A stretch of 64,000 bases of DNA from Trichinella spiralis (Eukaryota): NCBI RefSeq assembly GCF_000181795.1, contig NW_003526943.1, forward strand, positions 7,275,566 through 7,339,565, written 5' to 3'. Position 1 is the first letter of the stretch; each line of letters opens with the position of its first letter. Below are positions 1 through 64,000 of the stretch, one piece after another. A model generated the notes under the pieces. It was not told the DNA's origin. It saw only the letters and a program-made list of their open reading frames with translations, and made no database searches. A program made the translations under genes and the position numbers.

Positions 1-66
1 TAAAACAATTTTCATTTTATATGGAAATGCAAAAATACAAATATTATTCGCAATTTTGCCGGTTAC

Positions 67-777
67 GTGCGGCTCGCCGTCGCGGAGAAGTTTGTGTAAA
101 ACGTGACAAAATTTCCAACTTATAACCAAATTACTTTCTAGCTGAATTTTCGTCAAATTGGCCCAGAACAACCCAGCACCACGATCGTTATAAGTACCAA
201 GAATCAGTGCTAAATATGATTTTACTTTGAACAAAAAAAATATTATAAAATTCAGAAAAAAAATACCCACTTACTTCGTAGATGCTTTTCTTTCACCGCA
301 CATTCTTGAGCATTTATGCATTTCAAAAGGGCAGCTGACTGAAATATATAAGCATCGAACAGAAATTATCATCAATAATTATTATTTGCATTTTGTAAAA
401 ATTTTAAGTTAAACAATAATTTCATATTCTTATCAATGTTAAACTTCCGTAAAGTGAAGATGTAAATTAGAAATTTTTCAAATATATAAATAATATTCAT
501 AAAGTAAATTCTAGTGTTGTACTATTAATAATTGAACTGGTAAGACAATACCAAACTTGCGTTCATTTAATACAGTAAGATAAGTAAAAAAACAACAACA
601 TTAACATTAAGTAGTTCAATACAGAAGTGAACTATTTTTTCTTTAAATATAATTTAAAACATTTAAATAGAAGAAACTGCTGACAATTCAAACCTGCAAC
701 TTTTCATACTCTTCACGATCCATCATCATCGTGCTTGGTCGACGTAGAAGGTTTTTTGGAATATTTGCAGCTGTCAT
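67..777 (-). CDS. HIP1: Huntingtin-interacting protein 1 / Sla2 (ANTH domain), 5' exons; gene runs off the left edge
   Basis: Not in the ORF track. Manual splicing of minus-strand exons 777-694, 338-275 and 209-~67 gives MTAANIPKNLLRRPSTMMMDREEYEKLQ/SAALLKCINAQECAVKEKHLR/TLILGTYNDRGAGLFWANLTKIQLESNLVISWKFCHVLHKLLRDGEPH. This matches the HIP1/HIP1R ANTH motifs KEKH.R..ILGT and WKFCHV.HKLLRDG. Splice boundaries are GT-AG and in phase. Confidence 0.88.
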
Positions 778-2108
778 ATCACAGAACGGCGTTAATCATT
801 GGTGCAACACTTATCTAAACAACAGCTAGTGTTAACAAACATAAAATGAAAATTTTCATTTATCGATTCTTAAACTCTTTAAATATCACGTGAAAATTAA
901 GTAATTAGAATTTATAACACGTACAGAAGAATAGTCTAAAAGAAGATATACACGAAATGGAATGATTTATTGCATCCACATCAGGAATTGTTTCCTATTA
1001 AAGCAGACTGGACAAAATGCTGATTTCAAAACTGGTTGTTAAAAGTTGTAATATATGCTGATCACTATCACATGCACCCAAGAACAACTCTAATAGCAGT
1101 TACTGAAAATAGAAAGACAAATCAAGCAGTTCTAAAATATAAAAATTACTAAAATTTTAATTGAAATGGTAGAATACTATTACCCACTGGTGGAATTTTT
1201 GAGAAAAACAGTAACAAAAATATTGTTGAAACATTCCCTTTTTCTTACGTTTTCAAATGCTGCTAACAGTCTGATGCTAATAAAATAATTCTTTTACGTA
1301 ATATTATACGATACTGAGAATTTAATAAAAATAAAATTAAAGTTTTAAAAAATTTTAATCTTATATATCTGATAAATTTCTATTATCAAACTGTACAAGT
1401 TATGCATTATAAAGAAATTTCAGAATACTTAATTTCCGGTCAACAGACGTAGTTATTTTTCAAATAAAATATTGCACACTTCGAAACATTCATCATATAA
1501 ATGTAAATACATCCATCTGCTTTCACATATTCCAATTTAAATGGCATATAAATATATCTTAGTTTTTGTTGCCAACTGTACCTTCACCTTCTTCAGAAAA
1601 AATGACGGAAGATGCTATTTCTCAAAAACTGAACATATGAAAATGTGATTTTTCTTTGCATAAATTATCGAGTGCTGATAACTAGAATACATGCAAAATG
1701 TTCCTTATTGTAAAGTAATAATGAAGTTCAATTGCCATTACGCTTACTGTATTTTATTAATCATTCATTCTAGAAGTAATGATATAAAAAATTTTGATCT
1801 TTTAAAATTTGTGAAAGATGTAAATTTTTACTTATTTTATTTCAGCTTTGTTAAGATTTAAAGTCAATCAAATTTTTAGCAAATTTTGCTTAATATAACT
1901 TTAAAAATGCTAACATATCATAAACAAAACATAAAAATTCTATAAATAATTTAATTATAATTTTAAAAATATATTTTACAAAATCAGTGTTCTTATAAAA
2001 GTAAATGTTGTTTATTATCTGTTATTAATCCTACATTTTATTTATCATTTGGCAGTCGTACTGTAGTGTTTTCAGGTGTGTGTATCACCTCCCGTTTTGT
2101 TGTTAAAG

Positions 2109-5100
2109 ATGGCTGAACATCACGACGCTTCTCGTCATGGCGTTCATGTTAAAACCGAAGCAGCATATTTTCGCAGAGAAAGGTAAATTTACTGATTTTA
2201 CAACTCTCATAACCTATCGAAGAATGCATTTTATTTCAAGTTCTGTGTCGTTGAAAACGTAATCATTTAACGCTAGTCTGAGTATTTCAGTTTTTCAATC
2301 TTCAGATTTGTGTTTTTGTGAATTCGATTTATTTGACTAGCTCAACGAAGACAACATTTTTTTGTATTTTGAAAAATGCAATTATGTTAAGCAGCTCTGC
2401 TTGAAATGTGGGCGTTTATGTGCGATTAATAATAATTTTGTGATATAATAATTTTTGAGATATATAGGATTATAATGAATGTATTTTTTTATGTAAAATT
2501 TTTAAGTGTATATTGAGTTCAATTTAAAGTTGATTGATTTTTATAAACTTTAAGTTTCGTAGTTTGTTATGTCTGTTTTTCGTCGTTTGAAGTTCGCGTT
2601 GTATTAAGTAAATAAGGAATGACGTTTTTCACAAACATAAGCTTCAGTGTTTGTCTGGTCTTAAATACTGAGCAGAAGCGCTTTTCCTGAATGATTAGCA
2701 AAAATCAATTGTTTTTCCGTTTGGCATGCACGCATGTGTTCATGATTGATTTGTTGACCTATATGTGTTATCTCATTTTTGAACAGTTTGTTTCAAAGTA
2801 TTGCATGTTTGTGAGTGCTTTTTCAGTTTTCGATCTCCGAACAATGGTGCGGAACGTTTTGACGCGTCGTATGATTCCGAAGGAGCACTGGAAATTCAAA
2901 GGAAGAAATTCAGCGGTCGCGCGAGATTGTTCATTGGTAATCTGCCTCAAGACACAACGGAAGAAGAGTTGCGAGAACTGTTTTCTAAATTTGGTGAATT
3001 GTCTGAATGCTTTATTTCGCGAAAAGGATTTGCATTCGTCCGGATGGTATGTGTTTTTATTGATTTTTTAATTCTTTAATAAATGAGTTCTATATTTCAG
3101 GCTAACCGTCCCAGTGCTGAAAGAGCAAAGGAAAAATTAGATGGTTTTGTGTTCAAAGGTCGTCCACTTCGAATTCGTTTTGCTGCGAATGCTGCGGCAC
3201 TGCGAGTCAAGGAACTTTCACCTCTTGTTTCTAACGAATTATTATTTTCGGTAATTTAGTGTATTTGCTCAGTCATGTTTAATGTTTATGTTTTACAATT
3301 ATTTTTAAGGCTTTTTCCATGTTTGGTGATGTGGAACGTGCTGTGCACATTGTAGATGATCGTGGAAGGCCTACAGGCGAGGGAATTGTTGAATTTGAGC
3401 GAAAGCCAGGTGCTCAAGAAGCTCTGAAGCGAATCAATTCTGGCGTTTTTTTGTTGACCGGGTATTTTGCAGAAACATTGGACTATTGAAGAAGGTTTAA
3501 TTATTGTTCAGTTTTAGAAATTCCCGTCCAATTGTTGTTGAACCATTTGAAGTTAAAGATGATGAAGATGGCTTGGCAGAACGGTTAATGACAAAAAATG
3601 CCTCTTTTCAAAGGTTTGCTTTTTTCTTTTGTTTTAGTTAAAAGTAATTTGCGTGAGTTTTACAGTAGAATTGTAAGTGCTGAAATTTCATTCCGTACGA
3701 ATTATTTTCTTTTAAATTGATTCTCAAATAAATGGTTTTAAATTTTATGATAATTATATAGATAGATAGTAATTTTCAATTACGGTGAGTTTTAGGGAAA
3801 GGACGGCACCGCCCAGATTTGCTCCACCTGGTACATTTGAATTTGAATATGGTAACAGGTGGAAGGCATTGTATGAAGTAGAACAGTTGAAACGTGACGA
3901 GTTGGAACGTCAGTTGAAAGAGGCGCGGATGCAGTTAGAAAATGAGATGGAAATGATGCGTGAAGACTACCGCGCGATGGTACTGAGGGAAGGTGAGAGT
4001 GGATTTTGAGTAATGAAATATGCATAAATGTTTTTGTTTGGTTGCTTTGCTTTCTTGCAGACTTGAGGCGTCGTCAAGATGAATTAGAACGTTTGGAAGC
4101 CGCTAGACGTGAACGCATAGATTTGTTTCGATTGAGAGGCGGAAATCATCAGATTCCGGCTGGTGCAAATTTCGTGCCTCCACCTTTCATACATCAGGTT
4201 TGCGGAGGGGATTGTTTTTGATAGAAAAATTTGGGTTTATTATTGTTTTTAGATGCCAGCTCCGCCGGATGGTGCAGCTGCTTTTTTCGGAAATCCAGAC
4301 AATGGAATAGTGCCACAGCGAAGTCAAGGCCGAGGTAGGGAAAATTCAAAATGCGGAGTTCATCCACACTTCAGTTGCATGAGAATCATCTTTCAGATGA
4401 CAATTTAGTTTACGGCCTTCACAAGCTATTAGGTTTTTTTGAAAACACTGCCGGAATGGGTGGGCAGATTGATATTTCGTGTTTTCTTTACCAGATACTG
4501 AACAGTTGGATGTTCATTATAGGTATACCTGCTCTGCAGCAAGCGCAGCACTTGTTTGGAAATAATCAAATTGAAGAAGGGGCTCGACGTCCAGGTCATA
4601 AGGTAAGCAAAAATTTTTTCTGTTTTTTGGCATGTGCATCTCAGTTTTCTTGTGGTCATATAAACATTATTTCTTTCTCTTTTGTAAGTTTTTATCTCAC
4701 TTATCAAATTAACAGTAGACTGTAATTGTGAGATTATGGTGCTTAAAAGCATAAAACACAGATTTACGTTTATGAAAACACAGAACTGGGGATTTTAATA
4801 GTGGTACGCAGTATTTAGTTCAAATTAATATTTTTTATCGACGTTATTTTAGTTTTAATAAACCAGTGATTACATATAGGTGGTTTGTCTAATTTAACAC
4901 TTAGTTTTTTATTCAATCAGTGGAAGGTTGTGCATACTGAAGTTTTTTTTTCATGTAGATGCATTGCTTTTTTGAATTTTTATTATCAGTGCGAACGAGA
5001 TTTGTCTTCGCAAATCAGCAGTACATTTCCTTTCACTGTTTATTGTAAAACAATGGTGTTATCTACTTGCTGAACGCACTTTTATAATGCTTTTTTTTGG

Positions 5101-5967
5101 TGACAAGATGAAACAAGAAAAAAATTATGAAAATGTGATGTTATGACTGTTATTGCCGGTTGTTGAAATAACGTTTTAAACATGTACGTCAGTTTCAATA
5201 GAATATGTCGAAATAGAAAATTTTTGCTGATTGATGACTGCAGTTGTCTGCAGTATGTTGTTGTGTCCTGAAAACTATGATTTTTATTGATTTAAAGAAT
5301 ACTATACAATATTAAGAAATATTTTTTTGGTTTTTAATTTCATTATATCAGGAGAGGGTAGTAACATAATTTAAAGTAATTATTTCTTTAATAAAGGAAT
5401 AATTGTTAAATTATGTCGAGTTATATAAGGTTTGTATATGATAGATTATATTTGATTTATTTATACTTAATAATACCTAAATATACATGTAGACAGTGAT
5501 ATTTGCAGAAGCAGTTGTTCATTGTTGGCTGTTTGTTGTTGTAATTTCTTTCCATATATGATTATTTACTGGTAAGCTTATGTTTGAAATAAGGCCAGCT
5601 GGTTCGATTATTGGGGTGTATAGCATTGAATTTACATTTGCAGTACTGCGCTACATTTAATATGCAGTTTTTATTTCATCTTTCACATAATCCATTGTAT
5701 TCATTTATCGTATTCTATATTGTCCTACTGAATATATGCTGAAAAGGAAAAAATTCATTTATGTAAATGATAAATATTGGTGGCTTATGTCACGTTGAAA
5801 GCTGAATGCATTGAACACTGCCACGTGGCAGCATTTCAGTTTTGGCCTGTGATTGTGTTCAGCAAATCTTGTCTTTCATTTAGCGATCGCCTAACACAAG
5901 TGATGTGTACGGTAACATCGGGGACAGGATGCCCGCAAATAAACGCCGAAACACGCGGCGTCATTGA
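2109..5967 (+). CDS. NONO: DBHS-family RNA-binding protein (NONO/SFPQ/nonA-like), about 10 exons
   Basis: ATG at 2109. Two RRMs ([10 protein letters not shown]...[23 protein letters not shown]...[23 protein letters not shown]), NOPS ([18 protein letters not shown]...[23 protein letters not shown]) and a coiled coil. Last exon 5884-5967 reads [27 protein letters not shown], resembling the DBHS C-terminal PNKRRR NLS. Confidence 0.92.
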
Positions 5968-8900
5968 TTCGCTCCTTCCTATAATCATTTCTGTGATCCG
6001 TCAGCAGGTATTTTGCTAAAGGACGCGAGACGACAAAAGGCGCCTTCCTGTTATTCTTCAGCTTTGTGTTTTGTATATCACCAGTTCATTTCTGTATCTT
6101 GTATTCATATATTCCCGTAGAGACGACTGTATCAAGCGTGCAAGCGTACACTTACATATATGTTTTTCTCTATGCCGGACTGCATGTTCATATGTGCATA
6201 CGTGCATAATTACATTCATCACAGTTTATACGACCGTTCTATATGCATATATACATATATTAATCTGATATTATGGTGTGATTGTGTGTGAGCTGGTTTT
6301 TAATCAGTTATTTTTTAAATACGTGGGATTTTTTGTTTGCACTCTAGTAAACAAAAGTGTACGTGTTTTGCGTTAATTTGTTTACGTTGTTGTATGCTAC
6401 TGGTATTATAGCATTCGAAAAATATATTATTTCTTTTTCTATCAGTTTTATTATTTCCTTCGAAGTAAATGATGCCGTGAAGTGATATCTCAAATTGTAA
6501 TTTTCTCTTCAATGGAACAGAATAAGAACAGAATCACGTGTGTGTGTGTGTCAAAAATAAAAAAAATGTGCGTTGCATTCGGCTGCTTGCGGCTTCAACT
6601 CTGGATAAAGTGATAATAAGCAGCAAGTGTGCTGTCAAGTTATGAAGTGTTTTCTGATGTTCTTGTTGCCGTGAAAATATTTGGAAAATGTTGTTCTTAA
6701 TTTGAATGCGAACACCATCTATCTTCTTGATTTGGTAAGGTTGTAAAAAAATGACAGCGCACTTGTTTTATGATGATAGTTTTTTTTAATAAAGCCAAAT
6801 TTGGCTGTTTGTTGTTATTGTTGATTTATAATGTCAATTACATAGAATATTGAAAATACTGTTGTTTGTTACTGAATATCTTCCATGGAAATTGGTATGC
6901 ATATGTACATGATTAGAAAATTTTACTGACCAGGTCTAGTCACACCACTGTTATTGGTTATTAATTTGTATGTGTAAAATGTTTATATTGTTTGAAGTGA
7001 ATATTTTTCTTTCTTATATTGATTTAATAATAGACAACATTTTTATTAATTTAACATTGATGATCATATGCGAATATATATTGATTTCTTTTTTCTTTTG
7101 TGTATATGCCTTATATGTTAGCAGAAATCTTAAATGGCTATTATAAAATATTCATGTGCAGTTTTCAAATTGTGCACAGAATGGTGCAGATAATTCAAAG
7201 AGTCATGTAGAAGAAAGAATTATGAATTCAGTTATAAATTACTGCAAAAATAACAGCAGTACTGATGAGCAGGCATGTTTGATGTTATTTGTTAGACTTT
7301 GGTTAAAATTGAAAAAGAAACGAGCGATCAAATTATATTTTGTTTTGTTTGTTATTCATGCGCATAATTTTGTAGTCTTCAATGAAATAAGTTGTGTAAA
7401 TTCATTTGGTAGTAATTTTTTGTCATCATTACCTAAGCAGTTACATAATCACTTTTGCTGCATTTTGTTGTGTTCACTTATGTCGTACAAGAAAAAATAT
7501 CTGTCGAATGGGACTAAGCATATGGCCAGATGGCAAGAAGCTGAAGAAAAATGGAAGTGCAGAAATTGGAATATTGGCAGATGTTTTTTCTTCTATTATT
7601 CAATTCATCTGATGGAATTGATCATTGTGATATTGTTGTATGGCGATTAGAAAATATCACAAACATTGCTTTTGGTTGAGCATTGATTCATGAGAAGTGT
7701 AACAGGTATTTGTGGTTAAATTATTAGATTTGCTTTCTAATGCTCCGCAGTTGAATTACCATTATAATAATAATAATAATCATTGTTATTATTATTATTA
7801 TTATTATTGTTTTAGTTTGCTTAAGTTTTGTTGCTTTTGATTTTATGTTGTCTGAAATTTTTAAAAATATGATTATAATTTTCTTTTTTTGAGTACATTG
7901 CATGATATACGTTGATTTGATTTTTTATCAACAGTAATTTCAGTTTATTTTCTTTACGTCTGTTTTAGCTTACAGTTGACTTGTTATACAGTAAGTATAT
8001 ATTGTTTGCCATAGTTTTAAAATTGAACGATTTTTTCGTTGGTAATTGTTAAAGTAAACAATAAAAAGTACTGAATCATTTTTTTTCATTCAAATGAAAA
8101 AATTCATTGAACCTTCATTTGACATGAAATTAATGTTCTTTTATATACTAATGTAAATGATTTGAAAATTAGAAAAACATTATTTAATCGTTTTCTATTT
8201 ATATTTAAGTTATTTTTGTTGTTTCTTTTCTAAATTTGTTTTAACCTAAATTAATATCGATATTTAAATAATTTTTATTGTATGTTGCTGGTTAATTGAA
8301 GTTGAAGGAGAAAAGATTGCTTTCATAATAAACACAGTAGTAATTCTGATTATCAATTTATTTATATTTCTATTTTGAGGAATTGTACAGAAATGGCACG
8401 AGTTGCGCTCTGCGATGATGAAATGATTAAATGATAGTGCATGGCGTATGTTCATATTTTTAGCATACTTGTTTTCTTTGGTGTATTTTCGGCATTAATG
8501 TGCTTTTAAAAAGGATGAAAATTTTCTAAAATGTAAAGTTTATTTTTATTTTTCACTTGGAAAATGTGAATAAAATATATTATACATTATTTACAGTACA
8601 GTATAATGCATTGATTATATGCAAAATATAGAATGATTAAATTAGTTTGTTTAACTAAGAATGTGTTATATATTAAGAATTGTATGCATATTTTTCATTT
8701 TTTAAAATACTACTAATATGGATTACATTTCAGAAAATTTTCCATTTTTTTTTCATCCTTTGAGCAGTAATTGTGTCTGTTGCAGAAAGTGTGAAATATT
8801 TTCCATATTTGTCGACGTATTTAATTCAGATTTATACCAAAGAATGGGAATGAGAATTATTCATAGATTGCGAGGAAAATTGTAACCAACTGTAATGTTC

Positions 8901-11688
8901 TGTTTGTGTTTGTGGTTGCTTGTATTTTAATGCGTGACAGAGGGCACCTTGGATATTGCTTATTGCAGATGTGCTCGTCAAAATCAAAGCGGAATAAGGT
9001 AAAAATTATTGCATAATTCTTATTTTGTATATTTTCTTTTCTCAATTTCTCAGTTTTATTTCGTAAGAGAATTAAACGGTAAATATTTATTATAATTAAT
9101 ATCGAAATTATGTTTTTCTTTTGTATTTTTTACTTTTTACTGTTCTCATCAGCTGAGATATCATCGAATGATTTTGTATTATTCATATTTTCCCTCCAAT
9201 AAAGTAACTGAAAGGTAGACTTTGAATGAGCAGTGTATTTTTATGTATTTATTTTCGAACAGTCGCATTTTGAACTGCTGAGCAGAGAAAATGTGGTGGT
9301 ATGATTATTGCTTATTGTTTTAAAAAAATTTTTTTTGCTTTTCAACTCTACCGGTGATTTGTAAATTTTCCTTTTTCAGCTCTGATGAATATGAATATGA
9401 TGTTTAAAAAAATAGCGCTAAACGCATTCGAAAATATGCGCAGTTCGAAAGAAAATGGGAAATACGAATTTCCCTTATTATTACATTTTATTTCATTTTG
9501 AGATATTTTCCGTGATTAATATATGTAAATTTTTTTTCTCTAAAGTGATTTTCCACATATACTTTTTAAATAATTTATAAATTTAGTAAACAAAGAAAAT
9601 TTTCGCTTTTGCTAGGAATTATTATTACTTTTTTCTTCAAAATTTTTTCAGTTATTTTTTCTCCAAATATATATATATGTCAACGCATGTTGGTGATTTT
9701 ATAAAAACATTTTTTGTTTCATATTTTACTTATTTTTTTGTTTGTCAACATTTTTGTATCTTAGAGCATAAGTTTAATACATTCTCAGTGAATGAATCCT
9801 TTTAGTGGAATAATCAGAGTTTATGTTGGAATTAACTATAATGTATTAAAATGTTATGTACACAGTTTCACAATATAAATAGACCTAGCTTATATTATGA
9901 TTGCAGTTTCAATTATATATATATAAGTGGAAAATATTTTACACCCAACTTTTTTGTTTCTGTTTTACTATACCTGAAGGTATTGATTTTTTATTTTAAA
10001 GCACAGGTATGTGATATGACGGAGACGCATGTACGCGCACATATACATATTGATGCTAATTCCGCTCGTATTTTTATCATAACACTGATTGTTATTTATT
10101 TCAGGATGCACCACTCCGGATGGAAATTGTTTCTGCAGCAAACTGTTGCTTTGAATCATTTGAATACATTTTAGAAAAACATATTATTGTTGTGCATTAT
10201 TATTACTTTTTAGTTTTTAATAAACTATTCAATAAAATGATATGTCATGTGTAATTTCAACTGCAATAAAAAAGAATCAGATGGCTATTTTTTCATTCAT
10301 CCCCAACAAGCAGTCATCGTTCAATAATAGAAAAAAAGCATCTTCAACCAATCCACTTAGCGTAAAGCTTATTGCATTTGCGCAGATTTATGTATTTTCA
10401 AATTGATCAACGACGAAATTGCATTAATTCAAAGTAGTAAATTAAAAAAAATGTATTGCTACAAGCAGTTCCCAGTAAATTAAACTTATTTCTTAACAAT
10501 TCAACGAATTATTGATGCTTTTCAATTGCTGAAGCATATCAATCAAATTTACATGCAAAATAACTGAGGATGATAATATATATGCTAACAAGGCTGAGAA
10601 AGCAATCGATGGGTTTGCCGTACGTAAACGCGCCGTGCTTTCTAGCCAACACAGTATATTATTAAAGTATTTGGAATTTTCTGAATTGAAGGGATGTTTC
10701 GTTTCTTTCAGTAGCACTAACCTGTATAAAAATTTATCTATAGATTTTTTGTTTTACTTTACTATGACTGAATGCTTTTTATTATGTACCATGTTGTCCT
10801 TGTTGATAACCATTGGCTTATTCACTTGCATTTTCTAGCATTTGAAAATCACAAGAATTAAAAGTGATGGATGCATGTATAGTGTTAAACTGTTTCCATT
10901 TAAAGTTCATTATTATTGTTATGGCCGAAAATTGTAATACGCATATTAGTGACATTTGTTTTTTCATTTGTTACACTTCTGTATCTCTATTCACAGATAC
11001 AAAGAAAACAAAAAATAATATCTGGCATTTTACTCGTAAATAAAATGGCGATTTAATTTAAAAAATTTTGCTAATAACTTTATTTTTAATAACTGTAATC
11101 AAAATTCAAAAAAATGTTGAATAACGAACTTGATTATTTTTAAAGTACCTGTAATTTTATTGCCGTCAAAATTTACTTTAAATTAAGAATAGTCGGCTAA
11201 ACTCTTTTTAAAATTTATATTTTATTTTTTTAATCATTTACTTTACTTGCAAGTGACTTGAATACATTCATCCAAATATGTTTTACAGTAAATCAGCTCT
11301 TGTACCTCATTAAAATACTATAATGAGGTATTTCTAATGCATGTTTTGCTTAAAAAATTTTGTCGTCGCAGGTTGTTTTTAAGGTGAAATTTTCTTTCAT
11401 TATATTCCACATTTATTACACTGTATGAATTCTGTTTATTCATTTATTTATTTTTGCTGCATTTTCATTCTTCTTTGTCAGAAAGTGGTGATGCTGAAAT
11501 TTTTTGAAATACCAAAACCTAGTCAAATTACCACATTTAGTGTTATGCAACTGCATTATAATTAACATTTAATTTATTGATTTTATTTATTATCATTATG
11601 GGATAGTCGCTGCTTTGAAATAAAACGATCTTCTATCCGAAGCTAATAGTTATTTTATAGAAATTTTATTTCTGATCGTCGATTTCTT

Positions 11689-12588
11689 ATGGATAAGGAT
11701 AAAGGTGATTTTTGATTGCAAACATGTCGAAATTCATTGATGAAATTTGACGTTTTGCTTGTCAGATTATCAATCTGCTTTGGAAAAGTCCGATTTAAAA
11801 GTCAGTCCCCAAAAAGTATCGCGTGATCAGTGGAAGCAGATCTTGACTCCAGAACAATTTAATATCACTCGAAATGCTGCTACTGAAAAGGTGTGTTCTT
11901 TTATTTTAAATTCGGATTTTTTGATCCGGTTTGATTTTATTGTTTTTAAGCCATTCTCTAGTAAATATTGCAAAGTAAATGAAGATGGCATGTACACTTG
12001 CGTATGTTGTGGAGCCACTTTATTCAGGTATAATGATATTGTTTGTTCAATGTTAAAGTGCTTGCATGCATTAATTGTAAACAGATTATAAATAAAATAT
12101 AATAAATAAAACGTTCAGTTCATTTTGTAATAGCTTATTTTTATCCGGTTTTGAATGATGTAATTTATGATTTAGTAATGCAAACTTTTATTGTTGAATA
12201 TGATTCAGTTTGGAACTCTCGGTGCATAAAAAATACAAAACAGATAATTCATTTTAGTGCTTCTACGAAATTTGATTCAAATTGTGGTTGGCCGTCTTTT
12301 TTCGACGCCGAAGAATCATCCGTTATAACTCGAAATGACTTTTCGAATAACATGGTGCGAACTGAGGTGCTTTGCAAAGCGGTAATGTATATACCAATTT
12401 GTTATTTTAAACTGAAAATCGACTTGGGCACTTTATTTCAGTGCCACGCCCATCTGGGACATTTGTTTTCAGACGGGCCAAAACCATCTGGCATGCGTTA
12501 CTGTATCAACGGCATTGCATTGAATTTCAAGCCGTCGTCCGAAACCCAAGCCTCTGCTGCTGATGATGATCATCAAAGCAAAAATTAA
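11689..12588 (+). CDS. MSRB: Methionine-R-sulfoxide reductase B (MsrB, Cys-type, Zn-binding), 5 exons
   Basis: [71 protein letters not shown]. Two CxxC motifs and the catalytic RYCIN motif are present. Confidence 0.95.
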
Positions 12589-12980
12589 ACGATTAATAAC
12601 AATTAGTTAAATTTACACCAGAAGTGGACGTTTTGAAATTGTTACTTTGTTTTCATTTGCAAACTGAAACGATGCATTTTTTAAATTTTCGTTTCAACAG
12701 AATTTGAAATTTATAATTCTTTGAATGCAAAATTAACATACAAGTGGAGTGTGTTCATATACAGTTTATTTTGAAACAAATAACGAACATTACTGAAAGA
12801 ACCCTGTCTTATTGCTGTCAATTTAGAAAATATCGACCTTCACTTGGTACTTATCAAAAACTGTATAGTTATTCTTGTCAAGGTTTAATATGATATACAC
12901 TGATAAATAATTTCTGGAAAATGCAGTCAATAGCAGTTTATTGCATTATTTTAAAATTATTTATAAATGTTACAGAATTG

Positions 12981-14030
12981 TGTAGTGTTTGCCGTGGTAT
13001 CGTTTGCTGCTATCGCCGAGTCCTGTGAATCCTTACGCACAACAGAACGACGCTTTACTATTCTAGCAATACACACACTAGATATGAGATATGCTGCTGA
13101 CTGCACCGTCTAAGCAACAACCTACAGTTAGAAATCTGGTACTTAAGAAAAGGCGGTAAATTGGTATGCTGGCATCATCCATGGAAGCAGTTCGACCCAG
13201 GTTTCAGGATTATCGCTTCATATGGTTGATGACATTTCCAGGAGGGTGCTATTTTATCTTTCTACCAAATGTTGTACTAGAGATTGTAAGCCCTAGACTG
13301 TATCTGTAGCAGTCGACCCAATTCTGACATCAGCTCTGCTTCTACACTTTGCCGCTGATCAATGTGCAGCTTGTCTGGTGCACCAAAATATACTACGTAT
13401 CTTTCCATTAACGTTTTGGCTACTGTTTGCGCCTCCACATTCAATGATGAGAACACTGCCAGTTACTTTGTGAAGCAGTCGACCACTACTAAAGTAAAAT
13501 GATTTCCAGGCGTTGAACGTAGCCCTGCAAAATCCATGCCCAATCTCTGCGCTGGGTAGTCAGTGCCAATGGGTTTCAAGGGAGCTTCCTTGCTCTTCAA
13601 AGGTTTTTTTAGGGCTGCATACTGTTTGCACGTCCTGCACCACACTTGGATATCATTACTCATCCCGGACCTGTAGAACCGGCTTCTTATCCTAGATAGG
13701 TATAGGTGACCAACATATCGGCTATTGTGCGAGCATCTGAACACTTCTTCTCTGTTTGCTTTAGGCCCCACCAGCTGATTGCTTCCTCCACTCCCAGACT
13801 GGGACAAGCATCTCGCGCCGCGTAGCGCAGTAGCTGCTCTCTGCTTTAGTCAAAGAGTAGCTTGTAAAAGGCACTGCTGGTTCGCTGCCATCGATGTTCT
13901 GACATAGGACAACCCATGGACTATTCCCAATGGAGTCGACATCAATGATGAACATTCGTTCGAAGTTTAAGAATGCCAGTATCAGGAAGATGTGAGGTGT
14001 TTAGAGTTGAACAACAGAAGCTTGCCTCAG
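12981..14030 (-). mobile_element. Heavily degraded Ty3/Gypsy fragment with probable short LTR
   Basis: Broken minus-strand frames give RNase H-like (FIIDVDS..G; SLTKAESSYCATRREML) and integrase-like (CHNSRYVGHL...CRTC; QRLGMDFAG; LVVVDCFTK) peptides. 12981-13126 is bounded by TGTAG...CTACA, as expected for an LTR. Confidence 0.75.
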
Positions 14031-14497
14031 AAAAGCTTTGTTTAATAAAATAAAAAATGATGATCACGTATGTCCATATAATGTAAATCAGTAACAGCGC
14101 ACCCGTATTAGATCAAAATTTGATAAAGAACCATCATCCAATCACACAAATCAAAGCTGAACAGCTAATGAAATTCAAAAAGTCATTTACCGAATTAATG
14201 TTCAACGTAGTATAGCTTATCAGTGAACAGCCAATCAGAAACAGGGGTCCAAAATCAAGCGGACAAAGAAAATGTAAGCCATAAAAATCGTCTAACACAG
14301 AGATATCAGTCAAAACAGCAGTAGCAAAAATGATTTAAATAAACTGAGCTAGAGTTACAAATGCTGTCTACCCTGCTTGAAATGCAACAGTACAAAATCT
14401 ATACTTAGCATGATTTCTTATTCGAATAAATTCTCTCAAATATTTAATTTCTTTGTAAGGATGTGAATTTGGAAAATAGATAAAAATTTTTGAAAAT

Positions 14498-15650
14498 TTA
14501 CTCACACATTTTCAATTCTTCCAGGTGAATAAATAAGTAGATGTTAGCAACTACTATACAAACCATAAAAAATGCTGAAGTTATTAATCGTGAATTACTA
14601 AATGGAATAAATTTATATAACTTTGTAATATGATCATCACAGTTTTTAATAAATATTGTTTTCTTCCATGTTTTATCCATCTGTTCATTCCACTGGTATC
14701 TATTGCATTTGCATTGTAAAATTATCAGAGCTGTAAAAATAAAAGTAAATAAATTATGTTACCTGTCACCAAGAAGTGCCAAATTGCAATTTATAGCGGA
14801 TTCATTTATACAACAGCTGTGTGGAACGTAGGGAACGTGATACAAGTCATTGTACTGAATTTCCATCTGCTGCATTTGACCCCAGTTGGTGGATTCAAGC
14901 CAAAACAAAGTTGTGTAATATGATTGGTAAATTATTTGAGATTTGTTCAAGCTTTTCCTTAGGCCACAACACTTGTTTGATTGTTGAATGTAATCTACTA
15001 CATGATCAAATAGACTAAAAATCCTTTTTATTCCATACTGGTTTTCTAGAAAAGCCTTAAAAGTTTACAAATTGTAAAACAGAAGTAATAGTTCTTAATA
15101 AAGTATCAAACGATTTAATTACTGTGTATACAATTTTATATGTTGTTTCCATCAACGAATTTTTATTCACAGCTTCTATGGTCAACGTTACAATTAGCCA
15201 TAGCATAACAATTAGTGTTAAAAAACCACACATCTTCATTTTCGTTTCATTCATATTCCATGCACCGTTAAATCCGTAGCCAGCAATGAAAGACGTTGTA
15301 CCACTAACCACCAATAAGAAATAATATCCGCTTAGATCATAAAAAAGAAAAATATAAATACTAAATTTTCACTTATAAATAATAATCAATACTGAGTGAA
15401 AATGAGGTATGCCAAGTCCATAAAATTCCCAACTGCTCATTGTTCTCTGGATGAAGAGTTCAGAATCTTTTGACATGTGAAGAAAACCAACTGTAAAAAT
15501 AGCAACGCTAATTGAAAATAGCATCATGAAGAAGACGGTCAGTACTATTCTGATAAGCATCAAATGAGATGGTTTCTCAAGCTTTTCACTATCATCTTCT
15601 TCTACACAGCAGAACGTATCTTCTGCCTCTTCGATGAACACAGTGACCAT
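14498..15650 (-). CDS. Divergent tetraspanin-family protein, about 4 exons
   Basis: Hydrophobic TM segments in exons 1-2 and near the C-terminus. The extracellular-loop exon reads DYIQQSNKCCG...VPHSCC...NC, and the last exon has IFIKNC. CCG and PxSCC are tetraspanin signatures. Confidence 0.8.
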
Positions 15651-16485
15651 TCTATTAAATAATGAATAGTTGGAATTTGACAAATGCTTTATTTTTATAC
15701 TTGAAACACTTTAAACAAAAAAAATTTTTTAATTTATTTACACTTTAATAATCGTTTCAGTTGAGCTTATTTAATTTCAATTTTAATGATAATGCACACT
15801 TTAAAATATCTGCTTCTACAGTATTATGATTGTGTTTACACAAAGATATCTGCAAAGATTGCCATCGCTTTTATTGAAAATGTAATGCTATAAAGCTGTT
15901 GCATATTAATGCAAATTGTAACGAGGTTAAATTTTTTAATTAAATTGGACCACTGAAAACGCCCATTGTCAGCATATTGCGTCTATAGCTGATAATGCAT
16001 TCCAGCGTAAAAGTGGTGCCTTTACACTAAAATAATGTAATCAACATTCGAACGAGATGTATAATATTGTGAATATTGAATTAAAATTAATGGACTGAGA
16101 TTTTGTATAAAAATTCGATTTGAAATGCTTGAAAAGGAAAAATTTGTCAAAAAACAGTCGTGATTAAGTAAGAGCGTCGAAGGATTGAAAAAAGTTTTCA
16201 GTTGTCAACTTTTTATTCAGTATGCAATAAGCCACACACAAACTGACAGCTGGCTTTCTCAATTTGCACAGAAATTTAGCTTCCCTATTGGCTATTACCA
16301 CCGTTACTTTCGTATATGGTAATTTAACCACACACTTTGCTGTTACAATGAAATAATTTTTTTTATTTGAACATACAGTACCGTTGCACATGAAATAAAA
16401 TTGCGTGTGAATGAAGCAAATGATTAAAGATAAAAACATTTTCCGAAAGTAATTTCTATCGTTTGAAATTTCTCTTTTTTTCAAT

Positions 16486-19400
16486 TTATAATATCTCAAA
16501 CACTTTTTTCAACTCGACCATCAATTGCCAATCGGCTTTCTGTAAATCTTCTCGAAAATACTGCTTGCAAACGTCAATCGTTTCACGGCTAATCTGAAAA
16601 TAAGAAGTCAACAAAAATATAAATAGTATATTTTAATTAAAATTGAGAAAAAAAATCATTCCGTACCCTGCTGACAAGCATGTCTTGTTCGGTGAAATGA
16701 CGACCGAACATTTTCGGTGCTTCGCCTGTTGTATTTTCAATTTTAATGCAAACTTCAGCATTTTTTCTCACCGACTGCAACTGCTTGTGATTCTGTTCAA
16801 TACTTGACACGTTGCCGAGATAAATGAACTGCAATGAATGAGAAATAAATTTTCGCTTCTTCAAACGAAGCAAATACACAAGAAAAGACGACACACCTCT
16901 TTCGAAGGCACACACAATGGTACGCCGACTTTCAAAATGCCCGCTTCAACCACCACACCGCAAATAATCGGGTCCCGCGTTTTATACATATGCTGAGGTA
17001 GCACTCGCAGTTTGCAAGGGAATATTGCCAAATGCTCAAATTCTTGTCTTTTCTTCTGTTTCAATTCTTCTCTGAACAGATAAGAAAAATTACAATTAAA
17101 ATATTTTTAAACGAACCGCCTCCTAATACATGGAATATTATTCATAAATTTTACAACTTTGCGAGAAAAATCTCTCATCATACCTGTATTTCAAGAACGC
17201 ATCTTGCAAATGATAAATGATGTCGGCTTGGAAAATTTTCACTTCCAATTCGTCGGCCATTTGCTGTGCATCGCGGTCAACTTTCACATCAAACGCCAGA
17301 ATCACTGCCCACCTAATGAACAGAAGACAAACAATAATATGTGCATGTATATAGAGATATCTTCGCCTCTATTACTGGGGATCGTGTTCAAGCATTGTCG
17401 AGACTTTGACCACATCACGTTTATGAACCGGACCAATGTTAACGCCAAAATACTAATCCAATAAAAAAAACAAATAAATACATCAAAATCAAATTTTAAA
17501 TTTTGTTGTAAAATTGAAATTAAAAAAAATATATATACATACTGGAATTTTTTGCGCCCGCAAAAATTCCAACAACGCTTCCAAGGAACCTAACGTCGAC
17601 GCTTGCACGTAAACGCCCCGTTCAGACAATTTCACCGCTTGCAATATTTTCTTCAATGAATTCGACAATTCTTCCTGGAAAAATTCAAAAAAAAATAAAT
17701 AAATAAACCTTAAATATCCATCAATGTACTTTCAATTCTTCAATTTCACTCTCCTTCTTTGCCAAAAGTAATGGCAAACCGGCCAACGCTTTTTCCAAAT
17801 CTTTGGCCACAATTTTCACCCCCTGCGCTGCTTTCACCACTTTGTTGTGCAAATAGTTGTTCTGAAATTTAATTTTTTTCAATCAACATTTATGCTTGAT
17901 GAAAATAAAAAATTTCAATTCACTTTGACTCGCAGTTCACGCAGAGGATGCGGCATGAGCAGTTCGCGAATTTGCGTAACAATCGGACCCTCGGATCCGG
18001 CGACCACAATTGTATTGCCAACTCTCAAATAGCCGTTCACCAAAATCACGTCGATTGTGGTTCCCAAACCAGCGATCACCTTCACTTCAAGCACGGTGCA
18101 CTGAAGGGTCGGCTGAAACAGCAGACGATCCATCAACTTGGATTGGCAATAGCCGATGATCGCCTGCATCAAATTGCCCATGCCGTCACCAGTATGAGCC
18201 GACGTCGGTACCAGGGATATGTACTCTTCTTGGTCTGGATTTTCCCAGAAAAGAGCCACATTCAAACCCTTAAAAATACAAAAAAAAAGCATAATCACAC
18301 CAACAGCAGTGTTTGAAATACAAACGGTGATAAAGAAAAGAAAAATATATATCAACCTGTTGGGCAAATTGAAGTACAGTTTCACGGACGCGTTCATTGA
18401 ATTCAATTTGAGCATTTCGTTGCTGAGCTTTCAACGCCGCACGAATGTCCTTATTCGGACACGCTTTCCAATCGTAAAGACGATCAACCTACGATGATAT
18501 GCATTTCATTTAAGCAAATGTAATAGAAAACTTTACAAAGATTAAATTAAAAAATTTACTTTATTCAAGGCAACCACGCATGGAGTTTTGCGTTGTTTCA
18601 ACAAATTAATTGATTCAATTGTTTGCATTTCCAAGCCATGCATAATATCTACCACCAGTACAGCAATATCGCACAGTGATGAACCACGAGAACGTAGATT
18701 GCTGTGATAAAAAAAATTTTAAAGAAAATTTTCATTTGCTGTACTGATTGATAAATTGATTTCTTACCTGAAGGACTCGTGCCCTGGTGTATCGATAATC
18801 AGCAGGCCGGGTAGTTGTAAACTTTCTCCATCAAACTATGGGGAAAATAGTATTATCGACGATATTATTTCATGAGACAATGTAAATCGCGCTCACCCCT
18901 TTGACCATCTTCGTTTGTTCAACAAGAGCTTCGCGAGGTACAAAAGTGGCACCAATTTGCTGTGTAATTCCACCTGCCTCAGAATCTTGAACATGAGTAT
19001 GACGGATCTATATTTGCATATTGTCAATTTTCTAAAAAATCTAATCAGAGAAGAGAAGTCTTTTTTACTTTATCCAAAATTTTCGTTTTGCCTGTATCTA
19101 CGTGTCCAAGCACACAGATCACTGGAGAGCGGTAACCTTGTTCCATTTCCATATCAATAGACAGACTCTACAATTTAGCCAACAATGAAATAATACTTAC
19201 AATGAGACTCCATAAAATAAAGCAATTTTTATAAAAAAAATTACATCCGAACGTTGTGATTCAGATATTTGTCGTTGATGGCTGACAACAACTGCTGATT
19301 CTGCAGACTTTTCACGTTCCAACACCGCTTGCTGTTGATCCTATAACAAATAATAAATACAATAATTCAACAACAACAACAAAAAATAAAATTTTCACCG

Positions 19401-21688
19401 AAACTGCAGACGTTTCACTTTCAGTAGATGGATCTTTGGAAAATTCGGACATTTTAACCTCGTCATTAGACGACAAGCGAGCTCTTTCAGAATCCAACAG
19501 ATCCCACGATTCGATAACATCATCTTTTTCTGATACTTCCCTACTGCGGGCCTAAAATTAAACAAAATGCCATTTTTGCATAATTTTCACCACTGCAAAA
19601 CATCATCACCTTCTGTTGGGGAAAATCTTCTTTGGGCTGAGAAACTTCCGTTATAGCTAAAAATATACATATATAATTTTTATAACAGATAATGAACAAA
19701 AGCTTAAACAAAAAGCAAAATAATAATTAAAAAAGAAAATGAAATTCACTTGGCTTTTCCTTTTTGACTCTTTTCCTATCGGCGTATACGGGTCTTTTCA
19801 TAGTTGTTTTAACGCCATCGGTTTGCACATCCTGCTTCATTTCGGGTACATTAACACCTGTTGAATATATTTCCAGCATATAACTACATGCAAGCACGGA
19901 GAAAAAACGAAATATCCATTACCTTGCTGTTTGAGCATTTCTATTCGTTCACGTTGACGTTGAAGCTTTTGCTTCTGCTCAGCGGTCATATACTTTCCTT
20001 CTTTTTTCAATTTTTCAATTTTCTCTTTCTTTTCTCTCTTTTTCCGCTCTTTCTTCTCTCGCTCCAGGCGTTCCTAGAACAGCACAAAAGCAACAATTAT
20101 CAAGTAATTAATAACTAAATAACTACCAATAATTTACAACAACACCGAAAAGCATAATTAATATTCAAATACTTTTTCCTCACGCTGCCTTTCCAATTCA
20201 GCAATTCTCTTCTCTTCTTCAAGTTCCAATTGTCGTAATCTCTCTTCTTCTTCTTGTCTTTTTTTCAAAGCTTGTTTGATCAAATCTGCCTAAATTTACA
20301 CCTATACAAGGTTAAATATGAAACAAACCTATTTATTTATTCATTACAGGAGTTCTTTTCTTCTTCTCTTTATTTTCTTTTTCATCTTTCCCTTTCTTCT
20401 TCTTTTTTACATTTTTTGTTTCACCTCAAAAGCAAAGAAATGGAACATAACCAATCAAAACACTTACTTCAATAATTCAATCATACTTTCCGCGACAGTT
20501 GACACAGCATCGTCTAATTTAATTTCCGTTGGCTAAAAAATAAACAATACTTTGTATATTTTGAAATCAATTTTTAAAAACAATTAAAAAAACAAAGTTT
20601 TAAATTCATCAACAACTGCAAATGAATATACTCCTGAAAATCACTACAGTATAGCTGAACAAAGCAACTTTGTTATTGCCAGACTGTAAAATGCAGTATT
20701 AATAGAATACACTAACCGATATGATAAAATTTATAAAAATTCAAATAAAATAAAATAAAATAAAATATAACAAAACTACTAATGTTCAATTTATAAAACA
20801 AAAATTACGCTGGGTTGAACATTTGCTTCTTGATTCACTTTCGGCAGATCTTTGTTTTCATCAATAAGCTGTGAAGGAGCAGTAGCAGCAGCAGCAGTGG
20901 TTTTCACTTCTGCTTTGTTGTCCACAGTCTCTTTACTTTCACTAAGTTTCTGCTTACGCTTTGCTTTAGCTTTAGCTCTCTTTCCTACAGCACCGACTGC
21001 CTTATCCACATCTGCCTGGCCAACATTTGCACCGGTAGCAACAGGTTCAACTTTCGTTTCTTCTTGTTTATTAGCAGTTGGAACACTTCCTCCTTTCTCT
21101 TCTTGTTCCAATTCAGCTAACAACAAGTCTATATCTTCGTCAACTTGCGCTTTCTTTAGCTTTTTCTTTTGCTTCTTTCCGGCAGGCTTTTTACTCGATA
21201 TGGCGTCATTTTCAATATAAGCCACCAAATCATCCAAATTATCTTCTTTTTCGACTTTTTTCTGCTTTTGTTTATTTTTTTTCTTTGCAGCTTTTTGTCC
21301 TTTTTTTCTACCAACCTCGGCAGCTTCTTTCACACTGCCACTATCTTCCGAATCTGGTGCATCGTCAGCATCGTCGTTCAAATCTAAAAGTGTATAGGCG
21401 GCCGGTCGTGACGCTACAAAATTAATCTCGTCTTCGCCATCGCTTTCGCTGTAGTTATTTTCACTCGCTACTTTTTGTCTGAAGAGAAAAATAATACGTT
21501 GACAATTGGATATAAATCACAAACCAATATGGTCATTATTGCACATCAAAAAAAAATTTTATTTTTAAATTTATGCCACACGTTTGTGATGAAAAATAAA
21601 CAATTATAAGAAAAAAATATCTAAACATGCAACAAACATACTTGACTGTCTTGGTAGAAGCTTTTCCCACGACCTTCTTTGAAGCCAT
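16486..21688 (-). CDS. EIF5B: Eukaryotic translation initiation factor 5B, multi-exon
   Basis: Lys/Glu-rich N-terminus. GTPase motifs [42 protein letters not shown] and [14 protein letters not shown]. Also [22 protein letters not shown] and C-terminus [35 protein letters not shown]. Confidence 0.97.
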
Positions 21689-23086
21689 GATTCGATCCTT
21701 GTTACCCAGTGGTAAAATTGAACGGTCATTAACTTGGCGCAAAAATTTAAAATACAGATAACATAAAACTGTTTAGCTGATCAGAAAAAACGTTAACAGC
21801 AATCACTTGGACAAACAAATATATCGGTTGCGACAAAATTGACAGCACTAGCAACGGATAGTAAGCAAAATTCAAGTACAAATAAATGCTTGTTTTTTAT
21901 AGGTTAATTCAAAAATTTCTTAGTAAAATTGTATTTTTAATAATTTTAAATACACAATGATTTTAAAATAATGAAAAATGTTTCACTGACGAGACAATTA
22001 TTTTATAAATACTTCGAGATCAAAACGAGTTAGATTAGTCGTTGATTATTAGAGCTTTGTAATATTGCGTTTTTAATTGTTCAGCTACTGATATTTAAAA
22101 ATTCTTCACTTATTTTCTTCTTACTATTGTTATTTCTACAATAATTACATTGTTCAGCAATTCGTGTTTTCTAACATCAAAATATTAGTTATTGACTAAA
22201 ACAGAATCAACTAGAACTTTTATAATAGATCATGATGGAATATAATAATATAATTTTGGAGGTTGTGGAAAATTTATTTTATTAAGCAAATATGAATGGT
22301 TGAAGTGGAAAATTTTCACCGACAAAACGCTGGCAATTATTTGTACGTGAGAATCATTAACGACCTTGACCGAACTGTCTTCTGACTGTTGCTATGGTGC
22401 AGCCAGCCGGTCGGGACATTCAACGGATACTGTCCCATTGGATCGGAAATTGCCGTTTTATTTGTTGAACTGTCGATTTTTCTCCAATTCCAATAATTTG
22501 GTTACCATATTGTTTATTTTACTATTGTACAGAAGTACTGTATTTACAGTTATTGTTGTTATTGGTTTTTTAAAGTGAGCAGTTATGTTGTTTTTTTGTT
22601 GATTGATCCTCTTCACGTCGGTTACATATATTTGATCAGTGTTGCATTGAACGCTGTAAATTTGTGCGCCTGGTTTTTGTCAAAGCGGCTAATGTTTGTT
22701 TTTTGAATACATCAGCGATTGAAATCTTCGCGCGCGAGCAAATAATCCAGTGGTTGCGCTGCGCCATTGCTATCAGCGTTTCTCTTCATTTGATCTTTTA
22801 TTTTAAATTTCTCACTTGAATTTTTTTTATTTACCACCTATCTGTATGATGCTTGTTCTCCACTATTTTTGAATGTTGCTTTTTTATTAAATTATTATAA
22901 TTATTGGTGCTTTTCAGTTGCGAGTTGGAAACAAGAGCGACGACAACGACGACTTTTCACACACCCTGGACGCACGCCGTTGTCGGCTGCTTAGTTTTAT
23001 TCGCATATTGCTTTTGAATTTCGCACTTCAAAAGCTCGGCTTTGCAAAGTAGCGTGTGGGCATTTTCTTTCTTTCTTCTTACAGCG

Positions 23087-26000
23087 ATGTTCAGCTTGTC
23101 GAAGCTGAAACGTTTTGGTAAAGCTGACAGATTTTCCCAGCTAGATCCGAAATCATGCGAAACGGACAAAATCATCTACGCCAGCGACACGCTTGACAAA
23201 AAGCACCTACTCGTATGCAAAGTGATGCTTCTCGACGGTACCGATTTGACGTTGGGTTTGCCGGTGAGATTATTTTTATTATTATTTATTTATTTATTTT
23301 TGGTTATTATATTTCTTTTACATGGAGAATTGTTTTGTAAACAAAGTATTGTGTTGACACAGTCGTTGTCACGGCCCTGCTCCAAGTGAATAAACAAACC
23401 CTAAAAATAAACGTTTACTTTTTTTCCTTTTCGAAAAAAAGGCTTTAGTATATTTTTCACATGGAGGGGTATTTATTGTATATTAAAAGAAGACAAAAGA
23501 AGCAAAACAGTAGCAACCATCATTTTTCAGAATTGTGAATTATTATATTTATTTTGATAATATTGAAAATTTTCCCTAAAATTGTCCCAACGACAGTGGA
23601 GAAGTGGACAAACTAGACCTGACACCTGTCCGTCCGCCATTGTCACTTGGTCATTTGATCAATACGGCGGGTCAGAGCTGGTGGTGTTTGGCTTTTTGCC
23701 AATAAAAATGGCTTTAAATTTATACATATATATATATATGTGTGAATAATGTTGCTATAGAGTTGGGTGTAGGCGTGTAAAATTTGGAACAATTTCAAAG
23801 CAATCGAGAGTTGAAGATGAATAAAAATTGTAAAATGAAGTGCCCAAAATTGTAATTTTTGCTTTTGATCTTGATTGAACTTGATTAAATGAACATCAAT
23901 TGGAAAACTGTTGAAATTGTAACGATCAATTTCCACTACATCTTGGGATTGGGAAGAAGAAAATCGATAAAATGGAGAAATTTCTTTTTTTTTTATTTGA
24001 ACATCATCGATGGCAATAAATTTTGTCTACGATGGGAAAATGAACAATAAAATGTGAAACGAGCATATATTGCTTGCTTGCATGGTTGTGAAAAAGATAT
24101 AAGCGCGTTTTTTTTAATTTGGCATGAGAATCATTTTAGCAATTAATTGATTGCTTGCTTGGTGTAATTTATTTTTTATTTACCGTTTGGCAACATTTTG
24201 AAAATGTTGCTTTGCGCATGTTGAACGGCGCAATGCGAAAAACGTTTCCGTCATTTGATAAAGAAAGATGCGCACTGCTTGCTTGCTTGCTTGCTGCCCT
24301 CGGGCAAGGCAGGCACGGATGTTTGAAAAATTGAAAGCATTCATTATACATATTTGCTGATGTACTTTTTTTATTGAAATTTCACATTTGTCTTTGTTTG
24401 AAGAATCAGAATAGTGAATAGTATAGTATATGCATTGTTGAAAAGAAATATATATGTAGTTCAACAAGTTTTTTTTATTAATTGAAAAGGGTGACCTGTG
24501 TTCTGTTGTAGTATTGAATGTTATATAAATTTACATGTATATTTTTGAAAAAAGCAGAAATAATTAACAAAAATGGTTCAGGGGTTGAAAATTTTTATTT
24601 ACGCCAATGCAAATTGGCCGACAATATTTTTTGTGAAACTTTGTTTGTTTGTTTGTTTGTTTGTTCAGTAGCAGAGGTTGGGGAATTTCAGGTACTGAGG
24701 TACTCTTTTTCAGAACGATGCTTATTATTCACTCGGTAACTCTTTTGTCACTGAACGAAGGACGTGCATGGCAATTGTCAAACAAAATTATGCATCACCT
24801 TCTGATGGGATGAAATGAAATTGGCAACGATTCAATTCTTTTTATTATTCTTTTTTCTAAGCGTAAAATTAACTATTGTATTCACACACAGCGAAGTTGA
24901 CCAGTTTTCTCGTTGTTGATTTTGAAACTGTCAAATTTTGATCTAGTTGAATTTAATTGAATCATTTTTTTCATGTCTGATAATGTAATATTTGATTAAT
25001 TTTAGAAGAAAGCTTTGGGAAGAGAATTGTATGAGCAAATATTTTTCAATCTCGACATTGAAGAGCGTGACTATTTCGGTTTGCAATTTATGGATCATTT
25101 CCACGTTCAGGTGAGTTTTTATGGCAAGCATTTCAGCTTGTGATTCATTATTATTTAAGCAAAATGTAATTTTGAAAAAAAAACAAATAAATGAAACTTC
25201 ATCTAATCAAGTGTAAGAATAGTTAAATATTTGTTTAATAGCACTTTTAGCATTATTTGAAATGTTCTTTTCACTTAAGAATGACAACTTTTAAACAATT
25301 GATAGCATTTTTTTTAAAAAATTCTTTTTTTTAATATAAACATTAGTACAATAGAATATATATTTGGATTTAAAGTTAATTATTTTCAGCACTGGCTTGA
25401 CCCATTGAAGAAAATTAAGAAACAAGTGTCAAGTAAGTTTGCAATGTTACATTTATAAATTTTTTTTGTTGTATATTTTCTACTTTTTTAAAAATTACAA
25501 TATATGATTAATAAATGTTTAGAAGATTTTAAACTTGTGAAATATATTCTTTTTTTTAACTTTTTTTTTGCTTCAGTCGGTCCACCGTATACGTTTCGTT
25601 TTCGAGTGAAATTTTATTCTTCAGAGCCGAACAACCTGCACGAAGAAATAACTCGGTACTGAATGAAATTTTAATATTTAAAAATACATTTTTTTCAATA
25701 AATTATAAAATAATTTTATTTTTTCGTAGATATTTATTTTTTCTTCAACTGAAACAAGACATCATGTCTGGACGATTAGATTGCCCGTATGATACAATGG
25801 TCGAATTAGCTGCTTTCACTTTGCAATGTAATAATTTTCATTCAGAAAATATAAATACAACAACTGTGTTGGATTATTTTTTGAAATTTCAGCTGAGCTT
25901 GGCGATTATTCTCCTGAAGAGCACACGCCCGCATTGATATCTGAATTTCGTTTTTGTCCCAATCAAACTGAGCAAATGGAAATTGATATTTTGGAAAAAT

Positions 26001-28214
26001 ACGCCACACTGCGGTATTATTGCTTTTGCATATATTATATTTCATTTTGATTGTTTCTTCATTGCAAAATTGTTGCATATACAGTGGGCAGACACCAGCG
26101 CAGGCAGAACTGAATTATTTGAACAAAGCGAAATGGCTAGATATGTACGGTGTCGATTTGCATGTTGTTATGGTGATTTGTATTATTCTTTTTATTTGTT
26201 TTTTATTAATTTTATCATTTATCTGTTAATAATTTTTTTATTTTTTGCAGGGAAAAGACAACAACGAGTATACACTGGGATTGACACCAACCGGTATTCT
26301 TGTTTTTGAAGGAAAGCAAAAAATTGGACTCTTTTTTTGGTATGCTACTTATTGTTTTTCAATATTTTTTATTATTCAAATTTTATGCTTTAGGCCCAAA
26401 GTGGTTAGATTAGATTTTAAGAAGAAAAAGCTGACGCTCAGTGTGGTAGAAGATGATGAAAACGTGCGTTAAATTTTATTCTTACATATTAATATTTTTT
26501 GAAAAAAAATATACACATATATTACATACGATCTGTTGTTATTTTTCAGGGTCAAGAACAAGAGCACACGTTTGTTTTTCATTTGAATTCCAACAAAGCG
26601 TGCAAGCATTTGTGGAAATGTGCCGTGGAACATCACACGTTTTTCCGACTTCGGTCCGCCCCAAGCCGACCAGCCGGAAGACAAGGATTTCTGCGTCTTG
26701 GATCCCGATTTCGTTATACGTACGTGCTATCTTATTTATTCTTCAACTGTATTCCGCGTTCTATATATGTTTGTATTTAATTTGTTAATTAATTAATTAT
26801 TGTATGTTTGAAATTTAAATAACAATTGAAAATTATATGTGCAGGGGAAAGACTGAATGGGGTGTGACCAAAGAAGCGAAATTGGCCAAAAGGCACGCCC
26901 GATTCGAAAGGCGACCATCGCAACGTTACGGTCCTAGGCAGTCTCATTTGTTGCGCGAAGAGCATAGGCGTCAAAAATCACAAATCAGCAACGATCAGCA
27001 TGCTGATAACAAGTAGTTTATTGTTTATTAATATTTTTTCAAGTGAAATTTTATGCTCTTCCATAGAAACGACGAAAGTAAAACTATTCAAGCTGTTGTG
27101 ATTGAAGACTGCACCAAACCGCTCGTATGTGGTGTTAATAATGGCGAAGTAAGTGACATTTATTGAATTTCTCGTTTTTAAAAAAATTGCTTTTTTGTTG
27201 CTAATGCTTTTTTTCAATATGCATTTTCTTTTCAGCTTCAGGTGAACTTTACGAAGCAGAATGAAACTTTCACTCATTCGTCGAGTAGGTGTTCATTTCT
27301 TTTTTCTCTTCTACTGATATTTTTCTCACTTGAATTGGCATTTTGATAATTTTTAAATAATTTTTTTTTGCTGGTTATTATTGAAGCGGTTGGAGGAAAT
27401 TGGAGAGAAATTCCACTCTGCGCTCCAGCAGCAGCACCCACAACTGGCGACTGCAGTAGAACTGCCGACGTTCATCTCGTCAATCGAATCATGAACATTT
27501 CGGTTAAAGCAAACGACGATGGTACTGTATTTTTTTCTTTTTAATTTTATTTATTAAAAAAATTTTTTTTTATTTTTTATTTCAGTCAATGATCAAATTA
27601 TTCAAGATGAACAGTCGAACGTGACTACAGTTTGCCTGAACGGTCGCAGTTCGCCCAGCGCCGCCGCTGAACCGTTGCAATCTGATACTCAAGTACAAAT
27701 TTGTTCTTTTCAAATTTTCACAAGCTGCTTCAATTTCAATTTTTGCTTTTATTCAGTCGGATTTGACTGTCGACGGAAGCGGTTCACAAACCGATAAGCA
27801 GCCGCTTGTCAAAGATCACGATCTGGTCAGGCGTTCGCAGCGAATTTCACGTTTACCAGTGAGAACCGACACTACGTGCAAATCGAAAACTGATTCTTGC
27901 AATTCTAACGGTTTGGATCAGATGGTATTGCAATTTTTTTCTACTTTTTCATTTGCATATATTTCTGTTTATTTTAATTTATTAATTTCAAATTAGGACA
28001 AATCAACGGTGGTCTCAAAGAGTAGCAGCAAGATTCCAATTTTGAATTGTTCAGGAAGGTAAACGTGAAAGTTTGAAAAACTTCGCTGATATTTTTTTAT
28101 TTATTTACATTTTCATTGGGTAGCTCGGAAGTTTCGCCTGCGTCGAAAACAACAAGTCATTCTCAAATACCAAGGCGGATCTCTAGCCGAAGTACGGTGA
28201 TCACGCAACTTTAA
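23087..28214 (+). CDS. EPB41L5: FERM-FA protein, Yurt/Mosaic-eyes/EPB41L5 type, multi-exon
   Basis: [94 protein letters not shown] domain [12 protein letters not shown]...FERRPSQRY. Ends with a PDZ-ligand-like ITQL* (TAA 28212-28214). Confidence 0.9.
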
Positions 28215-28652
28215 ACATCCCACTACCCCACCACCACCCCACTCATGGGTTTTTTTCTTCTTTATCAAACATTCTTTCTATTTTTATTTTTAAGCAGTGT
28301 GGTCGTTCTGTTGTTTGTAAGAAGTATGCAATTTGTTTTATGCATTCTTCTGCTACGTTATGGAAGTTGATTGATTGTAGGCGCGAAATTTTTCTTCTTC
28401 TTCCTTACTTTTTCTCTGTTTTTATCAATTGTTCAGCACTGCAAAAAAAAAACTAAACACAGCAGGGAAAATAACAGCAGTGTCTATGCAAATACAAATT
28501 TGCCTTACACTGACGAAACTTTACTTAATCGTTGTAATAAATAAAATTTCTCATACCCACACAAATACAGTAGGATGTTTGTCATGCAGACATTTTTAAA
28601 TGGCAGTCTTCGCCGATAATATGCAACCAAAATGACAAAACATTTTTATTAG

Positions 28653-30526
28653 CCGTTTACAGGCCGAACTAGTTTCCCGTGTAACAAGTGACTTGATATT
28701 AATGAATTTAACTGTAAATACGTTCACTAAGGCACTGCAAAAGAGTCAGCTTGATTATTTTACGATAAAGTGTTTTTTGAGACGGTTCCCATATGGTAAC
28801 GAAGGCATGTTCTCTGGCGCGTTTACTATTACTCTCTAATAACGTGTTTTACGAGTAATCATTGCGATTCAATGAGCAATAACGTCCTAAAATGTCGATT
28901 TATTTTATTAAATTTTACATTATTTTTAAATATAACAGAATATTTGGAGAAAAAACAATTTCTAATGGACTTAGACTGCTGGTGAACACAGTTACGTAGA
29001 AACGCGATGATACAATGGAAAGCACTTCCTATGCAATCTTTCTCTGCACTCGACACAACGTAGCAGGCAATTTTTCTTACAAACACGACATCGTCCCTGG
29101 GAAATCGGCTCAAGATAATGTTCTTGCGTTATTCTCAAGGTTTCTGGTGGATGAGCTCTTCGTCCAGTCCGAATGGTTAGCTGAGGTTTTGCTCGTAGAA
29201 GATGTGTTGTGATATCTCTTGTGAAATCCAGATGTGACAGGGCAATGGAACTCTCTTGGTGCAATTCCCTGTGTAATCGCCAAGCTGCGACAACAACAAG
29301 GTTCAGTGCATTTGAGAATAAATTCCACCACCACTTTTTTTTATCTCAAACGAGGCCTGTAACTGGACAGCAGCTTATCCAAAATATCTACACCATCCAT
29401 TGATGTGTTGTATCTTCGCACAATTTCCGGCATTCTGATTTTCACGTGCTTCTTTTGCGACTGTAAGTATCGCTGCACTGAGTCGGTTGGGTGATGTGTT
29501 AAGTGATTAGAAGCCAGAGTGACAACGGCGTTGTCGTTCCATCTACAAACATAGACGGTGCCGTTGCATACGTGATCAAAAAAGCCTCTGTGTTTCTTTT
29601 TCACCTCGTCAACCGCATTATCGGTATCTTTCTTGTCCTCGAGTTTTTCATTGTTCCAGTTGTTCGTATCATTTTACCTGAAAGTTTCTCCAGAAGATCG
29701 TATGAGGCAAAGAAGTTGTTAAAGTACAGCTCATGTTTTTCAGGTCTTTCCAAAACTGAAATCATTTCTTCAATGATTTTCATTCCCAGACGCTCACTTT
29801 TTTTTCTCTCATCTCTCCCAGCATAAATCTTCAGCGCGTATGGGTAACCGTTTGCCGATGACATTGTCCATATCTTGTAGCCAAATCTTATTGGCTTACC
29901 ACGTATGAACATTTTGCAACTGTGGCGACCGTAGTAAGGTACCATTCCTTCGTCGATGGACAGCTGCTCATGGAAAATACCGAACTGCCTATGCTTATGC
30001 AACTGTCCAGCAAAAGGAAAGGAAAAACAGCACATGTGACTGTTTTTCTGCTTTTCCCAGATTCCGCTGAACGGGCAAAAGGTCACTTTTGTCTAAGTTT
30101 TCACGTTATATTCAGTGTAGCATAAATTCTATTATTAGGTATGATTATCCATTGTTACCATATGGTAACACATGACTTTAGCACAACTCTCTTCGACGTA
30201 TAATCACTAACGACTGTTTATTTTGTGATGCATAAAAAGGGACCCTTCTGCCTAATAAAAGAAGGCAGCTGTGTAATGCCTCAAGCTATTTGCTGAAATT
30301 TTGTGTTGAAATATCAGCACGAGCTCAAAAAGCTGAAAATTCGCTCTTACTAAAATGACAATAAGTCTACCAATTTTTATTCAAAAAAGATGATATTACT
30401 TTCATTTGAAAGAACTAACTTAAAGGAATTTGAATATGGCAAAATAATTTCCTAGATAAATGAGATTATGTGTCAATAAAGCACCAAACTTTGGGTTACC
30501 ACATGGAAACAATGGCATGTAAACGG
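28653..30526 (-). mobile_element. Defective piggyBac (PGBD2/3-like) DNA transposon with both TIRs
   Basis: TIRs CCGTTTACAGGCC (28653) and GGCATGTAAACGG (ends 30526), 12/13 match. Flanks are TTAG and TGAA, each one change from a TTAA target. Frameshifted transposase 28992-~30000 has LSIDEGMVPY, FIRGKPIRFGYKIW, LYFNNFF, YNTSMDGVDILD and C-terminal Cys-rich RCRVCKKNCLLRCVECRERLHRKC. Confidence 0.9.
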
Positions 30527-30533
30527 TGAAGTA

Positions 30534-30821
30534 CTGATTTCTCTCAATTAACTCCGCCTACTTTTTCTCATTTAAATTTCATTGGCTGTCGCTCAGCTAA
30601 ATTTCATTGGTTGTCAGCCTGATGGGATTCGGTTGCCTAGAGAAGGGATTGCTTAACTCTAAACTGACTAAGCTAACATGACACGTCAGGGACAATAACT
30701 AGGAAAATTCATAAGTGAACACCACGTTTAATTTCAATGAAATTCTGTTTCATGCATCAGAGCAACAACCAATGAAATTCAATGCGAATAAAAAGTAGGC
30801 GGAGTTCGTTGGAGAAATCAG
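30534..30821. mobile_element. MITE-like element with ~65-bp imperfect TIRs
   Basis: CTGATTTCTC..AACTCCGCCTACTTTTT..AATTTCATTGG at the left end is mirrored by CCAATGAAATT..AAAAAGTAGGCGGAGTT..GAGAAATCAG at the right end. Confidence 0.75.
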
Positions 30822-30997
30822 GTCAACTCCCATTCTGTTGCATTTTTATACGACCATTTTTCAACGATCAATCAAATTGTCAAGTGAGACAACAGAAAAA
30901 TATACATTCATTAATAGGGAAAATGGCAGAAGATCGATGGCTTTTTGTTCAGAAATAAAATTTTCTGACTGCAGAGTTAAACGCAGCGTACAACGTC

Positions 30998-31122
30998 ACT
31001 GAAGAGTTTGAATCAGTGAGCAATTAGACAAGGAAAACCAATACGACAAAGATTTGACGGTCCAATAAAATAGCGTGGGCAAAGACCAATAAGAGAAAAG
31101 TGGGACCGAATAAAACCACCCC
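30998..31122. repeat. Half copy (one TIR arm) of the MITE at 39769-40055
   Basis: Near-exact reverse complement of the 39769-~39975 arm (GACGGTCCAATAAAATAGCGTGGGCAAAGACCAAT...GGGACCGAATAAAACCACCCC), with fewer internal subrepeats. Confidence 0.85.
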
Positions 31123-31234
31123 ATATTCTATTTTAGCTCACTCAGCGCGTGCTTAAGCGAACCAAAGTTACATAGTAGCTAACGTAGCTCCAACAATGAT
31201 ACTTGATCCAAGCGCCCACTTTGGCGTAAGAGTG

Positions 31235-34200
31235 TGTAACGAGCCACTCCCTCGGGCAGGCTCGTGGACTTCCTCTACCGCGCTATTGGTGCATTCGTCA
31301 CTAAACGGCGACAGACCGGTATTGACAGGCGGGTTTCCCTTTCTTTCCTATTCGCGCTTTCTTGATGGCATTATAACAATCAAACAACAGTCAGTAAGTA
31401 TAGTTTTTATTGGCGACTGCCAGCAAGGACCGCCAACGATGCGTTACAGCAAGCTTTTTCGACCACACAACAACGACCCGCACAAGTACACCCGTACTAC
31501 CGTACTCCACCTCTGATCTTCAAGTCCAAGTCTGCTTACGGTAGCTTCACCTTTCTTCCGCTACGTCGTATGGAGCGTTGTTAGCGTATGTAGTGTGCTC
31601 CTCTTTTTGCGCCCTACTCCCCACGTCTCAGCGTCCTGCTGCCGGTCGTGGTATACATTCAGGCAGTCGAAATGTACCACCAACCGTTGCCTTCCACCAC
31701 CTTTCTTCTCTACGCGGTATGTGCTTCAGTCCAGCTTTTTCTGGACTTCGTACGGGCTGTCCCAGTAAGCCCCAAGTTCGGTCTTCGTCGGGACTTGCAT
31801 CCAAACACGGTCGCCCGGTTTGTACACAGGTCCATGGGCTTTCTGGTCTCTCCAGAACTTCTGGCGCCCCTGCTCTCGGCCAGCCCTTCCCCGTACCGTC
31901 TCGTAGAGCCGCTCCAGGTCTTGCCGCAGCCGCTGTGTGTACTCTCCTACCGACTGTTCTGGCATGTCTCTCAGGAGGCCGTACACCAGGTCAATCGGTA
32001 GCCGGAGCTCTCTGCTGAACACAATTTGGCTGGGGGTTGCACCCGCTGTGTGGTGAACACTGGATTGATAGGCGAGGAGGACTCCATCAAGGTGGGCATC
32101 CCAATCGTCGGGGTGATCGATGGATGCCTTCGCCAAAAGGTCTGAATTTCAGGGTGCGGTTCATCCGCTCCACCCGGCCATCAGACTGCGGGCGGTAGGC
32201 TGTGGCCTGGGTTTTGGCCACCCCGAACAGCTGGCACACCTCCTTCACGAGTTCAGACTCAAAGTTCCTACCCTGATCAGAGTAGAGCGTCTCTGGCACT
32301 CTGTAACGGCAAAAGATGCCATTCACCAGCGCCGTAGCCACGGTACGCGCCTCCGCGTTTGGCAGCGCAAACGCCTTCAGCCACTTCGAGAAGTAGTCGC
32401 ATACCACTAAGATGTACCGGTTCCCGCTCTGCGTTTCTTCCAGGGGCCCCACTATGTCCATACCCACCCGTTGGATAGGGTAGCCGACCGGAAGGAGATG
32501 CATAGGGACCTGGGGCTTCTTTGTCGGGACCGCCCGTGCAGCGCACGTCTGGCATGCCCTGCACCAGTCCTCGACGTCTTCCCGTTGCTGAGGCCAGTGA
32601 TATCGCTGGCGTACCTTTGCCAGCGTCTTCGTCACACCCAGGTGGACCCCTGATTGGCGGTTGTGGATGGCGGCCAGGATCTCCGGGACCCTCTAGGTCC
32701 GTGCCAATCCCATGCTGCGTTACAGTATGGCTGAGGTATTGCACGCTCTGGCGCATAAGCTGGCACTTCCCTGGCTTAACTTTAAGTCCCACCGCTCGCA
32801 GGCGTGACAACACCTCTTCCAGCCGCTCCAGATGTTCTACCTCTGTCCTACCGAAGACGATGATGTTGTCCAACTAGACGACGCAGGTCTTCGAGGTCAG
32901 ACCTCTCAGAGCGGTCTCCATCAGGCACTGGAACGTTAGCAGGGCGTTGCACAAGCCGAATGGCATAACGCGAAACTGAAAGATCCCAAGAGGCTTGGAA
33001 AACGCGGTCTTTTTGCGATCACACTATGCCACTTCCACTTGCCAATACCCGGACGCCAGGTCCAGTGTGCTGAACCACTGGGCCCCTGCCAGTGCGTCCA
33101 AGGTATCAACTATACGCGGGATCGGCTGCGCGTCCATGCGCGTCACCGCATTCAGCTTGCGATAATCGACGCAGAATCAGTGCGAGCCATCTCTCTTCTG
33201 CACAGGACTACCGCTGAGCTCCATGGTCCTGAGGCCGGTTTCATACTCTTGATCGCAGCATCTCATGAATCAGTTGGTCCATCACCGCCCTTTGTGATTG
33301 CGGGAGGCGGCGAGGAGGCTGTTTCACTGGTCGGGCCCCTGCCGTCTCGATGCGGTGTTGGACGAAATTCTTTCGTCCCAGGTCAGTCTCACCACGTGAG
33401 ATAGCCTTCCCGCACCGCCGGAGTACGCCGCTGAGGGCCCGCTTACCCCGCGGCGAGCACTCCGCCCCGTCCACCAGGGAGCGTCCCCACTCTTCCAGGT
33501 CACCGTTGTTGGTCTCGGGTCCCTCCCTTACGGTCTCCTCCAATGGTACCTCCCAAGGACCTGGCGTAATCCAGGCGCATTCGATGCTGGGACGTGCTGC
33601 TTGGGCAGGTTTGCGGACAATCCGGACCCTAGAGCCGTCCGTCATGGTCATCTCCCAGGCTTGCCAGTCGATCACCTTGACGAACTGGTTGAAGAAGTTC
33701 GTACCCAAAATCCCCGGTACGACCAGGCTCTCCACAACTGCGACGTATATACGTCCTCTCCAGTTTCTGATCTGAAGGGACCACATTCCCTGGCTGCAGA
33801 GGCGCACCTTTCGCCCCTCACATAGTAGGATGGAGCCTTTGGATAGCGCATAGCTCCCATTGGTGGACTTGTGCCATGTTGAGAGCGGTACTATGGAAAC
33901 AACCGCCCCACAGTCCAAAAGGAGTGAAATCTCCAGCCCATTTACTTTACCTGTAACGGACGGTGATTGTCTAGCTTGGATTTCCGTCATTGCCAGGAGA
34001 CGGTGATCCCTGGTTCCACTGCTCGAAGCACGCGCCGACCGGGTTCGGGCCCGTGGCGGGGGATAGTCTCGTCGAAAGTGGCCCAGGCCACCGCACTCGA
34101 AGCACTCCATTGCCCTCCGTGTGGGTTGCAAGTAAGACGGCCGTTTCCCGAGGCAGCATCGTCGACTGTTCTCCGCCAGCCTTCCTCGATCTCAGTTACT

Positions 34201-35044
34201 CTTTCCGCCAACTGGCGTGTCTTTGTGAGAGCCGCCAGCTCCCGCAGGCAGAGCTCTTGATGGAGTTCTTTGGACGCCAGGCCGATGATGAAACGGCTGA
34301 CCAATTTGCTTACTGATTTCCCGGCTCTGCGTCCCATTTCGGCCACTTCGCGTGCGAAGTCTCGGATAGGCTGATCCTTTCGCTGCGCAGGCCACTGAAA
34401 CGCATTTCCAACCGGATCAGAGACTCGCTCAGGCCGTAGGAAGTCAGCAGGCGACGTTTAAGCTCCTGCCAGGAACTGTCCCGTGACGACCCGGGCGAGA
34501 ACAGCTCGCGTCGCACCGCTTCCGTCATAATCAGGCGAGCGCTAGCGGCTTGGTGGGAGGGGGGCACACCAGAGACGAAATGAAGTCTTCGACCGTGTCC
34601 ATCCACTCAGTCAGATCCATTTCCAAGGAAAAGGCAGGGGGTGGACAGTAACAAGCAGTTGCGGCTCCCCTCAACGCCATTTCCCTGACAGACCCCAAAT
34701 ATAACGAGCCGCTCCCTCAGGCAGACTCGTTCACTTCCCCCACCGCGTTATTGGCGCATTCATCACTAATCGGCAACAGGCCGGTACTGACCGGTGGGTT
34801 TCTGGCATTATAACAATCAAACAACAGTCAGGAAGTATAGTTTTTATTGGCTACTGCGAGCAATGACCGCCGACGATGCGTTACAGATAGCTTCTTCGAC
34901 CACACAACGACCCTGCACACGTACACCCGTACTACCGTACTCTACCTCTGATTTTCAAGTCCAAGTCTGCTTACGGTAGCTTCACCTTCTTCCGCTTCTT
35001 TGTCTGGAGGAATAGAGTTGCTAGCTCGGTCTGCGTCCGCTACA
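31235..35044 (-). mobile_element. Ty3/Gypsy LTR retrotransposon, both LTRs present, internally deleted and pseudogenised
   Basis: LTRs at 31235-~31618 and 34700-35044, outer termini TGT...ACA. 4-bp TSD AGTG at 31231-31234 and 35045-35048. Gag zinc knuckle CFECGGLGHFRRDY, protease LLDCGA, RT (MPFGLCN; YLDD decayed to *LDN), integrase (CxxC, RVGMDIVGP, YSDQGRNFES, VERMNRTL). Many stops and frameshifts. Confidence 0.95.
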
Positions 35045-35486
35045 AGTGCGTAATAGCGGAAGTAGGCACTTGATTTTCAGGTACAGTTAACTGTCGTATC
35101 GAGCAGTTTGATTTTAAATTTATCCAGCTCTATGGTGATTTGTATGAACCCTTCAATTACCTAGTTATTTTGGCATAATTTGGAATTATTTATGATGCCA
35201 TTGTTGACTACCAAGATTCATGGCTGAATTTAATATAACTTCGTGAGAAATGTTCTACAAATATTAATTGAAAAATCACTTTCAATTCACCCTAATCACG
35301 CAACATTCTGTTGCACTTTTATGTAAAAAATTTACATTCTTTGAAGGAAAAATGGTGTAAAAACAAACTGTTTCATTAAATCAGATAAATAATTTGTACT
35401 GTCGTTTGTGAACTGTAAAGATGATATTGAACCAGAACCTTAAACATTAGTGATGCATTTCAACAAAGAAGCATCGTTAATGTGTG

Positions 35487-35828
35487 TACTGTGAACAGAA
35501 GTACAGTACACCAGTACTTGATTATCTTTAAAACGGTAATGTTATATGTAGAATCTTTGTGACGTGTGTAGTGGTCTTTGGTGACGTCACGTGTCAGTCG
35601 TGTTTTTACCGTGTGGTCATTTTATTGTATTACGATATTGATTTTAGTGTTTCTTTTGTCCACCCGTTTTGAGTTTGCACTAAATAAACGGTGTGAACAA
35701 TCAACTGGGTTTTGTTGAATCACGTTCGATTCTGCGAGGAAGACAATCGCGTGCGAACAGTTGGAACTGCACCTGAATAAATCAGATACACCTTGAGGAT
35801 AAAGTTGCGCTTCATTGCGTTCGCAACA
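35487..35828 (+). promoter_or_regulatory. Putative 5' LTR of the BEL/Pao element, candidate promoter of the PFK retrogene (3' boundary uncertain)
   Basis: The first 70 bp match the 3' LTR. It contains AATAAA (35683, 35776) and ends at ...GCAACA followed by TTTTG. The 3' limit is a guess from the CA terminus. Confidence 0.55.
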
Positions 35829-36103
35829 TTTTGTTTCTCAGAGGCGTATTTGGTTAATTACATCGAAGCAGCGAGCTTGGCGCGTTTCAAGCTCTTGGAC
35901 ACACCTTCTTGTCACGAGTTGGGCAACAGCTTGGAGTTGTTTACGAAATCTTCAAGTTGAAACGGTTAGCTTGGCGTGATCGACGCAATACCCAAGGTAA
36001 AATTGCTATCCTCTTCGAAGTAGTTGGTTGTGAACAAGGACCGGTTACACGTTCTATTGGAAGAGATTTACCAACTGTGTAGAAGTTCAAAGAACAGATC
36101 TTG

Positions 36104-38644
36104 ATGTCGGAAGAACTTGACAGCGAGACGAATGCACTGGCAAGCAGCACTTTTAGGACGCGGTCAGTGGATATGAGTCTCTCAAAGAATGGCTCTACTG
36201 TAGGATTATCTCCGTCTCTCAAATCAAGTGCGTCGGTTCCGCTCATGGAACGACTGCTGGATGAGTGTTCAAATGAGTTTCCTTTCAAACGCACCAACAG
36301 TGCCATTTGCAGTCTCACTCGCGATAGTGAGCACCTGCGTCCGCATTTGCACAAGGGGCGTGTACTGGCAGTGCTGACATCCGGAGGGGATTCTCCAGGT
36401 ATGAACGCAACGTTGAGAGCAGTGTGCCGTATGGGATTGTATCTAGGTTGCCAAGTTTACTTCATCCACGAAGGCTATCAGGGTATGGTCGACGGCGACA
36501 GATACATAAAAGAAGCAACTTGGAACAGTGTTAGTGATATAATTCAAAAAAGTGGAACTATCATCGGCAGTGCACGTTCGAAAGATTTTCAAACAAGACA
36601 GGGTCGTCTGAAGGCTGCGGAAAATTTAATGAAACGCAGCATCACAAATTTGGTCTGCATTGGCGGCGATGGCAGTTTGACAGGTGCGAACACATTTCGC
36701 CAAGAATGGCCGGAATTGTTAGGCGAATTGGTCGAGAGTGGTCGCATTAGCGCAGAAAAAGCCAAACAATTTCCCAACATCAACATCGTCGGATTGGTTG
36801 GTTCGATTGATAATGATTTCTGCGGAACCGACATGACCATCGGTACGGACACCGCTTTGCACCGAATCATCGAAGCTGTCGATGCCGTTCAATCTACTGC
36901 CCAAAGTCATCAACGATCTTTTGTGATCGAAGTTATGGGACGACATTGTGGTTATTTGGCATTGGTGGCCGCGTTGGCTTCTGAAGCAGATTGGGCTTTC
37001 ATTCCTGAATGGCCACCGCCGGCTGATTGGCGCGATATTTTCTGCACCCGCATGCAACAAGCTCGAGAACAAGGACAACGAGTGAATATTATTATTTGTG
37101 CAGAAGGAGCGGTCGACCGTGACGGCAATCCAATTACAAGCAATATGATTCGAAATTTGATCGTCGATCGTCTACACTACGATACCAGAGTGACCGTTTT
37201 AGGTCACGTACAGCGTGGTGGCAATCCGTCCGCGTTTGATCGTCTGCTTGGAAGTCGCATGGGCGCTGAAGCGGTTTTGGCGTTGATGGACACTTCCCAG
37301 GATGCAGAATCTTGTGTTATTGCATTGGACGGCAATTCTATCGTCCGTGTACCTCTGATGCAGTGTGTCGAACGTACTCAGCTTGTACAAAAGGCGATGA
37401 AAGAAAAGAACTGGGAATTGGCGGTCAAGTTGCGAGGTCGAAGTTTCCAAAGAAACTTAGAAACGTACAAGTTGTTGGCAAAGTTGCGCCCGCTGACCGA
37501 AAAGGGAAATCTGAGCGGTGGTCACATTTTCACGCTAGCTGTGATGAACGTCGGCGCCCCTGCTTGCGGCATGAACGCGGCCGTGAGATCCTTTGTTCGC
37601 AACGCCCTTTGCCACAATTGCAGGGTGTTGGCCGTGAAAGATTCATTCGAAGGTTTAGTGAAAGGCAACGTGCAGGAGATGAATTGGTGCGACGTGAGCA
37701 ATTGGTCCATGTTTGGCGGTTCATTTTTGGGAACGCAGAAGTTGTTGCCGACTAAAAATATCGAAAAGGTGGTCGAACAGTTGCGCCATTTTAAAATCGA
37801 CGGTCTCTTTTTGATCGGAGGTTTCGAGGCTTTTCATTCGTGCTTAATCATGGCTGAAAATCGTGACAAATACAAAGAATTTTGCATCCCAATGATGGTT
37901 TTGCCATGTACCATCAGTAACAACGTCCCCGGAACCAGTTTTTCTGTTGGCTCTGATACAGCGTTGAATGAAATTTGCAATTTGATTGATAAAGTGAAGC
38001 AGTCAGCTACTGGAACAAAACGGCGCGTGTTCATCGTGGAAACAATGGGCGGTTATTGTGGTTATTTAGCAACGTTGTCCGCTTTGGCATCAGGAGCTGA
38101 CAACGCGTACATTTTCGAAGAACCTTTCACTGTCGATGATATTAAAGAGGATGTACGCGTAATTGCGCAGAAAATGGTCAAAGGTGTTCAGCGTTACATC
38201 ATCATGCGCAGTGAAAATGCCAATCCAAATTACACAACCCAGTTCATCATGCAACTCTTCAGTGAAGAAGGCAAAGGTGAGTTCAGCACTCGTATAAATA
38301 TTTTAGGACACGCCCAACAAGGTGGAAGTGCCACACCGTTTGATCGCAACTTGGCTACTCGAATGGCTGCGCATGCGGTGGAATTTTTGGTTGGCAAATG
38401 TCAAGAATTTTTTCAACCCCACAACGGCCATGTTTTCACCAACACACCTGATTCGGCCGTATTGCTCGGCATTCAAGCACATCGATCTCAAGCGACGCCG
38501 ATTCAAGAAATAAAAGAGAAGAGCGATTTTGTTCATCGTTTGCCAACGGAACAGTGGTGGCTGAAGCTGCGACCGTTGCTTCGCATTTTAGCCAAACACG
38601 ACAGCATATACGAAATGTCGGCCGTGAGGAAGGACTTGAAATGA
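36104..38644 (+). CDS. PFK: ATP-dependent 6-phosphofructokinase, eukaryotic tandem-domain type, intronless
   Basis: One uninterrupted 846-codon ORF (first ATG 36104). Motifs [45 protein letters not shown] and LGHVQRGG, plus regulatory half [24 protein letters not shown] and [14 protein letters not shown]. Confidence 0.98.
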
Positions 38645-39137
38645 TGGTCACTTTTGTTCTATTCTCTAGCCTAGTGTGAACAATAATGATTATTATTCTA
38701 GTTTGATTGATAATAATAATAATAATATGATCTTTATGGATGGAAACTGGCCTCTAAAAATTAATCCATGTAGTAGGAATTCACTTTTTTATTCAATAAT
38801 TACTTTTTTTCTTCCATTTCTAAAACAATTTTCTAGTTCTCCCCCTTCCTCTCTATTCTTTCTATGAAAATTTTCATATAATCTGTAGTCAACAGCAGCA
38901 TGATGTTATACAATTTAAGCAGCTGCAAAATGATGGATGCCATCCATCAGTTTGATGCCATTTTCCACTTTCACATATTTAGATTCAGGATGCATCAAAA
39001 GAAGAGCGACTGACTTTGTTTTGTCTGCTCTATATGAATTCATTATTCACTGCGTAAAGCACTACAGATTGAATATTCTTTTTTCTCATTATCCCGTAAA
39101 AGTTTGTCTAAATAAATAAATAAATATGTATGTACGC

Positions 39138-39671
39138 ATATGGAAAGCAGTAAAGTATGCTCAGCAGGACAGACGCAGAGGAACTAGAGACAGTCCTTTC
39201 TGAAATCGAAGCCAGGATAAACAATCGACCTTTGATGATCATGAGTGACTGTGCCGATAACGACTTGGCATTGACTCCTGCGTATTTCTTGATCGAGAAA
39301 GAATTATCGCCACTCCCAGACCGTGATAGCGCGTCCGGAAGACGATAGCAATCTGAAGCGATTGCACTGGTAATGGCAATACCAGCGAAGCTGGTGGAGC
39401 ACCTCTGGACGCATTGGAAGAGAGAGTATCTGGTAACTCTGCCTAACAGAGGAAAGTGGAGGAAACTCAGAAAAGAACCACAAGTAGGAGACATGATGTT
39501 GATCATGGAATAAAACCATCCTTGGTACTGATGGTTACTCAGGAGAATCCTTGAGCTGCACCTAAGCCATGATGGTAATACCTGCTCTGCTTAAGTAAAA
39601 ACCACCAGGGCAACCGTAATCTGGTCAGTGCGATTACTGATCACGTTGGAATCCGCAGGAAGATCGTTATA
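39138..39671 (+). pseudogene. BEL/Pao integrase C-terminal remnant
   Basis: EELETVLSEIEARINNRPL..LALTPAYFLI, then LWTHWKREYLVTLPNRGKWRK..EPQVGDMMLI..W..RRILELHLSHDG, with several in-frame stops. Confidence 0.9.
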
Positions 39672-39768
39672 GGCTCTGCCTATCACCTGGGGGGAGGATG
39701 CTGTAAACAGAAGTACAGTACACTAATACCTGATTATCTTAAAGACGGTAACGATATTTGTAAAATCT

Positions 39769-40055
39769 GGGGTGGTTTTACTCGGTCCCGCTTTTCTCTC
39801 ATTGGTCTTTGCCCACGCTATTTTATTAGACCGTCAAATCTTTGTCGTATTGGTTTTCATTTTATTTGGCCGTGAAGTCTTTGTCGTATTGGTTTTCCTT
39901 GTCTAATTGCTCAGTGAAGTCTTTGTCGCATTGATTTTTTTTGTCTAATTGCTCATTGATTCAAACTCTTCAGTTGTGATTAAGATTTGACGGTCCAATA
40001 AAATAGCGTGGGCAAAGACCAATGAGAGAAAAGCGGGACCGAGTAGTACCAAACC
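39769..40055. mobile_element. MITE with ~75-bp TIRs and internal ~40-bp tandem subrepeats; abuts the truncated 3' LTR
   Basis: GGGGTGGTTTTACTCGGTCCCGCTTTTCTCTCATTGGTCTTTGCCCACGCTATTTTATT at the left end and its reverse complement ending 40055. Internal TCTTTGTCGTATTGGTTTTC-type unit occurs three times. Confidence 0.88.
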
Positions 40056-40396
40056 GTGCAACAATTGTTTTCTCTTAATTTATTCAATTTTTGAATATCA
40101 ACAATCGTAATCGATGCAGAAATATTAAGTGATTTTGATTTTCAAAAAATCCATGCAATATAATACGGTTAGACTACTTACTTTGTTATTGTTTTGGGGG
40201 GCTTTAACGCAAACAAAGATTTTCTTTTTACCCTGCATTAAAAAGCTGTGTTTCAAAGATAATAAATGCTTTTTTATGTCCATGTAAGGTATTTTAATGG
40301 CAATGCACCCTATTTGAAAAAGGATNNNNNNNNNNTCGATGAGGTTTGCTGTTTGTATGAAAAATCCTGTTTGACGTTCATACATTTCATAAAATA

Positions 40397-40527
40397 CAGT
40401 CGAGCTTGGTTAAGTGCATAAGATTTTGGTCGAAAAAAAATCCCTGTAGTTAATTAAACGGTAAAATAATGGATAAGTGCATGGAAATTCTTTTTAAATT
40501 CCATGCTCACTTAACCAAGTTTAAATG
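40397..40527. mobile_element. Small Tc1/mariner-pogo-like MITE
   Basis: TA|CAGTCGAGCTTGGTTAAGTGCAT ... ATGCTCACTTAACCAAGTTTAAATG|TA: imperfect TIRs starting CAGT, flanked by TA. Confidence 0.6.
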
Positions 40528-41096
40528 TAATTTGAAATACAACATCAAACAGATCAGCTATATCATAGACGCTGCTTTTGATGCGGAATGTTTAAATATT
40601 TCGTAATCATTGAAATATACATTGAAAGGCTGCAAATGGAAATGAAAACAGATGGCAATTTAAGTGTTCACCAATGCACTAGTCGGTTTTGTTCAGATGT
40701 AAAAATAGCAAGTTTACAATTTACACCAAAAAAATAAATTTGTTTTTTGATTTGTAAATAATATTGCAAATTTTTAATTTTTTATTTAAATGAAATATAC
40801 GAAAGAAAACAATAACTCTGGTGAACAGGAGCAAAAGAAACAAACATTGGAAAGATTGAAAATAAAATTTGTTTGCAAACCAGAAAACTTTTCAGAGAAC
40901 AAGCCAACAAAATCAGAAAAGTATTTCAATGCTAACAAAAATTAGCAATTGCCAGTCCTAATTTTAACTCAAACTGCAGATGTAGACAATTAATCACTTG
41001 TTGACTTCCTCATTGTATTACAATCGCATTAAGCTACTCTTCAGAACATTTTTTGACAATTAGAAAAGCATATAAATTAGCATTATTATTACAATT

Positions 41097-42463
41097 AGCA
41101 GGGCATATAAATTAAAACGTGCCGGCAAACAGAAATATTGGAATGCTCGAAACTATGTGCTAAATGTGGTGTGTTTCCTTAGTTATTTATTAAGGGTTAG
41201 TTTATTTTGGTACAAGATAAAAAAGGCTGCGGTGGTGTTATATGGACAAACCTTGAAGCAAACAGAATGATCACATCGAAAGCTGCCCGGCGGATGAGCA
41301 CTTGGCATACAAAATGGAAAAGAAGACGCTTTTGAAAAAGCGAAGCGCAGAAGAAACAAAACCCATCCCAGCCATTTATGATGAGGAAGCTTCCGCCGAG
41401 TCCGCCGAGCCATTCACATCTGGCTATTTTCCGCTCTTTAAACGGGTAAAGTCCACGATGTACAGCCACCGGGCAAAGCGATATCCAAAACTGCCCAATC
41501 ATCGTCGGGACCTGCAAATCCTTGTCCCGTTCAGGACAACGAAGGCCGGAGAAGATTTTTTATTGTGGCAGTGTGCATCGAGGCATATACTGGTATTTGC
41601 TACGGGTTACAACATTAGACTGCTGGCAGCCATGCGAACCTGGAGCATGGATAGTACTTTCAAGGTTGTACCACAATGGTATCAACAACTGTTTACCATC
41701 CATGCCTTTGTGGCGGGTAAGCTGGTGCCAGCAGTCTACTGTGATGTACGGGTAAAGATACTAAAAAATACGGGTTTATTTTCCAAGCTTTAATAAACAA
41801 AGCGGCAGCCTTCGGGGTCAATCTCAATCCTACAATAATTTGTGATTTTGAAATAGCCCTGATACCCACGATTCAGGGCTCCTTCCCGAATACGCGGGTA
41901 CAGGGCTGCTGCTTCCACTTCTGCCAGGCGGTACATAGGAAAGTCGGTGAGATGGGACTGAAAACACCATATCGAACGGAAGAAGGAACAAGAAAGATAA
42001 GAATGCTCCTGTCCACCGCTTTCCTCCCTGTACCGCAAGTTGATACGGGTGTTAGCCTGCTTGAAGCAGGCACTACGGCTACATTAGCCGCTTTATTTCA
42101 ATATTTTCGGCAGGAGTGGATGACCGATGAAAGACTGCCACTTTGGAATGTACATAATGTAAATATCAGAACCAATAACGACTTGGAAGGTTAGGACAAT
42201 CGGCTCAACAGAAAAGCGGCTAAAAGTCATAACGGGTTGTATGAACTGCTCCAGATCCTGATAGCAGAATAGGGTGTGATGGACACCCAGATTCGACAAG
42301 TGCTATCAGGAAACGCTACCGTTTGCAACTTAAGACGGGTAAACAAGGTTTATGCTGAAAAGCAACAACGAGTTGCCCAATATACGGGTGAATACACCAA
42401 CGGTAGTCGTACCCCGAGCAGTTCCTTGAAGCATTAATGTACATAACGCCGGAGCCGATTTAA
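41097..42463 (+). mobile_element. Mutator-like (MULE) transposase pseudogene
   Basis: WSMDSTFKVVPQWYQQLFTIHAFVAGKLVPAVYC, IICDFEIALIP..QGSFPNTRVQGCCFHFCQAV, IRTNNDLEG*. Frameshifts and stops. Confidence 0.9.
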
Positions 42464-43224
42464 TGCCGCCTTCCAAGTGGTGGTTTGTATTTTATTGCTG
42501 TGTTGTATTGTATTGTATTGTATTATTTAGTTTCTTGCTTTTTCGTTGTTTCCACTTTGTTAATGCTGTTCAGTGTTGTTTATTATTGTTGTTGTTAGTG
42601 CTGTTGGCTAGTGAGAAATAAAAATCACTATTAACTTTTTTGTATGTCTTGCTTCTGCGGAAATATATGAAACTGAATTAAACCAATTTTTGCTTTTTCC
42701 ATTCTTTTCGGAGCTCCTGGAGCACCATCTGTGTGAGTATCGAAAACTGTTCCATTTACCATGTATCAGTCTTCAATATAACCTCTTATAATAAAAATCA
42801 CACTGAATGACCTTATTGCTTAAAGTTTCATTTGTTTGGAATAATCCATTATTAGACCACTTTGATACATTCAGAGATGCATTATCNNNNNNNNNNTGAA
42901 TTGTAAGTAACCAAGTAATTTATTTGATGAGAGAAACAACTGTTTAGTTGACATCGTTTTGAATAGTACTTATGCGGTCGGGTAGAAAAAATGTAAATTT
43001 CTTTGAAGATGCCAACGGAAAAGGCGCTATGCTTGCACCAAACAGAAAAACTGTTAAAGCTTCTTCATTTCACAAGGCAGTCGAAATGACATCCTTGGAA
43101 ATCCACAGCAGTGGTGCGCCAATTGTGTACAATCCACTTCCGTCTGTCCACATGTGTACAATGTTCCGCATGAAGAAAGGATAATTGGCGCAACAACCAA
43201 TATTGCATATCAACGAAACGATCC

Positions 43225-44040
43225 GTTTGCTCTAATTTCCTGATGTTATTAGTAAATGGTTAGCTGCTAAAGAAGCAAATAAAAATAAATAGTAGCTCAC
43301 GTGTTAACATTCGCAGGCTGCTGCTACCCTTATACATCTTAAAATTACATTAACTGTTGGTGGAGATACAGCCTAAGACGCGTGATCTGTTACCTCTCCA
43401 ATTAGCCTAAAATTCACCGATACGAGGTGTTGGAATCGTACTGTAGTTGCAGTAATCCCATGACGGTAGAACTAAATTCACTGTATCCACAGGGTATAAG
43501 TGCAATGAATTGGTGTGGGAGATGGATTTCTAAGCCTTGCAGCAGAGTCACTGTCCATCTTTTAGATATCTGGCAGTGTGGTGCATATTTGTAATTTGGC
43601 GCTTTAATGATAATAAAATAATTCTGAAATTCATAAAACAAGAGTATATTAAAACCTGAATAAAATGCTCAATCATTGCATCAAGCAAACCATGCAACGA
43701 ATTGGGCATGTTGCGCAGTTACCGCATTTGTTTCATATTTTTCATCTTTAACGGATGTTATTCATATAAATAAATAACAATTTTTTACTCATGACAGCAA
43801 AAAATAACAATTAACGTTTTGTTCAAAACATGATTTTTGTGCTTCGATAACCAATGCAAACAATGAGTTTGCAGTTATTTCCGGATGTTATTACTAAACG
43901 TTAACTGCTGAAGAAGCAATTTAAAATAATCATTCCCTTGTCAACATTGGAACATTTCTCTTATATATTTGTAAAAAAACATTAGCCATGGGTACAGATA
44001 CGGCCGAATGCACGTCATCTGATACCGGTTGAATTAGTAA
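43225..44040. repeat. Diverged direct duplication (~190 bp at ~43225-43410 and ~43865-44040)
   Basis: Collinear blocks TTTCC.GATGTTATTA.TAAA..GTTA.CTGCT.AAGAAGCAA, GT.AACATT and AGATAC.GCC..A..C.CGT.ATCTG.TACC occur in both copies. Confidence 0.6.
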
Positions 44041-44076
44041 TATGAGCACCCCACGTGAAGAGGTCGNNNNNNNNNN

Positions 44077-45800
44077 GTCCTCTTAACGTGGGTTCTTCCG
44101 AAGCTGAAGTTTCAGTTGTTGAAGTTGCTTCGCGTCTAGCGGTAGAAGGCCTGAGGTTGTGCAACGTCTCCGGTGGCTCGATCCTGGTTCTTTGGCTGTT
44201 TTAGTCGTCTTGTCAACGTTCCGCGTGATTGATTGTGAACACAAACCACGCCATTCTCATTCACCACTTTCGAAGACGAAGAATTGGAAGGTCCTTGCTT
44301 TGAACTGTCGTCGGACGAAAGCTGCGAATGACTACTGTGCGCACTGATTTTATCCTCACCGCCAGTACACCCATAAACAACCGTAGCTGAAATGAATAAA
44401 ATAAAAATTTTTAATTATACAAAATATTCTTCAAAACTTTTTTTCTCACATGAATATATCAGCGCTGGAAATATTGGCTCCTCTCTTTCTTGAGCCATTT
44501 CAACAAGCATACGCAACGGACCACGTGGGCAGAGCACGGCGACCAGATCCCAAAATGAAATGCAAACCAATACTGCCCAAGTAGTCCAATCTGGTAAGAA
44601 CTTGATGAAAATCAAAGCTAGCAATGCAGACACCATGATCAAGTAGGCTTGTTGCAAGCGCAACGGTGCTTTCCAATGAATACTGATCAGTCCAACCACT
44701 GCGTAGTTCCACATGGCAAAAGTAACGGTCACATAATCAATGGGAATGTTGAATGTGAAAAACACTTGCCTAAAATGAGCTGGTAAAAAATTGCAAAAAA
44801 GAACCGTAAACAAAGTTATAAGATATTATAAGTTACCGTAAAAAAATTAAAGAAAACATCGACAGCATAATGAGGCTAGAAAACAGCAGCCATCCGTGTA
44901 TAAACTAAAGAATAATAATTAAACATTTCATTTAACTATATTACATCACAGACCAAAATACAAAAATAAGCAATGTGGGTTGCATTATCGAGTTTACTCG
45001 TGAATTTTTTGAAACTGAAATTGAGAACATTAAAACTAAAAACTAAAAGCCATAAAAAATACACCTTAATTTTCTTTTCCAGACTAGTCTTACTGTAAAT
45101 TTGTATAAACATAGTAAGTAGCTGCGAAATTTGATGCAATTGTTTTCTGATCTCTTATGATTAAAAGCTGGAAAAATTTATAAAATAAATATAATAATGC
45201 AAAAACTTTCACCGAAGAAAGACTATAAAAATGTAATATACTGAAAATATTTGCAACTGAAATATAAAATTAATTTTAAAATCTTCCTCACAAAGAATGC
45301 CATACTATGCCGTTGTAGAGACAACATACTACTATAAACTGAATTACACAAAAACAAAATGATGGGCGGAGTAAACTTACCCGATAAAAGCGATACTTGT
45401 ATAGAAGAATCAAGAATAGTGTCATGACTATGATGACGCACAGCATTATGCCGGCGTTGGCCAACGACTCCCAAACAATAGTACCAACATCTTCAGTGTC
45501 ACTGTGGAATGGAGCATAGATTCTTAAAAATTGCAAACTCAATAAATGAACAATGATCACAAACTGTAAATTAATTTACAAGTAAATATCTTTTGTTCGA
45601 TAATAGCCGACAGTGTTCATGGTGGCAATAACGACAAGCATGCACAGAGATACCGGTGTGATCAGCATAATAACGTGCTCAGCTCCGTATTTCAAATCAA
45701 TCCGATTCTGCTCTGCGGTTTGTTCGGCCGCGAGAGCCTCGTCTGGGTCATTCATATCACATGTCAACGAATGATGAAAAGTCGCTTGTTCACCCGCCAT
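44077..45800 (-). CDS. PSEN: Presenilin (sel-12/PSEN-like), N-terminal TM1-6 and start of loop; interrupted by assembly gap
   Basis: [106 protein letters not shown]. The GxGD/PAL exons are not seen. Confidence 0.92.
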
Positions 45801-47946
45801 TGTCGAAATAAAATCAAGCCAAACTTAGAAAATACATAAATACATTTGAGATATGAAAGATTTTAAAACACTAATGAAGTTAACATTTATTTTTAAGCAT
45901 GCAAAAATAGAAAGAAAGCATACACTTCACAGAAGAGAACATCAAACATTAAATTAGCGCAATTCAAGATTATTCAAATATGAATAAACAATTTATATTA
46001 ATTAATTATATGAAACTGACATTTCGAGAGAAAAAATGAAAAATGAAAACTTAAAGTAAAACAAAAAGGAAACAACAACAATGGGTAAGAAATGAAGAAA
46101 ACTTTACATTATAATGATAATAATGGAATGAAAACAATAAAATAAACTACCTGCTACGAGCTCAAAAAGATTATTATAAAATGAGCGTCAACGAAGCAAT
46201 GTAATTTACGCCCCACTATAGTATGAAAAAATGATTAACAGGATGTTTCCTACAGTATGAAAAATGTTCTAATTTAGACGGTCAAATCTACGTAACAGTA
46301 GTTATAAATAAGTGTAATGAATGATAAAACCCTACAAAATTAAATTTATTTTTATTTTTTACCAGTTAAAGAAAATTTTTTGATGCTTTTTTTGTAGCAA
46401 AGGCAGGGAACAGTTGCCACACTTGGCTTTCTAACAACCAGGTTCCAAGATTGACTGTAATTCTCATAGCTAAATTCGTTCTTCTATCGAATCGCGCGCC
46501 TCATTGATCTTTTATCTTCTGCAGTAAACAGGCCAGTGTCAGAATTAGTCGTAGTCACAAAAATTTACTACTTCGTAAGATTCTCTGCATAAACAGAAGC
46601 AGTTCTGTAATGTATCGTAATCTTAAGCGATCAACATATCTACAAAAGAACGCGCAGGAACATGATTACAGTAGTGTCACGTCACCAGTGTCCGTGCGTA
46701 GCTGTTTTCCGCGTTCGCTCTGTGTGCATTGTTTTCCCTGTGTGTGCGTCATCTTTGTGTGTAATCTATTGCGCGTTATGCATTAGCTTGGTATTGTGTT
46801 GCCATTACAAGTAAAGTCTCTATATACTTAATCAGTTCTCATACACAACAAGTTCATTCACGAGAATGCATCGGATGGTTGGTCAACACCAATAAAAATC
46901 AAAAACAGTTCCTTCTCTGTCAGATATTCTTCTCGGCAGCACTTCGGCCTTTTTCTCTGAATTTTGTTCTTGCCCCTTCTTTTCGTTGCTTCTTCAGGGG
47001 ACTCCTTCCTATGGGGTGTTCTGCCAACAGTCACGTGGTCTTCTGTGCAATAGAGACGGATGTACTTCCTTTGTTTTATATCTTCCCGGAATACGGCTGT
47101 CTCAACAACGTGGCTCCAACTCGTGGTTTATCAAGCACCTGTTTCTCTACAACTGCCGATTGTAATGGACAGGAGAAAGAGTTTATCAGGGTTTGACGTC
47201 CTGTTGTTGTGCTTCTCCCAGGAAACTGGTCTGGGAGGAGTTTGCTAACGTTATATTTTTAACATTCTCAAATTAATCAACCTGAAGTATCAACCAAAAT
47301 TGAAAAGGAGGTAACATTAAAAATTTATCGCTTTCATTGTTCTGGTATAAATCTGTAAAATGGCTGATAAACATGAATGTGGTAGAACATATTTATCATA
47401 ACTTGCTTATTAATAGTCTGAGGATATTATTCATTCATAGTGTACGTTTTGTAAATGTTTCACTTTGGAAAATTTCACAATTTTTATCGCCAAGCAAAGC
47501 ACGCTCGAATTAACAGATTTGTTGATTATCAAGTAAAAGTTGTTGTTGTATAGAATAAAATTTTTACTCAACAATTAATTTGGTTGAATAAATTAAAGCT
47601 TTTGATAAATTGAAATTGAATCTCATCAAGTTTTTTGTTCGCTTCTTTGCGAAATTGAAGCATTTCAAACAAACGAACATGAAGCATATGAATTTTTTCA
47701 TCGTTTGGTCAATCAGTTAGTTAGTTCAATTTCAAAAAAAATCTTTTCATCGATAACCAACAGCAATTACAAACCTCACTTCCACTAACTGCCTAATAAG
47801 TCTCCAGCTAATGTATTTTTTGCAAAACAGAGAACTTGTTGAAGGGGAAGAAAACATGTAATGTTCGTCATCAATTTAAAATATGTTCAAAGGTGAAAAC
47901 GAAAAAAAAAACATACCAACCATCTTTAATCAAAATTTTTAATCGA

Positions 47947-47947
<1 letters not shown>

Positions 47948-47981
<34 letters not shown>
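47948..47981. repeat. (AAT)n microsatellite
   Basis: About 11 tandem TAA units just past the TELO2 stop codon. Confidence 0.9.
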
Positions 47982-48011
47982 CAGATGAGAATCGATACTG
48001 TTAGAAATTGT

Positions 48012-49505
48012 TCAACTGCAAGTGAAAATCTGGTCGGCCATGCGCAGTATTGCTTGATTCCACGTATTCAACGTAAGCTCAGCCAATTGACGGCAATTCG
48101 GATCCAAATCTCCAGTGCGCACCCGTTCCAGCCAATCAACGCGTTCCCGTAAGTTCTGCTCTCCCAAATCTGCAAACAACAATTCAACAGGCAGTCGACT
48201 TAGCACCGCTAAAAAGGCAAACAACAAGCCGGCTCGAACCAGCGGCTCTTCGTGATTACAGTGTTCAGGCCAGCCGACAGTGATCGTCAACTTCGCCATA
48301 GAACGTAGCTGTGCCGAATGACCAGCGGCCAGAAGAAGCGTGGCCAACGTGTGCACGAACACTCCAAGAACCAACGGCTCTCGCAGTGCCGTACTGTTCA
48401 CAGTATGACGACGGTCGATCAGCATGTCGAAAATGCCGGCCGCAATACTGGCAAATCGATTCACACGGCAGCGGTCCGCTGATTGGTCATCATACTTCTG
48501 ACGTCGAACGGTCTTCGCTTCGATTCGTTGCTGTAACACTGCTCGCCAACCGTCACGCACCCATTGTTCCGGTGCTAAAGCTCCGGATTTCAGCAAACTG
48601 TTTTCCACATGCTTCTGTTGTTGTTTAGTATTGTTATTTGCATCTCGAGACAACAATTCCGCCGCGGTGCACAACACACGCAGCACTTCGACGCGCATGC
48701 CAACGGTAAGTGCGCGAGAATAAAATTCTTGGCACAAATAGGCGGCCACGTTCAGAGGATCAGAAATCACGCAGCCGACCAAACATTTTACCCTGAGTTG
48801 GTCGTGCAATTGTTGCGCGAATTTGTTCTCCAAATGCAAAAGCACCTTTGCCACGTGGCCAGCCAACTCGCCAACGCCCGGCGTAGAGCGTTCTTTGAAC
48901 AGAACTTTTTCCAACGAAAGCAACGCCATCTCGAAACAATCGTAATCATCACTTTCCACACACAACAACTGTTCCAAACAATCTTCGATGTAAGACAACT
49001 GAGATGACTGTCCTTTCCTGCGACGCATCAACTGCTCATCTTCCTCCAACTGATAATGATCAGTCATTGTTTCTGAATTGTCTTCATCTTCGTCATCATC
49101 ACTATCCCGTAGATTTATCTGCAAATAATGTTCTTCTTAGGGCAAAAAATAAGATTAAAAAATGATTATTAAGAAATTTTAAACAATAAATTATTTTCAT
49201 CTCAACCTGAATCGGTATCTTCTCATCAGTTGAATCAACTGACAGCACTGTGAAATCGGACAAAATATCCTCTGCCGATTCTTGTTCAGACAATGGCAAT
49301 TCATCTTCCAACATTGCGCGCAACGATGCGACGAAATCGTCCTCTTCATAATTGAATTTCACATCCTCGACGGGCATTTTCAACATGCTAACCAAAGCTT
49401 CGCCAACCACCATGCCTAACTGTTGCACATTCGACGACAATCCGCCAAGATGATTGTACATCCCCTGTAAGAACAAACTGTGATAACAACAACAACAACA
49501 ACAAC

Positions 49506-49543
<38 letters not shown>

Positions 49544-50717
49544 GCAAGAATGAAAGAATTTAAAAAAAAATCACATCTAGAACAAAAGGTGCTGCTTGAT
49601 TTTCCAACTCTTCCATCCAGTGACGACGTACCAACTCTTTGGCAGTGAGCAAAAGTGTCTGAGCAACGTAGCGCTGCTGCTGTACGGTAGTGTTGACGAT
49701 GCTCGATCTGAAAGACCAGTTTTGCAAGCTGAGCAAAAAAATCTCCTGCAACAGAACCTTCTCCTGTTCACCACCGACCAATTTCAAATAACCAATCACC
49801 AGTCTTGGTACGGTGGCCGTGTCGAAATGGCTGGTAAAAAGCAGACTGCGACTGAGCACGAACCGTGCCTGGTCGTCGACCACACCGAAATCGTCGACCA
49901 ACGTGTGCAAATCAGACGCCGACTTGAGTAGCAATATCAAATCAGTGAACAACTGTTTCACCGCATCGGCTGGACAAGCTCGAAATAGCTGGTCGAACCA
50001 CACCCTCCGCCCTCGGCGCCGCGCGTTTCTTGCCCTGCGCAACGCGAACGGCAACAACGCTTCGAGCAAGCGACGCTGCCGGCCAGTCAGGCAAGCTTTG
50101 CCCAGCAGGGCGCCGTGAAAGCTCATCTCCAACTCTGATGTGTTGACCACCGCCCCGGTCAACTGGTCGTCAATTTGTCCCAACGAGCGCACGTAGGCTG
50201 AACAAAAATTATTCCAATAGACAGTGAGGCGCTTTTTCGCCTCGCGCGGCTTCAACAAGCCGACCAGGCGATCCGGGATGGCGAACAACGCCTGACAAAG
50301 TTGCCCTTGCATAGACCGGTCGCAGGGTCTGTGTCCGTCGTCCGCATTGGCCATCGAAGTGAACAACTGGTCGAGCTTGTGTTGGCAAAATCGTTCCACA
50401 ATCAGGACGAACTTGGGAACCACGAACGGCGAAATTCTGTCCGGCGGTTTCGAAAGGAGAAGAACCACGTCGGCCGGATTGGCGCGCAAAAAAATTGAAT
50501 AGAACAACTCGTCCTGTTCAACGGGAAGCAGCATGTTGAACGTTGACGGCTTCAACGTCTGGAGCAGAACTTCACCGACGCGAAAAAAAGAACCAAAATT
50601 TTGATTTTCAACGACATAATTGCCAATATCCAACAAACACGAACGCAATTCCAACCGACTACTGGCGGACAGCAGACGTTTCAGCAGTGTCGTTGTCGTC
50701 GACTTGCATTCAGACAT
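48012..50717 (-). CDS. TELO2: Telomere length regulation protein TEL2 homolog (clk-2), 3 exons
   Basis: Exons ~50717-49576, 49464-49207 and 49118-48012. QQRYVAQTLLL, GMYNHL..VQQLGMVVGEAL, CK2-type DSDDD motif, VLLHLENKF, YLCQEFYS..LTVGMRVEVL..AAELLS, QRIEAKT, NRFASIAAGIF. Confidence 0.85.
49484..49542. repeat. Compound (AAC)n(AAT)n microsatellite in TELO2 intron 1
   Basis: Directly visible tandem array. Confidence 0.9.
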
Positions 50718-52447
50718 AGCCTTTCTTGAAACAAAATTTGTTTTTTAAAAAAAGGTCCAATCATACACGAATTATTAATAATAAATATTGTTTGCACAAA
50801 ATTGAACAGCATAACAAGATTGAAATTTTTCACGTCATTCAGATGAAGAAAGTAATTTAAACCAAAATTTGAAATTTGAACCTTTTAAATTTGAAATAAA
50901 TTCAAGCAGAATAATAATATTGAACAGAAAGGATTTCCTCTTTACTAATAAATGAATCAAAGTCAAACAACCAATTATTATTATTATTATTATTATTAGA
51001 AATTCAACTTGTGAACAAGCTGAACAACAGATAAACAACATCAACAAAATTATACACTTTTTGAATAATAAAAAATTTTCAAATCGAAACATATTTATTC
51101 CATGCTGACACTGAAATGTTGACGGTGCAAGGTTAACAATTGGCAAATTTGTACTTTGAAACTGTAATAAATATTAATGACAGTCAAAGAAGAAGAAGCA
51201 CAACTGTTGCATTTCACTGCAACAAAATGGTTAATTTTCAAAATGACAAAACAATAAAAAATTAAAACAAATGCATTGAATTAAAACAAAATTATAAATG
51301 TTTCAATCAGCTTCAGCTCCAATTAATCAATCATTTAAAACCAATTACACGCAATTTTCCTATTCCTAAAAAGAGCGAGAGAACACATTCCCCCCCCCCT
51401 CCACACACGTGTAATCATCATTTTTGAAACATCATACAAATTAGGATAAAAATTGCAAGTACGAACTTAATGGATAAATAAAAGTTACAACACAGTTCTT
51501 TGGGATAATATCGCTTGTATCGACTAAAAATTGCAATTTCAAATGTCAACGGTTGAAAATCAATAAATAACTGGTAAACTGAATCAATTCACTTCAGTGC
51601 GTGTCATATTTCGAAATCACTAATAATATGAATTAATGGCCGTATTCAAGTTTCAGTTGTTTCTATGAATTATTTCTAACTTTCATCCGCGAAACTTTCG
51701 ACAAAATTACTGCAAATTGATAAGCTCTATAAATAAACAAATAATTGCATAGAGAAGAGAAAAATATTATTATGTATTACTATTATTATTTTAATTTATT
51801 TGAAATCATACTTTTGCTTTAGATAGAAATCATTATGAAAAATGAATGACCGTTTATTGTTGATAAAAATGCCGCGAAATAAATCAAGTAAATTAAAAAA
51901 AAATTTCCTCTGCAACAATAAATAATAATAACAAGTTATAAAATACCCAAAATAATATAAATAATTATTGAGGCAAATTTCAATAGTTAATATTATTAAT
52001 GTAATAGTTTCATAATAAATTTGTTAAAGTTTAAAAAATATATCGAGAAATATATATATATATCGTTTCGCTCTTTTTTCTTCACCAACCGACAACCGTT
52101 GATGACGAACGACAAGCTTCATTGTTGACATGCTTTACCATAGCAACGAGCAGAGAGAAGGTGGACAAAATGCACAAGGACAGAGTTGAATGTTTAAGAT
52201 TGTAAAGTAGATGCACGCAGAGCAGCGGAGTTGCACAAAGCCACAGTCACAGGCACAGCCACAGTGACGGATGGAAGCGCGCAAATTGGATCGATGAAGC
52301 GACGGTGCCCACGGTCTGCTTCACGCATCCAGTGAAAGAAAATAAGCCGACGTTGGAATTGGCCAAATGTTATTGTCTCCGCTCTGGCCAGTCTGTTAAC
52401 ACGCCAAATGCGACCGCCCAATTGCAGGAGATGAGCCGTCTGGTCAG

Positions 52448-55400
52448 ATGGAACGCCGACCGCAGCGAGCCGGCAAAAGCCTCGCCCGCAAAACCGCCGA
52501 ACGGATACTGGCGGCGACACGGGAAAATGGCCAGAGCAATTCGACAGAACCCGCAGGTTCAACTTCAACTTCCCTTTCAAGTCAACTCACCCCGACGGAC
52601 GACACACCCGAAAACCCCCGGCGACCCCTGGCGATGGCGCCTTCGCCCAGGCACAGTACCATGGTCGTTGTCAATCGTCAATCTTGGGATGCGGATTTGA
52701 ACGAACACTGCCCAACCGATCGAACAAGCAGACTGCGCCACTCGCTCACTTCGCCAAATTTACAACTGCCAAAAATCTACCTCTCCGACGTACGCGAAAA
52801 GTAACTCAACAACAAATAAATAAACAAATGAACAAAATATCCAATTGATTTTTAATTTTAAGCAAACGAGGAAGCATTGTCACTGCAACTCTACTTGGTC
52901 CGGATGAGTTAGATCGAATATTGCCAGGCCGGAAGCTCAACTTATTTGTTGCAACGTTCAACATGGCAGGAAAGGTATTCGAATTTCACGTTGTAAATCA
53001 TTTAAAAATATGACAAACTAATTTAAAGCATGTGGTGAAAATTTTTTTCTCTCTCTCTTTACAGTAACTGAACAACATAAATAACAGAATACAGACAAAA
53101 AATCAATACATACAATCAAACAACAGGGATTGTGTGATGTTAAAATTCCATTAAGCAAAAGATATAACAAGATTAAAATAATATCCCGCTTTTCAAAGTG
53201 CACGTGAATTTTCATATTCAACAGTGTGGAACAATTTCTTATACTTGTGTTTGAAAGTGAAAAGTGATATTTACTTTGATAAATAATAAATTTAATCAAT
53301 AGCAGTTGGCAGGGTGGAGTTGAAATTTCTCAACCGACGTTAGAAGAAAAGCTTTCTTTTTATTACGCTTTGATAGACAATTTCATTGAACGATAAATGT
53401 GTTTTCTTGACAATTATTCTGAGTATTTGCAATTTTTAATTTATTAATTTTTTTCAATAATACTTTCAATAATTAATTAATACTTTCCATTTTTTTTAAT
53501 TGAATTATTTATAAAAATTGTAAATTCAGTTATTATTAAACAGAACAAAAAACACTGAGAAATAAGAAGATAAATATGAATTATCAATTTTAGAATTTAA
53601 CGGAAAATGAATTGAAAGATTGGCTAATGCCAGCAGCCATGGAACATGCCGCCGACCTTTATGCCGTTGGCATACAAGAAGCGTCAGCTAATTGCAGCTC
53701 GTATATTAAAAAAAACAATTTTTTTTCCTCCTTTACAACTAACTCTTTCTAATTGAATTTGATTGTATTTTTATATTTGAATCTGTGCGTGCAGAAAAGA
53801 ATTTCGTATGTGGGAAAAGAGTTTGCAAAAATGCTTATCAACGTGCAAACAAGTGCTAGTACGATCGGTGTGGATGGGCGTTCAACATTTGGCATTGTTC
53901 ATTCGTCGAGAGCTCGTCTGGTTCATCTCCGGTAAGTGCAATGAAATTATCAATCATATTATCAATAAAACGAACATATATATAATTGTTGCGTGAATTT
54001 GCTTTGTATAATTTGCATGAATTCAATCTCAGAATAAAATGTTCCCAACGGTCATTGAAGAATCGTTTCGCTAACAACAATGAATAATAAATGCAATGCA
54101 ATTGAAATACAACTATGCAACAAGTGAAAATTAATTTCTCATCACAATATTCATCATGTGTGAAAAGTATTTTTTAAACAAAGCTTAATCTCATAAATAT
54201 GTTGTTAGTAGAAAATCTTCTGTCAAAAAGAATATTTTTTTGCAAAACATAAAACATCAATTATTATTATTATTTATTAAACGAAATATTAAATTTCGCC
54301 CCGTTGCCATTGATAGAATCGAACACATACGAAAAAAATACAAGGCCAATTTCCAACGTGCGAACAAAAGGAGCAATATCGATTTTCATGAAACTGTTCG
54401 GAACGACCTTCTTGTTCATCTCCTGTCATCTCAGTCGTAAGTATTCATTTATTCATACGTGAAGAGGGAAGAAAAAAAATTTTAATTTCAAAATCAATAA
54501 CCAAAGCCTTTTTTGGTGAAATGGAAACGAAAAGAAAACAAATAACACAAAACTTAACTTAGCACGTTAGCAGAAAAGCCTTATAATTGCTACAAATTCA
54601 ACAAATGATGAAAACCAAATTAAAACAAAAAAAACAACACGTTCCCATTTCAGTTGTGTTGGTAGAAATTTAAATGTACTGAAATTGAAATTTTGCCTTA
54701 GACGGCCCAGATGCCCGTCCCAGGATATCCGAATGCAACAGGATATTACAGTTCCTGCGTCAAAATATGGCCAGCTATTCGAATGAAAACGTGTTCGACG
54801 GATCCGACTACGTCCTCTGGTTTGGTGACATGAATTTCAGATTGAACGTCGATCCGGCACTGTTGGGTGCGTTGCAAAGCAGCCCCCCGACGTCCAAAGA
54901 TCTGCCTCAGCTGATCAAACGGGATCAGCTGTTGTCGGCGATGAAGCAGGGTCAATTGTTGAGCAAATTTCACGAGTGTCCAATTGAATTTTTACCCTCG
55001 TACAAGTTCATCATCGGCACAAGCGATTATTCGATCCAATTTCGACTGCCCGCCTACACGGTACTAAAGCAGAGTTGGTTTTGTTACTGTAAAATTTCAA
55101 GTTCTGTTTTCACTTTCAGGATCGCATATTATTCAAAAAGAAAGAATCGGACAACAATTTTATGGAGTGCCTTCATTATAACACAGCGTACAATATCTGC
55201 TCATCTGATCACAAGCCTGTATTCGCTCACTTCAAAGTGTACATTCAGCCTGAAATTCAAGAGTAAGCAAATTTGTTTTGCCAATTCTTTTTTCCATTCT
55301 CTTGCAAAAGTGTTACTTTCAGAAATCGAAGAAGTTCTATCATCATGTCCACTCTACATCAAAGTAATCGAATTTGCAAAAAAATAATCAATGATATTAA

Positions 55401-55482
55401 GACAATAAACATTTCAGTTATGGAAGGTAACAGACGTTGGAAACGTCACAAGGTGACATCCCAACTCTGCTCGATCATGTAA
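52448..55482 (+). CDS. INPP5E: Inositol polyphosphate 5-phosphatase E-like, multi-exon, C-terminal CaaX
   Basis: LLGPDELDRILPGRKLNLFVATFNMAGK, DLYAVGIQE, LALFIRRELVWFIS, NKGAISIF..FGTTFLFISCHL, 5-phosphatase motifs WFGDMNFR and PAYT/DRIL, SSDHKPV. Ends CSIM*. Confidence 0.88.
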
Positions 55483-55531
55483 ATATGGTATAATTTGGTC
55501 ACGGTGACGGGTGAACAACTGCTCATCTGAT

Positions 55532-55532
<1 letters not shown>

Positions 55533-55562
<30 letters not shown>
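55533..55562. repeat. (CA)n microsatellite
   Basis: About 15 CA units in the INPP5E 3' flank. Confidence 0.92.
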
Positions 55563-55564
<2 letters not shown>

Positions 55565-56837
55565 GAAAACAGCCCAGTGATATCCATACCTCAGTATAAC
55601 ACTGTCAGGACACTGCTTTCAACGATTAAAATTAATCATTACATTGACTGTGTCAAAATTACTGCATTCATTTAAATCAAGAATAACGAAAAAACTAAAA
55701 TTTACATAAAAACTGTAAAATCAACAAATTAAAAGATGAATAAAGCAAAACGGAATTCCAATGGTTGACCTTTATAAAGCATTTTCTGTTTTACCAATGC
55801 TGTCTTCATTTCTGATCAAATAAAAATAATTAATAATTGCAAAAAAGCATTATTACTGATACTGATTAATATATTCACCAATTTCAACAGTTCATTATTT
55901 ACCTTTAAATCATTATCACTACTACTATCACTTATCACTACTAGTTAATAAAAGTATAAAAAATGAAAATTTATTGAAATCAGATGTGTTATAGATCGAT
56001 CAAATAAAATGCTCAAGAAAGGGCTACTTATAGGATAGTTTTAATGAAAAAATCTTGAAAAATATGTGACAAGTGCTCAACACAAAAATATCGACATAAT
56101 GAAATACAATAGCGCATTGTTTTATAAATATTAATAACACAGGCAAGTAGCCCAAATACAGAAGAATTTTCATTTAAAAAACGTTTTCTAATATAAAATA
56201 GACGGAAGAAAAGGTTACCTGTTATGAGAAGCTCTGTATGAAGCAAACTTCTTCAACTCCAAACTTTGACAAATTCTATCATTCAAAGTACAGTAACCAA
56301 AAGATCAGTGACTCACAAGTTCAAACTTTAACAAATGCACAAATTCTGAATAAAACAACTAAACATAATATAAAAATACAGAAAAGTTATAAATAAATAA
56401 GTAAATTTATACTCATAATTGTAGATAGGTAGAACTGAAATATTTTTTTGCTTGCATTAATTTACGTGAAATAATTATGTCAAAACTTATAGTAAGAAAT
56501 TGTCAAAAGGAAATACTTTTGATTCACAAATCAAACAATTAACGTTTATTTCTTTGAATTTTTTTTTTAATTTTTTACCCTGCAGTGCGCTTACTAAGAA
56601 AAAATAATGCAATATATGCTTTTGATAATTGCTAACACATATCATAGTAGTTTCTTTGGAGTATATATACAACCTGAACATGTACTTCTTTTACCAAGTA
56701 GTAAAAAAATGTACAACGTAAATCAGGATAGCTGAAGAAATTCAAAATTCAATATCGGATGAAAATGAGTTTGAAAATATGATAATATTCAATAATAATA
56801 AAACAATAATTTGATGAGAAAACAAAAAAAAGATATT

Positions 56838-59814
56838 TTAAGGATTTTCCAATGAGGAAGATTTCTTCATCAGATCAGAAAAATCAATTGCTCCTTCCAA
56901 AGATGCAGCATTTTCTTCTAAATGAAAACAATTTGAAAACAAAAAATGAACATATGAACAACAATAAATTGAAAACCTGTCAAAGTTTCGTCATCCTGCT
57001 GATTAGTTGGTATCGACTCATTAACAGGATCAACCTTTCTGCCAACTTCGACACTTTCTTCATTTTCGCTCAATCCTAGAAAAAAAACCATTTTTAACAA
57101 TCAACATATCTAAAAAATAAACAATAAATAATACAGTCGCACTTGAAATGTTTTAACATTTGGTTAAATATTATTATCACCTGTGCAACAAAAGCATATA
57201 CACTATAAATGATATATAAATATACAATTTGATTCCCAGGACAAACAAATTGAAAAAAAAATACAGCCAATAAATAAATACAATTGAACAGGCATCAGAT
57301 AATCGTTTTAAAAAAATGCAATGAATATAATAATAAAAACCAGTAATAAAAGAATTACTTCTAAGAGATGTAACTTCATTTTCACTGACTACACTGCTGG
57401 CATCGCTGCATGACGACGATGAGACGAACGAGGCATCGCTAAAAAATAAGAAACGAATAAACGCAGAAAAAAAACTTTATTTCCTCTCCAATTCACCTGT
57501 TGTACTCCTCGCCGACAGCGACGTGCAACATCTTACGCCAAAGACGAACCTGAGAATCCCAGGATCGTCTGCTGAATTTCAAATATTTATTTGGAGTCCT
57601 TGGATGGATTCCTTTTTCTCGTTTCGACCTTTCAGTGAAAAATCATTTCTCACGCTAGAAGACAATGATAATAAATTTTGAAAATACTTAGGAACAGCAG
57701 CAATGTATTTCTTGTAAGCTTCGCTGTTGTAGCCTTTGTCCAGATCTTTCTGGCGTCGCTTCAACACCGCTTGATCCTCTTCCCAACCGTTGGTCGGTTC
57801 ACGCCATGTCGCCGGCAAAGGATACCGAAGTGGAGGTCCAACTCTCCTGAAAAAATCCAATGCATCGAGATTCAATTGATCTAATTGGTGCCAATTCATT
57901 TGCAAATTTTACTTTTTTGGTGCTTCTCCAACAGGCTTTACCACTTCGGGAAGTGTCTCCTCTTTTCTGAATGCAATCAAAAAGAAAGTTTAATTCAAAA
58001 ATATGAAATAAAAAATACAAAAAAACCTTTTGTCGGATTCCACATCGCCTGCTTCCAGTGTATTTTCTTCGTTCAGCAAATGGGGTTGTCTGGCTCTTGT
58101 CCACTGGCTTCCTTGTTTCAATTCTTCATTTGCATCAGCTTCTGCTTGTTTCGATGCCCGAGGACCAGGAGCAACTGGTCGTCGCATTCGACGATTACGC
58201 CTCGCAAATGTCGACGATTCCTGATGAGGTGGTTCACTTGAAAAGAAAAGAAATGATCCAAATCAGATAAACGTTCACGAGATTATTCAAAAATATTGGA
58301 AAATATTAAATATTTCCCAAACAACTCTTACGATTTGGAAAGCATTTGTTGCGCATAAGTAGAATGCAGCTGACTAAAATCTACCGCCGCCACTTCATGT
58401 TCTGGAACGATTGTTTCTGATGTGCTTTCTTCCACAAACGGCGCAATAACATTTGCTTCATTCTGTTGAGCACTAATCGAATAAACAATTTCATAAAATT
58501 AAAATGAACAACAATTACAATTTGCATCAGTATACAAAAAATGAACAAAATATTCACTTCATCCGTGATAATTTTTCTTTCTCATACAATTCTTCCTCTT
58601 CCATGATATCAGCCCAACTTTTCTCACCAAAATCTAAGAACAAGTTTGAATTCATCACTCAACAACAAACAAACAAACCAACAATATCCCATACCCAATA
58701 CATAATCATCAGATTCACCAAACAATTCAAAAACAGAAGACTTAATTCCAGATGTTGATAATGATGATGATGCCAGTCGCCTACAATAGTCATAACCTGT
58801 GAATTGCAATATAAATTAAAATTTCAATAAATGAAACTCACGGTTGCTTATGAGAAGCCAATTCAGAGGAATTGGAGACATTTTCATTCGACTCTTCTTG
58901 CAAAGAACTAAAGTCAGTCTACAAACAAGAAGAATCCAAAAAATTAATACATGAATAAATAAATGTTTTGTAAAGAAGCTGCTAGTCTAAGTCTCAGACT
59001 ACAATTATCATATTCAAAGAGCTTAAAATTTCATTAAAATACATAAAAATCAATGAATTAATAATGCGAATGCATGAATTCAAATTCACGAAGTTTCAAT
59101 ACAGGAATTATAATGAGTGACAACAATTTATAAATTCTGCAAAAAAATATTAATGGAACTAGTGTATCATTTCTTATTAAATAAAAGACAAATTTATCCG
59201 ACAGAAAAATTAATAAATACATTCAAATTGATACTGGATGAAAAATAATTGTTGCTTGACAATTCAATTAACCCACCCAGAACTTCCTGGTGCCCCAATT
59301 GGTGGAATAAAAATTTCCCGCCTCTACTGACAGCAAAACAAAAGCCCCAATTGTGAAGCTGCAATGAAAACTAGGTCAAGTGGGGATTAGCCAAAAAATA
59401 GGTGAATTTCAAAATAGATAATAAAAGTAGTAAAATGATTCAAATCAAATCAAAGGCGGCTTTATGGAAATTTGAAAGAAATTTTTTTTTTCAAAAATTT
59501 TTTTTTCTCTGTTCAAATCAAAATTTCAACTTCATTGTAATAATGGAGAATTTGATTATAATTAATAAAGCATTTTGCACTAAAAAAGTAAATAAAGAAG
59601 TAAATTTTAACATTCATTTCAGATGAAATGACCGAAAAAATTAATTTTTTAAAAAAAAATTTAATCCACATAATACATGAAAATGATAAATTTACATTAA
59701 TTTTTTCAGAAATCAAATAAGTGATAATAAAGAATGTAAAAGAAGCGTAATTACTGGTGATTTTTCGGCGGTGGTTCTTTTGGACGTCTTCCGAGGACTT
59801 GAAGAAGTGTCCAT
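56838..59814 (-). CDS. SLBP: Histone RNA stem-loop binding protein (SLBP/cdl-1), multi-exon
   Basis: RNA-binding domain [67 protein letters not shown], plus a SWADIMEEE motif. First exon MDTSSSPRK.. (ATG 59814) and last exon ..SSSLENP* are joined by in-phase GT-AG introns. Termini are less certain than the core. Confidence 0.88.
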
Positions 59815-60922
59815 TGTTATTTAAAACAGGCGACACGTATCACAAGATCATTCTCCTATCACAAGTACAGTATACAGTAAAAGCAATCAAGATATTTAAC
59901 AAAATGGAGCAGAAATGTTACAAAAAAATTGCTCTGTGAGATGTTCTACTTTAAAAAATACTTTATACGAATTTATTTTTGAATTAATCAAACTTGGCAA
60001 CTGAAAGGATTATTCAAAAATATTTTTTAAAAAATAGTTCAATATGAATACAGCGGAATTCATGATATTTAAATTTTTATTTTAAACTTTTTTTCACTTT
60101 TGTAATTATTTAAAAGCTTTTTACAACAAAATCAGTGCACAGTGATGGAAATTTTCATACATAAAAAAGCTATTTATTTGTTCAATAAACGAAAACTTAC
60201 CACTTAATAAAGCATTAAACATTAGGAACAAATTTCTGATTGAATATTTTTACATAAGTGTGTAAAATTCAAACACTCTATTCAAACAGTCATACTATGA
60301 TTCGGGTTATTCGAAATACTGATATGGTAAAAATTTGCATATTAAATGAATAAAATTCTCAAAGAATAATTTACGATACGTTCTTATAATATTTCGACTT
60401 CGCATTTTAATATATTATTCTAATGATAAAGTCAAATCTCACAAGTGGTTGAATTGAGTGAAAACTGGGGTAGTATAAATGAAATAATTAAGTACAATTG
60501 TAATTTGAAATTGAAATGTTCACTTCCAGTTTTGTTACATAGTACATTGACCACCGTTAGCACAATGAATTTTCTACTTTGAAAAATATTCAACCAGATG
60601 TTAATGTTCAATGAATGCATTCTTCGTTCTCTCGAGAAACACCATTGATAGTCGACATGGATATAATGAAACTTTTCAAAAACTAATTTAAAAAAGCAAA
60701 TAAAAATATTTATTGTTGTTACATGAGAAACAATAATTGAAATATCTTTTCACTAAAACAGGACATAAAAAAATTTAAAATTATTTGTTGCAACTGTAAA
60801 TTTGATTATCATTTTCAACGCGGGTTTAAAAAATAAAAGTATCATAAACCCGTGTAAAAGAGAATACAAAGAACGTCTCAAAAGCTCGCATAAAATAAGC
60901 ATATAAATAAATGTATGCTTCT

Positions 60923-63887
60923 TTATGAACAAACAAAATCCAAACTGGATGTTTCTTCAGCAATGTTATCTAACGGAAGCTGAAAACAGAAACCATGATA
61001 ATATTATTGATTGAAATAAATATAAATTTTTAAGTAAAATAATAAAATATACTCACTCGACTTCCAGTGGAAAATAATGAAACAGAATTTGTCATTCGAC
61101 TGTTGTTCGTTTCAACTTCAGCCAAACTATCATCACCACTTTGTCTTCTGTTCCTACTGGACCATCTACCGCCAAGTTTTGATAATAATGATAAAACAAA
61201 ACTTCGACGTTTCTTAGTAGGTTTCTAAAAAAACAATAAAATATAATCATAACTTATTGAACGTAATTAATATTTTGAAAAATGATTCAATCAATTTGAC
61301 GATTTACAGGATCATCATTGGGAATTTGTGTTTTTCTGGAGCTCAGCTTTTCAGTAAATGAACTTCGACTTCGGTGCAATTTCAACGCCTGACGATGCAT
61401 TGGAAAACTGTTCGAACTCTCCTTGCGCAAACTCCTCCTACATTCCAACAAATACCGAATAGCATTTTCAATCGCCACCACCCATTCATCCATCACTGAA
61501 TACTGTTCAGCATGGAGCAACAATACTTCGTCTTTGCAGATCAACTGAAAATAAGAATTATATTTAAATTTAAATTAAACTTTTTTCAAAAACATACTCT
61601 GAACATGCTCCGGCCAAGAATTCTTTCAATCATACAATGCCGTAAAGGTAGAATACAACAACACTGATAACGATTCTTTTTCTTCATTGCAGGTTTGGCG
61701 TACAGTATAATATCGGTGAAAAGCCAAAACATCCGATGACGAAAACCAGAATTTGAAGAGCTCATCTGAATGCAAATTTTCAATTGATTATCACGAATAA
61801 TTATAATAATAAATACAGGGTGCAATATCACAAGAGAAAATTAAAATTTTCCGTTTCAAATAAAACAAGTCCCCGTTTTAACAAAAGTTCCACAATTACA
61901 AATAACAATTATCGCAACCTGTGGAACAAGCAACGTTCAATAGTGTTACAATTTCAAGATCACATAATGTTATGTTGCAAGGCAATAAAATTCTCCATCA
62001 ATTATCATTACGGCTTTATTTCTGTTGAAGAACATCAATCATACATTGAACATCTGAAAAACGAACATATGGTATTTAAAGATCAAAATTTTCATCTCAT
62101 TCTGTTCAAATTGCCAACATCTGGGAAACAGAAGCTAAAAATTATTTCCACATTTCTGTTTTCTTCGAACAATTCGGACTTGTAAAAAAGAGAAAAAAAT
62201 TACTGTACACTATGAGAAATTAACCAAAAATTATTTATAAGTAAAAAATGAAATTTATTAATCAAACTTATTTGCAGATCAGTGAATTGACAAAACCAAC
62301 AACTCTTTCCATTGTCGAAATTCACTTAATGAAAAATTTATTGCACATCATGACAATCAAACCCATCACCAACAATCTCATCCCATCTTAAAAGAAATAA
62401 TCTTTAAAAAAAAGACTCAAATAATTGAACACAGTTGTTTAATGCAGTTTTCCTTTCCAAATTAAAAAAAACTGCTAATGTACAATTAATAGCAACAAAG
62501 AAAAAATGACAGCCTTCACTATTTGCTGCATTAGAGTAATTCGAAAATCGAAAACCAATTACCGCTGATCATGCATGCATTTCCGCCCGGTAAATTTTCC
62601 AAGCGGTTTTTTATTCTGTTGCAGAGTATTTTTTCCGACCAAAACTATACTGGGGATATCTATTCAAATTGCCCAACGTGTGCTAACTTCCAACTGACAG
62701 AATCGATTCCACCTTTGCGCGTTCACGTTCATTTTGCATCAAAATGTTTGCCCAAATTTGGGGAAAAAGCCTGCGGGAGTTTTCTTATTATTATTCGTTG
62801 AACAACGCTAACCAATTCGGACGTTCGGAAGAAAAAGCCTTCCCTCGTCACAGTATACAGTAACATGGATAATTAAAATTTAAATAGGAGAAAAAAAATG
62901 TGTCTGTTCTTTTTCCCCTTTTCCACTGACCTTGCTCAACAGTCCCTCTTTCAACAGTTTCCTGCCCGGCATGACCAACTTTGGCGCGCAACCGTCGAGC
63001 ATATTTTGAACGGCAATGATCTTGGCCGAATTTTCAAACTCCTCAATGCAACTGTCCACTGTTTCCGCCAATGCACCGATCTGTTGAACCAATTCTGCAA
63101 AAAGAATTTCTCCACTCAATAAATAAATAACCAATGCTATGCTAATGTAACAATAGAGAAGAGCAAAAATAAGTGAACACGCACTGGAAATTTGCAAATG
63201 TTGTCGCGACGAATTGTCCAACAATTTCAAAATTTGTTCAAGTAAAAGTTTGTATCTGAATTGAAATTCATTGATAACTAATATATATATACATATATGC
63301 AAAGCATTCTCTACAAGTACAATGTGCAATTTTACCGAGGAATGCGTTGTATTGGGGTGATAAGCAGAGCGGCTAATTTTAGACCTTTCAAAACGGGCAA
63401 GCATTCTTGCATTTCGCAGAACTGACGGAACTGTTTGTTCTTTTCCAACAATTGCAGCAACAGTTGCTGCGATGCGGAATAATTTCGACCATAAGCGGAA
63501 TACAATTTCATGAAATGAATCAAATCGCCAAACGCTTCGGCAATTTCCAAGCCGGCCATCAGACGGTCATACAACACTTGGTTGACCAGACGAATTGAAC
63601 GCAGATCTCCGAAAATGTTCGCCACTTCCCGCTGCGTCAGTATTTTTGAACACAAAAGAGGATCGGCAAAATACTGGAATAAATCAAAAATACATACATG
63701 CTTCCAAAAAAACATAAGAAAAACAATAATAATAATATCATAAAAATCAAATTACCCGTATGACAAGATCCAAATGTTCGAGATAATGACGTTCACTGGT
63801 GACAAATTCGTCGTAGATTTTCGCAAGTTGCGTTTCGGTCGATGGTTCCGGTAAGCCGCCATCACATTTTTCACTCATTTTTTCCAT
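60923..63887 (-). CDS. DH-PH Rho guanine nucleotide exchange factor (ARHGEF39/FGD-like), multi-exon
   Basis: EFVTSERHYLEHL, FMKLYSAYGRNY, LAALLITPIQRIPR/YKLLLEQIL (DH). RKLLKEGLLSK..RMFWLFTDIILYAK..EWVVAIENAI (PH). Last exon LPLDNIAEETSSLDFVCS*. Confidence 0.85.
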
Positions 63888-64000
63888 CACCAATATCCAC
63901 TGTATCGATCAACGGGTAAAAAGTTGCTAAAAACAACGGTAAACTTTCAGCTATGGGCAAAAAAAAATATTACATGTAGAATTTCAAAAAAATAATCACA

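What the first reader, a model, noticed from the sequence alone, without database searches (positions are those of the whole stretch)
35487..39768. Intact intronless phosphofructokinase carried inside a dead BEL/Pao LTR retrotransposon: candidate LTR-transduced, domesticated glycolytic retrogene
Seen: 5' repeat (35487-35556), then a 2541-nt PFK ORF without introns, ~480 nt of AT-rich 3'UTR, a Pao integrase C-terminal remnant with stops, the PPT GGGGGGAGGA, and the 3' repeat starting TG (39699-39768). All are on one strand in canonical LTR-element order, with PFK replacing most of gag-pol. The repeats differ at 11/70 sites and the TE coding remnants are wrecked, yet 846 PFK codons and the catalytic motifs are open. 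Every other host gene in the window has introns. Established: LTR elements and retroviruses can capture spliced mRNA by template switching. Inference: a host PFK mRNA was transduced long ago and is kept by selection. It may be a stage- or tissue-specific isoform, or it may have replaced the parent gene. For a key regulatory glycolytic enzyme that would be unusual.
Basis: partly seen in the sequence, partly recalled or inferred. Interest (0 to 1): 0.92.

Follow-up and report, generated by a model that had tools for sequence, protein, structure and literature searches.

The report
Retrotransposon-captured phosphofructokinase gene in Trichinella
In the parasitic worm Trichinella spiralis an intron-free second copy of the glycolysis gene phosphofructokinase lies inside the wreck of a BEL/Pao LTR retrotransposon that likely captured its mRNA; the copy is transcribed, apparently from the element's own end repeat, is under strong purifying selection, and is shared by several capsule-forming species, while the original gene persists elsewhere in the genome.

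Summary
Confirmed and extended. The window is Trichinella spiralis. The 846-codon PFK (36104-38644) is a processed copy of a parent PFK beside COX11; at least three parent introns and one alternative exon are missing. Both flanks match best to one Trichinella BEL/Pao family: 5' LTR (about 342 nt, not 70), worn primer site and gag start on the left; integrase end, PPT and a MITE-truncated 3' LTR on the right. DNA contigs of two studies span both junctions. Stranded RNA runs from inside the 5' LTR through the gag remnant and PFK to the captured poly(A) signal. The 536-nt leader has no ATG, so the first start codon lies in the gag remnant. dN/dS against the parent is 0.03-0.04. Orthologues occur in four more encapsulated taxa, and a published gene-family table puts one PFK gain at a node I infer to be the encapsulated ancestor. 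The copy has not replaced the parent: published RPKM 6/32/15 versus 931/445/189 (newborn/muscle larva/adult). LTR-mediated retroposition is known; a full-length, old, fixed, LTR-driven copy of a core enzyme is an unusual case. A germline, possibly out-of-X, role is my best guess and is untested.

The parts
35487..35828 (+). 5' LTR of a BEL/Pao element (about 342 nt, ends ...CA); RNA coverage begins inside it, so it is the likely promoter
   Evidence: First 70 nt repeat at 39699. T. nelsoni model KRX16017 continues from the integrase remnant into sequence similar to 35550-35784. Similarity of another LTR-like genomic copy stops at 35828. RNA contigs begin at 35568 and 35577; raw reads are absent before bin 35442-35612. 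The 3' end is inferred.
35829..35850 (+). degenerate primer-binding site (inferred)
   Evidence: Translated, 35819-35842 reads VRNILFLR against VANILVLR at the matching position upstream of gag in two family members; a weak score on its own (25).
35988..36135 (+). gag N-terminal remnant; broken (no start codon at the family's start position, a stop near 36021, a frame change near 36080); supplies the first ATG (36104) and about 11 N-terminal residues of the PFK
   Evidence: 35955-36077 scores 72-74 against family member P0171; best of 40 shuffles 70; best of 40 other long BEL/Pao-type proteins 44. The [11 protein letters not shown] / EIEEQLRTSEE piece that carries the ATG is weak alone (score 25) but collinear.
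36104..38644 (+). PFK retrogene ORF, 846 aa (T. spiralis KRY39009 / XP_003377600; by length EFV57155.1)
   Evidence: Catalytic and effector motifs present. dN/dS 0.03-0.04 against the parent.
36136..39130 (+). captured host mRNA: parent isoform with N-terminal exon A, coding region and 3' UTR down to the AATAAA signals at 39111 and 39119
   Evidence: Parent RNA contig stops matching before 36136; parent 3' similarity continues in patches to about 39099. Parent introns are absent at 36397/8, about 36683 and 38509-38519. The 3' end is approximate.
35568..39087 (+). transcribed span (LTR leader, gag remnant, PFK, 3' UTR); the leader 35568-36103 has no ATG
   Evidence: X21 stranded raw reads all lie in one orientation; X13 and X14 contigs with 0-2 differences per piece. 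0 ATG against 7.3 expected, 0 of 5000 shuffles, 0 of 1238 control windows.
39163..39666 (+). BEL/Pao integrase C-terminal remnant (DUF5641), 4 stops in 171 codons, no RNA coverage at 39204-39545
   Evidence: 54% identity to KRY58771.
39689..39698 (+). polypurine tract
   Evidence: Sequence.
39699..39768 (+). first 70 nt of the 3' LTR, truncated by a MITE
39769..40055 (.). MITE with about 70-nt inverted ends, inserted later; not part of the retro-element
   Evidence: Inverted repeat I2 and a second copy at 30998-31130; loose ends at 39769 and 40055.

Best explanation
This is a transcribed, intron-free second PFK gene under strong purifying selection, embedded between the 5' and 3' remnants of one BEL/Pao LTR retrotransposon family, which likely captured a spliced full-length PFK mRNA by two template switches during reverse transcription and now likely serves as the gene's promoter and start codon. 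Shown: the anatomy, the parent, intron loss, same-family flanks, transcription across the LTR-gag-PFK junction, constraint, and orthologues in five encapsulated taxa. Inferred: reverse transcriptase switched from the integrase region onto the 3' end of the PFK mRNA, and back to gag at the mRNA's first coding exon, replacing about 4.5 kb of gag-pol; the chimera integrated in or before the ancestor of the encapsulated species; the TE coding pieces decayed while the LTR promoter and an ATG-free leader were kept; translation starts at an ATG within the gag remnant. Role (inferred, about even odds): a minor isoform for the developing gonad, probably male germline, that complements a parent which may be X-linked; it does not replace the parent.
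For: Parent and intron loss: multi-isoform PFK beside COX11 in all listed Trichinella species; parent DNA/RNA contigs at 8-12% difference with introns at 36397/8, about 36683 and 38509-19; alternative exon B absent from the copy. Same family at both ends: the KRY58771/KRX13279 family is top for the integrase piece among 1.84 billion representatives and holds the top 4 of 46 long proteins for the 5' piece. Captured ends coincide with mRNA ends (36136; about 39099-39124); no poly(A) tract is visible. Contiguity: X2 and X8 contigs span 35300-36365 and 38585-39760. Transcription. Selection: 46 synonymous and 8 nonsynonymous differences in codons 108-335, dN/dS 0.038, Fisher p 1e-25; about 0.03 over 702 codons; about 20 stops expected at the integrase remnant's rate, 0 seen; leader without ATG. 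The T9 orthologue has K at the parent-derived second Met, which fits use of the gag-derived ATG. Clade: retro clade 100/100; PF00365 family +1 at node 16 and 0 on all 12 Trichinella tips, node read as the encapsulated ancestor from patterns. Role: 5-fold up from newborn to muscle larva while the parent falls 2-fold, and the same profile as a third PFK; C. elegans has a sperm-specific second PFK; parent/copy DNA depth medians 0.58 and 0.70; T. spiralis is XX/XO.
Against: Copy-parent dS (0.4-0.6) is much larger than LTR-LTR divergence (0.18 on only 70 nt); this needs a later re-mobilisation, constraint on the LTR, or small-sample error. The closest extant family is only 54% identical, and the gag match is short (72-74 against a shuffle maximum of 70 in 40). 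Microsimilarity at the switch points and target-site duplications could not be shown. The copy makes only about 0.6-8% of the parent's RPKM and about 18% of site-reads in X21 (204 of 1119, non-independent). No protein or activity evidence. The tree does not settle whether capture preceded the encapsulated/non-encapsulated split (61/92; p-AU 0.47). Contig depth is not a copy number; one of four X2 pairs gave ratio 1.0. X13, X14 and X19 are only guessed to be RNA; X21 depth on the copy is about 5. EFV57155.1 is matched to this ORF by length and name only.
Confidence: 0.85

Rival explanations
1. Same origin, but the copy is kept as a somatic isoform for the encapsulated muscle larva (glycolysis in the low-oxygen nurse-cell capsule), possibly with altered allosteric control.
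For: Peak RPKM in muscle larvae (32 against 6 and 15). The gain maps to the node inferred as the encapsulated ancestor. About 19 fixed changes lie on the copy's stem, two at nearly invariant sites: T103 (A in 103 of 108 homologues) and H793 (R in 104 of 108; aligned to human PFKM R716).
Against: The parent is still 14-fold higher in muscle larvae. The third, more divergent PFK shows the same stage profile, so the profile is not special to this copy. Muscle larvae also carry developing gonads (recalled). One clade-level coincidence is a single event.
Confidence: 0.3
2. A PFK cDNA made by a non-LTR (LINE) enzyme inserted into a pre-existing BEL/Pao element, and the missing 4.5 kb of gag-pol was deleted at or after insertion.
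For: The captured piece is a full-length mRNA ending near its poly(A) signal, as LINE-made copies do. Microsimilarity was not shown. Old poly(A) tails decay.
Against: It needs both deletion ends to coincide with the mRNA ends, in sense orientation, with an in-frame gag join. No poly(A) tract or duplication is visible at the PFK borders. Discontinuous same-family flanks are the published hallmark of template switching.
Confidence: 0.1
3. The flanks are independent TE fragments around an ordinary retrogene, or the locus is mis-assembled.
For: The region is TE-dense: a Gypsy element ends at 35009, and a MITE, a MULE and an assembly gap at 40326 lie downstream. No single contig spans the whole element.
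Against: Matching LTR starts, canonical order and one best family at both ends; both junctions inside contigs of two studies; RNA across the 5' junction; integrase remnant and PFK copy on contigs of the same length, 125495, in T. nelsoni.
Confidence: 0.03

Closest known systems
LTR-mediated retrocopies of animals (Tan et al. 2016, PMC5131818; includes Pao BATUMI in Drosophila and BEL18_AG in mosquito)
   Same: Host mRNA copy between discontinuous pieces of one LTR element; no poly(A) tail; co-transcription with the LTR; BEL/Pao carriers are already documented.
   Different: Those cases are young or polymorphic and often partial, and the authors say LTR-driven transcription may be restricted to a short period around fixation. 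This copy is full-length, at least about 5 My old by the published dates, fixed in several species, at dN/dS 0.03-0.04, still transcribed from the LTR region, and appears to start in gag. The paper's main text has no occurrence of 'nematode' or 'elegans'.
Maize Bs1 (as described in PMC5131818)
   Same: An old host-gene capture flanked by an LTR element and transcribed.
   Different: Bs1 is a mosaic of partial exons from three genes and is multicopy; this is one complete enzyme, apparently at one locus.
Pxyfem of Plutella xylostella (PMC9674220)
   Same: A functional product of LTR template switching with fossil gag remnants beside it.
   Different: Partial, multicopy and a source of silencing RNAs, not a protein.
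Trichinella pseudospiralis thymidylate synthase retrogene (PMC4022200)
   Same: An expressed intronless copy of a housekeeping enzyme in the same genus, reported in muscle larvae (abstract).
   Different: Reported as identical to the T. spiralis coding sequence; the abstract names no LTR carrier and no selection test.
C. elegans pfk-1.2 (bioRxiv 10.1101/2025.11.09.687253)
   Same: A second nematode PFK expressed almost only in sperm: the functional analogue for the germline reading.
   Different: Not shown to be related by descent; the Trichinella copy derives from the Trichinella parent.

Membership tests
LTR-mediated retrocopy (Tan et al. 2016) | Internal host sequence lacks the parent's introns | tested here: met
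   Three parent introns and alternative exon B absent.
LTR-mediated retrocopy (Tan et al. 2016) | Flanked on both sides by discontinuous pieces of the same LTR family | tested here: met
   One family is best at both ends; gag residues to about 50, then integrase from residue 1558 of KRY58771. Protein level only; the gag match is short.
LTR-mediated retrocopy (Tan et al. 2016) | Microsimilarity at both switch points | tested here: inconclusive
   The 5' join is in frame and located to about 36130-36136, but no close nucleotide copy of the carrier was available for either end.
LTR-mediated retrocopy (Tan et al. 2016) | Co-transcription with the flanking LTR | tested here: met
   Single contigs 35568-36351 and 35577-36365 cross the junction; stranded raw reads in one orientation from the LTR to the 3' UTR. 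The exact start is not mapped.
LTR-mediated retrocopy (Tan et al. 2016) | No poly(A) tail at the retrocopy's 3' border | tested here: met
   None visible after the AATAAA signals; age could have erased one.
LTR-mediated retrocopy (Tan et al. 2016) | Element and insert both absent at the orthologous site of an outgroup; target-site duplication around the element | not testable with these tools
   No eukaryote genome held; the 3' LTR end is missing from the window.
BEL/Pao LTR retrotransposon | Integrase C-terminus with DUF5641 at the 3' end; relatives carry DUF1759, Peptidase_A17, RT and integrase domains | tested here: met
BEL/Pao LTR retrotransposon | Paired LTRs TG...CA, primer site, PPT | tested here: inconclusive
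   PPT and 3' TG present; the 5' copy begins TA and ends CA at 35828 (inferred); primer site degenerate; 3' LTR truncated.
Eukaryotic ATP-dependent 6-phosphofructokinase | Two PFK domains with catalytic and effector motifs | tested here: met
   (full-length alignment to human PFKM, 1040 bits).
Eukaryotic ATP-dependent 6-phosphofructokinase | Enzyme activity and allosteric regulation | not testable with these tools
   Needs recombinant protein.
Functional retrogene | Purifying selection and expression | tested here: met
   dN/dS 0.03-0.04; open ORFs in 5 taxa; RNA.
Out-of-X germline retrogene | Parent X-linked, copy autosomal | tested here: inconclusive
   Parent/copy contig depth 0.49, 1.0, 0.59, 0.57 (X2) and 0.69, 0.69, 0.77, 0.72 (X8); different scaffolds in the 2011 assembly, 12.0 Mb for the copy and 7.6 Mb for COX11; chromosome assignment not found in the papers read.
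Out-of-X germline retrogene | Male- or testis-biased expression | not testable with these tools
   Only mixed-sex stage data were found.

The most novel reading that the evidence does not exclude
A BEL/Pao retrotransposon gave the ancestor of all capsule-forming Trichinella a complete new phosphofructokinase in one step, with promoter, leader and start codon supplied by the element. The gene has stayed under LTR control for 5-18 million years, has changed at near-invariant residues, and serves a niche the (X-linked) parent cannot: male germline or the encapsulated larva.
Probability: 0.4. Interest if true: 0.82.

Novelty: new member of a known kind. Interest (0 to 1): 0.66.

Why it matters
It appears to be a rare case in which LTR-mediated retroposition can be followed to its end state: an old, fixed, strongly constrained enzyme gene whose carrier is still readable (LTR, primer site, gag, integrase, PPT) and still transcribed with it. 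Tan et al. suggested that LTR-driven expression may fade soon after fixation; this locus tests that directly. For Trichinella it adds a paralogue of the rate-limiting glycolytic enzyme that seems to mark the encapsulated clade and rises in muscle larvae. That makes two questions testable: whether encapsulation came with a metabolic gene gain, and whether clade I nematodes show out-of-X retrogenes. Studies of Trichinella PFK should also separate three paralogues.

Tried and rejected
No genome is held for the window, so synteny and an empty outgroup site could not be examined. The run search listed no holder on record as RNA; this blank is not used as evidence. The exact ORF sequence is not in the protein collection; its nearest record differs at 1 of 846 residues. 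The rest of the 3' LTR was sought in the window with the window's own 5' LTR: best local scores 29-44, nothing found. Pfam found nothing in the gag remnant. The script crashed on its last query (P0167 has no annotated gag Met), so its P0167 rows are not valid tests; only the P0171 rows are used. The first tree had three outgroups truncated by my slicing error and was replaced (15 rows, three Trichuris outgroups, other nematodes left out). A search for short, broken orthologues with residues 1-70 gave 0 of 19 candidates; it is weak. 'Replaced the parent' is rejected. The PFK-COX11 fusion proteins are annotation artefacts of the parent locus (PMC12964723). Gaps in the T6, 2011 T. spiralis and KAL1243221 models look like gene-caller introns and are not counted as breaks; their DNA was not seen. 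DGE tag counts for Tsp_02091 (6/0/2) could not be assigned to this gene and are not used. One chimeric-looking contig (X19 record 17) joins copy-like and parent-like parts; I read it as an assembly join at shared words. The chromosome of the parent was not found in passages of PMC9187692, PMC7181701, PMC9071541 or PMC13334664. Earlier-findings look-ups returned nothing. No structure or complex job was run.
Full report
1. Observation. The ORF 36104-38644 is open for 846 codons and encodes a two-domain PFK. It differs at 1 of 846 residues from T. spiralis KRY39009, which identifies the organism. The repeats at 35487 and 39699 differ at 11 of 70 sites. A PPT precedes the 3' repeat. 39163-39666, read with X at its four stops, matches DUF5641 at E 8.7e-18.

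2. The carrier. The integrase piece's best relative is a full-length Trichinella BEL/Pao polyprotein family (KRY58771, 54% identity; 5 hits among 534 candidates). The same family ranks first among 1.84 billion representatives (154 bits, next 124). Its leader and gag start match 35955-36077 with score 72-74. The best of 40 shuffles anywhere in the window reached 70. Among 46 proteins of at least 1400 aa, the four top scores for the 5' piece belong to this family (74, 55, 52, 52), and the 40 non-family proteins reach at most 44 (mean 30). Two family members lack the matching N-terminus in their models and score 39-40. The translated LTR-end/primer region of two members (VANILVLR) matches 35819-35842, which puts the 5' LTR at about 35487-35828. 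Two observations agree. A T. nelsoni model on a contig of the same length as that species' PFK copy (125495) runs from the integrase remnant (42 of 42 residues identical) into sequence like 35550-35784. In DNA runs, similarity of another LTR-like copy ends at 35828. In the window the 3' LTR is cut at 39768 by a MITE, and no remainder was found. About 4.5 kb of gag-pol (family residues about 50 to 1557) is replaced.

3. The parent. Every Trichinella species listed has a multi-isoform PFK, annotated beside COX11 in four of them (the fusion models are artefacts according to passages of PMC12964723). At 80% likeness, DNA runs X2 and X8 each give two contig sets: one with 0-5 differences per piece and one with 8-12% differences. 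The parent has introns at 36397/8, at about 36683 (DNA loose end in X8, crossed without a gap by a parent RNA contig in X19) and of about 60 nt at 38509-38519. It is uninterrupted from 36769 to 38508. The copy carries N-terminal exon A spliced directly to the common exon, without alternative exon B. Parent similarity starts at 36136, ten bases or fewer into a parent exon, and continues in patches to about 39099, just before AATAAA signals at 39111 and 39119. An essentially complete spliced mRNA was captured. No poly(A) tract is visible.

4. Contiguity. Contigs of two studies span the 5' junction with flank (35300-36365) and the 3' junction (38585-39760). No contig spans the whole element and no long reads were laid. 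I laid 6 of the 24 listed runs (X2, X8, X13, X14, X19, X21).

5. Expression. In X21 (stranded raw RNA, 18% of the run read, depth about 5) all reads between bins 35442 and 39032 lie with the first mate on the minus strand, which in most stranded libraries means plus-strand RNA; depth is 0 before 35441 and at 39033-39545. Contigs of X13 and X14 (RNA by guess) cover 35568-39084 and 35577-39087 in pieces, each with one piece across the gag-PFK junction. The leader 35568-36103 holds no ATG: 7.3 expected, 0 of 5000 shuffles, 0 of 1238 control windows. Part of this may be inherited from the element's own leader. The first ATG lies in the gag remnant, in frame with PFK. The T9 orthologue has lost the parent-derived second Met. 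In supplement Table S5 of PMC4053732 (rows seen by search; file cut when stored) a PFK of length 2541, EFV57155.1, has RPKM 6.0, 32.1 and 15.1 in newborn larva, muscle larva and adult; EFV52062.1 has 931, 445 and 189; a third PFK, EFV56808.1, has 7.4, 30.5 and 12.9. I assign the first to this ORF by length and the second to the parent by level; both are inferences. In X21, 204 of 1119 site-reads at 39 of the 40 listed sites carry the window allele (one polymorphic site dropped; 255 further rows not shown; sites share reads).

6. Selection and age. The 54 listed differences over codons 108-335 give 46 synonymous and 8 nonsynonymous changes, dN/dS 0.038; the contig totals over 702 codons (218 differences, 24-25 amino-acid changes) give about 0.03. 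This is a pairwise value over both branches, but about 20 stops would be expected in the copy at the integrase remnant's rate and none is present. Orthologues with the same gag-like N-terminus exist in T. nelsoni, T6, T. murrelli and T9, 4-16 differences apart. None was listed for the other four encapsulated or the three non-encapsulated taxa, but 13 of 28 members of one cluster were not shown. The copies form one clade (100/100, stem 0.03). Their place as sister to the encapsulated parents has support 61/92, and an origin before the genus split is not rejected (p-AU 0.47). Supplement ST8 of PMC13334664 lists the PF00365 family with +1 at node 16, +1 in T. suis and 0 elsewhere. The part I read gives no node key; gain/loss patterns fit pre-order numbering, which makes node 16 the encapsulated ancestor. 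That paper dates the encapsulated crown at 5.55 My and the genus split at 18.07 My (section 2.2). Against a simple history, copy-parent dS (0.4-0.6) exceeds LTR-LTR divergence (0.18 on 70 nt).

7. How it most likely works. Inferred: during reverse transcription in the particle, the enzyme switched from the integrase region to the 3' end of a co-packaged PFK mRNA, and back to gag at the mRNA's 5' end (model of PMC5131818; abstract, discussion and passages read). The chimera integrated and was transcribed at once from the 5' LTR; it ends at the captured poly(A) signal, so the integrase piece is silent and decays. Selection kept the ORF and an ATG-free leader. For the role I commit, at about even odds, to a gonad or male-germline isoform. 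The profile (low in newborn larvae, higher in muscle larvae and adults) is shared with the third PFK; C. elegans has a sperm-specific second PFK (passages); parent contigs run at median 0.58 and 0.70 of the copy's depth, near the 0.5-0.75 expected for an X-linked gene in an XX/XO species. The tool warns that contig depth is no copy number, so this is a lead. The rival is a somatic isoform of the encapsulated larva; T103 and H793 replace residues kept in 103 and 104 of 108 homologues, the latter aligned to human PFKM R716.

8. Novelty. LTR-mediated retroposition, also by BEL/Pao elements, is published. I found no description of this locus as a retrogene in the listings of four searches: Trichinella + phosphofructokinase (20 of 41 listed); Trichinella/retrogene/retrotransposon (15 of 709); gene identifiers (1 paper, on the other PFK); Trichinella/Pao/LTR retrotransposon/retrocopy (15 of 15). 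The pangenome paper's main text has no occurrence of 'phosphofructokinase' or 'PFK'. The library lacks most subscription papers, and bioRxiv supplements are closed. Also seen: PMC4022200 (abstract), PMC9674220, PMC9187692, PMC7181701, PMC9071541, PMC11731790 and PMC3429391 (passages; the last also supplement rows). Verdict: a real and well-supported new member of a known kind, unusual in age, completeness, constraint and retained dependence on its carrier.

Noticed in passing
window 31237-35009, minus strand: A decayed Gypsy-type LTR element (protease, RT, integrase hits; LTRs 81% alike) ends about 480 nt upstream of the BEL/Pao 5' LTR, head to head with it.
   Followed up: no
window 39769-40055 and 30998-31130: A MITE with about 70-nt inverted ends and internal 40-nt repeats, with a partial second copy; RNA reads of both strands map to the family.
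   Followed up: partly
window 29601-30092 (-), 41745-42194 (+), 13358-13849 (-): Remnants of a DDE_Tnp_1_7 transposase, a MULE transposase and another integrase.
   Followed up: no
parent PFK, corresponding to window 36340-36400: The parent has two mutually exclusive N-terminal exons, each with its own TSGGD motif and its own basic-X-S motif; exon B resembles the Ascaris RSDSIV stretch (its role as a phosphorylation site is recalled).
   Followed up: partly
parent PFK, corresponding to window 37675: Two T. pseudospiralis models carry a 23-residue insert at GNVQ/EM where the T. spiralis parent DNA contig has no gap: a possible intron gain or loss within the genus.
   Followed up: no
parent PFK, corresponding to window 38523: RNA contigs of X13 and X14 diverge here, which suggests an alternative C-terminal exon of the parent.
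   Followed up: no
window 35668-35828: DNA runs X2 and X8 hold further 80-90% alike copies of parts of this LTR that are not in the window; one may be the displaced rest of the 3' LTR.
   Followed up: partly
outside the window (PMC4053732 Table S5): A third T. spiralis PFK, EFV56808.1 (length 2316), has nearly the same stage profile as the retrogene; it may be an older germline-type paralogue.
   Followed up: no
window 17915-21516, 48012-50744, 54689-55387, 63332-63751: Neighbouring host genes: a translation-factor GTPase, a Tel2/CLK-2-like protein, an inositol 5-phosphatase-like protein and a RhoGEF; useful as synteny anchors.
   Followed up: no
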